A stretch of DNA of 57,497 nt, the filler included, from Stramenopiles sp. TOSAG23-3 (lineage: Eukaryota): NCBI GenBank assembly GCA_900128585.1. It is 3 parts of 3 records of this genome, joined end to end, with 100 filler letters (N's around TTAATTAATTAA, not from the genome) between each part and the next. Parts side by side here need not be neighbours in the genome. Positions count along the whole stretch, not along the records: positions 38,431 to 57,497 come from LT642409.1; 2 more parts are not named here. One strand, given 5' to 3'. The notes beneath the pieces are model-generated. The model was not told the DNA's origin and made no database searches. It saw nothing but the letters and a program-made list of their open reading frames with translations. Of this stretch, positions 1 through 57,497 are shown piece after piece. How positions within the stretch are numbered: position 1 is the stretch's first letter; every line of letters begins with the position of its first letter. Made by a program: the position numbers and the translations under genes.

Positions 1-83
1 TATACCTTTAGAAACGCCATTTCCGTGTGTCTTACCCCGCTCTGGTTTTTCCTCCTCCCCCCTTTCACTTTGAACAGAGAGAA

Positions 84-2051
84 ATGTTGTCCTTACGACA
101 TGGGCCCGGGTTGGCTGTTCGGGCGTGCAAACTTCGGCAGGTCATCTGCAGTGGTCCGTCGGGGGGGCAGGCCCGGGTGAAATTTCATTTCCATCACGGA
201 AATAGGGCGAAGCGGGCGCGGGCGTTGCCGCAAATAGCAAACATGTCGTCGTCCACGCTCAATGGGATTAATGACGATGCCGTTAGTCGCTCCGATTCAA
301 TTCAAAGGATTGCTTCGATCGCGCGACCGGAGACGTCGTTGATCCTGAAATCTGTCGCGACACTCGGGATTACTTCGTCGATCACCCTGCTTATTCCTAC
401 TGTATGTGGCAAGGTTATAGATTTGTGCATCAATGACCCCACGGGGGTCTCTCCCTACTACGCTGCGGGCGGTCTCCTAGGCCTCACGGCCGTAGCGGGG
501 GCTGGGGTTGTGTTACGAAGCCGCTGGTTAGCGATTGCGGGAAATAGAATTGTGCAACGCATGAGGGGACAACTGTTCGACGCCATTGTCCGGCAAGACG
601 TGGCATTTTTTGACCGTGTGCCGACGGGAGACTTGGTGACGCGCCTCTCAGCGGACACGCAGATGATTCAGAAGGCGGCCACGAACCAAGTCGTCAACGG
701 CATGCGGGCGACCGTCATGGCGATTGGCGGGACGGCCTGCCTTATGTATACGTCGTGGCCATTGGCGCTCGTGAGCCTTTCTACCTTGCCCCCGATATTG
801 TTGGCAGCTAGGTACTTTGGCCGCAGCATTCGGGATCGACAGAAGCACGTGCAAGAGCTTTTGTCAGAATCCACAGGGGTTGCCGAAGAGGCGTTTGCAA
901 ACATTCGGACCGTTCGACAGTTTACCGCAGAACATTACGAATCCTTGCGGTACGGGGGAAAGATCGAGGAAACGTACAAAGAGGCGGTCCGTGCCGGGAA
1001 GACCCAGGCCTGGTTCGATGGGGTGGTGCACACTGCGGCGAACGCGGCTATATTGGGCGTACTGGGGTATGGTGGAAGCATGGTTCTGAACAATGTCATA
1101 ACTGCGGGGGATTTGGCAAGCTTTCTGCTGTACAGCATGATGGTGGCCGGCAACATATCGTCGCTGTCTTCCACGTACGCGGAAATAATGCGAGCCGTTG
1201 GGGCCTCCGGGCGCGTGCTTGCCATCATTGACCGCGTCCCAGACATGCCATCGATTCTAGACAAGGAGACCGAAGCGCCCCTGCCCAAAACAAACGCATC
1301 CGAAGTCATACCGCTGTCCATAGACTTTAAAGACGTTACGTTTGCATACCCTTCGCGACCCGATCTAAATATTTTGGGGGCGAACTTTTCGTTGAGTGTT
1401 GAGCCAGGGGAAGTGCTGGCTATTGTGGGCGGCTCTGGGTCTGGAAAGAGCACCATTGCGGGGCTGTTGACGCGCTTGTACGATTTGGGGGGCGAAGGCG
1501 CTGTCTTTGTCGATGGCACAGACGTCCGTCGTTTGAATCCCCGCAGTCTGCGAGAGAGTATTGGCATCGTGGCCCAGGAGCCCGTCCTCTTTGCGGCAAC
1601 GATCGAGGAGAACATACGGTATGGTTGCCTTGGGGCAACGGACGAAGAGGTTCAGCAGGCCGCGGAAGCCGCCCGCGTGTTGGAATTCAGCGACCGATTT
1701 CCGGAAGGGCTTCAAACTGAAGTTGGGCAGAGAGGTACCCAGCTCTCTGGTGGGCAAAAGCAGCGTGTGGCTGTGGCACGTGCAATTTTGAAAGACCCCC
1801 CCATTGTAATATTTGATGAAGCCACGTCGGCCTTGGACGCAGAATCTGAGCACCATGTGCAACAGGCAATAAATACGATTATGCAAGGGCGCACTGTAAT
1901 CTCGATTGCACACCGTTTATCAACCATTCGAGAGGCCGATCGGATTGCTGTCCTGCAGAATGGCATTATTGCAGAAACTGGAAGCTTCGAAGACTTAGTC
2001 CACAGGGAAAATGGCGTGTTCAAAGAATTAATGAAACGGCAATTGAGTTAG
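84..2051 (+). CDS. ABC transporter B-family half transporter (ABCB10/Mdl1-like, probably mitochondrial)
   Basis: TM domain followed by NBD: Walker A GGSGSGKST, Q-loop VAQEP, signature LSGGQKQR, Walker B IVIFDEATSALD, H-loop IAHRLST. First ATG at 84 gives an Arg-rich N-terminus. Confidence 0.92.
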   Translation: MLSLRHGPGLAVRACKLRQVICSGPSGGQARVKFHFHHGNRAKRARALPQIANMSSSTLNGINDDAVSRSDSIQRIASIARPETSLILKSVATLGITSSITLLIPTVCGKVIDLCINDPTGVSPYYAAGGLLGLTAVAGAGVVLRSRWLAIAGNRIVQRMRGQLFDAIVRQDVAFFDRVPTGDLVTRLSADTQMIQKAATNQVVNGMRATVMAIGGTACLMYTSWPLALVSLSTLPPILLAARYFGRSIRDRQKHVQELLSESTGVAEEAFANIRTVRQFTAEHYESLRYGGKIEETYKEAVRAGKTQAWFDGVVHTAANAAILGVLGYGGSMVLNNVITAGDLASFLLYSMMVAGNISSLSSTYAEIMRAVGASGRVLAIIDRVPDMPSILDKETEAPLPKTNASEVIPLSIDFKDVTFAYPSRPDLNILGANFSLSVEPGEVLAIVGGSGSGKSTIAGLLTRLYDLGGEGAVFVDGTDVRRLNPRSLRESIGIVAQEPVLFAATIEENIRYGCLGATDEEVQQAAEAARVLEFSDRFPEGLQTEVGQRGTQLSGGQKQRVAVARAILKDPPIVIFDEATSALDAESEHHVQQAINTIMQGRTVISIAHRLSTIREADRIAVLQNGIIAETGSFEDLVHRENGVFKELMKRQLS

Positions 2052-2604
2052 TTGAATTGGGTTTCATTGAATTGTGAATTGAATTGAATTTAATATAAGG
2101 TCAAGATGATGTATTTAAAGCCCTATTTTAAACACTAATTATATCGTTTTCTAAATAATTAAAATTCTGAGGATGATCAATCTGCTGCATGATCAATATG
2201 AAGAGAGAAGAAGAAGGAAGTAGTTGCAACGTTACGATAAAAAATGGTTACGATAAAAAATGGTATAATAATATTGTCCATATTGTGATGATGATGATAT
2301 AAATAATAATATAATAATAGTAATAATAATAATAGATTTTATTAATATTATTATTAAAAAATATTATTATTATAATTATTTGAACCAACTAACTTGACAA
2401 AAATTATTATTGTATGGAATGTTTGGGTTTCATGTATCTATTATGTATGCATGTGTACATTTTTCACAAAGTCGAAATGCATATAAATTTGTTAGTAATT
2501 TATAATTTGTTAAATTCTAATTGTAATTTTCTTGTGTGTGTATTTCGTATACGTTCGGGTATAGAAGTGTCACCGTTCGAAGGTAGCCACCGCTTTCGGA
2601 CACG

Positions 2605-5600
2605 ATGGCCAGCTCAGAAGCGTGGGGTGGGTTTCGGAAGGGCAACGCTCGGGGGGGGCGCAGGCGTGGGCGTTCGCCGGGCAGTGATACCAGCATGGGT
2701 AGCTCGCGCGCTGGTGGCAGGCATAGATACTGGAACGATCCGTCCGTCGCGTCGTTGTCCCCGGCGTCCCCACGGAGTCATGGCAACGTGTTCTTGAGCC
2801 CCGAGAGTTCCCCGAGGTCGAGGAGCCCGTCGCCAAACCGCGACGACGAAGCGGACAGTTATTACAGAAATAGTAGGGCAATGAGCCCTAAATCCTTTCG
2901 CTCTGGGTCCTCCTTTGCTTTTGCGGGGTATTCTACCGAGTTTCAGCACGGAATCAGCGATCGGCTGAAAGCGGCGATGCAGACTGCCAGCCGGGGGCAC
3001 CAATATGCAAGGTCCAACTCCACAACTTCGCCTAGGTCACCGCTGTCTAAAAACGGGGAGAAGGTTGGGCGCGGTGCGGAAAAGAACAGCGACGTTCAAA
3101 GCGGCCGTCGGGGAGGGGGGGCGAAGCGCAAACCGGTCAAAAATAAGTCCTACCAAAAGGATCGACGCCACCCTGGCCTTGTTCGCAGAAAGACCAATGC
3201 CAGGACGAATACCAGCCGCGGCAGAGCCCTTGTTCCGGGGAGGAGTTCGAAGTATGGCCCACCCCCGAAGACGTTGCGAAACTTGCGAGCCGTCGCGCAA
3301 CCGTCGGAAAGTTTGCGTTTGTCGCCGCGTTCCCAAGGGGGAGGGCGAGATGGGGCAAATCGTGCAAATGCAAGGCGCCAGGTCGTTCCCCGGGTGGAAG
3401 AAGAGAAATATGCGGGCGAGGAAACGGCACGTTCGCGGCCCCCGCCTGCCCCCTCGGCACCGCCCTCCGCCGATTCCCCGCCCGCTGCGCACTTGGGGCC
3501 GTTTCTTTTGGCCCCAAGGGTAAAACGAAAAGACTCTATGCTGAGCTCCCCGTCTGGGCTTCCTGTGGAAAGCATTTACAACGTCAGAAACGAACGCGCC
3601 GATGGACAGTATGCCGGGCCAAGATCCGTGCGTGGAAACAGGTACCCCAGAATGCCGGCGCCCGTGCCAATGCCTGAAAAGAAGAAACACACCAATTTTT
3701 TGAAGCGTGGGCACGGACAAAAGCGGCTGCAAAAAAAGTTCAAGCATGTCGGCGTGTTGCGGGAGCAGAATGATCGAAGCACCGTTGCGAAGGGGAAAAT
3801 CGCTTCTCAGTACATGTTCAAAAACAGCGAACCGGATGAAACGCCAAGGCAGCGACGTGCCCGAGACATCGACGCGCACGACTATCAAGGCGGCGAAGGA
3901 GAATTAGACGAAATGATCCGACGTTGGAAACAGCGCAGGGATTCAGACAGTAGCAATGTAAATCGGACAAAAGCCGTGCGGAGGGCCAAAGATGCACACC
4001 AGGCTATTTTTGAGGCCCCGCAGAGCCCTGCGGGGGTATTTCACGATGAGAAATCGAAAGCCCGGGGCACGGTGTACGGGACCCCGCCAGAATCGAAAGA
4101 GTGGGACCGGGGAACATTCAAGGATTCGTTACACTACGGCAGGCCGTTGGGGAACGACCCGCCGTGGCGACGTGCACGCGCTACGCTTTTTCAGGACCGC
4201 AGGCTTCAAATAGTGCGACCGTCGCATGGGGGTCCCGCACAATGGCTCTTGCGGCATGGGAATTCTTCCGGCCCAGGGCACTCGGGGCGGTACGACGGGG
4301 CGATGTTGATTACGGCCGCCCAAGCTGCCGTAATATTTCGCCAGACAAACTTGCTGAAACGCGCCTTCATGACCTTGAGGGATTACTCCGATCGACGACG
4401 GTGGGAGCAGGCGGCCGTGGCGGCAATGTGCGAGCGTCGTGCGGAAGCCCATGTGCCATCTGTTCTTTCACAGTGGCGGTCGTTGTTTAAAGCCGTTCGG
4501 TGGCACCGGCTGCGAACCCTGACCATATTTTTAGACTGCTGGTCAGAGTTCACGAAAGACGAGCGGCGGGAGAAGAGATCAATGCTCCACGCAAAGACGT
4601 ACTTTGATTTGCGCAGCGGCTTGCTGGCAGTTCGCAAGTGGAGGGAGTACAGCTGCCGCTGTGTTGTCATTTCTGAATTGAAGAGCCGGGCCGACACGTT
4701 TTGGAGGCGCCGCTGTCTGATCTCCTGCATTAGCACGTGGTCTTCCGTTGCCAAGCGTTTGGCCAAGGAGCGCGCACAAATGCTTGTCGCAGGCAATGCG
4801 CACCGCCAGGGGGTGCTGAGGCAGTACTTTAAAGACTTCAAGGATGGGGTCGGCATGTCCATACTGGAAAATTTAATGGAGGCCCGTCGAAATGGGGTGT
4901 TGGTCCGGCGTTGCTTCTTCGGTTGGGCAAATACTAGTGGTTTTCAAGAGCGGCTGGAAGAAAAGATGTTGGAGGCACAGATGTACGACCGACTGACGGC
5001 GCTGTCCCGCTGTTTTTGGCAGTGGGAGAACTACACGAAGGCCAGGGCTGCCGAGAGGCTGTCTGTGCTCCACTGGAACTTTCGTGCAAAGCGCGTTGCT
5101 GCGAAAAAGTGGTTTGCCTTTACGGTTACGAAAAGGGTCCAAAGGCAAAACTCTGCCCTGGCGGTGGCCAGACACCGGCAAAAAGTTCTGTTTGGGGCAT
5201 TCGATTCCTGGCACGACCTTGCCACGGTTGCATCGGCGGAGCGAAGGGCGGCAATGTACTGTCGTCTGCGTAGTATCGTCGGTGGCGTCTCAAAATGGGT
5301 TACGTTTGTCGAGGAAAAGCGATCGTACCGTGGCAAGCGGTTGACGGCAAAAGCGCATTACCTGAAGTACCTGGTAAATCGATGGCGGCGTTTTGTTCGC
5401 CACACCATTACGCTGAAAAAGTCGGCGCGCCACTGGGAAATTGCCGCCGCGCGCAGTGCTGTAAAGGCGTTGAGGTGGAACAGCCAAAGCAGGATTCAAA
5501 GACGGGCCCAAAACTTTGTTGCGAATGCGTTTGCCCGCCAAAAGCGCATGATTCGAGGAATGATTCTCTGGCAACAGCATGTGGACGAAGTTTGGGTCGA

Positions 5601-6180
5601 CCGTGAAAAATACGGGGTTGCTGTTCAGGCTTACCACTATTGCATACTGAGAAAGGCCCTCCGGGGGCTTCGCCTGGAAATGGTTTTCTCGAAAGGGCAA
5701 GACCAGTCCGCACTCCGCCTGCGCCGAAAGTTTCAATGTTCTCTTGTCCGCCGTCTGCTCCGCTTCTGGCATTGGTACGCGCACCGTGACCGAGCTCTGC
5801 GGCAGTATTTCTTCCAGCGCCGCACCGCAGTCATTTTTGTCGCGTGGCAGCGGTTCTTGGAGATTGTCCGAATGGAACGAGAGTCTGTGCTGCTTGCAAA
5901 GCTTCATTTTCGGGGGAAATGCCTGCAGAAACATTTGGTGGCATGGAAGGACGCAGCAATCACGTTGCTTTTAAGGCGCCAAATAATTCGTGGGGCGATG
6001 GCATGGGGAAACAGGAAACTGGGCGCCCGTGTGCTGAAGGCTTGGCGGCGCGTGGTGCACATGCGGGCCGTGTGGAGAGGGAAGTGTCGCATTGCGGACG
6101 ACTTTTCTAGGCTGGTACTTTTGAACCGATGCTTGCTGCATTGGAATACGGTGACCATGATGGGCCGGGATTATTATTGA
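2605..6180 (+). CDS. Sfi1-repeat (centrin-binding-like) protein with a disordered Ser/Arg/Pro-rich N-half
   Basis: C-terminal half has many helical repeats with a periodic Trp (VLSQWR, FLDCWS, AVRKWR, CISTWS, CFWQWE, AFDSWH, IFVAWQ, VLKAWR, CLLHWN), typical of Sfi1 repeats. Confidence 0.75.
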   Translation: MASSEAWGGFRKGNARGGRRRGRSPGSDTSMGSSRAGGRHRYWNDPSVASLSPASPRSHGNVFLSPESSPRSRSPSPNRDDEADSYYRNSRAMSPKSFRSGSSFAFAGYSTEFQHGISDRLKAAMQTASRGHQYARSNSTTSPRSPLSKNGEKVGRGAEKNSDVQSGRRGGGAKRKPVKNKSYQKDRRHPGLVRRKTNARTNTSRGRALVPGRSSKYGPPPKTLRNLRAVAQPSESLRLSPRSQGGGRDGANRANARRQVVPRVEEEKYAGEETARSRPPPAPSAPPSADSPPAAHLGPFLLAPRVKRKDSMLSSPSGLPVESIYNVRNERADGQYAGPRSVRGNRYPRMPAPVPMPEKKKHTNFLKRGHGQKRLQKKFKHVGVLREQNDRSTVAKGKIASQYMFKNSEPDETPRQRRARDIDAHDYQGGEGELDEMIRRWKQRRDSDSSNVNRTKAVRRAKDAHQAIFEAPQSPAGVFHDEKSKARGTVYGTPPESKEWDRGTFKDSLHYGRPLGNDPPWRRARATLFQDRRLQIVRPSHGGPAQWLLRHGNSSGPGHSGRYDGAMLITAAQAAVIFRQTNLLKRAFMTLRDYSDRRRWEQAAVAAMCERRAEAHVPSVLSQWRSLFKAVRWHRLRTLTIFLDCWSEFTKDERREKRSMLHAKTYFDLRSGLLAVRKWREYSCRCVVISELKSRADTFWRRRCLISCISTWSSVAKRLAKERAQMLVAGNAHRQGVLRQYFKDFKDGVGMSILENLMEARRNGVLVRRCFFGWANTSGFQERLEEKMLEAQMYDRLTALSRCFWQWENYTKARAAERLSVLHWNFRAKRVAAKKWFAFTVTKRVQRQNSALAVARHRQKVLFGAFDSWHDLATVASAERRAAMYCRLRSIVGGVSKWVTFVEEKRSYRGKRLTAKAHYLKYLVNRWRRFVRHTITLKKSARHWEIAAARSAVKALRWNSQSRIQRRAQNFVANAFARQKRMIRGMILWQQHVDEVWVDREKYGVAVQAYHYCILRKALRGLRLEMVFSKGQDQSALRLRRKFQCSLVRRLLRFWHWYAHRDRALRQYFFQRRTAVIFVAWQRFLEIVRMERESVLLAKLHFRGKCLQKHLVAWKDAAITLLLRRQIIRGAMAWGNRKLGARVLKAWRRVVHMRAVWRGKCRIADDFSRLVLLNRCLLHWNTVTMMGRDYY

Positions 6181-6222
6181 TAAAAAATGCTGACTTGGAT
6201 TTCAATAACAGAGAAGTAAAGT

Positions 6223-6312
6223 AAAAACAAGAAAATTGGCTGTTATTTAAGAAAAAAAGAAAAAAATTGGCTGTTATTTAAGTAATTAAAATTTAGCTTT
6301 CTCGTGTACCGC
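6223..6312 (+). repeat. Dispersed AT-rich repeat family, two tandem copies
   Basis: aaaaacaagaaaattggctgttatttaag (6223-6251) and aaaaaattggctgttatttaagtaattaaaatttagctttctcgtgtaccgc (6261-6312). Confidence 0.85.
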
Positions 6313-6360
6313 AAAAGTATTAAATAATTAAAATTAAAGAATGTCAAAAAAACAAAATGC

Positions 6361-6891
6361 CTCTTTTCCCGAAAGCCTGTCCTGTTCTTCAACTCTGGTA
6401 TGTGGGACTGGCGAACAGGACTGCCCGCTTCGAACTACACTCAAAACATGAAGAAAGTTTTTGCCGATACAAAGCACATTTACTCCACTTTTTCTCGTGT
6501 AATTTGGAGAACAATCACTGCAGCGTGGCCGACAAGGTTCATGTCGTCAAAGGAATGCCGGTTGAAACCCAACCGAGACGTACGCCCGTGCAAAGTTCAT
6601 ACCGGGGACATACGGGACTACAACGAAGGGGTTATTCCGGAAATCGTATCAATGGGTTTCGAAACCATCCCTGGGTTCGAGATTTCGTCGCAACGCCCAG
6701 ACATAAGTTACGATGGTATCCATTTTAAAAACGGATACAAAGCTCGTTTTGGTTATGGGTGGAACCGCGCCACTGGCAGGAAACGGGACAGTCAAATAAT
6801 GTACAGGGTCCTCTCCCAATTTGTTTTCAACAAGCTCTGCGGTGGTACTGTCGGTGGAGTCCGAGGGACAAGCCGCACATATTTCGACTGA
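6361..6891 (+). pseudogene. 5'-truncated SGNH/PC-esterase-like gene fragment
   Basis: Frame reads ..PVLFFNSGMWDW..VIWRT..DGIHF.., resembling block III and the DxxH block of SGNH/PC-esterases. In-frame TAA at 6325, no ATG before 6400, and no GDS nucleophile block. Confidence 0.5.
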
Positions 6892-7076
6892 AGATTTGGG
6901 TCGCAGAAAAAAGCAAAAAACTTTTTCTCTTAATTTTAAAAAAATAGTAAGCAAGAATTATACTACTCTCCTCTTCCGACACTTCCCTCCCCTATTTAAG
7001 AATTAGTTTTTGTTTGGGCAAACGCGTCCTGATTCGCTGTATAAACTCAAAACACTCACGGTGCACTCTTTTGGTC

Positions 7077-8393
7077 TTACATGCCGTCCGAGGTGAGGTA
7101 TTGTGGGGCTTGGGAAATATTGATATGAATCCCGCGCGGATCTTCGCAGAGGCGCGGCAAAGCTCGGCCTAAATAGTCCTGAACTGCGTAGCACCCGATA
7201 CCTCCTGGGATTCTGGTCAAATGGGGATAGCCGGCAAGGCTCCAGATGGCAAGGACAACCTTTCCCGTAGTCGTGTTTTCAAACTTTAAAAGATACTCAT
7301 CGTCACTGTTGAAGCCGTCTTGAAATGTTGGGATACGTCCCACAAACTGAACGCCTGTCAGTGCGTTGGACAAAGTCTTGGTAGCGTTATACGCCGGTTT
7401 AGGCGCCCACGGATACATTTTCTTCTCAGGATCAAACGAATTACTAACCAAGCCGAACTTTTCGTCGCCACCATCGCTCCAATCGTACCATATTGACATA
7501 CCGTCACTCACCATAAACGAAACAAGGAATAGCCGTGCAGCCAGTATACCCTGCATTTCTTCCGTCACGGACGCGTACCCAGCGGAACCTGCAGCGTAGC
7601 CCCATTCCCCTTGAAAAATAGGTACTTTTCCATTTAACCCAAAATGTTGGGGCCGAATTCTCTTCTGTCCCAGCGGGGCATATTCGTCCACAAGTTTGCG
7701 AAGTATTGCGAAGTCATTCAGAGTTGTCTCAGGCGCGTCCAGTCGGTACGGATGCACCAGCACCGCGTCCAGTTCCTTTAAAACGCCAGCTTCAAACATC
7801 TCCTGCAAGTACAGAAAATCTTTAAATTTTCTGGAAATAAACCCCAGAGAAGGCCCAACGCAGGTGTTTGTCGTCGATTTGGAATGGATCGCCTGACAAA
7901 TCTGAATCGCCAGGTCGGCCAAGCCAGAAGCGTTGTTCTTGAAGGCATCGCTACTGAGGTTGGGCTCGTTCGTAAATTCCCACATGACGGGATACTGGTT
8001 GTATTTCTCCGCAAGTGCACCCATTAAGCTCGCAAGGTGAACTTGTGTCGCCTTGTCGTTTATATCTTGGTTATAAAATTTTGGAATGGTACATTCGATT
8101 CCTGTCATGACCCGAAGGCCGTGTGAAAAGAACCTGGGTATAACTTTATCGTAGCCTGAGAAATCGTACACGCCCGGCGCGGGTTCCATCGTTTCCCAAG
8201 TAAAGCCATCAATGCGATACCAGTGAATACCGGCGTCCATCATTTGCACAAGTGAGCTTTCAGTGGGCATATTATTATGCAGGTTCAAACCAAACATCTC
8301 ACCGGCGTCCTGAAAGGCGCGCGGTAGGGGGGACAGCGCTGAAACCGAAAGGCCCCCAACGCATACGAGTAGTGCAATGAAAGTGTGCCACAT
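7077..8393 (-). CDS. Secreted clan GH-A glycoside hydrolase (GH5/GH39-like)
   Basis: Signal peptide; WETMEPAPGVYDFSGYD; acid/base WEFTNEPN; VHPY; nucleophile region IFQGEWGY; WYDW. Confidence 0.85.
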   Translation of the reverse strand: MWHTFIALLVCVGGLSVSALSPLPRAFQDAGEMFGLNLHNNMPTESSLVQMMDAGIHWYRIDGFTWETMEPAPGVYDFSGYDKVIPRFFSHGLRVMTGIECTIPKFYNQDINDKATQVHLASLMGALAEKYNQYPVMWEFTNEPNLSSDAFKNNASGLADLAIQICQAIHSKSTTNTCVGPSLGFISRKFKDFLYLQEMFEAGVLKELDAVLVHPYRLDAPETTLNDFAILRKLVDEYAPLGQKRIRPQHFGLNGKVPIFQGEWGYAAGSAGYASVTEEMQGILAARLFLVSFMVSDGMSIWYDWSDGGDEKFGLVSNSFDPEKKMYPWAPKPAYNATKTLSNALTGVQFVGRIPTFQDGFNSDDEYLLKFENTTTGKVVLAIWSLAGYPHLTRIPGGIGCYAVQDYLGRALPRLCEDPRGIHINISQAPQYLTSDGM

Positions 8394-9166
8394 CTATTAA
8401 AGGGAATGAAAGAAGAGGGTAAATCGCGAGCGCACCCGTTCCGAGGGGGTTAAGAGAGGTGTTTAATGCCAGGCGAATAAAATAGACACTTGAAAAGACA
8501 ATGGTGATTCACGATCGTTAAAAGAGGTAGTAAAATATATATATACAGAATCTTCTGCGAAAAGTTTTCTATTAACATTATAATCAATATACAAAGAAAT
8601 AAAACAAAGATAGAAGAACAATTTTTACCCTAGCTAGCAGCCCTCCTCCCACCTAATTAAAAAAGTACAGGCAATAGCAGACCACCACTTCACCGATTTT
8701 CGGATCTAAAGTATTATCCACATCTCCGCATCATCATCTCCTCACCAAATAATGTAATTAATCATCTGTCAAAAAAAAAAACTAATATTCAGCAGCTTAT
8801 ATGCGTTTTAAGATACGAGCAGATCAATCATTTGTTGCGTCTCCGACCTCTTTTGTTTTGTGCCCTTCTTTCTTCTTCGGTTGTTGGTTTTGGTTTTTTT
8901 CTTTTTTTTTTGTGAAAGCAAAACCAATATTATATAGGCTCACAGCGGCGCGAACGTTTAACGTGAGAAGATGATACGCGATCCGCCTGTTGGATTGGTA
9001 AATTTATTCATTTTGGATGTACAGTCAATGTAGCAAATATAATACTTTCTAACGAAAAAGTATATCAGCAATTCCACGCTTGTATCAAAAGAAAAGAATA
9101 GAAGGAAAAAGAGACTTTATGGTTTGGAAAAATTTAGAACCATTTATTGTTTGTTTTTGTTTCTTG

Positions 9167-10744
9167 ATGGAGAAAAAATATTTGTTGTTTTTGGTGGCAT
9201 GGACCTTCACGGTCGGGAACGCCGCTGTGCCCTACAACATTGTGCATATTGTTTCGGATGACTTGAGGCCCGAAATTTCATCCTATGGAGTTGATGGGCG
9301 GCATACGCCAAACATAGATCGCATTGCAAAAGCAGGAGTTTCGTTTGACCGTGCATACACGCAAATTGCAGTTTGCGGACCGTCCAGGAATTCATTTTTA
9401 TCAGGTCGGCGGCCCGACGCGTCCAGGAGTTGGAATTTTATTAACCACTTTCGGCAGGATCACCCGGGCTGGACGAGCCTTCCTGGGATGTTCTTAAAAA
9501 GCCAAAAGAATTCTTTGGGTGTTGGAAAGATGTACCACCCCTTTTTACCACCAAAGGATGATGGTGATAAAAGCTGGAGCAGTTCTGCTTTGCCATACAG
9601 CAACCCTTGCTATTTTTACGGTATCTCTTGCCTACCGTGCGTCGGGGCTCATAAAAAATGCAGCGACCATGGTTTTGGTCCGGGTAACGTTTCGACCTGT
9701 TGGTGTGAAGTGGAGGCTGTGGAAGATACACTCACGGTCAACCGTGCTATCGAACTGATGCAAATTGGGGCAAAAGATTTTCACCTGCAGAACAAAACGT
9801 TTTACTTGGCAGTTGGTTTGCACAAACCGCATTTGCCGTGGCAAGCGGCAAAGAAACACTTTGATAAATTCCCGATCGATTCCATTGCCACCGCGAAGCA
9901 CAAAACAGCGCCTAAGGGCCTTGTGGGTAATGAGACAATTGCCTATTCAAGCTGTGACAGCCCTAGCCCATGGGAGCCGATATCGGACAAAGGGGCAAAG
10001 GAGGCCCGCAGGGGTTATTATTCAGCTGTTTCAGGCATGGACGAGCAGGTAGGACGCGTGTTGAATGCGCTTGAAGCATACAACCTAAACAACAACACGG
10101 TGGTAGTCTTTCATTCAGATCACGGATGGCAATTAGGTGAACACGGTGAATGGCGGAAAAATACAAATTTCGAACTGGCCACGCGGGTCCCTCTGATAAT
10201 CAGGCCTCCAAATCTTTCACCCGCAATAATGGGAAGCCGAACGGCGGCTTTGGTAGAGCTTGTAGATTTGATGCCAACAATTGCGGATTTTGCTGGGATT
10301 GATTTGGCAAACATTGTAAAGAAGGAAACCCCTCTCGCTGGAAAAAGCCTTATTGACTTGGTGCTTTGTAAGCAGCAATCCATTAAAACTGCTGCCTTTT
10401 CACAATACCCACGAGCCCCCCACAATGTGTCGATACCCTACCGTAAGAACGGGATTGATCACAAGAATCGATCCATGTTTTATGTAATGGGCTACAGTAT
10501 TCGCACGACGGATTGGCGTTATACGGAATGGCGCTTATGGAACAGATCCTCTCTGACTGCATTGTGGGACACAGGAGGGTTGTATGCATCCGAGTTGTAC
10601 GACCATCGACAAGAAACAGGGTTTCCGACCAATTTTGACGTAGGGGAGAACGATAACGTTTTTGAACAGTACAGTGGTCAAAAAATTGTTGGCGAACTTG
10701 CAGTGGCTATAAGGGGTCAATTTTGCAAGATATCTCGCTGTTGA
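9167..10744 (+). CDS. Secreted formylglycine-dependent sulfatase (iduronate-2-sulfatase-like)
   Basis: Signal peptide from ATG 9167; IVSDDLRP; CGPSR (CxPxR); GKMYH; HKPHLP; SDHGWQLGEHGEWRK; RVPLI. Confidence 0.93.
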   Translation: MEKKYLLFLVAWTFTVGNAAVPYNIVHIVSDDLRPEISSYGVDGRHTPNIDRIAKAGVSFDRAYTQIAVCGPSRNSFLSGRRPDASRSWNFINHFRQDHPGWTSLPGMFLKSQKNSLGVGKMYHPFLPPKDDGDKSWSSSALPYSNPCYFYGISCLPCVGAHKKCSDHGFGPGNVSTCWCEVEAVEDTLTVNRAIELMQIGAKDFHLQNKTFYLAVGLHKPHLPWQAAKKHFDKFPIDSIATAKHKTAPKGLVGNETIAYSSCDSPSPWEPISDKGAKEARRGYYSAVSGMDEQVGRVLNALEAYNLNNNTVVVFHSDHGWQLGEHGEWRKNTNFELATRVPLIIRPPNLSPAIMGSRTAALVELVDLMPTIADFAGIDLANIVKKETPLAGKSLIDLVLCKQQSIKTAAFSQYPRAPHNVSIPYRKNGIDHKNRSMFYVMGYSIRTTDWRYTEWRLWNRSSLTALWDTGGLYASELYDHRQETGFPTNFDVGENDNVFEQYSGQKIVGELAVAIRGQFCKISRC

Positions 10745-10866
10745 GAATGTACAAAAAGATATTAAAGAAGAAGAAGTTCTTAACGTACCAATTGGATTCA
10801 GATAATATATAAATTACAATACTATTTAAGAACACATAAATATAAAATATTTTGTTTTTCAAGACC

Positions 10867-10885
10867 AAAAATTGGCTGTTTTATA
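10867..10885 (+). repeat. Dispersed repeat family, partial copy
   Basis: aaaaattggctgttttata between the convergent sulfatase and acetylesterase 3' ends. Confidence 0.6.
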
Positions 10886-11200
10886 AATTACAATATTAAC
10901 ACCGATTAAATCAAAATCCATGAAATAACTTTCCGAAACTTTAAAAACAGAACAATTGGTTTGCTGTTTCCGAAACTTTATCAATAAGTGAGAATTCTTA
11001 CAAAAAACAGTAGAAACAAATGTATCATACCTTATAAGCCTAACATAATTTTTGCACTCTCTTAAATGTTTAAACTTTAAATTTTAAAAGCAGCATCATT
11101 TTTTCGTATTCTGGAACAAGGAGGAGTTTGGATTCTTGAACGGTTTTGCCTTCTCTTTTCTTTTTTGATCGTATTAAAGCATACTAGTATATCATTTGTT

Positions 11201-12898
11201 TTAATTAAGAGCAACACCTGTATGATTAACGCACCCCTTGAACACATTTCCTGCGTTGCACATGGCATATACTGTTTCAAGGTCGGTACTACACGTGACT
11301 TTGTCGATTCGGCATGCATACATAAAGTCGCCGGTTGGGCCGCATTCCACGACAATATTGTCAGTTGTCTTATTATCATAATTCAACGCGTTCGGGTTCA
11401 ATGATGGCCACCATTCAAGAGAGTGATTGCTCACGTATACCCTTGCGTAAACGTCCGTAGCGAACGTACGATTGTTTTCAACTACGTTGGCGTAGCAAAG
11501 GCCAAAGTTGTAAACCTGTGGAGCTGCACTAATTGAAGAACTTGAGACACATGTTGGGTTGCAAATGTGAGAATGGCCCGGCAACGGATTCTCCACTAAT
11601 TTACAAGGCAGGTGCGTGTGTTTTGATGCTGGCTCTTGAAAATCTGACTCCCACCACGAGGTAAGAGCCTCTTGCGCACTTACTCCACCGATCTTGTACA
11701 CGTTAAACCCCCTTCCCTGCATCTGAACATGCTCAACGCAAGACTCGATAAATGCACCTGAACCAGCAGATTTAAATTTTTCCGTGCGGGAAATATCTGT
11801 CAGCAGATCATGTGCATAACCATTAAGGCGCTCAATCTGAGCAGCACTACACTTGTCCATGGTAATGTCCCCCCAGCAATTCTCATCGTAATCGTAAATA
11901 TTTTCCAGTTGCCACTTGTCAACGGCGCTCTGCAGTGGAAAGATAGGTGCTGATGAATGCGCATAGCTCTCGTTGGCAAATATACAACGGTATCCGTGTT
12001 CGGGTGAACCTGCATAAGAGGCCAGGCATTTTGAGTTGACCCCGGAGGAAGAGTTTTGCATCTTAAAAACGTACTCCATCTCGTTTGGGTAAAGTGGGAT
12101 TTCTTTTTCTCCGCCCGTCGCATGCATTAAAAAAAATCCTGAAACCGGGGCGACACCGTACTTGGACAAAGCTGGGTTTCCGTGCTTCATATTTAAGGCG
12201 TTCACGTACTCCTCCACGTAATCTGCATGAAGGTATGCAGCGAGCCCGCCGGCGCTGCCTCCCGAAAGGAGTACTTCTGTTGCAGTGCGCATGCCGTATT
12301 TTTCAGATAGTGTGTCGAGAATGAAGTCCAGAATGCGACGCCCTCGAAAGTGAAGCGAAATATTTTTTCCGGGGTTCTGCGGATCTGCCCATGGCACTGT
12401 ATCGGCCCGATCTCCAGAGAATGATGCGCCATCGCAGTACATTAGTATCACGTGGTTCCAGGTCGCAAAAGTGGGGTTCAGCGTTGCTTGTGGGCCGACT
12501 GGGCCTCCATAACCCATTACCTTGGGGAATCTATGTGATGATCCCAAGTCGGTGTAGTATCTTGTCGCACAGTCCTTCTCATTGTAGCACCAACCGCCGC
12601 CATGTAAACTGTAAGAAAACTGTTAGAAGGAGTTGATAGAGGACGAAAAGGGCCATTGAACGACGCCTGGCTCTTCTACTTACTACATTACCCATTTGTT
12701 CTTGTCTTCCTCGGCGGCTGCCTTTCGAAAATACATACCAGGAGGAGAACCATCCAAACACACTGCACCACGTTCTGTGGCCTCAGCACTGTCCAAAACG
12801 ATCAGTGGCATCCCCGACTTTGTGTTTGAAACATTCGATCGCGCAACCTGTAAAAGGCACACGCCCAGAGCAGCCAGGAAAGTAAAAGAGAATTTCAT
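11201..12898 (-). CDS. Secreted pectin acetylesterase/Notum-family esterase, 2 exons (12898-12684, 12608-11201), about 540 aa
   Basis: Signal peptide; AVCLDGSPPG; splicing restores KWVMYLHGGGWCY; YCDGASFSG; LHFRG; nucleophile GGSAGG; CVEH. Confidence 0.92.
12609..12683 (-). other. Spliceosomal intron (75 nt, phase 2)
   Basis: GTAAGT donor, TTCTAAC branch-like motif, TTTTCTTACAG acceptor. Removal eliminates an in-frame TAG and joins the two ORFs. Confidence 0.92.
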
Positions 12899-13774
12899 TC
12901 CCGAAAGAAGGCTTTAGAGTTGCAACAATGTTCTCTGTTGTCTTTTCTTCAATTGTAATTTCTGTTAAATTAATCAAACAAAGTCAACCATTAACAAACA
13001 AACAAATCTTCACTTGGTAATGAGTGCATTCCTCCTCCGTTCTATCGACACCCTGTGCTTTTTATTTATTTATATATTTATTACTTGCTTCCGATTTCCG
13101 ATATATATTTCCGGACAGACAGACGGACGGACGATCCTTTTTTTTTTGTGCTGACTCCCCCCTCCCTCCTCCTCACTCTATATTATTTATTATTAGACTA
13201 ATTAATATGAATAATACATTACAAGTACAAAAAATCTTAAATCTTCCTGTTCAATTCTCAATTCTCAATTATTTATTAGTCTATTTATTATTGGTCATTT
13301 TTATTAAGATTTTAATAAAATAAGGAGTAAAGAAGCTGGAGGAGGAAATAGCATTAAAATCGGAGGATGTGCCAGAGAATTTTAAAGTAAAATATACATA
13401 TACATAGCATTGTTTCACTACTCGTACTATTACTTGTTCAGTAACGAAGCTCTGATAAAAAATCTTTGCCGTTAATTTCCGGTCCTACTGTGTCCATTGT
13501 GGGTGACCACACCTCCTCCTCCCCTCCTTCATATTTATATTATTATTATCTAATTTTTTATTTAAAAAATGATGATGATTAATAATTATAAATTTGGCAT
13601 TATCTCAATTAGAATTTTGTTTTGCATTTTAGCGGAAGAAATATTGTAATCGGTGGAAAAAGTCTTCTTAACGTTTAAGATTTAGAATTAGAATTAGAAT
13701 TTAAATGACCGATTTCCTTTCTTGTTTCTGGTATTTTTTGTTTCGTTCCGGTAGTTTAGTCCCACAAAATTAAC

Positions 13775-14968
13775 ATGGCTGCGTTACTTAAGAAATGCCA
13801 GATTTACTTGGACGAACATGTTTACAAAGGTTATGACGAGTATAAAAAGACTCACGCCTGCCAGTTTTTCATGTATCAGTTCATTGCTGGACTATTGTGT
13901 GCTACTGTCATTATCCTCGGGGTCGCTGCTCTGTTCGCCGCCGGGGTTTGTGAAAGTTTGACGGAGTTCCACTTGGCAACAACTTCCACGAGCTTTTTAG
14001 GGCTAAAAAACATTGTCATCATCAACCGGTCTCCGCACGGTGAAATAACAATGACTGCCGCCAGTAGTGGATTCAACGGTGGAGATGCGCTGAAAATAGA
14101 ATCAAAAAACTACGCGGTAAATGACGACAATAGAAAAATGTTGACCTCGTCGCAATTGCTGGACGCCACAACCTTTTCGGTGCTGGCCTCAGCAGTGGAT
14201 GAGTCAAAGTTTCTTGGGATCGACGTATCGTGCGAACACGTATTCAGCAACATGGCTCTTCATAATTTTACTGGGACGGTAAATCTTCGGGGAGAACGGG
14301 ATGCGGGCATTAAGGTGTCGTCGGAGGCGCCCTTTGAGCTAGGAAAGGCCGGGCTGTACGTCGAACATTTGAATATACAGGCAGACACGGGGGCAATTAA
14401 TGTCACCGGGATTTCCACGTCCTCTTTAAAAGTGACGGTCCCGAAGTTGCCGTTTCAAATCAGAAAACCCAGGGGGGTATACTTGCAAAACGTAGTAAGC
14501 TCGTACATACAGGTGCAAAGCGATAGTCGAGACATACACGTCGATGGGGCCGTTCTGCCCTTTGCTTCTCGCCTCAATTCCGGCGGTAACGGAAGGGCGT
14601 TGAATGTAAGCACGAAAACAGGAGACATATTTTTGTCCAATGTTGGGGAGGGGGGCGACATTTTCGCGGCCTCGCAAGAGGGCAACATTGTGGTAAGATT
14701 AAATGGGCGCGCCTTTCATGGTGCGTACAATGCCCAAGCTGGTCAAGGGGTCGTTTTCTTCAGCCCTACTAGCTCGATGCACAAGTCTGGCCCCGTCTGT
14801 TCGCCTACGGACTCATGGAAAAAGTTACCGTCGTTAAAAGAAGGCATTGGGGCGTTGCACCACCATTGCAAGCAAGGTCACGTTGGTTTTGCATACGGTA
14901 AACAGCGGGTAGAGCTCTACACGGCCTCGGGAGACATTACGCTGATCTCCTCGGAGCCGGACATATAA
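13775..14968 (+). CDS. Membrane-anchored protein with a DUF4097/putative-adhesin-like beta-rich region
   Basis: One N-terminal hydrophobic helix; repeated beta motifs ADTGAINV, STKTGDIFL, SQEGNIVV, TASGDITL. Confidence 0.6.
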   Translation: MAALLKKCQIYLDEHVYKGYDEYKKTHACQFFMYQFIAGLLCATVIILGVAALFAAGVCESLTEFHLATTSTSFLGLKNIVIINRSPHGEITMTAASSGFNGGDALKIESKNYAVNDDNRKMLTSSQLLDATTFSVLASAVDESKFLGIDVSCEHVFSNMALHNFTGTVNLRGERDAGIKVSSEAPFELGKAGLYVEHLNIQADTGAINVTGISTSSLKVTVPKLPFQIRKPRGVYLQNVVSSYIQVQSDSRDIHVDGAVLPFASRLNSGGNGRALNVSTKTGDIFLSNVGEGGDIFAASQEGNIVVRLNGRAFHGAYNAQAGQGVVFFSPTSSMHKSGPVCSPTDSWKKLPSLKEGIGALHHHCKQGHVGFAYGKQRVELYTASGDITLISSEPDI

Positions 14969-14992
14969 CAGAAAAGATGAAAAATCTAACTT

Positions 14993-15406
14993 AAAAACAA
15001 GAAAATTGGCCAATCAAATTTAAGATTTTTACGAAGTAAGACGCGGGGGGGTTATTTTACGGCACGAACATATTTATAAAAATGAAAATTACTAAAACCA
15101 CAACAGTACGGTAGAGATCAGTTTACAGTATATGAAGGAAATGCAAACTTTTAATGGATAAAAGTTGAGTAGATTTATTTTCGCGGTATATGAGAGGAAG
15201 CTAAATTTTAATTAAAACAAGAAAATTGGCTGTTATTTAAGTAATAATTAAAAATTTAGCTTCGTCGTACCCTAATCCTAACTTGGTTCTGTAATTTCGT
15301 CTCATTGATGATTGTCAATCATTTTTTTTTAACAGCCAATTGTTTGTTTTTAAAAATGAAAAATAGTAAGAATTACTTTAAATAACAGCCAATTTTTTGT
15401 TTTTAA
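14993..15406. repeat. Dispersed repeat family cluster, including the longest copy and a 22-bp inverted repeat
   Basis: + copies at about 14993 and 15214, - copies at about 15331 and 15373. Arms gaggaagctaaatttttaatta and taattaaaaatttagcttcgtc (21/22 complementary) flank the core. Confidence 0.85.
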
Positions 15407-15465
15407 GAACTTTTAAAGGTGCGTTGCCTCTAAAACTTTTTAACTTACCTGGTCGCGCTCCCCTG

Positions 15466-16674
15466 CTAGACCCCTCCGGTGACCCAAATGTCGCTCATGC
15501 CCTTCCTCTTTCGAACCCCCGCTGCGACGGCCTCTCTGTTCGCCCAATCCACGCAGTTGTATTTATTCGTGCACGGGTTACCCTCCAAGCAGCTGCAGCT
15601 TTCGCGAAATTCGTTTTGGTCCATGACGGTGTCTTTGCGACCGAGTGCTTGGGCTAGACCATTTATTTCATGCAACCCTTTCGTCAGCGCGGACGTATCC
15701 TCCTGTAATTTTTTATTGTCTAACATGTGCAAGTTGTAGTTTGGAGCAGGAAACAGATTTTCGTGAAGCAAAGCGGTGTATTTCTGTCTTCCTATCTCTT
15801 CCACCAAAGCGTTTTCCCTCATGTCGAGCGTCAAGAAGCGCCTCCTTCTTCCCACCGTCGCAAGGTGCTTCAACGGCTGTATTCCGTCCGATTCGTCCAA
15901 GTCATTATCACTAATATTCAACTCCTCCAGCGACAGCAAGTTGGACAGCCAGTGTGGCCCCTCGCTGTCTTCTACCAAAGACTCCAAACTGCAGCCCTCT
16001 AAAGCCAAAAATCTCAAATTCTCCAGCCCAGCCGTGCTGAACTTTTCCAGATCAACTTCTGAAAACGAAAGATCTAAGTGCAGCAATACTTCCAGCCCTT
16101 TCCCATCCACGCCACCGCTCAAGTTGCACCCCGATAAGCTCATCACCCGCCACCAGTTTTTCAGAAACGGTCCAGCTTTTTGCAAAGAGCTGGCATTGGA
16201 AAATTCAAACCGGAACACACTTTCCCGGCAAGCCCGCTCTGGCGCTACGCTCTCGGCGTCTTCTATGCCATCGCAATGGAGCATGATCAGCTGAAGCTCG
16301 GATGCACCGGTATCCAAGGGCTCTAAAACTTCGTTCTTTAGTTTTTTGTCTAATTCCGTCCAAAACATTTCCAGTCCTCCCAGGGTATCTTCCACTTGAA
16401 GCAGCTTAAAAATCGAATCGTCTGCCGTGCAGTTGGAGAACAACGCGTCCGCGTCCACGCCCACCCAAGGGTCCGGGGTCGAATTCGACTCCTCGGCAGT
16501 CGCAACTTCGACAATGTCAAAAGAATTATCTTTTGCCCATTTTAATGCATCGTCCCGCGCAACAGTCCCCTCCGTCGCTATCCCAGCGAAAGCATCTTCA
16601 CTGAATTTATCGCCCACCAGCTCCTGGGCCTTCGCTTTATCGATCCCTTCCGGTAAGCTAGCACCTGATCCCAT
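15466..16674 (-). CDS. Leucine-rich repeat protein, likely N-myristoylated
   Basis: MGSGAS N-terminus; LRRs LLHLDLSFSEV, LRFLALEGCSL, LEELNISDNDL, LTLDMRENAL; Cys-rich tail CSCLEGNPCTNKYNC. Confidence 0.8.
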   Translation of the reverse strand: MGSGASLPEGIDKAKAQELVGDKFSEDAFAGIATEGTVARDDALKWAKDNSFDIVEVATAEESNSTPDPWVGVDADALFSNCTADDSIFKLLQVEDTLGGLEMFWTELDKKLKNEVLEPLDTGASELQLIMLHCDGIEDAESVAPERACRESVFRFEFSNASSLQKAGPFLKNWWRVMSLSGCNLSGGVDGKGLEVLLHLDLSFSEVDLEKFSTAGLENLRFLALEGCSLESLVEDSEGPHWLSNLLSLEELNISDNDLDESDGIQPLKHLATVGRRRRFLTLDMRENALVEEIGRQKYTALLHENLFPAPNYNLHMLDNKKLQEDTSALTKGLHEINGLAQALGRKDTVMDQNEFRESCSCLEGNPCTNKYNCVDWANREAVAAGVRKRKGMSDIWVTGGV

Positions 16675-17355
16675 TCAACAATAACTCTGTGTGGCCTGTC
16701 TGTCTTCTCCTCGTGCGTGCGTCTCTAACAAAACAACAATAACCTAACAATGACAACAACAAACGGCGAACAGGCGGTCGGATAGACAAGCAAGCAGACA
16801 TCTTTACTTTACTTAATTTCGAAGGGGCACGCATTAATTGTGGAGAAGGAATTATTAATAACAACGCAGCCGCCCCCCCCCCCGTCGTCGGTCGTCGAAA
16901 AAAAGAAGAAGAAGAAAGAAGGGGAAGAACTCAGCAGCAGCACATCATCATTCTATGATGATGATTCTTCTTCTTTTTTTTTCAGAAAAAATATATTATT
17001 TTTATTATGAAGAAGAAGGATTCAGAATTATTTTTTAATAATAATAAATTTAAAATATTTTGTTTTTTTTGGTGGGGTTGTTTTTTATATAAAAAAAACA
17101 CAACAACAAGAGAACAACAACAAACACAAATAAATATAATAAAAATTGGCTGTGTTTATTATTTTGAGAAGACTAATAAAGAAGTAATAATGTCTCTATT
17201 GTTTTAAATATATATATATTCAGATTAGCTAATAAGCAAATCTGTGGGTGAAAATTCCTTCACTACGTTCGAAAAGCAACCATGGAGAAAGAAAAGAATT
17301 ACAATATTCACCACCGCCGACACCGTTTCAAAATCCTGCCGTAGAGTTGCAGAAT

Positions 17356-18369
17356 ATGTTTCTTCGAGCGTGGAGGTTGTTGCCAAAGCGGGTCCGGTTT
17401 CGTGGAAGAAGGGAAAGTGTCTGGAGAAGCCACTTCGGATTTGCCCGGCGTAAGTTTGCTTTGAATAAAGTGACAGGGGCGTCAGAGAGAGCACTGGAGG
17501 ACGTGGTGGACCCGTCTGTGCCTAAAAATATATTCGAATTCGTGAGGTCAGTGAGACATATGGAAACCGGTGTGGTTGTGTTGAACGCTGGAATGATCTT
17601 ATCTCTCCTCGGAACCTGCAGTAGTGATATAGTGTTTCTTCGGTCCATGAGCATCACTGGAGGCATTTGTGGAATGTATTACAATTTCACCAGAAAGCCA
17701 CCCCTGAAGGCCCCAGTAATCTGGGCGGTAATATTCGCTTCTATCCATTTGATCAAAATTGGAGAAATTATGCTTGACAAGGCCGACATTTCGTTCAGTG
17801 GAGACGAGTTAAATTTATTTGAAACGCACCTGAACGAACTTCCAGCCCGCCGTTTTTACAAATTCTTAGAGGTCGTTCAGAAACGTGATTACCAACCGGG
17901 CGATGTCTTGTTAGAAGAAGGGCTCGACGTAGACTCGATCACGTTTATCATGACGGGGGAGTGCGATGTTTTAGTGAAGGATCAAATGGTTGCGAAAATG
18001 GAGGGTTGCAATTCCTCCGGAGTTTTGGGAGAGATTAGCTTTTTAAACCGTTTGCGTTTGGAAAAAGAAAAGAAGAGCGGAAAGCTATCTATCAAGAGGA
18101 CTGCGTCGGTCCAAAAAGCCCGAGAAGACATTGTTCGCACAGCGTCTGCCCGCGTCGTGGCCAATACAAATGTACATACAATAACGGTGAAAATGGATGA
18201 TTTGATTGCAATGTTCAAACAAGATCCGCAATTTAAGGCTATATTTTTGAGCGCTCTGACGAACACGTTGGTAGCAAAGTTGGTTCAACAATCCACGTAT
18301 CAGGCAAGCAACAAGGGTGATTCCTACCTTCAACTCGTGAAAAAGTTTGTCCACCCGTTTTGGGATTAA
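17356..18369 (+). CDS. Popeye-like membrane protein with a cyclic-nucleotide-binding domain
   Basis: Three hydrophobic segments including DIVFLR, then YQPGDVLLEEG..FIMTGECDV..LGEISFL..TASARVVA (cNMP fold). First ATG at 17356. Confidence 0.78.
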   Translation: MFLRAWRLLPKRVRFRGRRESVWRSHFGFARRKFALNKVTGASERALEDVVDPSVPKNIFEFVRSVRHMETGVVVLNAGMILSLLGTCSSDIVFLRSMSITGGICGMYYNFTRKPPLKAPVIWAVIFASIHLIKIGEIMLDKADISFSGDELNLFETHLNELPARRFYKFLEVVQKRDYQPGDVLLEEGLDVDSITFIMTGECDVLVKDQMVAKMEGCNSSGVLGEISFLNRLRLEKEKKSGKLSIKRTASVQKAREDIVRTASARVVANTNVHTITVKMDDLIAMFKQDPQFKAIFLSALTNTLVAKLVQQSTYQASNKGDSYLQLVKKFVHPFWD

Positions 18370-18612
18370 AAATGGCACGGAGTAAAGGGGTTCGCGCACA
18401 CTGGAGGGTGTAAAAGAAATTAAAAAGGTGTGTGCGATGTGTTGTGCAATATTAACATGGTATATATAATTATTTTTTTTAACATGGTCATAAATTATAC
18501 TTGTAAAACTCAGTAAAGTTAGCATAAAATAATAAACCGGGTGCTTACATCATTATTAATAACTTGAAATTATCATAATAAGAAGAAGAAGATAAAATTT
18601 TGACAACCAACA

Positions 18613-18772
18613 ACGAAACAAAATTACAGAATCAAGTTAAGATTAGGGTATGAGGAAGCTTAATTTAATTACCAAGGTACAATTTTCTTGTTGTTTTTAG
18701 AAGATAAAATTAGGCTGTGTTATTATTTTAGATTAAAGAGATTAAAAACAAAAAATTGGCTGTTATTTAAGT
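18613..18772. repeat. Dispersed repeat family cluster (one long reverse copy, two forward cores)
   Basis: 18613-18672 is the reverse complement of 15241-15300 with few differences; forward cores at about 18707 and 18744. Confidence 0.85.
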
Positions 18773-18827
18773 GCATTGATTAAAATTTATTTTATAAATC
18801 TAGGTAAATAGTTCTTCTCCCCAAAAC

Positions 18828-19116
18828 CTACAGCTCCCCATCGTTTGAAGGAGGGGCATTTGCCATTTCGTAACGACGTTTAAACTCTTCCGCCGCCCAC
18901 TTGGTTCCCTCGCCCGTGTTCAACAGAGGATAATAACCAAGGTTCTGTTGCACGTAGGATGGATCTACTGTGTACGAGCGGATCAAGGTTTTTGCTTCCG
19001 TTTCTGTCATCACCGGTCTCATTGCTTCGTACCCAATAATTTTGTTTACGACGTAGCAGAACCACTCCATGTAGTACGCCATATGCACTAGGACAGTGGG
19101 TGGAACCCAAACGATT
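18828..19116 (-). CDS. C-terminal part of a probable 3-beta-hydroxysteroid dehydrogenase/NAD-dependent epimerase-like protein, 5' end lost at the contig edge
   Basis: Frame open to the N-run: IVWVPPTVLVHMAYYMEW..PVMTETE..YTVDPSYVQQNLGYYP, resembling extended-SDR C-termini. Confidence 0.5.
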
Positions 19117-19216
19117 NNNNNNNNNNNNNNNNNNNNNNNNNNNNNNNNNNNNNNNNNNNNTTAATTAATTAANNNNNNNNNNNNNNNNNNNNNNNNNNNN
19201 NNNNNNNNNNNNNNNN
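19117..19216. other. Artificial contig linker
   Basis: Exactly 44 N + TTAATTAATTAA (stops in all six frames) + 44 N. Confidence 0.95.
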
Positions 19217-19500
19217 AATAATAAGGAGGAGATAACAAAAAGAACAAAAAAATACATAACATTTGTTTTCGTTAGTACTTTTTAACTCGCGCAATAAGTA
19301 TCCGCCAAAAATCTATTTCAATAGGCAAAGGTCACATTTGCATTACAATTAATTGCCAAGTATATATATAGTGCTAGCTTTGTTTGAGATTTTGGACAGA
19401 ATAACTTGACGACAAAGAAAGATCCAAAGGCTGCAAATATCACGGGGTTGAGGAATAACAGGACAACGGTGCAGTGTGTTAGCTGCCCCACGGAGACAGA

Positions 19501-20958
19501 ATGAACAGTGAAGTGTTTCAAGATACTCTTGGCTGGCTTCATGGAAAGCAACGCCGGGATTCTAATGAAGCAGCTGAAAGACGGAGTGAATTAAAACAGC
19601 TTACTTTTCGCATTTCTAAAAGGCTTCAGGGCACTTGGGGAACAGACATAGGCGAGAAATACCGACAGTTGCGCCTGGACAGCAATATCTTGCAGCCACA
19701 ACAGCGCTCTCCGGGAACGCGCAATACGGCTAGAGCAAAGAAACGGAAACCAAAGCGAAGGGTTAGGAAGAAAAAGATGCGCCTTAGTGCGCTATCCTTA
19801 GAACTTTCGTCGAAAAGCAAAAGTGTAGAACTCCCGGAGGAGGGCTCTCCAAGCCTGTATGCTTCGAAGAACTTCGGGTACATGCCTCAAATATTTCCGA
19901 ACGTCGACTTACGAAAAATATCAGACGACGGTCGGCCGCTGCCTCACGCGAGACTAAAGAATGAGTCCCACCAACGAACTGTATATCGTTGGTTTCCATC
20001 TGGGCCATCAACGTACACCCCCTTGCCCGAAGAGGGGAAAAAAAATATTTATGGTCCCTACAATAGTGAGACCCTTAAAATAATCCCGAAGAAGCATAAG
20101 ACGTTTACCAAAAGAAGAAAGCGAAGAGCTAAATCGAAGTACCTAATTTACGATCACAACGGAGTCGTTCACAGTCCTATTCGCAAAAAGGGGTCGATCG
20201 GAACTTCCCGTCAAAACCCCGTTGGCCAGAGGTTGCTGATGCAGGCCCGAGAACGCAGGGGATCTCTCCAGTGGACTTACGATAAGCTGAACAACGCAGC
20301 AATATCGATAACGAATTTTTTTCGAAATGGGAGAGGGATAGTGCAGGTATGGAAATGGAGAGAGCAGATTCGGCGGGGGTTATGGATTAGCTATAACGCA
20401 ACAGTTATCAATTCAAAGTTTGCGAGGGTTTATCTAGCAAAACAGAAGGTTGCAGAAGTACGTAAGGTGCATGAGCAAGCCGTGAAGATACAGAATGCCC
20501 ACAGGGCATTAATTGCCCGACGACAATTGAGGCATTTGCGAGGATTGGACAAGGCCCGACGAAAGTTTGCGGAGCGAATGAGAATCAAGAGGTCTGCAAG
20601 AATTGTACAGAAAGCAGTGAAAGCCCACGCAAAGAAAAAAATTCTCCATCGATTTCTGGGGAACACAGCCACATCTTTGCAGAAGCGTGCTCGAGGTTGG
20701 TTGGCCCGAAAGAAGAATGCACGAAAAAAAAACAGCCACCCAGAAAAAGGTGCTCTGCAACTGGCAAAGGACACGGTATCGGCAGCGAAGAACAAACTAC
20801 ACAAAATATTTTTTCATCGGGGTGGGACGGAAAAGCACGCCGTCAAAATCCAGGCGAGAATGCGAGGCCATTTGACCCGTCGTAAGATAGAGCAGTTGAA
20901 ATTTGACAAAGCAGGGTACGAGTACATGCATAATGGCGAACGTAAGGTTAAAATATAA
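19501..20958 (+). CDS. Basic IQ-motif (calmodulin-binding) protein
   Basis: IQNAHRALIAR, LQKRARGWLAR, IQARMRGHLTR. Confidence 0.75.
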   Translation: MNSEVFQDTLGWLHGKQRRDSNEAAERRSELKQLTFRISKRLQGTWGTDIGEKYRQLRLDSNILQPQQRSPGTRNTARAKKRKPKRRVRKKKMRLSALSLELSSKSKSVELPEEGSPSLYASKNFGYMPQIFPNVDLRKISDDGRPLPHARLKNESHQRTVYRWFPSGPSTYTPLPEEGKKNIYGPYNSETLKIIPKKHKTFTKRRKRRAKSKYLIYDHNGVVHSPIRKKGSIGTSRQNPVGQRLLMQARERRGSLQWTYDKLNNAAISITNFFRNGRGIVQVWKWREQIRRGLWISYNATVINSKFARVYLAKQKVAEVRKVHEQAVKIQNAHRALIARRQLRHLRGLDKARRKFAERMRIKRSARIVQKAVKAHAKKKILHRFLGNTATSLQKRARGWLARKKNARKKNSHPEKGALQLAKDTVSAAKNKLHKIFFHRGGTEKHAVKIQARMRGHLTRRKIEQLKFDKAGYEYMHNGERKVKI

Positions 20959-21413
20959 ACGTGGTGCCTCAAAAAATTTGTTTTTTAAACAAACAGCAAG
21001 AAAGGTAGGCGTGATTTTTTAAACGTTGCATTGTGGGTGCGAGAACTTTACGCGCAACTCCCGAGTCTCCTCGAATCATTAAATTTGTAAAAAAATAATT
21101 TAAGTGGGGTAAATTTTGGTAAGATTCTTACGTACGTCATTAAAAAGTGGTCGGCGCATACATAGCCTCGGAGCATTTAATTTCAACTATTACGACGGGA
21201 TCCCCAGGGTCAATCTACCCTATTTAAGGTGCCATGAACTACTTCGTACGTAAGTAGAAATAAAGAGCAGTTTCGACCCTTTTGCCCCAGAAAATCTTTC
21301 CCGCGTTCTGTTTTTATAATCCATAGAAGCCTCAAAGCTCCAAGAGGATTTTTCTTTCTCCCCCCAAACAGACTCTTAAACATCTCATTTGACATCTAAA
21401 TATTCACAAAAAA

Positions 21414-21740
21414 TTAGGATATGACACAGCAGGAACTCCCACCGCCCCCTTTACCTAGTGCTGTACTCTTTATTGGCGAGTAATGCAAATTATCGTGGTA
21501 GGTCACCTCCTCAATATTCCCACCTTCCTCGTCGGCAAAACTTAATCTCCTATTCGCCCTGCGTCTCTTCGTCACAGTGCCACTACCTGGCTTTGCGGAA
21601 TCACTATTATCACCAACACTGTCTTTACCCGCTCCATCTACTTGTTTTTCAACCGCCTCTTCCGGCGCCTCTGTCGGTGCCTCCTTCTCCTCAACCACGT
21701 CAGGTTTCGGCAACGTTTCCTCTGGCACCACGGCCGCCAT
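21414..21740 (-). CDS. Small acidic protein with C-terminal CaaX box and an RVxF-like motif
   Basis: ATG start, 108 aa; RRLSFADE; ends SSCCVIS-stop. Confidence 0.7.
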   Translation of the reverse strand: MAAVVPEETLPKPDVVEEKEAPTEAPEEAVEKQVDGAGKDSVGDNSDSAKPGSGTVTKRRRANRRLSFADEEGGNIEEVTYHDNLHYSPIKSTALGKGGGGSSCCVIS

Positions 21741-22001
21741 GGGGTGTACTACTTACAACGCCACAGACAAACTCCGACCACCAAAAAACGATAATACGTA
21801 TATCTAGAGACTGTCCTACCTATCGCAATACACAACGTCTCGTTAGATTAAAAACCAAATGTGCTGTATTTCTAAGAGCTGGAAAGAAACCATGTAAGTA
21901 AATAAGACACTCCTAGTACGAATCATTTGTCAGTTATCGTCGGAAGAATGAGCTAAATATGCAGCACAAGAAAGTACAACTATAATAACAAATTACCGTA
22001 C

Positions 22002-22210
22002 NNNNNNNNNNNNNNNNNNNNNNNNNNNNNNNNNNNNNNNNNNNNNNNNNNNNNNNNNNNNNNNNNNNNNNNNNNNNNNNNNNNNNNNNNNNNNNNNNNN
22101 NNNNNNNNNNNNNNNNNNNNNNNNNNNNNNNNNNNNNNNNNNNNNNNNNNNNNNNNNNNNNNNNNNNNNNNNNNNNNNNNNNNNNNNNNNNNNNNNNNNN
22201 NNNNNNNNNN
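22002..22210. other. Assembly gap
   Basis: Run of N. Confidence 0.99.
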
Positions 22211-23141
22211 GTCCTTGGTATGTACAATGAAGTAATAAATGCTGAGGGGGGCATAAAAATGTACACCCGTCCATTTACAACATTTAATATTTAATACTAT
22301 TAGATGTATAAGAATAAACATTACCAACAACATCAACAAGATTATCTGCCTATTTATATTTATTCAATAGAAGTATAAATTCATCGTATTGTTTGATAAT
22401 TAGTATCATCCGCCCCCCCCCACCTACCTTCTATTTTTAACTATTTTTAACTTTTTAAAAGTAACGCCTTCAAATAATAATAAATAACAGGTACTCAGCA
22501 TAAAAAAGAAAATGTAAAAAAGATTGAAGAATTGAAGAAGAACTCAACTTGTACATTGTACACTTGTTTGATATATTTCCTATTTAAATATAATATACTT
22601 CTATGTAATACAAGTATGTAATATTTATATTAAGTCACTCATACTTTTTCGTAACCAATATAAAAAATTACATATAAATAATGTGATTAAGAAATATGCC
22701 AGGGAGGATTAAATTAAGGCATAATAAAAAATATTTCTTAAATATTATTCTATTAGACTAACATAACATCTTTACGATTGAAGCGAACGCAATAAAAGTA
22801 ATTCCATACGAACCCATGCCCTTAATTTGGATCTTGTTTTTCTTTCTTTTCCGTTGTGTTGAAGCTGTAAGAAAGAAGTTACCAGTATAGAAATTGTTAT
22901 TATTATTACCATTTGGTCGTCCTTTTTTAATATGCCTTTTATTATTGTTTGTTGTAAAAGAAATGAAGACATTATTAAAACTTACCATCAACATCAAAGC
23001 TTAACACTTTCACGACAACGCAGAACAAATTTTGGCTCGACTGAACAAATTAAAAGCCGATAGAGATCTGCTACATAGAAATAAAGTGTGAGAGAGAGGG
23101 AAATTAAGGGGGGGGGGGGATTGTCAGCATACACATACGGG

Positions 23142-24248
23142 ATGAGTCTAAAGTGGCCACGGGGTTTGCTGCATGAGGCAGTGATTTTTCTTTTCCAAAA
23201 GGATTACTATGACCTCACCATTTCCAAGGCCTCTTCTGGCAGCCCCGTCTTGATCGTCGCAGAAGAAAAGCGGACCAAAAATGTATTGAGAAGTAAAAGA
23301 GCAAAAAAGTATACTCTGGAGACCACTGAAAAAGAAATAAACGCTCTTCTGGACCCCGTCACATATTCTCGCCGGGTACCGACGTTGGAAGAATACATGG
23401 ACGCCACTATGAAGCATTTGAAATTTGATTCAACAAAGGAAAAGCTACGGCTATTGAATAGACTAGAGCTGAACAAGATCATGGAACGAAAAAAGCAGTT
23501 AGAGGAGGAAAGATCAAAGCCCCCGAAGAAAGTGAAGCGAAAAAAGAAGTCAACCATCGTCGATAAGCTGGGGTTTGACCGCAGCGGATTAGCAGCCAGT
23601 AGTGTTTTCACAGTCCGGCGAAACTTTTTGAGGCAACTCTCGAACGTTCGAAGTTATTGGATGGAGCAACCAGAGAAAAGCCAAATGGATAATTCGTCCC
23701 TTTTGAGCGAAAATTCGGCAATTGGGGGAAGTGGGCAAGTGGAGAAAATGCCATCGCCCTCCTCTTCTCCGCGGTGGGTAGATACCGAAGCTTTATTAAA
23801 TGACGAGGACGAAGACAAGAATTCCACGACGTCCGACGATTTTGGTCCGCGGGTCTTAGAAATACATGATTGCGGCCACACTGTACCCGCTCATCCAATG
23901 TGGGGCACTCCCGGTATTCGCACACGGCCTGCAAAGAACAAGTATCTATTTAAACACGGTGGAAAAAATACAGTCAAAATGTCACCAGAAAAGAAAGCTT
24001 CTGGTGGATTTCGCTCAGAAGTCTATGTGAGCAATTTGACATACTCCAAGCACATGACTTTGGGAAAACACTCCCGGCCGAAGATATTGCTTGGAAACGC
24101 CAAGTCTGGGAAATTTGGGAAATTGTATCGGCACTGGTCCACTGGAAAGATAGAGAATGATCGATCCGTTTCGTCTCCGAATATTAGTTTTACGGGAGAG
24201 TACCACGGGAATTACTACGATTCACGGACACCATGGACGAAGGGGTGA
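23142..24248 (+). CDS. Hypothetical protein
   Basis: Long ORF with coding-like composition; first ATG at 23142; no recognised domain; true 5' end uncertain. Confidence 0.6.
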   Translation: MSLKWPRGLLHEAVIFLFQKDYYDLTISKASSGSPVLIVAEEKRTKNVLRSKRAKKYTLETTEKEINALLDPVTYSRRVPTLEEYMDATMKHLKFDSTKEKLRLLNRLELNKIMERKKQLEEERSKPPKKVKRKKKSTIVDKLGFDRSGLAASSVFTVRRNFLRQLSNVRSYWMEQPEKSQMDNSSLLSENSAIGGSGQVEKMPSPSSSPRWVDTEALLNDEDEDKNSTTSDDFGPRVLEIHDCGHTVPAHPMWGTPGIRTRPAKNKYLFKHGGKNTVKMSPEKKASGGFRSEVYVSNLTYSKHMTLGKHSRPKILLGNAKSGKFGKLYRHWSTGKIENDRSVSSPNISFTGEYHGNYYDSRTPWTKG

Positions 24249-24281
24249 AATGTGTGAAGACGATAAATTTTATTGTATTTT

Positions 24282-24591
24282 AAAAAACAAGAAAATTGGC
24301 TGTTATTTTATAGTAATTAAAATATATAAAAAGAAGGTGTCAGTTCAAGAACAATATCTCCTCCTATTGGAGATCCTCCCCAAGTTCTGGTCAAGATTCC
24401 AATTTATATATTGTAAAACAAAAAAATTGGCTGTTATTTAAGTATCATATGGCATAGAACATATTTTATTTTATTTTTTACAAGAAAATTGGCTGTTATT
24501 TAAGTAAATTGCTTTTAAATAAACAGCCAATTTTTCGTCTTGAAGTCCGCAGTTCAAGAAATAAAATTACTTAACTAACAGCCAATTTTTT
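24282..24591. repeat. Dispersed repeat family cluster, five copies
   Basis: + cores at about 24282, 24415 and 24480; - cores at about 24515 and 24567, between convergent stops at 24248 and 24656. Confidence 0.9.
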
Positions 24592-24655
24592 GCCTTTTGT
24601 TTTTAAAAAGAAACCTGATATAAATTTAAAACTACGACGCGCGTTTTCCCCGCCC

Positions 24656-25354
24656 CTACAGCCATCCCCTCAGCTTGAACAAATAGACCATTCCAAACTT
24701 TGGATTATGGATCATTGCATACAGCATAATCAAAACCGCCATTTTCGTGCCGTGGTAGGCATCCCAGTTTTTTCCTATACTCAACCAACTATACGCAAAA
24801 GACAGAGCAAACATAGCATCAAATACGAACTGAAAGTACGTAACTTGGTCGGCATCCAAAATTTCCATAGCTAACAGGGTGGGTGGGGTTTTGTCCTTCG
24901 GGTCGTCCTTTCTTGACAGGGCAATAAATATCGAGCGGAACAGCTGCACAAGCACAACGGTCAAAGTTGTTGTTTTTACGCCTTCAGCAAAAATTCTCCG
25001 CACTGCAACGAACGCGACCGCCATCGCAAGAATCTGATACAGTGGGAAAGCAAGACAGAAAAACACTACAAATATTGCGTGGGACTCCGCCAATACCCCG
25101 TCTCGAAAGTGATTAATTTCCCCGCTCCAGCAAATATGTTTCGCGGCCGACAGCAAAGATAGATGGTCAGCAACCTCTACCGGATCTTGTTTTTTAGACG
25201 CAACCTTCTTCTTCTTCACCCGTTTCTTTTTTTTTTTCCCCGAGTCTTTTTCTGACATAAGCGAGTCCCATACGAATTCATTCTCTATGAGCTCGTCCCG
25301 TACGGCAGCCGCAGAATGTTCCTTCTCGGCTTCCGGTTTTGCATCGTTGCTCAT
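24656..25354 (-). CDS. Hypothetical multi-pass membrane protein
   Basis: 232 aa; charged Lys-rich N-terminus followed by several hydrophobic segments. Confidence 0.65.
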   Translation of the reverse strand: MSNDAKPEAEKEHSAAAVRDELIENEFVWDSLMSEKDSGKKKKKRVKKKKVASKKQDPVEVADHLSLLSAAKHICWSGEINHFRDGVLAESHAIFVVFFCLAFPLYQILAMAVAFVAVRRIFAEGVKTTTLTVVLVQLFRSIFIALSRKDDPKDKTPPTLLAMEILDADQVTYFQFVFDAMFALSFAYSWLSIGKNWDAYHGTKMAVLIMLYAMIHNPKFGMVYLFKLRGWL

Positions 25355-25812
25355 AGCTTCAGAAAGGAAAAGGACACAAATTATTTCTTCAAGTAGTACT
25401 ACTTTTTTTAAAACAACAGCGGTTTCAAATCAATCACCAGGGTTGCCCTTTTCGTATTTTGTTTTCTAATTTTACAATTATACAACATACTCTTCAAACC
25501 CGTTTTTATTAATATTGTCATCAGGCAGCGCAAGATTTTTTTCTACTCCTCTCCTCTTTTTTCTTCTTCTTCGTTTTTTTTGTGTTGATTTGTATTTAAA
25601 AATATTATAAGTACGTATATAGATAGGTGTATTATTAATATATACAATAGTGTAACATCATCAGGACGGACGGAGAGACGGAGATAGAATGAGTCGGTTC
25701 TAGTGAAGAAGTCAAGTGAGTGAGAGTGAGTGGCAACAACAAAGGAAAGGATCTGATGGACGGACCTCTGCTGGGATCAGCTGTGTTGATCAGCAAATAA
25801 ATATAGAAGGTC

Positions 25813-25831
25813 GGGGGGGGGGGGGGGGGGG
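25813..25831 (+). repeat. Poly-G tract in a divergent intergenic region
   Basis: 19 consecutive G. Confidence 0.9.
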
Positions 25832-26011
25832 TTCACATGTAATAAAAATTATGAAGGATGAAAATTACACTGACACCACGAATAGACGATAAAAGATTTT
25901 ATTATTCCTTTGTAGTTGCATTGGCTTCCGTGGTTGAATAGTTTTTAAACGGCAGTAGATCGTCGCTGTTCTCGACCCTCCTCCCTCAGCAGCTCAGTGA
26001 ACAGGAGAACG

Positions 26012-29000
26012 ATGGCCACCGCCGGAGGGGAGGAAAGTAGTTCTGCAGGAACGGGTGCAGGTGTCCCAACCGCTTCAATTTCAAATTCGGAAGTGCACTT
26101 ACTCTTGGACAGGCTGGAACTTCCCAACCTGGGGCAGCGTATTTATTACACCTGCATAGACGTGTCTCGGCACCTGTTGGCTTGCGGTGCTAACACTGGA
26201 AGCGTCTACTTGTTTGAAAGGCGAGAATCCTACAGCAGCAACGCAACCCACAAGTTGAATTTGGTGGAGACAACTGCGTCGGTAGGGGAGCCTGTGACTC
26301 GCGTTTCCTTTAGCAGGGACGGGAAGAAGTTAGCGCTGAGTTCGTCGTCCGGGACAATACGAATAGTGAAGCTCAACTTGGGGTCCCTGCGCCAGAAGCA
26401 GGAGGTTACGCAAACGAACACAGTGCACAAAGGCTCCACCGTGACTTCTTTAAAGTGGGACTACGGTGGAAAGCGCCTGTTCTCTGGGGACACCAAGGGT
26501 GTGGTCTCGAGCATAATTCTCAGCGATAACAAGGTGACCTCCCTGTTTTCTAAGCCGGAGATTTACTATCGTGGCGAGAGTCCGATCGTCCAGCTGGACT
26601 TTCAAGTGTTCGATGCCGTCCAGTGGGTTTTAATTTCCACAAGAAAGCGTTGTATTGTTTTTGAATTAGAGGCCGATAGCGTAGGCAGCTCTGGCGGCGA
26701 CAAGACAAGCATAGTAAAGCCGAAGCAGGTAGGACGGAAGCTGCGGGATGGCCCGTTCGGAGCTTGCTTCTGCGAACCAGAGGACCAAAAGGTCTCCACC
26801 TTGATGAAATCATTGACCGCAGAGCAAGACAAAAAGGCCGCGGCGGCCGGGCAAGGAGATGCCGTCGGACCCCAGGCGAGCAAATCCCCATTTTTCATCT
26901 ACGCGGCGCGCCCTGGGCGTCGGGTGTGGCTAGCAAATGGGCTGTCTCAAACCGTCCTCTGCACATTGAAACCCACCTTGGAAATGAAGCAAACCTGCTT
27001 TTTATTGGAGACGGAATCCGACCCCACCGAAAAGCCGTCTCTAGATTTTGGGCGTGTAATGCGTTTCCGATCGTCGCTTGGGGGAGACTTCAGCAAAGAA
27101 GCCAAAGCACTGTTGTTGAGTTGGAACTCCTCCACGATCTTCTTGATCAATACTGACATGCCCGTGTTTACCGGCGCCCGGGTTTTGCAATGGCACATTG
27201 ACTTGGGGGAAATTCATGATTTAGCACTAAGCGGAAGCTCGTGCAGCGAAAACAACGCGGCATTCTACGTACTTCACGGTAAGCAGCGCGCTTTGTCCCG
27301 AGTCATTGCACTAGAGACTGTCCCGTTTCTCCACAGCCAGTACCTTTCTCGGATGCCGCTCGACTGGTGCCTGAAGTCGTGCGTGGAGCACGAAATCAAT
27401 AATCGGGTGGTATTGCAAAAGATTCATAGACGCTTGCAATCCGAGCTGCCTGAAGACAGGGCCGAAGAGGATGAGGGGGGAGAAGAAAACAGTGCAGAAG
27501 ACAGCGCTATTGTCCAAAACTTCCTCGATTTGATGAGGAGAGCAAAAGATACCGAGAAAGTAGTTGCTCCGTACGAAATTCAGAATTCGTTGCCGTTCCG
27601 AAGTCCCCAGTCGTCAATCGAGATTTTGAAGCGCGTCTCTGATGGCATTCAGGATTTGTCAAGTTTCGCAGAAGACGCCGATCCCACCAAAACGTCGGAA
27701 GAAAGCCAGAAAGAATCGATCGCACTTTTCAAGAAAATCCTCGAAGACGTCGTGGCGCGGTGGAAGGACAGCAATGGGGAGGACGGCACAAGCACCGACA
27801 ACGCGAACGCCCGTAGGTATTACCGAATTAAATATATGGCCCACAAAGCAGATATGCCCGTGGAATTGCCTAGCGAAATACCTGTAAAAGTAGAGAACCA
27901 GGATGATCTTGTTAAATGGGGTGAGGAAATTGTAAAATTCATTCAGCAGAGCCACTCAAAAATTGGAGAAGACACGTTTGAAGACGCCAAAGTCGCCTCA
28001 AGGGTCGCGGCGTCCAGGATAGAAACGGCCGCGTCCACGCCTGCCAGTACTGGCAGCAAAAAGTCAAAGAAGAAAAAGAAGAAAGGTGGGAGCACGGAAG
28101 GTGGGACCGCAAAGGCGAAGAAGAAGAAAGGGGGAAGGGAGCGTCTGGTCTCCATCGGCGACTTAGAAGACGGAGGGCTACCGGCGCCGCGCAGGGTATC
28201 TGCTGTCAAGAAGAAGAAGCAGAAAAAAAAGTCGGCAAAAATAGAAGATGTTATTGACTCGGCCCAGGGGGCTCTGAGCAGAACGGTGTCCGGGGCATCA
28301 AAGGCGGTGGAGAGCTTCAAGGCGGACTTGCTGTTTCCAGAAGCACAATCATCCTCACAAATACTGGATGCAAACGATAAGGCGGCTGGGCAAGGGGGTG
28401 ATAACTCTAGAACTGCAGATACTGCTGCGGAAGACTTGGCTCTCCAGCGGAGACCGGCATCGAAACCTTGGCAGCAAATTCGCCAAAAAAAACGAGAAGA
28501 GTTCGACGTGTCCGAAGTCGACAAGCTTGATCAATACGTGCAGAATGTAAGAAAGTCCGTTGCTGATGACTCCGTCCAATCGAAAATTAAGTCTGGCACA
28601 AGCAGCTTGGTCAACTGGTTTGCTAGCGCCACGGCCACGGTCCCAGTGACTTTGAAAGCAAAGGAAGGGCACACACTCAGCGATTTACGGTCGAAACGAA
28701 CCGCCCACGTAGTGTACGAAAAAGGTGATGGTTTTGAGAAAATAAAAATGATGAATCGAAGCAGCACTGACAAAAAGACGGCGGGAAAGGCATTTCCAGA
28801 TCCAATGTTAACGCGTATCGTATACGACTATACATTGGTCCACTTGCAACGGGGGCAGCTAGTATCCGCAGAACCCGTACTTGGATCGTTTGTGAAATCG
28901 TTCGACCCGTCCAAAGAGAAGACGGTTAGCGGAGCCGAAGTAGTGAAAGACACTATTCCCGAAGGAGAAGGTGCGGACCAGGGCGATGAGCAAGGTGGTG

Positions 29001-30751
29001 CGCAAGATTTGGAGAGTACACTGGAAGAGATTCCAATGGATCGACAACTAACAGACTCGGAGCGTGCAAAGACAGTCGAGCTTGCGACTATTTACTTTGA
29101 ATTACATTGTGCGAACCAAAACAACAATGGAGGCCAGGGCATCACGACCGTCGACGGCAAGTACCTGTTGCCGTGGGACGATGAACAGCTGATTTCATTT
29201 TTTGGCACGTACGGCAACTTTTTAGATTTCGATCGAGTTTTGATTACTGTAATGAAAAGAAAGTCTTCCGGCCTGTTCGACGCGTTGCAGCCTCATCTGG
29301 TAGATTACACTGGCGGGAGTTCCCACCGCTTGTTTACGGCCGCGCTCAACCAAGACGATAATGACAGGCTGTTTGCGGCGCTGTTTCATTGGCAAAGTAC
29401 TTTCTACTCCACCCTGGAAGATGCATCACCGATACCACCCCTGTCTTGCTTGTGTCAACCAACCGTTCTTCTTCGCCTGGTTGAACACGACGAAAAGAAG
29501 ACGATCTCTCTCCTTCTCTCTTGGTTCCAATGGCTTTCGCCTTGGTTGATTTTTCTGCTTTTGGGGGACAACACCGCGTACGAAGGTGGAAAATTAAGCA
29601 CGAGCAAATGGAAATCATGGTACAACTCTTTGTTGCAGCAGCTGTTTTCACACGGCGCGGTGGACGCGACCGGAACGGACTGCAGAGACAACGCCCTTCT
29701 TCTAAAATCTTGGCTCGAACTTGAAATGGACGCAAAGAACGATAGCACCGTTGAACGAATCATTATGAACACCGATTGCGACTCCAACTGGGTGCGGAAA
29801 TTTTGTTCAAAACGTTCGTATCTCCCTGCATTGATGTATCTAATGTCTGACGCGAGCAAAAAGGTAGGTGTCTTGAAGAGTTCGGAGCTTACAAAAAATT
29901 CATCAAAGAAGCCTAACCCCAACCGAAAGACTCTGGTTCGCGAAATAGAAAAGTCAGCGAACATTGCAATTGATATAATAATAAAATGTATTGAAGAGAA
30001 TAAATCTTTTCTAAAAGCGTTGTTTGCGATGGTCTCAGCCCATTCCCCAAGCTCGCTCGATGCCATGCTGAGAAAATTCATGAAATTGGAAGTGGCAGTT
30101 GCGGACGAGATGTTCATACTTGCGTTTGGTGGCATTGTTCAAAGTATCGGCGCAAAACCTTCGTTTGCCCTCATAGAAGCGTTCTCGGAAGACGAACGAG
30201 AGTACATACCGCCGGAGGTGTACAAGATCATTATGACAGCACACAGCAACAAGGAGGAGCAAAGGAAAGCGATAGACGGTGCGCTCTCGACGCTGGATAA
30301 TTATTTGTGGAAAAAGAAAGACACCGTGCTTGCTCCCCAGATCAGGGCGATAAAGGACGCCGAATATGAATACCGTTACGGGAAGAACAAAGATCTGTCA
30401 CACCTGCCAGCCGGGATACAAAATTTTATCAAATCTGGTGGGCAGGATACGGAAGGGTTGATGAACCTTGACAAGGATTTTCACCGCTTTTACGAGGACG
30501 AGGGATGCCACTGGGGCGTTGCAACGAGTTTGCAACGGCGAAGCGGTGGCGGGAAGGACGGAAGCGCCGGGGGCACGGGAGGGACCGCCGAATCCGAGTA
30601 CATTGGAAGGGATCTGTGCCCACGGTGTGGGACTGGATATTCGAAAGGCGATCGAATTCTGTTTTATAAGTGTGGCCACGCATGCCACAATGAGTGTGCG
30701 AAAGAAAAAGTTTGTACTATTTGCCTGGCATCGTTTGCTGCGATGGGGTAA
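26012..30751 (+). CDS. HPS5/TECPR2-like beta-propeller protein with C-terminal RING-like finger
   Basis: WD-type N-terminus (GANTGSVYLF, LFSGDTKG, PIVQLD); family-like KLRDGPFGACF and IYAARPGRRVW; C-terminal CPRC..CGHACHNEC..CTIC. Confidence 0.8.
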   Translation: MATAGGEESSSAGTGAGVPTASISNSEVHLLLDRLELPNLGQRIYYTCIDVSRHLLACGANTGSVYLFERRESYSSNATHKLNLVETTASVGEPVTRVSFSRDGKKLALSSSSGTIRIVKLNLGSLRQKQEVTQTNTVHKGSTVTSLKWDYGGKRLFSGDTKGVVSSIILSDNKVTSLFSKPEIYYRGESPIVQLDFQVFDAVQWVLISTRKRCIVFELEADSVGSSGGDKTSIVKPKQVGRKLRDGPFGACFCEPEDQKVSTLMKSLTAEQDKKAAAAGQGDAVGPQASKSPFFIYAARPGRRVWLANGLSQTVLCTLKPTLEMKQTCFLLETESDPTEKPSLDFGRVMRFRSSLGGDFSKEAKALLLSWNSSTIFLINTDMPVFTGARVLQWHIDLGEIHDLALSGSSCSENNAAFYVLHGKQRALSRVIALETVPFLHSQYLSRMPLDWCLKSCVEHEINNRVVLQKIHRRLQSELPEDRAEEDEGGEENSAEDSAIVQNFLDLMRRAKDTEKVVAPYEIQNSLPFRSPQSSIEILKRVSDGIQDLSSFAEDADPTKTSEESQKESIALFKKILEDVVARWKDSNGEDGTSTDNANARRYYRIKYMAHKADMPVELPSEIPVKVENQDDLVKWGEEIVKFIQQSHSKIGEDTFEDAKVASRVAASRIETAASTPASTGSKKSKKKKKKGGSTEGGTAKAKKKKGGRERLVSIGDLEDGGLPAPRRVSAVKKKKQKKKSAKIEDVIDSAQGALSRTVSGASKAVESFKADLLFPEAQSSSQILDANDKAAGQGGDNSRTADTAAEDLALQRRPASKPWQQIRQKKREEFDVSEVDKLDQYVQNVRKSVADDSVQSKIKSGTSSLVNWFASATATVPVTLKAKEGHTLSDLRSKRTAHVVYEKGDGFEKIKMMNRSSTDKKTAGKAFPDPMLTRIVYDYTLVHLQRGQLVSAEPVLGSFVKSFDPSKEKTVSGAEVVKDTIPEGEGADQGDEQGGAQDLESTLEEIPMDRQLTDSERAKTVELATIYFELHCANQNNNGGQGITTVDGKYLLPWDDEQLISFFGTYGNFLDFDRVLITVMKRKSSGLFDALQPHLVDYTGGSSHRLFTAALNQDDNDRLFAALFHWQSTFYSTLEDASPIPPLSCLCQPTVLLRLVEHDEKKTISLLLSWFQWLSPWLIFLLLGDNTAYEGGKLSTSKWKSWYNSLLQQLFSHGAVDATGTDCRDNALLLKSWLELEMDAKNDSTVERIIMNTDCDSNWVRKFCSKRSYLPALMYLMSDASKKVGVLKSSELTKNSSKKPNPNRKTLVREIEKSANIAIDIIIKCIEENKSFLKALFAMVSAHSPSSLDAMLRKFMKLEVAVADEMFILAFGGIVQSIGAKPSFALIEAFSEDEREYIPPEVYKIIMTAHSNKEEQRKAIDGALSTLDNYLWKKKDTVLAPQIRAIKDAEYEYRYGKNKDLSHLPAGIQNFIKSGGQDTEGLMNLDKDFHRFYEDEGCHWGVATSLQRRSGGGKDGSAGGTGGTAESEYIGRDLCPRCGTGYSKGDRILFYKCGHACHNECAKEKVCTICLASFAAMG

Positions 30752-30844
30752 AATATTGGTAAAAAGCAAAAAGTCTAAAAATGAAGTTAAGAGAAATATT
30801 AAGATAATTTGTTTTTTAAAGAGAAATATTAGATAATTAAGTCG

Positions 30845-31622
30845 CTACATTTCATCGTACTCTCGCTTTAATCCACACTCGCATCTTTCAATCGTCTTCC
30901 CATTTTTTGTCTCCGAGGTAAACTTATGTATGTGGGAACTAATGAACCCCTTTCCAACTATTCTTACCCGTTTTCTTTCTTTTTCCCGCTTTCGTGACGC
31001 GAGTCCCAGCTGGGATGGTCCAAGTCTTTTGCTAGAAGATGCAAGGCCACTAAGCTCTGCTGAGCCAGAAAGACCGCCTACACCAAATCGTCCCGTTTTT
31101 GACGCGAACGTTCTCCTTTTTTTCAACTGCTTGAACGGGTCGTTTTCCACTTCTAATAGTTTTGGATCAACGGAGGAGGACGGCCCTTTTTTCTTCTTCT
31201 TTAGACCGGCAACAACCCTCAACACCCCGGAAAAAATTGCTTTTCTTTCGCTTCCTGTTTTTTTTGTTTTCTTCCCGCTTCTGTTTCTCCCTTTCTAGTT
31301 TTTCCAAACTCCCGTAAAGGGATTCGGCTAAATTCTTGACATGTTTCCGCAAGTAGATTTTCATCGGTTTAAAAAACGCGTTACGGGGGTTTGGCTTTTC
31401 TTTGAACGCCAGTTGCTCAAGAAGAGAGTCAGTCAGCAAAAATTCTTTCTTGGCATTAGATTTTATAATCCCGTTGTAATCGCTTCGGATGCTTTTGCAA
31501 TGCGAGCACACAGTTTCACCATATGCTAGCACGAGTTCCGGGTCTAGGTTTACGTTTGGGCAAAAACTGCAACCTTTCCCGTTCGACTTTGCTTGAATTT
31601 GGATTTCAAGTGAAGTCGGCAT
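30845..31622 (-). CDS. XPA: XPA/Rad14 nucleotide excision repair protein, split across two frames
   Basis: Frame 1: CSFC..VCSHC zinc finger, AKKEFLLTD, KPNPRNAFFKPMKIYL, YGSLEKLERE. Frame 2 ends HIHKF..CECGLKREYDEM, like XPA C-termini. A +1 shift is needed at about 31170-31290. Confidence 0.8.
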
Positions 31623-32038
31623 AGTTGTTCTTTAAAGAACCAGGCCTTTATCAGACGAACACCCTCTATTCTATATATGGATAAGTTTGACAGAGATATT
31701 CAAAATATCAGTGTTTACATTGTCGTTTGTAAACCCCACTGGCTGAATTTAAATTGTGTTTAATAGAATACAATAGAATAGACGACTACTAAAATGTGCG
31801 CGGCGGGTGAGGAACATGCTTCATGCTTCTCATGCTTCTCTTTCTTTATTTTTTCTTCTTCTTCTTCTTCTTCTAAAATGGGAAAAAAACTCATTCTCCT
31901 ACTGGTTATTTATACTGCCTTCGTCTGTGTATTTTATTCTAATAAATACCGGCGGTACCTGGTACCGTACCTGGTATTACCTGTACCTGGATACCTGGAA
32001 AATGATGATGGTAAAAAAATGGGAAAATAATGTGATAT

Positions 32039-32120
32039 NNNNNNNNNNNNNNNNNNNNNNNNNNNNNNNNNNNNNNNNNNNNNNNNNNNNNNNNNNNNNN
32101 NNNNNNNNNNNNNNNNNNNN
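32039..32120. other. Assembly gap
   Basis: Run of N. Confidence 0.99.
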
Positions 32121-32370
32121 TTTTTATCGGTTATACATCAAAACCAACAACACGAACGAAAACCAGAAGAAAGAAATCACACCAGAAAGATGATGTCGAT
32201 CATCAGAAGCGATTATTCATATACGAGAACATGAATGTCATTCTTTTAATGCATTTTAAGAATTAGAAAATTGAAAAAACAAAGACGACAATTAATGCAT
32301 TGCTTTACGAGCATTTATTTTAGCCCCTGGCAATATCTGCAGGGCATTCCCCGTCGGCGCATCTTGCAGA

Positions 32371-34179
32371 ATGATCAGGAAACGCCAACCTGTAAACGAT
32401 ATGAAGAGGCACAGCAAGAATGACTTATCATACGTTCTGAAGCCCAACCAGAAATATCACCGTTTGAGTTATCATGATAAATACAAAACTTCTATACGAA
32501 AAGTTCGGGCTAATCTAGAGAGCAGCGTCGCCATCTATGAAATAGAAGAATTAGAGCAATGCCGTATTGAGGAATTGAAGCACTTTTTATGCACGAGTTT
32601 GAGAAATAAACGGGAATCTTCTGAAAGGGCACACGTCCTTAAAGACATGCTGAAACAAACTGAGAGACGTTATACAAAGTCCAGAGAAAAATACTTTTTC
32701 GGCCCAAAGATAAGGAATGTTCGAACCGTGTCAAGAGGACGGCCTCCTAAAATCGACGAGTACACCCCCAAGAGCCTGGTGCGGCCTGGCAAAACTAGCA
32801 GTAAACCTGATATTTGCAAAGTTATTCAGCCGGAACTGAAGGAGGATAAAATGAGAAAGACCCTCCCCCTTCATACTCCCAAGTACCCAAAAAGACCATT
32901 GCCTAAAACAATAAACTTCCACCCTTCGCCAAGATCGAGAGTGGTTGAAAATACGCGCAAACGGTCGAACATGTACCACAGCAATCAGTTTGACCGAATG
33001 ATAAGGACGACAAAAAAAAACACTGTAAGGGTTTTAAATTATAACGCCAAGACTAGACAAATGAACAGTGAAAGAGAGCGATCGTTGAAGAATTCGTTTA
33101 CGACTACAGCAAAGAAGACTACTCTCAACCGTGAGACTGAGGCAGGCGTCTCCATTCTCGACTCAATGCTGCAGGTAGCACCAAACGAAGACGACGTGCA
33201 CCCCGGCACCCCCTTGTATTACGAAAAGGAAGCGCAGAATGCAGAGTTCCTTATCGAGGTCTTAAAAGGGGCAGAGCGCTACAATTACACGGGTAAGAGA
33301 ACACGCCAAACTCGTCCAACGACTGCCTCGGGTTTTTCGCCTACCAATTCGTACTACAAGTGGAAAGCAAATAGACGCCCACGCACCGCAACTATTAAAA
33401 CTCCAACCCGGGGAGGATTGGGGCCCCAGCGCGCGCCTTTGTCAATAAGAACTGGGCGCGCAGTACCCTTCATCACGAGCCCGGCTGATCGATCTCCACC
33501 AAACCCGTTTAAGATCGCAAGCAAAATTGCCCTAAGTAGCGCGCTGCATGGCAAAGTTCAATGGGAATTGGGCCCATACGTGGACTTTTCGGTTTGTTGG
33601 AACTTGTCTCCAATAGAAGTAGAGGCAAAGTACGGGCACTTGAAAGCAAGAAAAGATGTCGCAGCATGCAAGGCCGTGCTGATTGAACAATATTACGCAA
33701 AACGGCAAGCCATCTGTAAGATTCAAAAATTTTCACGACGATGGAATTGGAGGAAAATTTGGAAAGGAACTATACGTACGTATATGGCTGTGGCAAAAGC
33801 AGCTGCAATAAAAATACAGCGGACGTGGCGAATGAAACACATGGGTCACATGATAAAATTGTTTTGTGCAGAGCGAAAAGCGGCTGCAAGGGTGATTCAG
33901 AGATGGTGGATTTCTATGCTTGGTGCTGGCATGTGTATAGATCACGCCCAAGTTAAAATGGAAAGGCAAAGAGCTGCAACGATAAATTTTTTCAACAGCA
34001 GAGTTCAAGAAAACGGCAGCTTTCAAAGAGAAGACTTTCACGACATGGTAGTCCAAGTCTTTCGCCAACCTTCCCTCAGTGACGATGACTTGGACAATAT
34101 TATGTTTGATTTAGTCGGAGAAACAAGCGGGAACATATCAATAGAGTCTATATTTCACTTCAGGCGGCGTGAGGGATAG
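32371..34179 (+). CDS. IQ-motif protein with a possible degenerate EF-hand at the C-terminus
   Basis: IQKFSRR, IQRTWRM, IQRWWIS; tail DLVGETSGNISIESI. Confidence 0.65.
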   Translation: MIRKRQPVNDMKRHSKNDLSYVLKPNQKYHRLSYHDKYKTSIRKVRANLESSVAIYEIEELEQCRIEELKHFLCTSLRNKRESSERAHVLKDMLKQTERRYTKSREKYFFGPKIRNVRTVSRGRPPKIDEYTPKSLVRPGKTSSKPDICKVIQPELKEDKMRKTLPLHTPKYPKRPLPKTINFHPSPRSRVVENTRKRSNMYHSNQFDRMIRTTKKNTVRVLNYNAKTRQMNSERERSLKNSFTTTAKKTTLNRETEAGVSILDSMLQVAPNEDDVHPGTPLYYEKEAQNAEFLIEVLKGAERYNYTGKRTRQTRPTTASGFSPTNSYYKWKANRRPRTATIKTPTRGGLGPQRAPLSIRTGRAVPFITSPADRSPPNPFKIASKIALSSALHGKVQWELGPYVDFSVCWNLSPIEVEAKYGHLKARKDVAACKAVLIEQYYAKRQAICKIQKFSRRWNWRKIWKGTIRTYMAVAKAAAIKIQRTWRMKHMGHMIKLFCAERKAAARVIQRWWISMLGAGMCIDHAQVKMERQRAATINFFNSRVQENGSFQREDFHDMVVQVFRQPSLSDDDLDNIMFDLVGETSGNISIESIFHFRRREG

Positions 34180-34336
34180 TGAAAAGAATTAATAAAGCAC
34201 TTGATTGACGCATTTATATGTATTTTTTTTAACAAGAAAATAGGGTGTTATTTCTATATACTTTTACGTAATTTATATAAATGTAATGATCTCACCTGTA
34301 TTTTACAGAATTTAAAATGTACTTACGCATAGAACA

Positions 34337-35461
34337 TTAAAATCCTCGAACTAATGCCACAGCAATACCACCAGCAAACATGGCAGCAACAGCCACGAAA
34401 CTTTTCATTCGCAAGTGACCTAAACCGCTGATTCCGTGCCCTGAAGTACATCCACCAGCGAGTTTTGCCCCAAACAATATTAAGAAGCCACCAATAATTT
34501 GCTCGATGGGCGTTATGAACTGTCCGTCCTTGCTTGGGAATCGCGACGTCCAGAGTGTTATCGCGTACATGAAGGCAAAAATGCCGGAGAGTAGGACGTA
34601 AATAAATTCCCAAAGGTCGTTGAGAGCGGCTCTCTGGCGAAACCGTTTAGGTGAACAAGGGAACATTCCGAAAATGAGCTTGGCTGTGGTCATATAAGCC
34701 GGACTGGATCCCAGGTGTTTACCCGCAGAAAGCATAAGGGGAAATTGCAAGGACCCAATCATTGGTCCGCACACGAACGGAGACCAAAGAGTGCTGGCAA
34801 TATCTTTCGAGACGTTTACTTTTCCCATGCCCGGAGAAAGTAATTCTGTCACTCCGGCAGATACAGCAAATACCAACGTGACAAAAAGACCAGTCGATAT
34901 GCGCGATTGGCCTGTCCAGCCATCTAGAGTGCACCTGTACTTCTTGCCTTCCGTGAAGTCCCAAAGAACCTGCACTTTCTGCATCCACGGTTTCAGAGCA
35001 ATGAACACGGATGCGCCAAGAACGGCCCCCAAAACCGTAAAAAGCCCTTCAGGGAGAAATCCAGATCCAATTTGTACCGGCAATGTGCCAGGGCAGGCCC
35101 CAGAAACGCTAATTCCCGCTCCAAGCGTTAGCCCGCCCATGCAAAGGGCAAAAAGACCGTTCTTATTGTTCTCCTTGTGCTTGTCTTCTGATATCAAGAG
35201 GCGCTTGTTTTTACCGGACCAATGTATCGCCGTGAATGCAAAGGTACTTGTCGCGGCCGCGCTGAGAAATGTTTTCAGCATTATGCTGGACGCAAATGTA
35301 AATTGAGCCTGCATAATAGGGACAAGGTAAAGCCCAGAATTATAAATGGCTAGGCTGAAAGTAGCGCCACTGAAAACCAAGGCAAACAGAAAGTTTGCAG
35401 CGCTGTACTCGGTCGCCACTGCCTTGGCTGCATCGGGATTAGTCATTGGAAGGTCGCTCAT
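34337..35461 (-). CDS. YeeE/YedE (thiosulfate/sulfur transport) family membrane protein
   Basis: Multi-TM; SGACPGT and GAKLAGGCTSGHGISG motifs. First ATG at 35461. Confidence 0.88.
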   Translation of the reverse strand: MSDLPMTNPDAAKAVATEYSAANFLFALVFSGATFSLAIYNSGLYLVPIMQAQFTFASSIMLKTFLSAAATSTFAFTAIHWSGKNKRLLISEDKHKENNKNGLFALCMGGLTLGAGISVSGACPGTLPVQIGSGFLPEGLFTVLGAVLGASVFIALKPWMQKVQVLWDFTEGKKYRCTLDGWTGQSRISTGLFVTLVFAVSAGVTELLSPGMGKVNVSKDIASTLWSPFVCGPMIGSLQFPLMLSAGKHLGSSPAYMTTAKLIFGMFPCSPKRFRQRAALNDLWEFIYVLLSGIFAFMYAITLWTSRFPSKDGQFITPIEQIIGGFLILFGAKLAGGCTSGHGISGLGHLRMKSFVAVAAMFAGGIAVALVRGF

Positions 35462-36143
35462 TGTACGAAGTTGTGTTCCTTTGTTGTGTAAAAAAATTAA
35501 AATGCGGGTGTTGGAATACAATTATTTCTTGAAATCTAGATCTTTTGATTCTTTTGATTCTTTAAAATGGTTTTTGTTATCAGAGAGAATTGCAACCGCA
35601 AAATTAATTAGAACAAAAGAATGACGTTCTTCAAACACTTCTTCTTAATATTGTACATTAATATTATTACTAGCCAGTATATATCATCATTGTTTTCTTT
35701 CTTTTTTTTTTGTACAATTGTTGTTGTAATTTAAACAATCACAATGCTATCTATATGTAAAATGTTGTTGATTTTCTATACCCAATTGTTTCTAATTTCA
35801 GGGCATGCGACTTTAATTGGAATAAGGGCATATGTACCAAAAACAAGAAACCATCAACAAATCTAAATTTATTCAATACTGTGTCCTTATTATACTACTT
35901 TTTTTTTGTTACCCATAAATGCCTCAAATTACACGCACAGTTGGTTGCATTTGTAGTCCTATATTAAAAATAAAAATACAAGGAATACAATAGTACCAAA
36001 TAGACTCCTCGCAGTCAATTTGTCTTCTTTGCATATTGAATATTGAAATAACAGCTGTAGATTCTATTTGACAATTCACTAATAATAGAATAGTCAGTCT
36101 GTTCTAGTATGCTATTTTAATGTTGAATTTTAGATAAACTTTC

Positions 36144-36213
36144 ATCATCAGCTGCTGCTTTATATTTTGCTGGTTTGGTTCTTCTATCATCAGCTGCTGC
36201 TTTTTATTTTGCT
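36144..36213 (+). repeat. 28-bp direct repeat in the divergent YeeE-SulP intergenic region
   Basis: atcatcagctgctgctttatattttgct (36144-36171) and atcatcagctgctgctttttattttgct (36186-36213). Confidence 0.85.
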
Positions 36214-36418
36214 ATTAATTATTTGGTGGTATCTTATTTCTAGAGATAGCAGTATTGGTATTGTTTACATCTTTCGTCTCCTCTGCATAATTATAAATTT
36301 TGAACACCATGGAAGGAGGACAAGAGTACATTCAAAGTTCTGTAGAGAGTCTTTTGGTTCAAATTAATTAGCTAAACATTGAAAACAGGCGAAGTCACAC
36401 CAACTCCCTTTACTGGAA

Positions 36419-38299
36419 ATGGATAAAATCTTTCCAATTGCGAAAGTTGTTAAAGACCGTGGTGCCGCCGTGGTAGCCAAAGAGGCTATTGTTCCGGCCA
36501 TCGCAGTTCTTTTTATGATAGTCCCTCAATCGTTGGCATATGCTACACTGGCGGGAGTCCCTCCAATATACGGGCTTTACTCGAGCACGCTGCCTTTGCT
36601 GGTGTACGGGCTTTTCGGAACGTCGGGCCAAGTCGCTGTCGGCCCGGTGGCGATGATATCACTGCTCAGCTCTGGCGCTATAAATGCGCTGCAGGACGTA
36701 GCCCCAGAGGACATCGTTGCACTAACGCATCTGTTGGCGCTCTTGTCCGGCATCTCCTCGTTAATTCTTGGGCTTCTGCAGATGGGTGGCATCACACACT
36801 TGCTTTCTCATGAAGTTTTAGGCGGTTTCACCACAGCTGCAGCAATAATTATAGCGTCCAGCCAGATGAAGTACGTCCTTGGAGTCCAGATTGGCCGGCA
36901 CCACTACCCTGTGGAGACTGTGCTGGACGTGCTCTCGCAAGTTCATAACTCCAACGTGGCAGAAATTTTGATATCGACAGTGAGCTTTTTAGTCCTAATA
37001 GCTTTAAAGGTATGGAAGAAGAAATTTTCTGCCCCTCTGGCTAGGCCAAAAAAACAATCCGTGGCCTTTAAGATTATGGCGGTTGCTGCTCGATTCTCTG
37101 CACTGGTAGTGGTCGGCTTGGCGTCTGCCATTGCGGCGGTTATGCTTGCGAACGGTGTGAGCGTGAACGTTGTTGGGAAGCAGCCATCTGGGATCCCCAC
37201 TCCAACTATGGTGCTGTCCAACCCAGCAGTGATCGCGAGAATACCGGAACTCATTTTACCAGCAATTACCATAGCATTAATTGGGTTTGCGGAGTCCTAT
37301 GCTGTCGGAAAAGTCTATGACAAGGGAGGAGCCATGCGACCGAACAGAGAGCTCGTAGCGATTGGTGCTGCGAACATAGTTGGAGCGTTTTTTAACGCGA
37401 TACCAGTCGCTGGAAGCTTCGGTAGAACCGCTGTGAATGCAAACGCGGGGTCCAAAACGACCTTGTCGAACTTTTTTACTGGGCTTGGGGTTATACTCGT
37501 GCTGCTAGTGTTGAGTCCAGGCATGGAGTACGTCCCGTACTCTGCTTTAGCGTCCATTATCATTATCTCAGTGATTGGTTTGATCAAGTTGGACTCGTTC
37601 AAACAAGCCTGGAAAGTCAATCGTTCCGATTTTGCTGTTCTTGCAACAACTCTTGTGGCAACACTGGCGCTTGGTATTGAGTTGGGTGTCGCTGTAGGGA
37701 CAGGCTTTTCCATTTTGAACATAATTCGCGAGTCTTCGTCTCCCCACATGCCACTGTTGGGGCAGGTGGAGGCCGAGGATCCAAAGATGACAAAGAGGCG
37801 ACAATGGCGGGACATTGAGCGGTTTCCGAACTCTTACCGCCCCCCTGGTTCTCTTATTATTCGCTTTGACAGCTCTTTGTTCTTTGTAAACTGTGCCGTC
37901 TTTGAAGATAAGATAATGACCGAATTAAGCGCCATAAAAGCGTTAGATAATGAAGAAGAGATTAGAAGTGTCATCGTAGACCTGTCCCCTGTGAATAGAA
38001 TTGACCTCTCCGGTCTTCATATGCTATCCGACATTGAAGATAAACTGAGAGCGGAGGACACTGCGCTCGTCTTTGCGTGTGCTAAAGGCGCCGTGCGAGA
38101 TACATTTCAAAAGTGGTCAATGGCAACCGCAAGGGCGCCTTTCCAGCACTACTCGTCGATACAAAGTGCAGTGCAGCACAAGAAAGTGGACACTGAGGTT
38201 ACGGCAGAGGGAAAAATCGAAATGGAGAATTTGTTGGAAAACACTGGCGTGACATGCGAGGAGGCCACTGTTGAAATTGAGATTCTATCAGAAAATTAA
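36419..38299 (+). CDS. SulP/SLC26 sulfate (anion) transporter with STAS domain
   Basis: PQSLAYATLAGVPPIYGLYS, GPVA, NRELVAIGAANIVG, GSFGRTAVN; STAS motifs FDSSLFFVN and DLSPVNRIDLSG. Confidence 0.95.
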   Translation: MDKIFPIAKVVKDRGAAVVAKEAIVPAIAVLFMIVPQSLAYATLAGVPPIYGLYSSTLPLLVYGLFGTSGQVAVGPVAMISLLSSGAINALQDVAPEDIVALTHLLALLSGISSLILGLLQMGGITHLLSHEVLGGFTTAAAIIIASSQMKYVLGVQIGRHHYPVETVLDVLSQVHNSNVAEILISTVSFLVLIALKVWKKKFSAPLARPKKQSVAFKIMAVAARFSALVVVGLASAIAAVMLANGVSVNVVGKQPSGIPTPTMVLSNPAVIARIPELILPAITIALIGFAESYAVGKVYDKGGAMRPNRELVAIGAANIVGAFFNAIPVAGSFGRTAVNANAGSKTTLSNFFTGLGVILVLLVLSPGMEYVPYSALASIIIISVIGLIKLDSFKQAWKVNRSDFAVLATTLVATLALGIELGVAVGTGFSILNIIRESSSPHMPLLGQVEAEDPKMTKRRQWRDIERFPNSYRPPGSLIIRFDSSLFFVNCAVFEDKIMTELSAIKALDNEEEIRSVIVDLSPVNRIDLSGLHMLSDIEDKLRAEDTALVFACAKGAVRDTFQKWSMATARAPFQHYSSIQSAVQHKKVDTEVTAEGKIEMENLLENTGVTCEEATVEIEILSEN

Positions 38300-38330
38300 A
38301 AAAAATAATTAAATGCGCAAAATTTGTCTC

Positions 38331-38430
38331 NNNNNNNNNNNNNNNNNNNNNNNNNNNNNNNNNNNNNNNNNNNNTTAATTAATTAANNNNNNNNNNNNNN
38401 NNNNNNNNNNNNNNNNNNNNNNNNNNNNNN
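38331..38430. other. Artificial contig linker
   Basis: 44 N + TTAATTAATTAA + 44 N, identical to 19117-19216. Confidence 0.95.
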
Positions 38431-38574
38431 GAGAAGAGTGACTAAAATTTGGAAAAATTTGACTTGCTCGTAAATATTTTTGTACAGCGCAATCCGGCGT
38501 CGTTGCAGGGTGTTAATACATACATTTTAGCTTGATATTTTCTAGGAGAGCGAGTTACAGTGCGCGTTTTTTCT

Positions 38575-40005
38575 CTACTTTGGATTCTTTTCGACCACGG
38601 ACTTTAACATTTCAAATTGCTTTGCATTCTCCGCGTCCAGCACCCGCCCTGTTTTGGCCTTCACGTCCGACCCATAAGCAACGAACTTGTCGAACTTTTC
38701 CGCCTTCAAGTTCAAACTAAACTTGCTCAACTTATCGACAGTGTTGGCCATGTCCCACCTACTGCACAAACTCTCTATATGTCTCTCTTCTTCTTTCTTC
38801 AGCGCGATGTCCTCGTCGCCCTCGTCCACCAGCACTCCCATGAGAACTTCGTCCAAGCCCTCCTGCGCTTCTGTTTGATGGTGGCGATCTAAAAAGGAGA
38901 CTTCCGTCTCCCAAGACTCATTGCTATCGTCAAACTGTTTATTGTCCTTTGCTAGCCCGGCAAGGGTTTCTACATCGATGCAAGCATCCCCCTGAAAATA
39001 TTCGACATTCTTCCAGTCGACCGCGGCCTGCCCCGAATTCAATGCGGTGGGCTCGGAGAAAATAGCCTCGCTGTCGAAACGCTCTACTGCGCTATGGTTC
39101 AGCAAATTCTTTATCAACGAGAACATCGGGCTGTCGGAAGCCATTTTGTTCGATTCTGGTACTTTCACGGGGTTTGTGGATTTTGCTCTCTGAACGGACT
39201 CCGTGTCTTCGTTTAAGTTTTCGTTCGCGCCCATTCTAAACAGTGCCTGCCCGTGCAGTATCTCGTACAGTATGCAGCCAAAAGCCCACCAATCGTCTTT
39301 GGGGGAAAGTACTTTTTCTTCGTCTTCACTTCCAGAGCTGCCGTCGGGTGCATCATACAATACGTCTTCTAAAGCGTATATGTCGTTAGGACCCGTCGCA
39401 AGAACGTAGGAAGGGTACATACTAATTCGCACGTGCCCGCTGGGTGTGATCAACACGTTTGCCGCGCGCAGGTCTCCGTGCACCATGCCTTGCTTGTGCA
39501 AGCAGTCCAGGCCGCTCACGATCTCCGCGCCGAGCCTGCTCGCTGTTTCCAAATCAAACCCAGAACGATAGTTCAAACTCATCAAGTGCACTATGTCAAA
39601 AGCGTACGGGTTGGTTACGAGGTACCACGTTCGAAATGTTGGGGAGTGGAACGAGTGAAAAAGCCGGAGCAAGTAATGGTTTTCGAAGTCATGGGCAACT
39701 CTGGAAGCCTCTATCGTTTGCTCCAGTTTCACCGGGTTCTCCTCAAGCGCCTCGCGCCGAAAAGCCTTCAAACACACTTGCCGATCCGCTTGGCCTTCTA
39801 CAGTACAAACCCTGAGAGACTCTGCGGGTGTGTCGGTCAACTTGATCAAGTAGTTCGTCCGAAAATATCCAGTATCCACTGCAAAAGATTTGTTGTCTGT
39901 CCCCGAGGCCGCCGGCTCGTACTTGTAGCTATCGCCCACCCCAACCCGTCTCGGCGAACCCCCCGCCGTCGCTTTCTCGTTCGTCTTGCTTGCAGTACAT
40001 CCCAT
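38575..40005 (-). CDS. Protein kinase-fold protein, probable pseudokinase, likely N-acylated
   Basis: MGCTAS; VCLK; HGDLRAANVLI; DWWAFGCILYE; lacks GxGxxG and DFG (SMY at that position); APE appears as APD. Confidence 0.8.
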   Translation of the reverse strand: MGCTASKTNEKATAGGSPRRVGVGDSYKYEPAASGTDNKSFAVDTGYFRTNYLIKLTDTPAESLRVCTVEGQADRQVCLKAFRREALEENPVKLEQTIEASRVAHDFENHYLLRLFHSFHSPTFRTWYLVTNPYAFDIVHLMSLNYRSGFDLETASRLGAEIVSGLDCLHKQGMVHGDLRAANVLITPSGHVRISMYPSYVLATGPNDIYALEDVLYDAPDGSSGSEDEEKVLSPKDDWWAFGCILYEILHGQALFRMGANENLNEDTESVQRAKSTNPVKVPESNKMASDSPMFSLIKNLLNHSAVERFDSEAIFSEPTALNSGQAAVDWKNVEYFQGDACIDVETLAGLAKDNKQFDDSNESWETEVSFLDRHHQTEAQEGLDEVLMGVLVDEGDEDIALKKEEERHIESLCSRWDMANTVDKLSKFSLNLKAEKFDKFVAYGSDVKAKTGRVLDAENAKQFEMLKSVVEKNPK

Positions 40006-40995
40006 ATTGAGTTACACTGACGCCTGTGCCGTGACACTTGCTTTGACTTCAGCCGTCGCTTTACTTTGTATCTCTTTCCTAAAATTTGTAGAAACGGGCG
40101 GGTAATATTCCCATGGAAAAATCTCAGCCTATCCGGCCAAACAATCGAATGCAGACTATTAAAAATATATTAATAATAATAACGGCAACCCAACAACAAG
40201 CACAGCAGGACGGACGAAGAAAAAAGAAAGACAAAAGAAAGACAAAAAAAAGAAGATGAAATAGCATCAGTCGTCAAACAGAAAAAAACTTATTTACAAC
40301 CGATTCATCAACCAACATCATTAAAATGAGGACAATCTACATACACACACAATGAAAACCTTCCCGTTATTATTATTTAATATCCAGTTTATTTTTTTCA
40401 TCCGCCTGCCTGTGTAATGTACATTATTCGACTACGATGAGGTAGTATATAAGTACGAGGAGGAAAGGAGAAAATAAAGGAGCGCTCTTTTCTCTCTTCT
40501 CTCTCTCTTCTCTCTCTCTTTTTTTCCGTCCTGCCTGTGGACAAGTTGAACAAAAAAAATTAAGAAGAGAATATATATAATAATAATAGCATTATTATTA
40601 TTATATTACAACAAAGCAAGAAGAAGAAAGAAATCCTTTTTTTCTTCTTCTTCTTCTATTTTTTATTATTTTACGTACCGTACTACTACCAGGTACCAAA
40701 ACCAGGAACAGGTACCACGGGGGTACGGAAGAATATAAAAAATATTTTAATATAATAATAATACCAACTCCCTCTCTCGTATTTTTTTAGTGAAACAACA
40801 ATAACAAAATAAAACCCAACCAATACACTTGATGAACATCGCACACGGTGTGTATAAACTATTTTTGAATACTGAGGAGGGAAAAATCCTTCGTTTGCGC
40901 ATGCAATTTTTTTGTTTACTTTTATTGGAATCTGTTTTGTTTTGAAAGTGCTCCGATACAACAACAAAAGTATGCCGTTCTGCTCGTCAAACACT

Positions 40996-42705
40996 ATGGT
41001 GCACAAACTCACGCTCCTTTTGTTCCTTTGCTGCGCCGGACTAAGCGTTGCGCAAGGAACCACAACCAAAACGTTCGGAAATGCTTTGCAGGGCAAGCCT
41101 GCCGACGTCCTTACCAAAAGCTTGCAGGACAATGCTGCGACTAAGGTAATACCTGTAATTTGCAACGGGACGTGCGATGTCTCATCGTGCGACTTCGTTG
41201 GAGATCTGTGCTTGAACAGGATCGACTTTGCAGGTGGCAACTTCGACCGCCGCACAGGGGAGTCCTGCGCGCCAAACACTTGGGGGGTCCTTTTCGAGAT
41301 TCTCCTGTTTCTGTACGCAATGCTTGGCTTGGCAATCGTGTGCGACGACCACTTGTGTGTTGCGCTGGAACGACTGTGCGACGAATTGATGATTCGTGAG
41401 GACGTTGCCGGGGCTACTTTTATGGCCTTTGGCAGCGCTGCGCCAGAAATTATTGTCAATACTGTTGGCACGGTAAAGCAAGTCAGATCATTTCCTCCGA
41501 CACCCGCAGCCCTGGACGCAACAAACTTGGGGGTAGGGGCCATCCTGGGCAGTGGAATGATTGCCTTTTTGATCATCCCGGGCGCTTGCGCGTTGTCGAC
41601 CGGCGACGGCATTGAACTGCTGCTGAAGAGAAGGCCTTTGCTGCGGGACGTAAGTGCCTATGCCATGGCTTTGCTGTTGCTTTGCATTTTCTTTCACGAC
41701 GGTGTGATCATGCCGTACGAGGCGGGGATTCTGGTCGGCTTTTACGCGCTTTACGTATCGGTCGTGATCTTTGCCCCAAAGGTTCGTGAGGAGTACCGCC
41801 ACCGCATCCTAAAAAGACCAAAGAAAAAGCGAAAGAGTTTCGTAAATAAAAAGAGTAATGCCGGGCAAGCACCGCTCCTTTCGCTCGATGAAAGAACCCA
41901 AGATTTTGGCTCGGTGGACGACACCGCCGTTGCAATCGAGCCGAGCGACGATTCAACGAGGAAGACCGTCTCGTTCGCCGACAATGTGACTGCTAGTAGC
42001 ATTAATGGCGCCCCTGGTGCAGACGCGGTAGAAGGCAATTATGACGTTAATTTAATCGACGATGAAGACGGGAGTACGTCCGCGTTTGGTCGCCTTATCG
42101 AGTTTGTGGCGAGGCCGCTGACCTTTATGTTTGAATGGACTTGTGTCAATTGCGAAGAAGGGTCGAAATACCAGCACTACTACCCCTTGACTTTCCTTGT
42201 TTCGTTTATTTGGGTAGCAATGTTTAGTATGGTAATTAGCTCGTGCGTTGCACGGTGGACAGAGTTCACGCCGCCGTGGGCTAAAGGAAGTTTTTTTGGG
42301 CTGATTACAATTGCCATTGGCGCGGAAATCCCGGACACGATTCAGTCGGTAACCATGGCAAAGCGAGGCTATGGGAGCATGGCAGTATCGAATGCACTAG
42401 GCTCTCAAATCATCAATATTTTGCTTGGCCTTGGCCTGCCGTGGCTCATAGCGAATTTGGCAATGAAAGAGGGGCACTTGCAAGTTACGGATCACTCTGA
42501 CTTGCAATTTGCAGCGTTTTTCCAATTCGGAGCCGTTGCGCTTAACTTGTTGTTGCTGCTAGGGATGGCGCTCTATTGGGGACAAAATAAGGCGACGCTA
42601 ACGATAGGGAAAGGAAAGCTGTTCATTGCAGCTTATGCAGTAGTCGTAGGTTCTTACGTCTTGCTGATGTTGACAAAAGTTCACAAAGATCCTTGCAAAG
42701 AATAA
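40996..42705 (+). CDS. K+-dependent Na+/Ca2+ exchanger-like (NCKX/CaCA family)
   Basis: Signal peptide; LAIVCDD; alpha-1 DVAGATFMAFGSAAPE; alpha-2 IAIGAEIPD..GSMAVSNALGS. ATG 40972 is an alternative start. Confidence 0.92.
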   Translation: MVHKLTLLLFLCCAGLSVAQGTTTKTFGNALQGKPADVLTKSLQDNAATKVIPVICNGTCDVSSCDFVGDLCLNRIDFAGGNFDRRTGESCAPNTWGVLFEILLFLYAMLGLAIVCDDHLCVALERLCDELMIREDVAGATFMAFGSAAPEIIVNTVGTVKQVRSFPPTPAALDATNLGVGAILGSGMIAFLIIPGACALSTGDGIELLLKRRPLLRDVSAYAMALLLLCIFFHDGVIMPYEAGILVGFYALYVSVVIFAPKVREEYRHRILKRPKKKRKSFVNKKSNAGQAPLLSLDERTQDFGSVDDTAVAIEPSDDSTRKTVSFADNVTASSINGAPGADAVEGNYDVNLIDDEDGSTSAFGRLIEFVARPLTFMFEWTCVNCEEGSKYQHYYPLTFLVSFIWVAMFSMVISSCVARWTEFTPPWAKGSFFGLITIAIGAEIPDTIQSVTMAKRGYGSMAVSNALGSQIINILLGLGLPWLIANLAMKEGHLQVTDHSDLQFAAFFQFGAVALNLLLLLGMALYWGQNKATLTIGKGKLFIAAYAVVVGSYVLLMLTKVHKDPCKE

Positions 42706-43185
42706 ACTTTCCAAGATGTTGGTAAAAGCGTATTTGTTTTTATTTTTTTAAATAATATATATCATACCTGATTAGTAAAATCAACAACAGTGCGGTTTCT
42801 ATCTCGACGCTATACCTATGTAAAATCGTGTGAAGTGGCGTAATTTCGGATTCCTACTCTCTTTCTTCTCTGATGACCTCTGAAGGAGGGTTTTTTTGGT
42901 GTTGTTGGTTTTTTATTATACCAAGAAGAAGAAGGGGTTGTTGTTGTTTGGTACGGCGGTGTCTTGTTTCTTCTTCGTCTACTGCTATTCTATATACTAT
43001 CTTCTTTTTTTCTCTTCTTCTTCTTTCTTATTTATTTTATTACTACTACGAGGACTCATACAAATGAAAAAATCCATTGTTAAAGCCAAACCAAATTAAT
43101 CCCAATTAAAAATGGGGGGGGGCGTCCCTAGACAGACTAAGTACAAATACATTTTGCTTGTGATCGCAGTAATGAAACCGAAAAG

Positions 43186-45372
43186 ATGAGATCGTTGGCT
43201 ACAATACTTCTGTTGTTCCTTTCCGTTGGGGGCGTCTGTAATGCTGTTACCCAACAAGACCAGCACGCGGCCCGGGTCGAAGCACTGGTCGGAAACATGA
43301 CTTTGGATGAAAAAATATCTATGCTTCAAGGCAATACTGATCTTCATGGATACGTGGGCCGCACTGTTGGGGTGCCTCGCCTAGGCATACCCGATTTGAG
43401 GATGAACGACGGGCCTGAAGGGTTCCGTAATGCCGACCGGAAGTATGCGGGAACAACCACCCAGTGGCCATCAGGCTTGACGGCAGCACACTCGTTCAAC
43501 CGTTCGTTGATGCACACGTATGGAATAGCCATCGGAGAGGAATTCTACGGGAAAGGGGCGAACGTGTACTTCGGGCCTGGGCTGAACGTACAAAGGATAT
43601 CCAATGGTGGCCGATCGTTCGAATACCTTAGCGGAGAAGACCCGTTTCTTGGCTACGAGCTTGTACAACCAATTATCACAGGAGTCCAGTCGCAAAAGGT
43701 CATTGCAAATGCAAAACATTTCATTGACAATTCGCAAGAAGGTTCAATACCAGAAAATTCCACTGAAAAGTTTGGACGGGGGGATCGTCACTCTACCTCG
43801 GCTAGTATTGACAAAACTACGCAGATGGAAATGTACTTTCCGCCTTTTGAGGGCGCCGTCCGTGCAGGGGTGGCAAGCTTCATGTGTTCCAACAATCTCA
43901 TCAATGGGGAATATTCGTGCCAACACAATGCCACCCAAAATCAATTGTTGAAGGAAAGATACGGATTCAGAGGGTTTATTTGCTCGGATTACGATGGAAC
44001 GCGCTCGACAATTGACGCCGCGCTTGGCGGGTTAGATATTGCAATGCCTGGTCCTCCTGTGCGTCCAGATTATTTTGGCGGCATGCTGAAAAAGGAAGTC
44101 GGTCGTAATGTCCCCGAAAGCGTCGTGGACGATAAAGTTCGTCGAATATTGTGGGCAATGAGCTCCACCGGCGTGTTGGACGATACGAACCCAAACACTC
44201 CGGACAAAGACGTGACGTCGCCTGAACACGTTGCCCTCGCTCGCGAACTGGCCGCAGCATCGTGCATTCTGATCAAAAACGAAGACAGTACGCTGCCACT
44301 GGTTAAAAAAAGCAAAATTGCCGTCGTTGGACTCGCCGCCGATGGCAAAGGTGCAATTTATGGTGGATCCGGGTCGGGAAAAGTCACTCCAAAACAGCCC
44401 GTGTCCATCCTGAACGCCCTTCGCGCCGAGGAAAAGGGTGATATACCGTATACAAACGGAACAAATTTGTCTGCGATATCAGAAACTGTAAAAGGCTGTG
44501 ACGTTGTCATTATCGTTCTGGCACAGATATCAACCGAAGGGCGTGATCGAGCGACCATTGGCCTTCCTCAATCGGAGCTTGTCCGCGCTGTCTATGCCAC
44601 CACGCCAGCGCGCATTATTGTTGTGACGATAAGTCCTGGACCATTTTTGACGGATTTTGCTCCGTATGCCCATGCCATTGTTGATATGGGATTTCCCGGG
44701 GAACAGGAAGGGTTAGGATTGGTGGATGTGTTGATGGGACGCTACAATCCCAGCGGGAAACTGCCTCATACGCTGCCGCACAGATTGAATGATGTGGAAA
44801 TGACATCATCCCAATACCCTGGCATTCCTCCAACAAATCGTACAAAAAATGGATCCGCGCCACTTCGAACCTGTGGGTTCGTTCCGCCGATGAATCCTCC
44901 AGATAGTAAATGGGTGCCATGCTCCCCAACAACAGCCGAATACACAGAAAAGCTGCTGGTAGGCTATCGATGGTACGAACATCACAAAGTAAAACCAGCG
45001 TACGCATTTGGGCATGGCCTCAGTTACACGTCGTTTTCATACGAAAACCTACTCGTGAAGGCCACCGGTGGTGGGGGCGATGTCATCGCTTCCGTAAGCA
45101 TTACCGTGGGAAACACTGGTAAGTGCTTTGGGCGAGAGGTTGTTCAATTGTATTTGAAATACCCAGACAGCACCTACAAACAACTGCGTGGTTTTGAAGT
45201 AGCTGCCTTGGAACAAGGTGAGTCGGCATCGTTTGAGTTTGCGTTGACCCGTCGCTGGCTTTCGGCATGGAACGGGAAAAAAGATGGGTTTGAATTGGTT
45301 CATGGAAAGTTTGATGTTTATATTGGTTCATCAAGTTCTGATATTAGAGAAGTGGGAATATTATATATTTAA
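43186..45372 (+). CDS. Secreted GH3 beta-glucosidase-like glycoside hydrolase
   Basis: MTLDEKI, PRLGIP..NDGPEG, GRSFEYLSGEDP, AKHF, nucleophile FICSDY, NPSGKLP, FGHGLSYTSF, EVVQLY. Confidence 0.95.
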   Translation: MRSLATILLLFLSVGGVCNAVTQQDQHAARVEALVGNMTLDEKISMLQGNTDLHGYVGRTVGVPRLGIPDLRMNDGPEGFRNADRKYAGTTTQWPSGLTAAHSFNRSLMHTYGIAIGEEFYGKGANVYFGPGLNVQRISNGGRSFEYLSGEDPFLGYELVQPIITGVQSQKVIANAKHFIDNSQEGSIPENSTEKFGRGDRHSTSASIDKTTQMEMYFPPFEGAVRAGVASFMCSNNLINGEYSCQHNATQNQLLKERYGFRGFICSDYDGTRSTIDAALGGLDIAMPGPPVRPDYFGGMLKKEVGRNVPESVVDDKVRRILWAMSSTGVLDDTNPNTPDKDVTSPEHVALARELAAASCILIKNEDSTLPLVKKSKIAVVGLAADGKGAIYGGSGSGKVTPKQPVSILNALRAEEKGDIPYTNGTNLSAISETVKGCDVVIIVLAQISTEGRDRATIGLPQSELVRAVYATTPARIIVVTISPGPFLTDFAPYAHAIVDMGFPGEQEGLGLVDVLMGRYNPSGKLPHTLPHRLNDVEMTSSQYPGIPPTNRTKNGSAPLRTCGFVPPMNPPDSKWVPCSPTTAEYTEKLLVGYRWYEHHKVKPAYAFGHGLSYTSFSYENLLVKATGGGGDVIASVSITVGNTGKCFGREVVQLYLKYPDSTYKQLRGFEVAALEQGESASFEFALTRRWLSAWNGKKDGFELVHGKFDVYIGSSSSDIREVGILYI

Positions 45373-45486
45373 GTATATATTATTTGTATTCTAATATATA
45401 AATGTACCTATTAATAAGCATGCCATTATTATTTATTTTATAAAGAAGAGCTCCCCCCACATCATCAGCACAGCAGCTCACACACA

Positions 45487-45528
45487 ACAGCTCACAGCTC
45501 ACAGCTCACAGCTCACAGCTCACAGCTC
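45487..45528 (+). repeat. (ACAGCTC)6 tandem repeat
   Basis: Six perfect 7-mer units. Confidence 0.95.
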
Positions 45529-45887
45529 ACACGCCCCACGCCACCAAACGCACCAAACCCAAAAAACACCAAAAGCCACCAAACAAAATATAATAAAAAA
45601 AAACCGAAAAACAACGAGAAACCTCAAGTCGCAAAAAAGTAACCGAAATAATATATATTTTTTTAAATGAAATTTTTACTCAAAAAAGTAAATGGATAGG
45701 GCCAGGCAAACTACTTCAAACGAATAACTTGATATCAGAAAACGCGTGCACTGTTGACGTCCAAGTATTTTGTTTAAATATTTTTCAATCACTGCACATT
45801 TTGCAGCCGCAATCTTACCGAACTATATAGTCGAGACTGCAGATTCCGTGGACTTTGGGCAACGCGATGAATAACAACTTTAGCAAC

Positions 45888-46118
45888 ATGTGGGGATCTT
45901 CGATATTCCAAGCCTTATGCTTTATCACTGGAGTTTTATCAGTGTCTGCCGCGGGAGGGACTTACCGTCATCCGGACAAATTTGAAGTTCCTACTATTCT
46001 TTACGTAGTCGGTGGAACTTTGTGGACTCTGGTCTTTTTGGGGTGTTTTTGTTGTATCCGAGTCTTGCGCGACGAGTGGAGAGAGCGTCAAGAGAAGGTG
46101 TCAAAGAAATCTGATTAA
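45888..46118 (+). CDS. Small single-pass membrane protein
   Basis: Signal-like MWGSSIFQALCFITGVLSVSA, TM ILYVVGGTLWTLVFLGCFCCI, charged tail. ATG 45867 is an alternative start. Confidence 0.6.
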   Translation: MWGSSIFQALCFITGVLSVSAAGGTYRHPDKFEVPTILYVVGGTLWTLVFLGCFCCIRVLRDEWRERQEKVSKKSD

Positions 46119-46443
46119 GATTAAGGTACCATCAGAGAGCGCTACGTGGCACCGCAGCTTGTGAGCGTGTAGCATAATTGTTAACGAAATGGATTTTTCA
46201 TTTTTATACTTTGTAATTTCTAAAAGAACTGTGTACACACAAATGATACTAAACTAAACAGACCTAAATAATTTGTTTTTTCATACTAAACTCACAACAT
46301 TTTTGTATCATCCCGAAACACCCAAAAATTAAATTTTGGAGACCAATCTCGCCTCTCTGTTTAAACCATCTTTCGTCGCCGCTGACAGGTACCTTGCGGG
46401 CGAAATTTGTTTCTCGTGTACGCATGACCGCACCCGATCTTTC

Positions 46444-47688
46444 CTAATACACTTCTATGACTTCCTCGACCGTCCTGCTTGGCCCTATCATACCATTGTA
46501 CCCGAGGCTGTTCCCCCAACAGAATGTAACAAAATCGTACCGTAGGCCGCAACTGTGCCGTAAGCCCGTGCTTACCTCGATGAATTGCCACTTGTCGCTG
46601 TTCGGGCCGTTCATCTTCATGCTGGCTTTGGATGGAGCGTTTGTTTGGCCATCGCGATTGTCTCCCCAACAAGCCAACGAATTTCCACTGCCTTTTAACC
46701 CCACAATGTCGTGCAAATGGTCTTTGTGCAGCACGCACGCGTGCCGTTCCGCAACAGAAATTTTCAAAAATTGGCCGCTTGGAATGTGTGCTTGAACCAG
46801 CGGGGGGACCACCCCCCAGCATTTTATCTCGTGTGTGGCGGCGGCAATGCCACAGGCGTACCGCGGCCCAGCGGCAATAGTGTTAAACTTAATGCCTTTC
46901 GGTGGGGTAAGGGCGGACGATAGAGTCTTTTTGCGGTTCCCTTCGATGACTTCGGTGCCCCAGCAATCGACGGTTCCCTCGCGCAGTCCTACGTTGTTGT
47001 CATCAAAACCTCCGTCCCCCTTCACAATCCCGCATGCAAAAGTTTTACCTACAGCCAACGACGAGTACGTAGATACAAACGGCTCCAAGGTCGCGTACCC
47101 TTCGCTAGCCGGCGAAAGCTCACCAGTAGACAAGACAGCAGCGACGAACTTTGTCGGCTGCGGCGGTGCAATATCGTGTTCCCCGAAGCAGACAACAGAG
47201 CTGTTGCTATATAATAGTCCACAAATGTCTACCGGCCCCGAAACAATACTACTGAACTGCAAATCGCTCAAGTCCACGGGAACGATGGACGCTGCCCCTC
47301 GCCCCCAGCAGTGCAACAGCCTGGTGTGCCGGTTGATCCCGCAGGCGTGGTGGTACCCTATGGATATGGAACTAAACTGTGTCTCCAACTCGTTAGGCTT
47401 GTCTTGTACAAATTTTTCGCCCTTGTCCCCCCAGCACCTCAACCTTCCGCCGTTCCCGAGCAACGGCTGCTTCTCAATGGCGCACGTCGACCCCTTCGAC
47501 GTCCGCACGCTCTCGATTTTTATACTATCCTTTGGTGTCGACATCCACTTCAAGCATCGCTGACGCCTACTGTCATAATTTGTACAAAGTTCCCCTGGGT
47601 TGAAGGCGGTAGCACAGCCCAGCAAAAGAACCTTCAGAAGCAGAACCCATCGGGGCTGGCAGACTGCAGACGAACGACAATTGTCCAT
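46444..47688 (-). CDS. Secreted RCC1/BLIP-II-like (CRINKLY4-type repeat) beta-propeller protein
   Basis: Repeats SIGYHHACGI..LHCWG, AVGKTFACGI..VDCWG, AAGPRYACGI..IKCWG, STGLRHSCGL..TFCWG; hydrophobic N-terminal segment. Confidence 0.8.
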   Translation of the reverse strand: MDNCRSSAVCQPRWVLLLKVLLLGCATAFNPGELCTNYDSRRQRCLKWMSTPKDSIKIESVRTSKGSTCAIEKQPLLGNGGRLRCWGDKGEKFVQDKPNELETQFSSISIGYHHACGINRHTRLLHCWGRGAASIVPVDLSDLQFSSIVSGPVDICGLLYSNSSVVCFGEHDIAPPQPTKFVAAVLSTGELSPASEGYATLEPFVSTYSSLAVGKTFACGIVKGDGGFDDNNVGLREGTVDCWGTEVIEGNRKKTLSSALTPPKGIKFNTIAAGPRYACGIAAATHEIKCWGVVPPLVQAHIPSGQFLKISVAERHACVLHKDHLHDIVGLKGSGNSLACWGDNRDGQTNAPSKASMKMNGPNSDKWQFIEVSTGLRHSCGLRYDFVTFCWGNSLGYNGMIGPSRTVEEVIEVY

Positions 47689-48500
47689 TCGCAAGACGTG
47701 CAAGGGATGTGTACGGTCGTTCCTTCGATCGTTCGTTAATGCTCTGGGTATATAATGTTCTACTAAACGCAAACACCACCACTTTCTCTCAACAATTTTA
47801 ACACAGATGGGGCTACTACTTTATTGTTAAAAAATTGGATAATTGAATCGCTTCAAATTTAACAAACGACGCGCATGCAAATTGAACAAACAAAAAAATG
47901 CGATCATTATTTTCTGTGTTTTTTTGGGTTTTTTTTTTTTTAAATAATAATTATTTGTTGTTGTTGTGATGATATGATGATGATGCGATGATTATTTTTT
48001 TAATAATTATTAGTTAATAAAATAATAAAATTTTTAGTAGAATCAATCCGTACCTCTATCATACTTCCTATTATTCCTATATTAAATTTAATTATTTCAA
48101 TTTTTATGATGTTTTATTTTTTATTTTTCTCATCACGGTCGGAAAAATAACAGCTGTATAGCAAAGGAATAATTGAAACACGTTGAGATAAATAATAATA
48201 TTTTTTTTTTATTTAACCAACAAATCATTACGAATTAAAAGGACAGAGCAAAGAGCAAGGTGGTTGGAAAGTCGAATAAAAGGTACTTGTAGTATTTCGC
48301 ATGTTGTAATATGGATTTAACAGTAGTACCTGATTGGTTAATATATATAATAATAGGTATAATTAATATTAGTATATAAAATAATTGTTTTTAAGTATTT
48401 AATAATGATCTCATTTGCCTTTCTCCTCTCTCTCTCTCTGCTCTCTTCTCTCTGCTTTGCCTTTTCTCCTCCTCTCTCGGTGCGGCTCTCTCTGCTTTGC

Positions 48501-48605
48501 GGTTTGGTTTGGTTTGGTTTGGTTTGGGTTTGGTTTGGTTTGGTTTGGTTTGGTTTGGTTTGGTTTTGGTTTGGTTTGGTTTGGTTTGGTTTGGTTCGGT
48601 TGGTT
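48501..48605 (+). repeat. (GGTTT)n pentanucleotide microsatellite
   Basis: About 20 near-perfect units. Confidence 0.95.
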
Positions 48606-49448
48606 CTATAATTTAAAATTGGTTTCCGTAGTTACATAATAGTTAGACTATTATAAATAATGAGTCTCTTTTACAAGTGGGCTCCCATCGTATTTATAAT
48701 AAATATCCTCGTACGAGGACATCAAAGATCATAAACTAATAAATAAGTGGCTTAGCCGACGTAATGTTATATAGAGACTATCAAATACACTGAGGACTGT
48801 AGTTGATTGATGCCCAACCAACCACAAAGAAAATTATATTTAATATTTAGTCCTACTTAAATATATAGGATTTGAAGGAGTACAAAATTAACATATTCTT
48901 ATTCTTTATTCTATTTATTTAGATCTCGTAGATCTGTACTTATTAAAACTGTTGTCCACTATAATACCGTACCGGTACCATATTGATTATACAATTAATA
49001 ATTCTCCGTCCTCCTCCTGTCCTAGTCTCTTATCCTATTATCCTCTTTCTTTCTTCGTTCGGTGGTCATTTTTTTTTATTTTTATTATTATTTTTGCTTA
49101 TGATGAAGAAGAATAAGAATAATAAAATAATAAAATAATATTATTATAGTCGTCTATTATTATAAAAGAAAGGAGTTTCTTTCTTTCCGTTCCGTTCTTT
49201 CTTTTCTTTACACCCATTGTACACATTGTCATCATATGACAGAAGATTGGTTTGGATAAATGAATTGAGGATTTTGCATAGTATTTCGTACGAGCAAAGA
49301 TTAACGTGAAATTATAAACGTTGCTTCCTTCTGTACCGTTTGTTTTCTGTGGGCTTCGTTCGATCGTCTCCAAGGCACTGTTTCCGCCTTTTGACACCCT
49401 ACAGGCTGTTTGGCACGACACACGCGAGGCTGCTTTCTCTGAAATAAA

Positions 49449-52184
49449 ATGTTGCGTAAGGTAACCTCTGCCTTCCTTCTGTGCGTGTGTGCTTTCGTGG
49501 CGTTCGCCGCCGCGCAGGGGCCAGCGTCTGGTCGTCCGTCGTCGACCCCGGAGCAACAGAGGGACTCGTCAAAAATAGTCCCGGTGAAGCCTGCGCCGCT
49601 CGCTAAGGCGGACGTTGGAATGAAAATTGGTGCACCAATTGCAAAAGGGAACGTTGGGGTGACAGAATTCATTATGGAAGGGGAGGTGGAGGACATCCAG
49701 TGGGTTGGTTCGAACAAGCGGAGCGTTCTCGTGCTCACGACCGCGTCCAATTTGTACCGAAGCGGTGATGAGGGGAAAACCTGGAGAAACGTCATTGACT
49801 CCCTTCCCGCCCTCAGCTTCAAAGGGGCGCCGTCGGGGACGAACACGGTGCGGAAAGTGAAGAAGCTGGTGGTTTCCTCAGTCGACGCGAACCTCGTTTT
49901 TATCGTCGGCCAAGGCACAAGTCACTGGGTGACCAAAGACGCCGGGCGAACGTTCGTCGCCGTCAACAGCGTCGTGAAGTTCCACGACGTGGTCATGCAC
50001 CCAGCCGACAAGACCCGCATCCTCGCCAGCAGCATGGCGGCCAAGTGCCACGACGCCAAAGCGAACGGGCTCTGCTACAAAAGCGTGTACGCCACCGAAG
50101 ACTTTGGTGCCTCCTGGATCAAAGTCACGGACTACGTGGTGCAGTTCGACTGGGCGCACAACCTGGGCTCGCACCAGGCGGACAGCTTGCCCCCCACTGC
50201 AATGTTTGCGACCGTGTTCAACAAGAAAGTCGGAAATCAAAAATTTGGACACTGGGACAAGGACATTGATTTCGTCCGGAGCGACGATTTCTTCAAGTCC
50301 AAACCGACCGTCTTGGTGCCGCACGGGAACAGGTTCTTGTTTACCAAAAAATTCTTGTTCGTGGCCCAAGTGAGCCCGTTGCACGATACGGAAGTGGAAC
50401 TTCAAATGTCCAGCGACGGCGCTAGAACGTTTTTGCGTGGAACATTGCCGTACCGGATAAAGCAGCATTCCTATACAATCCTGGACACCAGCGAAGACAC
50501 CGTGTTCTTGCACGTCAACCACGAAGGCGAAGGCGCGAAGTGGGGGAACGTGTACATTTCAAACGCAGACGGTCTCAACTACACTTTGTCCCTACCCCAC
50601 AATAGTCGAGAGAGCTCGGGGAAGTGCGACTTTGAGAAAATTGAAGGCCTGGAAGGCATATACCTGGCAAACTTTATCGACATGGTCGGCAGCGATTCGG
50701 ACGACACGACGGACGACAGCACCATGTCGCAGGAAAATAGCGCAAAAGACAAACAAGTGAAGCGGGGGAAAAAGCCGCCGCCGAAGATGAGGTCCGTCAT
50801 CACGTTTGACAAGGGGGGGGTGTGGTCGTACTTGCACGCGCCCAAATTCGATGCCAACGGGAAACCGGTCAAGTGCGACAGCACGGACTGCTCGCTGCAC
50901 CTTCACGGGGTGACAGACGAATGGGGGCCATTTTACAGCACGGACACGAGCGTTGGGCTCATCATGGCGACCGGCAACATTGGCACAAGCTTGAGCGACA
51001 ACCAGGACGAAATCAACACATATTTTAGCAGGGACGCCGGTTTGTCGTGGTTTGAAGTCGCCAAGGGGTCGCACATTTATGAGTTTGGAGACCACGGTGG
51101 TCTGATCGTAATGGCAAACGACATCAAGGCCACGGACACAATTTATTACAGCTGGAACGAAGGAATGACGTGGAGCCCCTTCAAATTTTCAGACAAGAAG
51201 TTAGAAATAGACAACATAATTATTGAGCCAAGTGCGACTAGCCAAAAATTCATGGTCTATGGTAGCCGAAGCGTCAGCGGCACGAGCGACAAAAACTCGA
51301 ACTCGGTCGGGGCCGTCTATTTCCTAGACTTCGGCGAGCTGCATGCCAAGCGTTGCAAAGGGGTGGAAGCCCCCGGAACGCCCGACAGTGACTACGAGAA
51401 GTGGACCCCAAGCGACGGTCGATTGGGGGACAAATGCCTGCTCGGTCACCAGGTCACGTACATACGGCGGAAGCGGGAGGCCCAGTGTTTCAACGGTGAA
51501 AAATTAGAACGCCGAACCTTTGTGAAGCACTGCAAGTGCGCAGAGAGTGACTTCGAGTGTGACGTAGGGTACGCCCGCAGCCTGGAGGGCGGACCTTGCA
51601 ATCTGCTGTCCCCCAGTTCGAAGCCGAGTAGCGCCGTGCCGGACGTGTGCCCATCTGGCACCTCCTATAAGGTGCTGAACGGGTACCGACGTATCGCAGG
51701 AGATACTTGCTCCGGTGGCGTCGATCGGTCGCCAACAGAGCTTCCGTGCCCACGGAGCCTTAGCCACACGGGTGCGATTGTCCTTTTCATTGTCCTGTGT
51801 CTGATTATAGGGCTCTATTACAGTGGAAAATCCAAAACTTTTTCCGGTGCCATAAACTCGAGCAACCAATTTAGTCAACAGGCGATTCGCGGTGGGTCCA
51901 CCGCCTTTTCGATATGTAGAAACCTTTTGTGCATATGCTGCCGCAATGCCTCTAGTGGGATGTCCAGTGCCGGGTACAACCCTGTAGGAAAAGGCGCATT
52001 GCCGGAAACGGCCGCTGGTTACGAGGCCTACGAAGGATACCAAGACAAGGAGGATTCATCGGAAGATAGTGAATTCGAGGAGGAGGAAGAAGACGAAGAT
52101 GCGATGCCAATGGCCACTCCAGTGCATAATCGCAACACCAATTCCGGTAGCAACGATTTGTTGGATCTAGGGGACTCGCTTTAA
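49449..52184 (+). CDS. Sortilin/VPS10-domain sorting receptor
   Basis: Signal peptide; BNR/Asp-box repeats (SGDEGKTW, TEDFGASW, TFDKGGVW, SRDAGLSW, SWNEGMTW); 10CC region (CAESDFECDVGY, GYRRIAGDTCSGG); TM; acidic tail. Confidence 0.95.
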   Translation: MLRKVTSAFLLCVCAFVAFAAAQGPASGRPSSTPEQQRDSSKIVPVKPAPLAKADVGMKIGAPIAKGNVGVTEFIMEGEVEDIQWVGSNKRSVLVLTTASNLYRSGDEGKTWRNVIDSLPALSFKGAPSGTNTVRKVKKLVVSSVDANLVFIVGQGTSHWVTKDAGRTFVAVNSVVKFHDVVMHPADKTRILASSMAAKCHDAKANGLCYKSVYATEDFGASWIKVTDYVVQFDWAHNLGSHQADSLPPTAMFATVFNKKVGNQKFGHWDKDIDFVRSDDFFKSKPTVLVPHGNRFLFTKKFLFVAQVSPLHDTEVELQMSSDGARTFLRGTLPYRIKQHSYTILDTSEDTVFLHVNHEGEGAKWGNVYISNADGLNYTLSLPHNSRESSGKCDFEKIEGLEGIYLANFIDMVGSDSDDTTDDSTMSQENSAKDKQVKRGKKPPPKMRSVITFDKGGVWSYLHAPKFDANGKPVKCDSTDCSLHLHGVTDEWGPFYSTDTSVGLIMATGNIGTSLSDNQDEINTYFSRDAGLSWFEVAKGSHIYEFGDHGGLIVMANDIKATDTIYYSWNEGMTWSPFKFSDKKLEIDNIIIEPSATSQKFMVYGSRSVSGTSDKNSNSVGAVYFLDFGELHAKRCKGVEAPGTPDSDYEKWTPSDGRLGDKCLLGHQVTYIRRKREAQCFNGEKLERRTFVKHCKCAESDFECDVGYARSLEGGPCNLLSPSSKPSSAVPDVCPSGTSYKVLNGYRRIAGDTCSGGVDRSPTELPCPRSLSHTGAIVLFIVLCLIIGLYYSGKSKTFSGAINSSNQFSQQAIRGGSTAFSICRNLLCICCRNASSGMSSAGYNPVGKGALPETAAGYEAYEGYQDKEDSSEDSEFEEEEEDEDAMPMATPVHNRNTNSGSNDLLDLGDSL

Positions 52185-52349
52185 CGTGCCAGTGGGTGGT
52201 GAAAGAGCAGCGGGAAAAAAAGGTTTTTTAACGAAAAAGTATCATTATGACAATAAGAAGAAAAATTTAAAACAAGAACAAAATAAATTATCTATCATAA
52301 GCATTTAACGAGTTAATCCTAAATAATAGCCATTAGTTTGTTTTTTAAT

Positions 52350-55084
52350 TTAATTTAAATCTGGCTCTGTCACACTCATATTTTTCATCAAATGCCGGGT
52401 AACAAAACCGTTAAACTTTAAAGGCTCTTCGTTATCAAGAAAAAATGTTTCCCTGTCATCACTCTCCAACATCTCCGTCCCAAACATGCATGATGTTGTC
52501 CTCCCTAATGCATAGACAATATGGGGGGTTTGGTTCATGGATTCTTTAATAAACTCTGGAAGCCAGCTCTGGTCAAATCGGCATACCACAACCAAACCAG
52601 ATCTATCGCTGCTTGGGGGGCTGGCAGCTTCCCCTTGATTGCTTCGAGGAGTGTACACTACGTTCAAAACCTCAATGTCTACTTTTCTGTTTTGCTGCAG
52701 AGACCAAAAATGGTCAGCAGCCTTCGACGGCGAGTACGTAAGGTTCAGGTGAAGCTTTGAAACTTCACGCAGCTCCGTTTGAGAAAATCCGGTATTGGTA
52801 GCGATTTCATTGAGCAGATCTACATGATGTTTTTGTAAAGGAACATCTAGCGCCCAATACTTAGTCTCAACAACATCCACGTAGTTAAACGGTGACCATG
52901 ACTTGCCTCCGATTATGTGGTCACTAAACAAGTCGATAAGATTCTGCTCCATTCCGTCTATCGCTAATAGTGGAGTTTGAAGACAACCTGGAAATAGCTT
53001 CAATTTTTCTAACAATTTCCGTGTGTCCATTAAGGTCTCGAACATTCTTGTTCCGGTACCGTGCAATCTCTCCTTGAAACTGTCGACTGTATCGCCCGAC
53101 AAATCAAGTGGGCATAGAGCCACAAATTTTACGTCGTAAGATTCCACAATTTTCGAGGACTGCAGCAGCCGTTTTAATCGTGTAAATTCGGAACAGTTCA
53201 GTATACTTTTGCCATAAAAAACTATCTCGTTGCTCCTGGTGGTGGTCAAAAACGACTCTTCAAAGTCGTTTTCCGTGGTGTATTTGTCCGCCTCGATTAT
53301 TGCTGCGCTTACGTCCTCCTGGTATTTTAGTTTGTTGAAACTTCCGGACAGAATTGATGATGCTCCTGCCCCGTACGGGACGCACGTGACCATGCATATT
53401 GTAACGCTTGGCTTCTCATTTGCTTGGACAGAAATCGATCCGTTCAAGTATTTTTCTTCGAACTGCTCAAATTCTTTCAAGAAGAACCCCTTGGCCAAAT
53501 TCAATCGAACCGCTGGCCTTTGTTGTACATACAGAGCCCACTGCTGCATTTTGTTGCGGTGGACTATGCACTGCTTAGCAGGAATTCTCCAATTGTGGAA
53601 AAAACTTTCAATTTGCCGCAAAAACATTTTGGCCCCGTGCTCTAATAACACAGAGATTATGTTTCTATTTCCAAACGTGCGCTCAAGGTAAGGCACCAGC
53701 ATCCATGCCTTTGGTGGAACGTGCAAATCGGTAACTAAGTCCGGCCAAGGCAGCAACTTCGTTTTCAAATTCATCCGCTCGTCGTTAAATACAAAAATAT
53801 GACCGTGGTGTAAATGTGCGACTCTTTCAGGGTCAAACTTTGACGCTTGTTCGTAAAAATCTTCGACAACTTTGTCGCTGGATAAACTGAGTATTGCGGC
53901 ATTCAATTGCGATTGGCTGCTGGACATACCAGCGTAGGAATTATCTTCTTGTGCTCTATTCCAATTCAAAAAGTACACGGACACCATCTCTGGGGGTATA
54001 TTATCAAATAGATGGTAGTCGTTTTTGTCTTTTTTCTTAATTTTTTGGTTAAACTCAACGGAGTGCATCCTCGAAAGCACGGCTTTAACGTGCTCTATGG
54101 ACGTCATCTTCGCTTTATATGTCCACTTTAAAAACTTGCTCTTGTTCCTAATGTACGGCGATCTATCTGGTCCTGCAACAAGCCGTTGCAGGCGCATGTT
54201 TGTATTTAAACTTCTGTTCCTGAATATGTTTGACAGCTGAGACATTTCTTCAAAAAAATCGATTTTGACACGTACTAGCTTCGCAACCAGGCCTTTCAGC
54301 ATCTCTGTAGTTGGAAATATGAGTGGAGGGTAGTAGAATTGAGTGTTAGCGTGTGCTGGATGATTTTGGACCGTATAATGAGATACTTACGTCCTTGAAT
54401 ATCCCCATGATCGAGCGGCGGATCAACCATTTTGGAGATACACTTAGTGGACACAAAAAAGGCCCACAATTCAGCGTATGTGCTAAACCTGTAAATTTCT
54501 TGTAAAGCGGTAATAACTGCGTCTGCATTGTCTATGCCAATCCACCACGTTTCGTTCGGTACCAAATTAAACAGTGCAGCAATCCGAATAGTCTGATCAA
54601 CACTCAACAGTGTATCTTTCTGAAAACAGTGCGTCAAAACGATGTATGAAAGGATCGGGGAGGAACCGCTGTCCCCCCACTCTTCTTGATCCGTCACGCA
54701 TTCAAAGTCTAAAGTTATTTGGTAAGACTCTAGGAATAATATGAGCCTGTCTAGTTTCTCTTCGCCTACTAGAGACACCAATATTTTGTCGGCGACCCCT
54801 GTGAGCTCATCGTTACAGGAATGCTTTGAGAACGTTACCAGTTTCCCTCTAAGAGCGGTTACGATGTACGGGACTCCAGAATGCCGAAGGGATAGCAGCA
54901 CGCCACACTGAGTCCCAGATTTACCTTGTCGGTCCTCTAAAAGGCCCTCTAACTGCGACGAAAAATCGGAATCGAATGAAACAAAATCGTGAGTAGTACG
55001 CTCATCCTCTCCAACATCGGATTGAAAGGAAGCGAGGGTGCTCACGGACGTGCAATTTGAAAGTATTGAGTCAACCTGTTCCAT
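52350..55084 (-). CDS. Plant-type tRNA ligase (RNL) homologue with degenerate catalytic motifs, 2 exons (55084-54391, 54304-52350), about 882 aa
   Basis: Collinear similarity to recalled plant RNL segments: SLRHSG, FSKHS, FECVT..GDSGSSP, LVPNETW, spliced DHGDIQGQMLKGLVAKLV, YLERTFGNRN, QQWALYV; then kinase-like and 2H-like (HLNL, PHIV) regions. Confidence 0.78.
54305..54390 (-). mobile_element. Introner-like spliceosomal intron, copy 1 (86 nt, phase 1)
   Basis: GTAAGT..GCTAAC..TACAG; removal joins the two ORFs in frame; 78 of 86 positions identical to the intron at 56271-56361. Confidence 0.85.
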
Positions 55085-55559
55085 GCCGAAACCGAACCTC
55101 TGTTGCCCCTCTTACTACCTCTTTTTGCTGGTTTTGGAGCATGCTGTTTATCGCTTGGTCGATTTTTGTACCGATTGATTTTTTGAAAGCTACGATACGA
55201 TTACAGAGCCAAACCATCGTTGTGTTTCCACGCTTCTCTCAATGACTGTTGCCCAACATATTATTTTGTTGCTTTAGTCACTTTGCTTCTTCTAAGCAAT
55301 GCTATATACCTGTTGTTATTATAGAATAAAATAATGTCTGCTTTCATTTCTCCTCCTCTGTTCGTTTTTTCACAGACTTGCTGTTCCATTTCAACTCCTT
55401 CCTAGTTCCTTTCGACATTTATTTTTTCCAAACTTTCAACGAAAACCAAAAGGCCAAATAAAACGTCTTTCTTTACACAGGGCTTTAAGTATTTTACTAA
55501 AATAACTTTCTTCTTAAATATATTTTCCAATTTAATGGGCGCGGCTTTGATGTACCAAA

Positions 55560-56976
55560 TCAATTGCCATTCGTCGTGGCCTCTGGCTCAGTTTTCAGCT
55601 CCGCGTTTGGCACAGCTTCTGGCTCAGTTTTATGTTCAGCTTCAGCGTTTGCCTCCGCTTTTTCGGCGCGGGCGTTGAATGCGTTTAAGTATTCAGAATC
55701 TGGGAAAATGTACTTGGTCCCAAAATATCTCTGGGTGTTGCTCAAATAGTTCAAAAAATCTTGCAAGTAGGCCTGCAATTTTTGTGAACGCTCCGTTTTC
55801 ATGTCGCACATGGACAATAGCACGGGGAGCTTTACAAACAGGCGCAATAGGTGCTCCACGCCATACTTTAGGGATGGTCGTAACGTGCTTGAATCAGGTG
55901 CAGATTTTGATGGCGAGATTGGAGTCTCGGCGCTGCACTCGGGTGCAGCCACGCCTGCGCCCACGCCTGAGTTTACGGATGATCCGATCATCAGTTTATC
56001 GTATTGCTGCCTTTCCAGACGGTACAGCAAACAACGCCCTAAGGAGGCATTAAAAAACTCTTCGATTCCGACAGCAACTTCTTTGTACGCCTTCAGCGCA
56101 TCGCTGTTATCGCTCAATTTCTTTGCCTCTTTCCGCGCGTTCAAGTATTCTGACAAAACGGTCTTTACGCACGGTGTCCTGGGCAAAGAAACTAAGCGCT
56201 TGTCCTGCGCCACCATTTCCCAGTCTTGCACGAGGCGCTTTTTTAAACTTAAAGATATGTTGAGCTTGAACTGTACGCGTGTTGGAAATATGAGAGGAGG
56301 GTAGTAGAATTGAGTGTTAGAATGTGCTGGAGGGTTTTTGACCGAATAACGAGATACTTACGTTCTCCACGTATGACGTGTTGTCAATTTCTTTCCTTGA
56401 ATTGACCGACATGTTACCCAAGCGGTTGCCTGAGCGCGCTGATTTTACATCGTCGCTGATGACGTGCTTCTCTTTGACGACCCGTTCCCTTTTGGGCTTG
56501 GGTTGCCGTTTCGCGGTCTTTGCTTTTTTTCCCCGCGTGCGGGCGGCGCCCTGTTTTCCGGCGTCGGTCGTGACGGGTCCAAAGGCTATTTCCTGCTTGC
56601 GTTTGCGTTCCAATGCTTTGCGCTCTTTCTCTTGCCGTACCAAAGATTTTTGTATGTCCCGGTTCTCTGGGGTGTTGTCGTAAACAAACTCTTGCTCCAC
56701 CCACGCATCAAATCGTTTTGACCACCCGTTGTAGTGAACAAAATATGCGCAAAGGCTCTCCTTCCCATCTTTCTGAGGGGCAGCTTCGATTTTCAAAACT
56801 TTTGCGTGGAACAAGTTTGGGCCCCACTGGCACAAAAGCGCGTCCCCCACTTTAAATCTTACTTTGCTGGGCACTGGAAAATCCACTTCTTCTGGTGCAT
56901 GATCTTCTACCTGCTCTAAACTGGATTCCTCCGCTTCTGGTTCCAAACTCGCGCTGGGGCTACCTTCCGTGCTCAT
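55560..56976 (-). CDS. MRG15/Eaf3 family chromatin protein, 2 exons (56976-56362, 56270-55560), about 441 aa
   Basis: Chromo-barrel AKVL..YFVHYNGWSKRFDAWV; MRG domain LKKRLVQDWE, LVSLPR, LLYRLERQQY, YGVEHLLRLFVKLP. Confidence 0.93.
56271..56361 (-). mobile_element. Introner-like spliceosomal intron, copy 2 (91 nt, phase 0)
   Basis: GTAAGT..TCTAAC..TACAG; removal gives YVEN|FKLNISLSLKKRLVQDWE; near-identical to 54305-54390. Confidence 0.85.
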
Positions 56977-57351
56977 TGTCAACTACAACAAAGTAAAGTT
57001 CTTTTTAAATAATGAAGACACAACTCTACACCAGTTTTGTAAATTTTTTGCTTTATCCAGAATGTTTTGGTCCTAGTTCTTAATGCAAAAAATTGTTTCA
57101 TTCGTATCCTCTATATATATTAAAATACGAACCAACGATGAAATCGTTAAATGTCAAAAAAATGAAAAGTTAAATTGTCTTTGCTTCTTCTTCTTTTTTT
57201 TTCTTCTCTTCTTCTTCTTTTTTTTTTTCTTCTTTTCTTCTTCTCCTCTTCTCTTCTTCTTCTTGGCGCTTGGCGGCTTGAGAAGAGGAGGATGGATGGG
57301 GTTGGTCGTCCGGTATTGTATTTTTATTGTATTCTTCTATTATTATTTTAG

Positions 57352-57497
57352 AAAAGAGAAGAAGAAGAAGAAGAAGAAGAAGAAGAAGAAGAAGAAGAAG
57401 AAGAAAGAAAGAAAGAAGAAGAAGAAGAAGAAAGAAGAAAGAAGAAGAACAAGAAGAACAAGAAGAAGAAGAAAGAAAGAAAGAAGAAAGAAGAAAG
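57352..57497 (+). repeat. (GAA)n/(GAAA)n purine tract at the window end
   Basis: Direct inspection; a complementary CTT-rich tract lies at about 57184-57263. Confidence 0.95.

Follow-up and report, generated by a model that had tools for sequence, protein, structure and literature searches.

Two near-identical introns in adjacent, unrelated genes of a MAST-like stramenopile: a probable low-copy intron duplication

Results

The locus and its two host genes

The window, by which we mean the whole 57.5-kb stretch of DNA that was analysed (about 25 genes), contains two adjacent genes with the same orientation, an MRG gene and a tRNA-ligase-like gene (gene A), each interrupted by an intron. The features of the locus are:

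56362..56976, minus strand: exon 1 of the MRG gene, 205 codons, with a chromo/Tudor-knot domain (PF22732, 3.3e-15; PF11717, 4.9e-11)
56271..56361, minus strand: intron 2, 91 nt, phase 0, in the chromo+MRG gene, 90.7% identical to intron 1
56321, plus strand: A/C polymorphism in intron 2
56316..56320, minus strand: CTAAC, putative branch site of intron 2 by consensus
56276..56280, minus strand: ACGCG in intron 2, just before TACAG, the sole indel between the two introns
55560..56270, minus strand: exon 2 of the MRG gene, 236 codons and stop, with an MRG domain (PF05712, 3.5e-43, profile positions 20-188 of 190)
54391..55084, minus strand: exon 1 of gene A, 231 codons and 1 nt, diverged RNA-ligase (adenylyltransferase-like) part
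54305..54390, minus strand: intron 1, 86 nt, phase 1, in gene A, with GTAAGTAT donor, CTAAC branch-site motif and TACAG acceptor
54345..54349, minus strand: CTAAC in intron 1, a putative branch site lying 41 nt inside the intron and 40 nt before the acceptor
52350..54304, minus strand: exon 2 of gene A, 2 nt, 650 codons and stop, kinase-like and CPD-like parts

The MRG gene belongs to the MRG/Eaf3 family, since it combines an N-terminal chromo/Tudor-knot domain with a C-terminal MRG domain and all three Pfam matches exceed their curated cut-offs. Its nearest labelled relative comes from a MAST-4 stramenopile, and the MRG search at 'near' length gave no relative closer than 42%. Across the intron 2 junction the protein (..SYVEN|FKLNISL..) matches ..EYIEHFKLNLGL.. 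residue for residue in all four homologues. The initial annotation had suggested looking for empty sites in orthologues, and in the MRG gene such a site was found: it is uninterrupted in 4/4 related proteins (54-40% identity), whose cluster members sit on contigs of up to 41.6 kb. Because all four related genes read straight through the site, the MRG intron looks like a lineage-specific gain.

The protein encoded by gene A has no Pfam match of its own and is collinear with proteins of about 1000 amino acids that match RNA_lig_T4_1, tRNA_lig_kinase (weakly, below cut-off) or tRNA_lig_CPD. Exon 1 (query residues 29-231) is 36% identical over 221 aligned positions to P0079, a Triparma protein with the Pfam domain RNA_lig_T4_1. 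TRNA ligases of the Trl1/RNL type consist of ligase, kinase and CPD modules, and their motifs are the KxxG lysine, the P-loop GxGK[ST] and two HxT. Gene A departs from this set of catalytic motifs, with RHSG for KHSG, KGLV for EGFV, GAGASS for GGGKST, HLN for HVT and HIV for HVT compared to its homologues. Its product is ligase-like, though probably no active ligase. The database protein P0002 (EukProt g7327.t1) was considered as an 82% relative of gene A and rejected; it is the same sequence with a piece omitted by the gene model and therefore carries no information on a sister species.

Similarity between the introns

In a pairwise alignment the two introns are identical at 78 of 86 positions and differ by eight substitutions (three transitions, five transversions) and one 5-nt gap. 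The initial annotation had described the same alignment (86 versus 91 nt, eight substitutions, the ACGCG indel before TACAG, about 91% identity), and the 50-nt intron start quoted there corresponds to 54341-54390 on the minus strand without mismatch. When the GTAAGTA and TACAG ends are removed, the intron interiors have 66 matches, compared to 47.6 on average and at most 55 in 2000 shuffles. A 25-mer common to both introns matches only these two sites in the window if up to three mismatches are allowed, with none expected from 100 shuffles. The similarity thus greatly exceeds what chance would give.

The flanks are unrelated (9/30 identical upstream, 7/30 downstream), showing that exon sequence beside the introns was not duplicated, as it would be in a segmental or same-gene duplication. 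The exception is the AC located directly 5´ of both GT donors (GGAC and GAAC). Reading frames and homologue alignments place intron 1 in phase 1 (GGA C|AG) and intron 2 in phase 0 (AAC|TTC), and the introns lie 1,971 bp apart. Thus, what had been noted at the outset, that the likeness stops at the splice sites except for the AC, that the phases differ and that the host proteins (chromo+MRG and tRNA-ligase-like) are unrelated, holds throughout. The substitutions are unevenly distributed: of the eight, seven are found in the 34 nt that separate the donor heptamer from the branch motif, and only one in the 40 nt running from that motif in the direction of the acceptor (Fisher p = 0.02). This hints at constraint on the 3´ half of the intron.

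Other introns in the window are:

12609-12683, minus strand: third intron of the window, verified, 75 nt, in a pectinacetylesterase gene, used as control
21250-21417: unverified intron candidate

Only one other intron had initially been counted in the window; one could indeed be verified, in the pectinacetylesterase gene, and the unverified candidate has to be added to this count. A kinship of the control intron with the pair was rejected, GTAAGTA and ACAG alone being in common. CTAAC is also present in the control intron.

Junctions and splicing

Removal of both introns restores a conserved in-frame protein residue for residue (chromo+MRG Eaf3-like and diverged tRNA-ligase-like, respectively), and both introns with their exact junctions are supported by homology. 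At the intron 1 junction ..HGDIQG|Q|MLKGLV.. aligns contiguously with ..QGEVLEGFV.. in six of six long homologues; the nearest homologue of gene A (36% identical) stems from an annotated, hence spliced, gene model. From these junctions we infer that both introns are spliced in vivo. None of the 19 RNA contigs from three metatranscriptome runs (X15-X17) overlaps or joins across either intron, with exon coverage being patchy as well; the closest of them terminates at 56245, which leaves 25 nt to the acceptor side of intron 2.

An assembly chimera, a danger named in the initial annotation, or unspliced sequences in broken genes might be suspected, since the window is a scaffold with gaps (six runs of N) and no RNA contig bridges either intron. 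However, an independent metagenome contig of 4,183 nt spans both introns and differs from the window at one base within them (56321) and at two further bases outside, and intron 2 is also present on a JGI contig. Long open frames are retained in both genes, both junctions give back the conserved protein exactly, and among eight database variants of the exon-2 ORF of gene A, six share the Met after the intron as their start (the remaining two are C-terminal fragments). The locus is not a chimera, and an artefact of either kind is largely refuted already; we consider it extremely improbable.

Copy number

No third copy of the intron was found in the window. An exact 21-mer common to both introns was found in a single contig of the JGI metagenome-contig scan, which represents the same MRG locus, and IMG/VR contained no matches. 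The DNA metagenome run X2 contains 94% of the locus words at a word depth of about 3; at a likeness of at least 80%, one of its five records covers the introns and is the locus itself, which is weak evidence since contigs show presence and not absence. In other parts of the stretch this run gave matches down to 35 nt in length at 86% identity. In all, 14 DNA runs contain at least half of the locus words. Copy number in the genome would thus appear to be low, where "low copy" refers to one low-depth metagenome and a single exact 21-mer scan, and copies below about 80% identity are missed. Gozashti et al. 2022 retained only families of at least four introns (PMC9860276), and here two copies are seen in the window, to which the JGI scan, IMG/VR and run X2 add none. 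The introner family initially proposed is therefore unsupported, and nothing yet shows a multi-copy family.

Insertion hallmarks and RNA structure

At both copies the bases preceding the donor differ from those at the intron end, and the bases at the intron start differ from those that open the downstream exon, so that the junctions contain no TSD of any length. Models with shifted boundaries (TSD of AC, AG or ACAG) were rejected, as each leaves extra or missing bases compared to the conserved protein junction. The 25 longest of 137 inverted pairs include no terminal inverted repeat (TIR) for the two introns. Thus, neither of the hallmarks of a DNA-transposon-type introner (TSD and/or TIR) was found, in agreement with the initial annotation, which had seen no convincing TIR or TSD.

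The minimum free energies of introns 1 and 2 are -2.3 and -1.6 kcal/mol (z -0.13 and +0.86 versus shuffles), and on both strands the folding of the two introns is no better than that of shuffles (z -0.13 to +1.0). The consensus fold of the pair has three base pairs and no compensatory change. With 86 and 91 nt, compared to 75 nt for the one verified control intron, the introns are of ordinary size, and they show neither the stable structure nor the greater length by which ILEs differ from regular introns. Rfam searches gave no match across the window at the gathering score and none in 54200-56500 at E <= 1, and no tRNAs were found in the window. A role as host intron for a snoRNA or other ncRNA was rejected on the basis of the folding and covariation results.

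Discussion

The origin of new spliceosomal introns is still argued, and introner transposons explain bursts of gain. The intron pair described here probably reflects the duplication of an intron at low copy number, not a TIR/TSD transposon. One ordinary-sized, self-sufficient intron would have been copied exactly from GT to AG into the co-oriented neighbour gene, and the copy would have made a new intron in a different phase 1,971 bp away. More tentatively, we propose an RNA-mediated intron transposition as the origin of this two-member or very low-copy set of duplicated spliceosomal introns. In such a route the spliceosome might insert the excised intron by reverse splicing into a transcript, either the nascent one of the neighbouring gene or a read-through one, and the RNA carrying it might then be reverse-transcribed and recombined into the locus.

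The shared strand and the adjacency of the two genes fit a spatial proximity of their transcripts. Against the RNA route, reverse splicing does not predict the AC that the two donors share at their 5´ side; such an AC would suit copying of DNA or cDNA primed by microhomology, though a 2-nt match is expected by chance in about 1 in 16 cases. In addition, adjacency is at least as naturally explained by repair templated in cis. It is possible, with considerable doubt, that local spliceosome-mediated transposition took place while both transcripts were made at the same locus, or alternatively that the pair is the visible tip of an introner family without TIR and TSD. Either intron could be the parent copy, or both could descend from a third one located elsewhere, gene A having no informative close relative.

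Copying at the DNA level, in which a double-strand break was filled in cis from the neighbour gene 2 kb away (template switching or microhomology-mediated end joining), would account for the distance between the copies, for their common strand and for the absence of TSD and TIR, and the AC could have served as priming microhomology. The exact boundaries would follow as well, since a coding sequence would tolerate the inserted copy only if it happened to be an entire intron. However, the 3´ junction is without microhomology (AG|AGATG versus AG|TTCAAG), an 86-nt insert with both ends at splice sites needs a strong selective filter, and the two shared bases may be the chance match mentioned above; we regard templated copying as rather unlikely. 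A genome-dispersed, multi-copy introner family, that is a specialised element without TIR and TSD of which two copies are close by accident or local hopping, appears rather doubtful. Similar introns at non-homologous sites in unrelated genes, its defining property (sensu Gozashti et al. 2022), are present here. In the sections cited, part of the known families have neither TSD nor TIR, and a larger share of aquatic than of non-aquatic species has introners (39/230 versus 35/1367; PMC9860276); the organism studied here is marine, as the locus is present in marine and seawater metagenomes. On the other hand, two copies within 2 kb and none in the other ~55 kb exclude a Micromonas-like density, and two random points in the window would lie this close with a probability of 0.067. 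Furthermore, the 21-mer scan led back to the same locus, as did run X2 (a weak argument), and the divergence of about 9% does not point to current activity.

A functional element conserved in both introns by selection, such as an intronic ncRNA or a sequence acting in regulation or splicing, would be in line with the skewed substitutions; the similarity would then be no record of mobility. Yet Rfam matches, folds better than shuffles and compensatory changes were not found in the searches described above, the MRG intron is absent in relatives, and a copying event would still be needed to bring such an element into two unrelated genes; we judge this explanation very improbable.

The low-copy duplication that we favour best fits the 'low-copy duplicated intron' (LCI) class of fungi rather than a demonstrated introner family. 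The LCI class comprises 302 members in 24 fungal species (Collemare et al. 2013, PMC3609843), and the cited sections describe them as near-identical introns that occur in unrelated genes, are few in number, have the length and predicted folding energy of ordinary introns and lack a duplicated flanking exon. All of this was found for the pair, the low number within the data searched. The LCI have been described in fungi, whereas our pair comes from a marine protist with a MAST-4 stramenopile as nearest labelled relative, and placement in adjacent genes 2 kb apart is not a detail of the LCI description in those sections (PMC3609843). With the introner elements of Micromonas and Aureococcus and the introners of Gozashti et al. 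2022 the pair has in common intron sequence at non-homologous sites, canonical splice signals, copies co-oriented with their host genes and a marine microbe as host (PMC4815162, PMC4540971, PMC9860276), and some introner families are likewise reported without TSD and TIR (PMC9860276). However, in the sections cited these families have four to thousands of copies, for instance 3171 complete D-IE1 copies in CCMP1545 (PMC4815162, PMC4540971, PMC9860276), compared to two known here, and no TSD, TIR or autonomous partner was found for our pair.

Fungal ILEs resemble the pair in exact intron boundaries, in the absence of TSD and TIR and in a proposed dispersal through RNA, for example by spliceosomal retrohoming, but are described with hundreds of copies, about twice the regular intron length and stable structures with compensatory changes, whereas the pair is short and unstructured (PMC3609843, sections cited). 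Intron transposition by reverse splicing, as put forward for Mycosphaerella and Oikopleura, also involves a gained intron homologous to another one in the genome and copying of the intron alone (PMC3443670, PMC4122922). The part of the 2012 account cited lists 14 unambiguous events with indirect evidence and no in vivo demonstration (PMC3443670). Transposition was inferred in these organisms (PMC3443670, PMC4122922), and its steps are hypothetical here as well.

A title-level literature search returned no paper linking introners to MAST lineages ('MAST' also matches unrelated words). Local transposition, if true, would be an unusually clean natural example, with an exact GT-to-AG copy, no TSD and a different phase 2 kb away, of a mechanism never demonstrated in vivo, and also the first case of intron duplication known to us in a MAST-like stramenopile. 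The genome is intron-poor, transposon hallmarks are absent, and the orthologous MRG site is empty in relatives. A single pair in an uncultured organism carries limited weight, but with the full genome, sister genomes and RNA data the proximity of donor and recipient should allow the RNA route to be told apart from templated repair.

The initial annotation regarded the pair as the product of a recently active intron-generating element. This is unsupported: the copies diverge by about 9%, whereas the window and the independent metagenome contig show three single-base differences in 4701 bases of the locus. Because of this contrast the copying event is not recent and is old relative to present population diversity. 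The difference within intron 2, the A/C polymorphism at 56321, has the C allele in metagenome run X2 and in the JGI contig L001, and C is the same base as in intron 1.

Two near-identical introns in neighbouring genes

Alignments and protein comparisons show one intron duplicated into a neighbouring unrelated gene of an intron-poor marine protist. The genes involved are a tRNA-ligase-like gene (gene A) and a chromo and MRG domain (Eaf3-like) gene (gene B), with the following features:

52353-55084, minus strand: gene A, 882-codon open frame, tRNA-ligase-like
54305-54390, minus strand: intron 1, 86 nt, in gene A; its first 50 nt match the intron quoted in the initial annotation with 0 mismatches
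55563-56270, minus strand: gene B exon 2, MRG domain (PF05712, 3.5e-43)
56271-56361, minus strand: intron 2, 91 nt, the second copy, in gene B
56276-56280: ACGCG, indel in intron 2 as aligned with intron 1
56362-56976, minus strand: gene B exon 1, MSL3-chromo and Tudor-knot domains

Pairwise alignment, with 20-nt flanks and alone, gave 78 identical positions out of 86; the differences are one 5-nt indel and 8 substitutions, 3 of them transitions and 5 transversions. With the splice-signal ends removed, the interiors had 66 matches, where 2000 shuffles averaged 47.6 and never exceeded 55, and a 25-mer common to both introns (up to 3 mismatches) was found at 2 sites in the window but at none in 100 shuffles. 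The near-identity is thus real and well beyond chance. It is not explained by splice signals, since the window's one verified unrelated intron, a control in the pectinacetylesterase gene (12609-12683, minus strand), has only GTAAGTA and ACAG in common with the pair. The exon flanks (30 bases on each side) are identical at 9/30 and 7/30 positions, which is the random level, and contain no duplicated stretch; only the AC before each GT is common to both, confirming that the likeness ends at the splice sites. The substitutions are clustered: seven of the eight fall in the 34 nt between donor and CTAAC, and the 40 nt beyond that motif hold one (Fisher p = 0.02). The 3´ half could be under constraint, or the copies could have been partly homogenised.

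Splicing and the empty site in the MRG gene

Searched exhaustively with HMMER, exon 2 of gene A gave 16 proteins at E <= 1e-3, the closest named relative being from the stramenopile Triparma. In the alignment of the six homologues of at least 900 aa, ..QG-E-VLEGFV.. is contiguous in all six, compared with ..QG / Q (split codon C/AG) / MLKGLV.. in the window (slashes mark the intron position). For gene B, nine longer relatives were found, and the best four of the nine (447-598 aa, 54-40% identical) were aligned across the junction: where gene B has ..SYVEN/FKLNISLSLKKRLVQDWEM, all four read ..EYIEHFKLNLGLNLKKRLVQDWEM uninterrupted, with zero residues gained or lost. Because these alignments are contiguous in 6/6 and 4/4 homologues, both predicted splices restore the conserved protein exactly, in phase 1 (gene A) and phase 0 (gene B), and this is strong indirect evidence that both introns are spliced. 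The differing phases and unrelated host proteins noted initially are borne out by the homologue alignments and domain matches. Three metatranscriptomes contributed 19 RNA contigs to the stretch, and not one extends to a junction.

The orthologous site of the MRG intron, for which the initial annotation had proposed a check, is empty in 4/4 related lineages according to the protein alignment, and since it is, the intron would most simply be a gain in this lineage. The clusters of the four relatives have members on contigs of up to 41.6 kb, 13.3 kb and 8.9 kb, probably genomic DNA with unspliced ORF calls. For gene A, no intron-less form of about 880 aa was found in the protein collection over a length range covering that size. 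The 650-aa ORF (MLKGLV..) that opens with the first Met downstream of intron 1 belongs to a protein cluster of eight members, six full length with identical start and two C-terminal fragments, all identical at 647/650 positions or more across the aligned part.

The gene A protein has zero Pfam matches of its own. Among eight of the 16 homologues scanned, RNA_lig_T4_1 and tRNA_lig_CPD were each found in one, and tRNA_lig_kinase in one as a weak match below the curated cut-off. The KHSG, EGFV, GGGKST and HVT positions of the homologues are presumably catalytic, and gene A is substituted at every position aligned with them: RHSG for KHSG, KGLV for EGFV, GAGASS at the P-loop position, and HLN and HIV in place of two HVT motifs. 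Its product is possibly a pseudoenzyme paralogue, and the gene is present in RNA libraries.

An independent 4,183-nt marine DNA metagenome contig covers both introns, and intron 2, flanks included, is also found on a JGI metagenome contig. An artefact is therefore very unlikely, and the assembly chimera considered initially finds no support. In a 4701-base stretch the independent contig differs from the window at one base within the introns (56321) and two elsewhere. At 56321 the window has A and both metagenome sequences have C, which is G on the intron strand, the base of intron 1; this leaves 7 differing sites between the copies. Since both independent sequences match intron 1 here, the window allele is probably derived. 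In the spacer between the genes (55189-55258), 70 bases are replaced by 111 others in an independent DNA metagenome contig, an indel or replacement polymorphism.

Age, copy number and possible mechanisms

The distance between the introns is 0.093 uncorrected (Jukes-Cantor 0.099; 0.081 with the metagenome allele), compared to 3 single-base differences in 4701 between window and independent contig. The duplication thus long predates present population diversity, and the proposal of a recently active element is not supported.

No TSD was found in either copy: the pre-donor bases do not recur at the intron end, and the next exon does not open with the first intron bases. Of 137 inverted pairs, the 25 longest include no TIR for this pair, in agreement with the initial annotation. 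The intron signals (GTAAGTAT, CTAAC, TACAG) are strong, and the exon sides, GAC/AG and AAC/TT, are not classical protosplice sites.

Low-copy duplication, taking RNA and DNA routes together, is the probable explanation. RNA-mediated transposition leads our ranking, if only tentatively: an excised intron would have been reverse-spliced, giving an exact GT-to-AG copy as reverse splicing predicts, and the adjacency and co-orientation of the genes could reflect nearness of nascent transcripts. DNA-templated copying, in which repair is templated in cis, is more doubtful and ranks third. Adjacency fits it equally well, as does the AC 5´ of both donors, and selection would keep the complete intron only. 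That the pair is a conserved functional element is improbable; neither RNA structure or covariation nor an Rfam family was found for the introns.

Between the two routes ranks a multi-copy introner family, which is rather unlikely. Blastn-short found no third copy in the 57.5-kb window, the best other matches being 12 nt long without mismatch or 19 nt long at 89%. An exact 21-mer common to both introns was found in one JGI metagenome record, the same locus, and was absent from IMG/VR. A DNA run with 94% of the locus words gave five records at >= 80% likeness, only the locus contig touching the introns; the run reported, elsewhere on the stretch, unrelated matches down to 35 nt in length at 86%, and its negative is weak, given a word depth of about 3 and that contigs show presence, not absence. 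Micromonas introners are described as numbering thousands per about 22 Mb (PMC4815162); the window alone excludes a family of that density, an exclusion that does not reach tens of copies. Two random copies in the window would fall within 1,971 bp with probability 0.067. Gene A gave no informative relative, and the donor of the copied intron could even be a third copy.

Comparison with known systems

Collemare et al. (PMC3609843) distinguish three classes of near-identical fungal introns: same-gene duplications, low-copy introns that sit in unrelated genes and are ordinary in length and folding energy, and ILEs, described as high-copy, long and structured. The pair described here fits the second class and differs from the third as there described. 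The TSD and TIR of transposon-type introners were not found for it. One operational definition of introners asks for at least four introns per family (PMC9860276); two copies are known here. The initial 'candidate introner family' is supported in part: one intron was copied into an unrelated gene, and the data searched gave two copies. Intron transposition is described as having indirect support only; by 2012 it counted 14 events, in Mycosphaerella and Oikopleura (PMC3443670; PMC4122922), and a 2024 study of the intron-lariat spliceosome takes up implications for it (PMC10996645). The pair would gain much in value if a genome-wide search revealed either a clean local event of two copies or a hidden family.

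Host and further observations

Many marine and seawater metagenomes contain the locus. With about 25 genes, most of them single-exon, the window is compact; its GC is roughly 39-56% and its spacers are AT-rich. MAST-4 co-assemblies are described as compact and poor in introns (0.36-0.56 per gene), with 34-44% GC (PMC5269757). The closest MRG relative (54% identity) is in a cluster with one member labelled 'Stramenopile-MAST_4' by EukProt, and this one label suggests that the host is an uncultured marine stramenopile related to MAST-4.

A candidate 168-nt intron, predicted only, lies within 21236-21417 (plus strand), ends in TTAG and would follow a possible short first exon (ATGAACTACTTCGTAC, then GTAAGTAGAA..); AC precedes its donor too. 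Six N runs (467 N in total) lie at 19117-19216, 22002-22210, 32039-32120 and 38331-38430, and a 100-nt 'inverted repeat' was rejected as a scaffolding artefact, two N-run pairs flanking a TTAATTAATTAA linker. Upstream of the MRG gene (57170-57497) are long CTT and GAA microsatellite arrays, which are of another length in the JGI contig.

The motif AATTGGCTGTTATTT (fuller form AAAATTGGCTGTTATTTAAG) occurs 12 times in the window with up to 2 mismatches, compared to 0.22 expected:

6234, 6265, 10870, 15224, 15380(-), 18754, 24294, 24425, 24487, 24518(-), 24573(-), 34239

All copies are in AT-rich spacers, apparently tens to hundreds of bases 3´ of stop codons and oriented as the upstream gene, and just past the stop of gene A there is a degenerate copy (52318-52348). 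The motif is a candidate 3´-end, termination or polyadenylation signal.

Follow-up and report, generated by a model that had tools for sequence, protein, structure and literature searches.

The gene examined here lies on the minus strand of the window, the 57,497-nucleotide stretch of DNA from Stramenopiles sp. TOSAG23-3 that we analysed, and runs from an ATG at 55084 to a TAA at 52352–52350. Its two exons amount to 2,649 nt, or 882 codons and a stop codon, with the features listed in Table 1. Retention of the intron between them would carry the exon-1 frame into a stop at 54296. Both exons are collinear across the splice site with a hypothetical protein of Triparma laevis, GMI06933.1 (P0005): in BLASTP alignments, exon 1 residues 29–231 pair with P0005 residues 17–232 (36% identity, E = 5e-34), and the alignment of exon 2 begins at P0005 residue 234. 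The 882-codon splice model is supported by this collinearity, and the preliminary description of the locus, which had proposed an intact frame of about 882 codons after splicing, was correct on this point. Every motif string that it quoted (LRHSGV, KGLVAK, PPKAWMLVPYLERTF, CVPYGAGASS, HLNL and HIVY) was located in the translation. Public models of the locus differ: some are 650-residue open reading frame (ORF) calls in which exon 1 is missing, and EukProt has a 469-residue model containing an additional predicted intron. No tRNA genes were found by ARAGORN across the whole window.

Table 1 Features of the gene and of its predicted product, given as positions along the window
Feature	Position	Strand	Remarks
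Whole gene	52350..55084	-	882 codons + TAA, two exons
Exon 1	54391..55084	-	Codons 1-231 and first base of codon 232; N-terminal part, ligase-like (nucleotidyltransferase) domain
Intron, spliceosomal-type, 86 nt	54305..54390	-	GTAAGT...CAG; frame restored on removal; predicted splicing
Exon 2	52350..54304	-	Remaining ligase-like, kinase-like and 2H/CPD-like domains and stop codon; coding part 54304-52353
Motif I nucleophile position, Arg67 (CGG)	54884..54886	-	Lys in 13/13 homologues
Motif III Glu128, retained	54701..54703	-	DFE here, SFE in relatives
Motif IV position, Lys235	54294..54296	-	LKG here, LEG in relatives; Glu in 15/16 homologues
Motif V Lys-x-Lys position, Ala431-Trp-Met433	53700..53708	-	Lys in 16/16 homologues at both columns
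Kinase-like P-loop domain, residues 527-699	52902..53420	-	AF2, Foldseek, VIA-align
Degenerate P-loop G-A-G-A-S-S, residues 543-548	53355..53372	-	Ala546 for P-loop Lys (15/15 homologues)
DKN/DRN Asp position, Gly596	53211..53213	-	CalTrl1 Asp474 equivalent
Lid RxxxR, reads R644-L-H-G-T648	53055..53069	-	Second Arg in 16/16 homologues (CalTrl1 R532 / SceTrl1 R511)
2H phosphoesterase (CPD)-like domain, residues 707-871	52386..52880	-	VIA-align, Foldseek, P0007 Pfam match
First 2H motif, H750-L-N752	52743..52751	-	HxT in 13/13 relatives
Second 2H motif, H826-I-V828	52515..52523	-	HxT in 13/13 relatives

A strongly diverged homologue of trifunctional tRNA ligases

No tRNA-ligase family was reported at E ≤ 1 when the two exon products were scanned against Pfam, and a phmmer search of the protein against the PDB gave chance-level matches only, so that the link to a family is a transitive one. 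Across 1.84 billion proteins, phmmer returned 16 relatives, of which P0005 was the best (E = 2.6e-28); P0007 was matched at E = 1.4e-8. Residues 31–127 of P0005 match Pfam RNA_lig_T4_1 (PF09511; 32.1 bits against a cut-off of 28.3) and P0007 matches tRNA_lig_CPD (PF08302; 28.7 bits against a cut-off of 23), and 11 of the 15 relatives scanned carry no Pfam family at E ≤ 0.01. Two profile searches with the family matched Candida Trl1 kinase chains in the PDB (E = 7.1e-6 and 1.2e-4), reaching the kinase only and none of the Trl1-LIG chains there. The best Atlas cluster was ‘tRNA ligase’ (score 0.94, 191 shared features), in a mix of fungal, viral and streptophyte clusters; exon 1 matched RNA_lig_T4_1 clusters at 0.85–0.86 with 133–142 shared features, too low to be taken as anything beyond a lead. 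Through the phmmer relatives and their Pfam matches, the family profile and the Atlas cluster, the protein is identified as a strongly diverged homologue of the trifunctional Trl1/RNL tRNA/RNA ligases, as had been proposed from the sequence.

When exon 2 was modelled by AF2 with a 24-sequence alignment, the pLDDT was 67.8 and mostly above 85 in the kinase part, compared with 34.5 without an alignment. This model matched the fungal Trl1 kinase 6u03_A (VIA-align Z 14.4, rmsd 3.1 over 165 residues), 6u05 (Foldseek E = 3.7e-8) and the Trl1 LIG-KIN chain 9r3w_A (VIA-align Z 13.3), and its residues 475–639 matched the CNPase 2xmi_A (VIA-align Z 8.4); Foldseek also matched the CPD-like domain to 2ilx and 2i3e. 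The collinear alignment and these matches show a domain order and a predicted fold of the ligase–kinase–CPD type, the evidence for the fold coming from the exon 2 model, and the claim that this order has been kept is borne out.

The nearest relatives are algal or protist (Triparma, a diatom metagenome-assembled genome (MAG) and Cymbomonas). In the tree, the protein groups as sister to the three proteins of Triparma (99/96); its end branch measures 2.42, that of Triparma about 0.8, and a green-algal Cymbomonas protein falls in the neighbouring clade; its evolution has been accelerated, yet it is still structured. The closest relatives, P0005 and its orthologues in T. verrucosa and T. strigata (P0031 and P0032), are uncharacterised experimentally. 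They have in common with this protein the domain order, a subfamily-specific insertion (VTGLxGKLATFSK) that follows motif I, and a TFGNRN block; they exceed its length by about 115 residues and have a ligase–kinase linker that is missing here. That a protist has a member of the family is unsurprising, because other members come from Triparma, from Cymbomonas and from the diatom MAG, and many more are metagenomic; a whole branch of roughly 1,000-residue RNL-like algal and protist proteins is thus nearly invisible to Pfam.

Replaced and retained residues of the three active sites

In plant RNL, motif I reads KHSGS and motif IV reads EGLVAR. Conservation was scored in a MAFFT alignment with 17 other sequences, with counts taken over the homologues that have a residue in the column concerned, and the catalytic positions that the preliminary description had named proved to be replaced in this comparison too. 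The substitutions are K67R, E235K, K431A and K433M in the ligase, K546A, D596G and R648T in the kinase and T752N and T828V in the CPD domain. This protein alone carries these residues in the alignment, at columns otherwise invariant in 13–16 homologues (at motif IV, Glu in 15 of 16). At these sites the Triparma proteins retain KHSGS, LEG, KWK, GTGKST, DKN, RxxxR, HVT and H[VI]T, whereas this protein does not. The CGG codon of Arg67 was located as described, at two base changes from Lys (at least two had been claimed).

Other parts of the active sites are retained. In the ligase these are the HSG of motif I, Lys87 of motif Ia, Glu128 of motif III and the invariant YxxRTFxxRN block; in the kinase, the P-loop glycines and Ser (S547), R644 and the general-base Asp571; and in the CPD domain, both 2H histidines, H750 and H826. 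D571 corresponds to AtRNL D726 and CalTrl1 D445 and lies 25 residues past the position of the P-loop Lys. Gly596 was considered as the equivalent of AtRNL D726 and rejected: the spacing and the alignment with CalTrl1 place D726/D445 at D571 and D474 at G596. Among 75 columns that are at least 90% conserved in at least 11 homologues, the protein keeps 48 and has changed 27; in the same columns, the share kept is 91–100% in the other full-length members, 79% in P0019 and 61% in the fragment P0007.

The published work, as far as excerpts of it go, supports the view that residues lost here (the motif I Lys, motif IV Glu, motif V Lys pair, P-loop Lys, lid Arg and HxT Thr) are experimentally essential in AtRNL, CthTrl1 and CalTrl1. 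AtRNL is an active enzyme with the same trifunctional LIG-KIN-CPD arrangement, in which K152A blocks ligation, K700A-S701A is without kinase activity and T1001A is CPDase-defective (excerpts of PMC3964908); compared by published positions, K152, K700/S701 and T1001 correspond to R67, A546 and N752 here, and the equivalent of its D726 is kept. The K152A result agrees with the earlier statement that the motif I Lys is essential. In CthTrl1, Glu300 of motif IV is essential and K323 and K325 contact the ATP alpha phosphate (excerpts of PMC6379707); in CalTrl1, K425A is without kinase activity and Asp474 contacts Mg-bound waters (excerpts of PMC5728400).

The observation that all three catalytic centres appear degenerate is confirmed, with two corrections. 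Degeneration of the CPD centre goes only halfway, with both His kept and both Thr lost; within the kinase, the P-loop Lys, lid Arg and DKN Asp have gone, but the general base D571 has not. Judged from these substitutions, lysyl-AMP formation would be lost, as the nucleophile is Arg and neither the motif IV Glu nor either Lys of motif V remains; NTP phosphate transfer would be lost in the absence of the P-loop Lys, the lid Arg and the Mg-water Asp; and the cyclic phosphodiesterase, with both His and neither Thr, would be crippled at best. Because key residues of all three active sites are replaced, the protein now probably has a non-enzymatic job. We therefore consider it probable, given the expected ligase and kinase losses and a crippled CPD, that this is a maintained pseudoenzyme: a diverged Trl1/RNL homologue that would be catalytically dead and kept for a non-catalytic role.

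An unlikely alternative, although the strongest of those we weighed, is that the protein is still an enzyme, either a healing-only or altered RNA-end modifier (a nucleotide binder, or a phosphodiesterase that is weak or re-specialised) that depends on its 2H histidines, or one with non-canonical chemistry at the other sites. Such an enzyme would fit the retention of H750, H826, D571, S547, R644, K87 and E128, and the CPD-like and kinase-like domains model as ordered folds. However, the single T1001A change already leaves AtRNL CPDase-defective, according to the excerpts cited above, and both Thr are replaced here; the P-loop Lys, essential in AtRNL and CalTrl1 on the same kind of evidence, is Ala; and the ligase nucleophile is Arg, with three further active-site residues gone.

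Maintenance of the frame and support from sequencing runs

The longest stop-free run in 2,000 shuffles of the coding sequence was 223 codons, against 882 here, so the open frame is not due to chance. Under simulated unconstrained substitution with indels ignored, the frame stayed stop-free in 3 of 1,000 simulations at 10% amino-acid divergence and in 0 of 1,000 at 36%, the latter being the fraction of conserved columns changed in this protein. By these simulations, neutral decay would not have left so long a frame open. A metagenomic fragment, P0013, is also without the HxT pair, reading HIK and RVT, and the frame of its CPD domain is open; it is the nearest neighbour of the protein in the C-terminal tree (84/83, a moderate support, with long branches).

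RNA-library contigs from two studies lie in the exons at 100% identity (three in X15, four in X16 and two in X17), and those of X17, an oligo-dT run, sit at the 3′ end of the gene. None of the RNA-library contigs placed on the gene lies over or bridges the intron at 54305–54390. DNA carry-over is possible in these libraries, and no conclusion is drawn from the stretches of the gene that RNA contigs leave uncovered.

A young pseudogene, that is, a decaying tRNA ligase duplicate or relic that has acquired no stop as yet, would account for the long end branch and for the changes at more than a third of the conserved columns, and expression of the gene is only putative. We regard this explanation as improbable. 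All 882 codons are open, in contrast to the simulations without selection; the conserved columns that are kept are mostly structural; the splice sites are still canonical; the RNA-library contigs are confined to exons and include those of the oligo-dT library at the 3′ end; and P0013 represents a second lineage with an open, degenerate CPD domain.

The gene sequence is real and stable across runs. At least half of its words are present in 14 DNA runs, identical or nearly so, and in total 20 rows from 15 studies contain the stretch wholly or partly. Contigs from four runs agree with the gene, except for two differences over 2.9 kb in the DNA run X7, one synonymous and one non-synonymous. Errors of assembly or sequencing, or a wrong gene model, are a highly improbable source of the motif changes, because, although the public gene models at the locus disagree, the same DNA recurs in these runs and studies, the compared contigs concur, the change from Lys to Arg requires two base changes, the changes are scattered over at least nine separate codons and both exons are collinear with P0005.

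The near relatives of the gene are only variants of more than 99% identity. P0029, a candidate relative at 74% identity, was rejected as the same sequence fused to unrelated residues. Word-indexed searches recovered the gene itself and nothing else: copies of it when exon 2 was the query, and copies and fragments of it when the family alignment was. In metagenome_contigs, neither a scan with the protein alone nor one with an alignment of the subfamily found any relative.

Possible role and comparison with known systems

Trl1/RNL enzymes are essential three-in-one RNA repair machines, and are antifungal and antiparasitic targets. To our knowledge, their evolutionary variation has so far consisted in the loss or splitting of whole domains. 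Uncoupling of the activities in evolution is described for a ‘sealing-only’ ligase of the Mucorales (excerpts of PMC10946435) and for the separate healing and sealing enzymes of Branchiostoma (excerpts of PMC10598085). In those cases whole domains are lost or split and the active sites are kept, whereas this protein keeps three domains and loses active-site residues. A precedent is yeast Clp1, which has the polynucleotide-kinase fold but no kinase activity: an RNA 5′-kinase fold is kept there as a non-catalytic subunit after loss of a conserved Asp and two Arg (excerpts of bioRxiv 10.64898/2026.08.16.745097). Clp1 is a single-domain protein of a family (Clp1/Grc3) unrelated to the present one, and its non-catalytic role is known.

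If the protein is a maintained pseudoenzyme, as we favour, it would be a natural separation-of-function form, with three folds kept and key residues lost in all three active sites, and it would point to a non-catalytic scaffold activity (binding of RNA ends or of partners) that is possibly masked in the active enzymes too. With low confidence, we prefer a role in which the preserved scaffold would bind RNA or RNA ends, or a partner in tRNA splicing or RNA repair. Full-text literature searches on tRNA ligase pseudoenzymes and inactive paralogues returned no account of a catalytically dead Trl1/RNL protein. More speculatively, this may be the first natural member of the Trl1/RNL family that is dead at all three centres, present in at least two marine protist lineages (the gene and the P0013 fragment); it might read or sequester broken RNA ends (2′,3′-cyclic phosphate and 5′-OH) without catalysis, or serve the machinery of tRNA splicing or RNA repair in a regulatory capacity as one of its subunits, with joining left to an intact paralogue or to RtcB. 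We hold this fuller proposal as a tentative one.

The fungal Trl1 enzymes of S. cerevisiae, C. thermophilum and C. albicans have the same three domains, and it is the Trl1 kinase and LIG-KIN structures that the family profile and the exon 2 model match. These enzymes are active and GTP-specific. They differ from the present family in motif I, which is KxNG in fungi, whereas all 13 relatives compared have a KHSG-type motif, and in the spacing of motif V, which lies 23 residues past motif IV in CthTrl1 (E300 and K323; excerpts of PMC6379707) and 196 residues past it here. R440 and R445 in the retained RTFxxRN block may be the counterpart of the CthTrl1 R334/R337 2′-phosphate site, a lead with which the VIA-align range (model 202 to chain 327) is compatible; the fungal arginines of this site are described as absent in plant Trl1 (excerpts of PMC12440814).

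Gene model and family membership

The spliced gene at 52350-55084 (-) had been put at about 882 intact codons, and computational joining of its two exons confirms this, giving a coding sequence of 2649 nt, or 882 codons plus a stop. Intron retention would bring the exon-1 frame to a stop at 54296, and the longest stop-free run in 2,000 shuffled versions of the sequence was 223 codons. The exon 1 product is 36% identical to residues 17-232 of P0005, a Triparma laevis hypothetical protein (GMI06933.1; BLASTP, E 5e-34), and the exon 2 product picks up at P0005 residue 234 and stays collinear as far as the C-terminus of P0005 (E 1e-25 and 4e-20). Because both exons are collinear with P0005, the splice model is validated. 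Every public gene call at this locus (-) is truncated: the 650-residue ORF calls begin at exon 2's first Met, and in EukProt a 469-residue model has a more internal start and splices out as an intron residues ~673-733, which are coding and align with relatives. Since exon 1 is absent from all public calls, public protein sets lack the ligase-like domain.

Features of the window, with positions along its whole length
Feature	Position	Strand	Remark
Exon 1, degenerate ligase gene	55084-54391	-	ATG at 55084
Intron, degenerate ligase gene	54390-54305	-	86 nt, GTAAGT...CAG; copy of possible repeated intron element
Exon 2, degenerate ligase gene	from 54304, TAA 52352-52350	-	reading frame restored after intron
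Sortilin/Vps10 gene	49443-52184	+	neighbour
MRG/MSL3-chromodomain gene	55560-56982	-	neighbour
Intron, MRG/chromodomain gene	56281-56361	-	copy of possible repeated intron element
ORF of 1197 residues	2587-6180		no Pfam family
Polysaccharide-breakdown/sulphur-handling genes	7077-12622, 34337-38299, 43141-45372

Direct searches with the exon products were negative: neither had a Pfam family at E <= 1 or a matching PDB chain, and across 5.8 billion proteins a word-indexed search yielded nothing but the gene's own copies. The proposed homology to tRNA ligases is nevertheless borne out by other lines of evidence. Searched exhaustively with phmmer, 1.84 billion cluster representatives contained 16 matches at E <= 0.001, with P0005 (997 residues) as the top foreign one (E 2.6e-28). 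The family profile matches kinase chains of Candida albicans Trl1 (E 1.2e-4, or 7.1e-6 with a larger alignment), and the clusters nearest to exon 2 in a protein-language-model Atlas (0.94, 191 shared features) are 'tRNA ligase' clusters with all three Pfam domains. When the 15 foreign phmmer matches were scanned with Pfam, two stood above a tRNA-ligase family cut-off (P0005, RNA_lig_T4_1; the fragment P0007, tRNA_lig_CPD) and one slightly under it (P0006, tRNA_lig_kinase), and 11 had no Pfam family at E <= 0.01. The relatives P0006, P0009-P0012 and P0014-P0019 form a clade of RNL-like proteins of ~900-1020 residues (Cymbomonas and environmental) with intact KHSG, EG, KLK, PPGGGKS, DKN and HxT motifs, nearly unseen by Pfam.

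The AlphaFold2 model covers exon 2, with the N-terminal nucleotidyltransferase part outside it; its pLDDT rose from 34.5 without an alignment to 67.8 with 24 sequences, and most of residues 300-470 exceeded 85. In the recommended Foldseek search the best PDB match was 6u05, a fungal RNA kinase (Trl1 KIN-CPD; E 3.7e-8), with CNPase-type 2H domains lower in the list. VIA-align against 48,161 chains gave 6u03_A (Z 14.4, rmsd 3.1, 165 residues), 9r3w_A 'Trl1-LIG-KIN' for model residues 202-467 (Z 13.3) and mouse CNPase 2xmi_A for the C-terminal domain (475-639; Z 8.4). Generic P-loop kinases followed close behind (Z 10-13), so the fold alone indicates a polynucleotide or nucleotide kinase domain and, after it, a 2H domain. 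It is from sequence that the protein is placed, by descent, in the Trl1/RNL family.

Replacements in the three catalytic centres

In an alignment of the spliced protein and 17 relatives, 75 columns counted as conserved, meaning at least 90% identical among 11 or more relatives. Of these, 48 are kept and 27 changed in this protein, against 91-100% kept by relatives of full or near-full coverage, 79% by the long-branched P0019 and 61% by P0007, whose non-homologous N-terminus was forced into the alignment. In the ligase domain the changes include K67R (the motif I nucleophile; codon CGG, 54886-54884 (-)), E235K (motif IV), K431A and K433M (motif V), N88H and H139S; in the kinase K546A (P-loop), D596G and R648T; and in the 2H cyclic phosphodiesterase domain (CPD) T752N and T828V. 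Retained are H68-S69-G70, K87 (motif Ia), E128 (motif III) and the YxxRTFxxRN block (Y437, R440, F442, R445) in the ligase, G543/G545/S547, D571 and R644 in the kinase, and H750 and H826 in the CPD.

Mutations reported for studied enzymes bear on these positions. In the Arabidopsis ligase AtRNL, K152A stops ligation, K700A-S701A and D726A are described as lacking kinase activity and T1001A as lacking CPDase activity (PMC3964908). K148, E218, E300 and K323/K325 in the active site of CthTrl1 (C. thermophilum) are given as counterparts of essential yeast residues (PMC6379707). In CalTrl1 (C. albicans), K425A and D445N are reported to efface kinase activity, D474 touches Mg-bound waters and the lid Arg equivalent to R511 of S. 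cerevisiae SceTrl1 is essential (PMC5728400). By spacing and profile alignment to CalTrl1, the kept D571 is the kinase general base, G596 sits at the D474 position and T648 at the R532/R511 position. The layout differs from that of the fungal type: the motif I position in this protein's family is of the KHSG type, and motifs IV and V are 196 residues apart in this protein versus 23 in CthTrl1, as reported (PMC6379707).

Each centre has lost at least two residues invariant in relatives, and six of the eight catalytic-motif features tested for the Trl1/RNL family are not intact. Judged by alignment, 'degenerate' is accurate for all three centres, with H750/H826 still present in the CPD and D571 in the kinase. 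That all centres are 'dead' we infer, most strongly for ligase and kinase.

An open frame on a long branch

The DNA is real: half or more of its words occur in each of 14 public DNA runs, and all or part of the stretch is present in a total of 20 rows from 15 studies. One DNA run (X7) differs from the window at two sites in 2.9 kb, one synonymous (53943) and one Ser-to-Pro (53939). Protein variants in the public cluster differ by 1-3 residues over 650, which leaves no power for dN/dS, and two metagenome scans found no orthologue DNA, so the argument for constraint is indirect. Under simulated unconstrained substitution (indels ignored), 3 of 1,000 sequences stayed stop-free at 10% amino-acid divergence. 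At 36% divergence, the share of conserved columns that differ in this protein, 0 of 1,000 did so, and the average was 18.5 stops. A maximum-likelihood tree of 16 sequences (omitting fragments P0008, P0012, P0013, P0015, P0016, P0017 and P0037 and the near-duplicate P0028) placed the protein as sister to three Triparma proteins (99/96), with an end branch of 2.42 versus ~0.8 for Triparma. Evolution has thus been fast, yet the frame and two thirds of the family's conserved columns are kept.

Contigs located in the exons at 100% identity came from three RNA libraries of two studies, and the two from an oligo-dT library lie at the gene's 3' end (52328-52603). These contigs are weak but positive support for expression; none covers or bridges the intron, and they could stem from DNA carry-over.

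What persists is a three-domain Trl1/RNL-type scaffold, kept open with key catalytic residues replaced. With every centre degenerate in an open frame, the pseudoenzyme reading put forward earlier is the best explanation and probably correct. Lysyl-AMP formation and phosphotransfer would be lost and CPDase activity would be poor or none, which would make the role non-catalytic. The role we favour, with low confidence, is that of a binder, whether for RNA, for RNA ends or for a protein partner. The motif Ia Lys, the 2H histidines and the P-loop backbone are retained; in CthTrl1 the motif Ia Lys is reported to contact the 3' exon and its 5' phosphate (PMC6379707, PMC12440814). Yeast Clp1 is a precedent for an RNA-kinase fold maintained without activity (bioRxiv 10.64898/2026.08.16.745097). 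In the literature searched, with thin coverage of subscription journals, no tRNA ligase homologue that is dead by nature was found described. As a tRNA-ligase scaffold with a non-catalytic role, this protein is a clean candidate, testable by standard assays.

Distribution and surroundings

The family's distribution was called 'very restricted' in 2016 (plants, yeast and trypanosomatids; PMC4931112). Our matches in Triparma, a diatom MAG, Cymbomonas and many environmental sequences make it wider, so that presence in a protist, earlier held to be of interest in itself, is not the interesting part. P0013 (listed jointly with P0038), a 273-residue metagenomic fragment from ~1-kb contigs in two sources and from another organism, is 30% identical to the C-terminal domain (E 3e-14), has H-I-K and R-V-T at the HxT positions and shares with this protein, not with Triparma, strings such as WSLQQN and RFD.S.LP.F. 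A C-terminal-region tree of 15 sequences (omitting P0035, P0036, P0037, P0016 and short fragments, which lack this region) puts it closest to this protein (84/83). Each of the two sits on a long branch, and the grouping could reflect long-branch attraction; P0013 may be an orthologue of the dead form, and should the grouping be genuine, the degenerate state predates this species.

The gene lies in a compact eukaryotic stretch among unrelated neighbours. Its intron shares 81 nt, at 90% identity (blastn, E 4e-26), with that of the MRG/chromodomain gene, a stretch that takes in the GTAAGTATCTC start; the window contains only these two copies, which look like an 'introner'-type repeat of an intron. 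G+C is uneven (55-56% in 1-2000 and 4001-6000 versus 33.5% in 22001-24000), and the 23 ORFs scanned included no plastid-related genes. The polysaccharide-breakdown and sulphur-handling genes (GH5/GH42-like hydrolase, sulfatase, pectinacetylesterase, sulphur-transport protein, SulP sulfate permease with STAS, and GH3 glycosidase) may be relevant to the organism's lifestyle.
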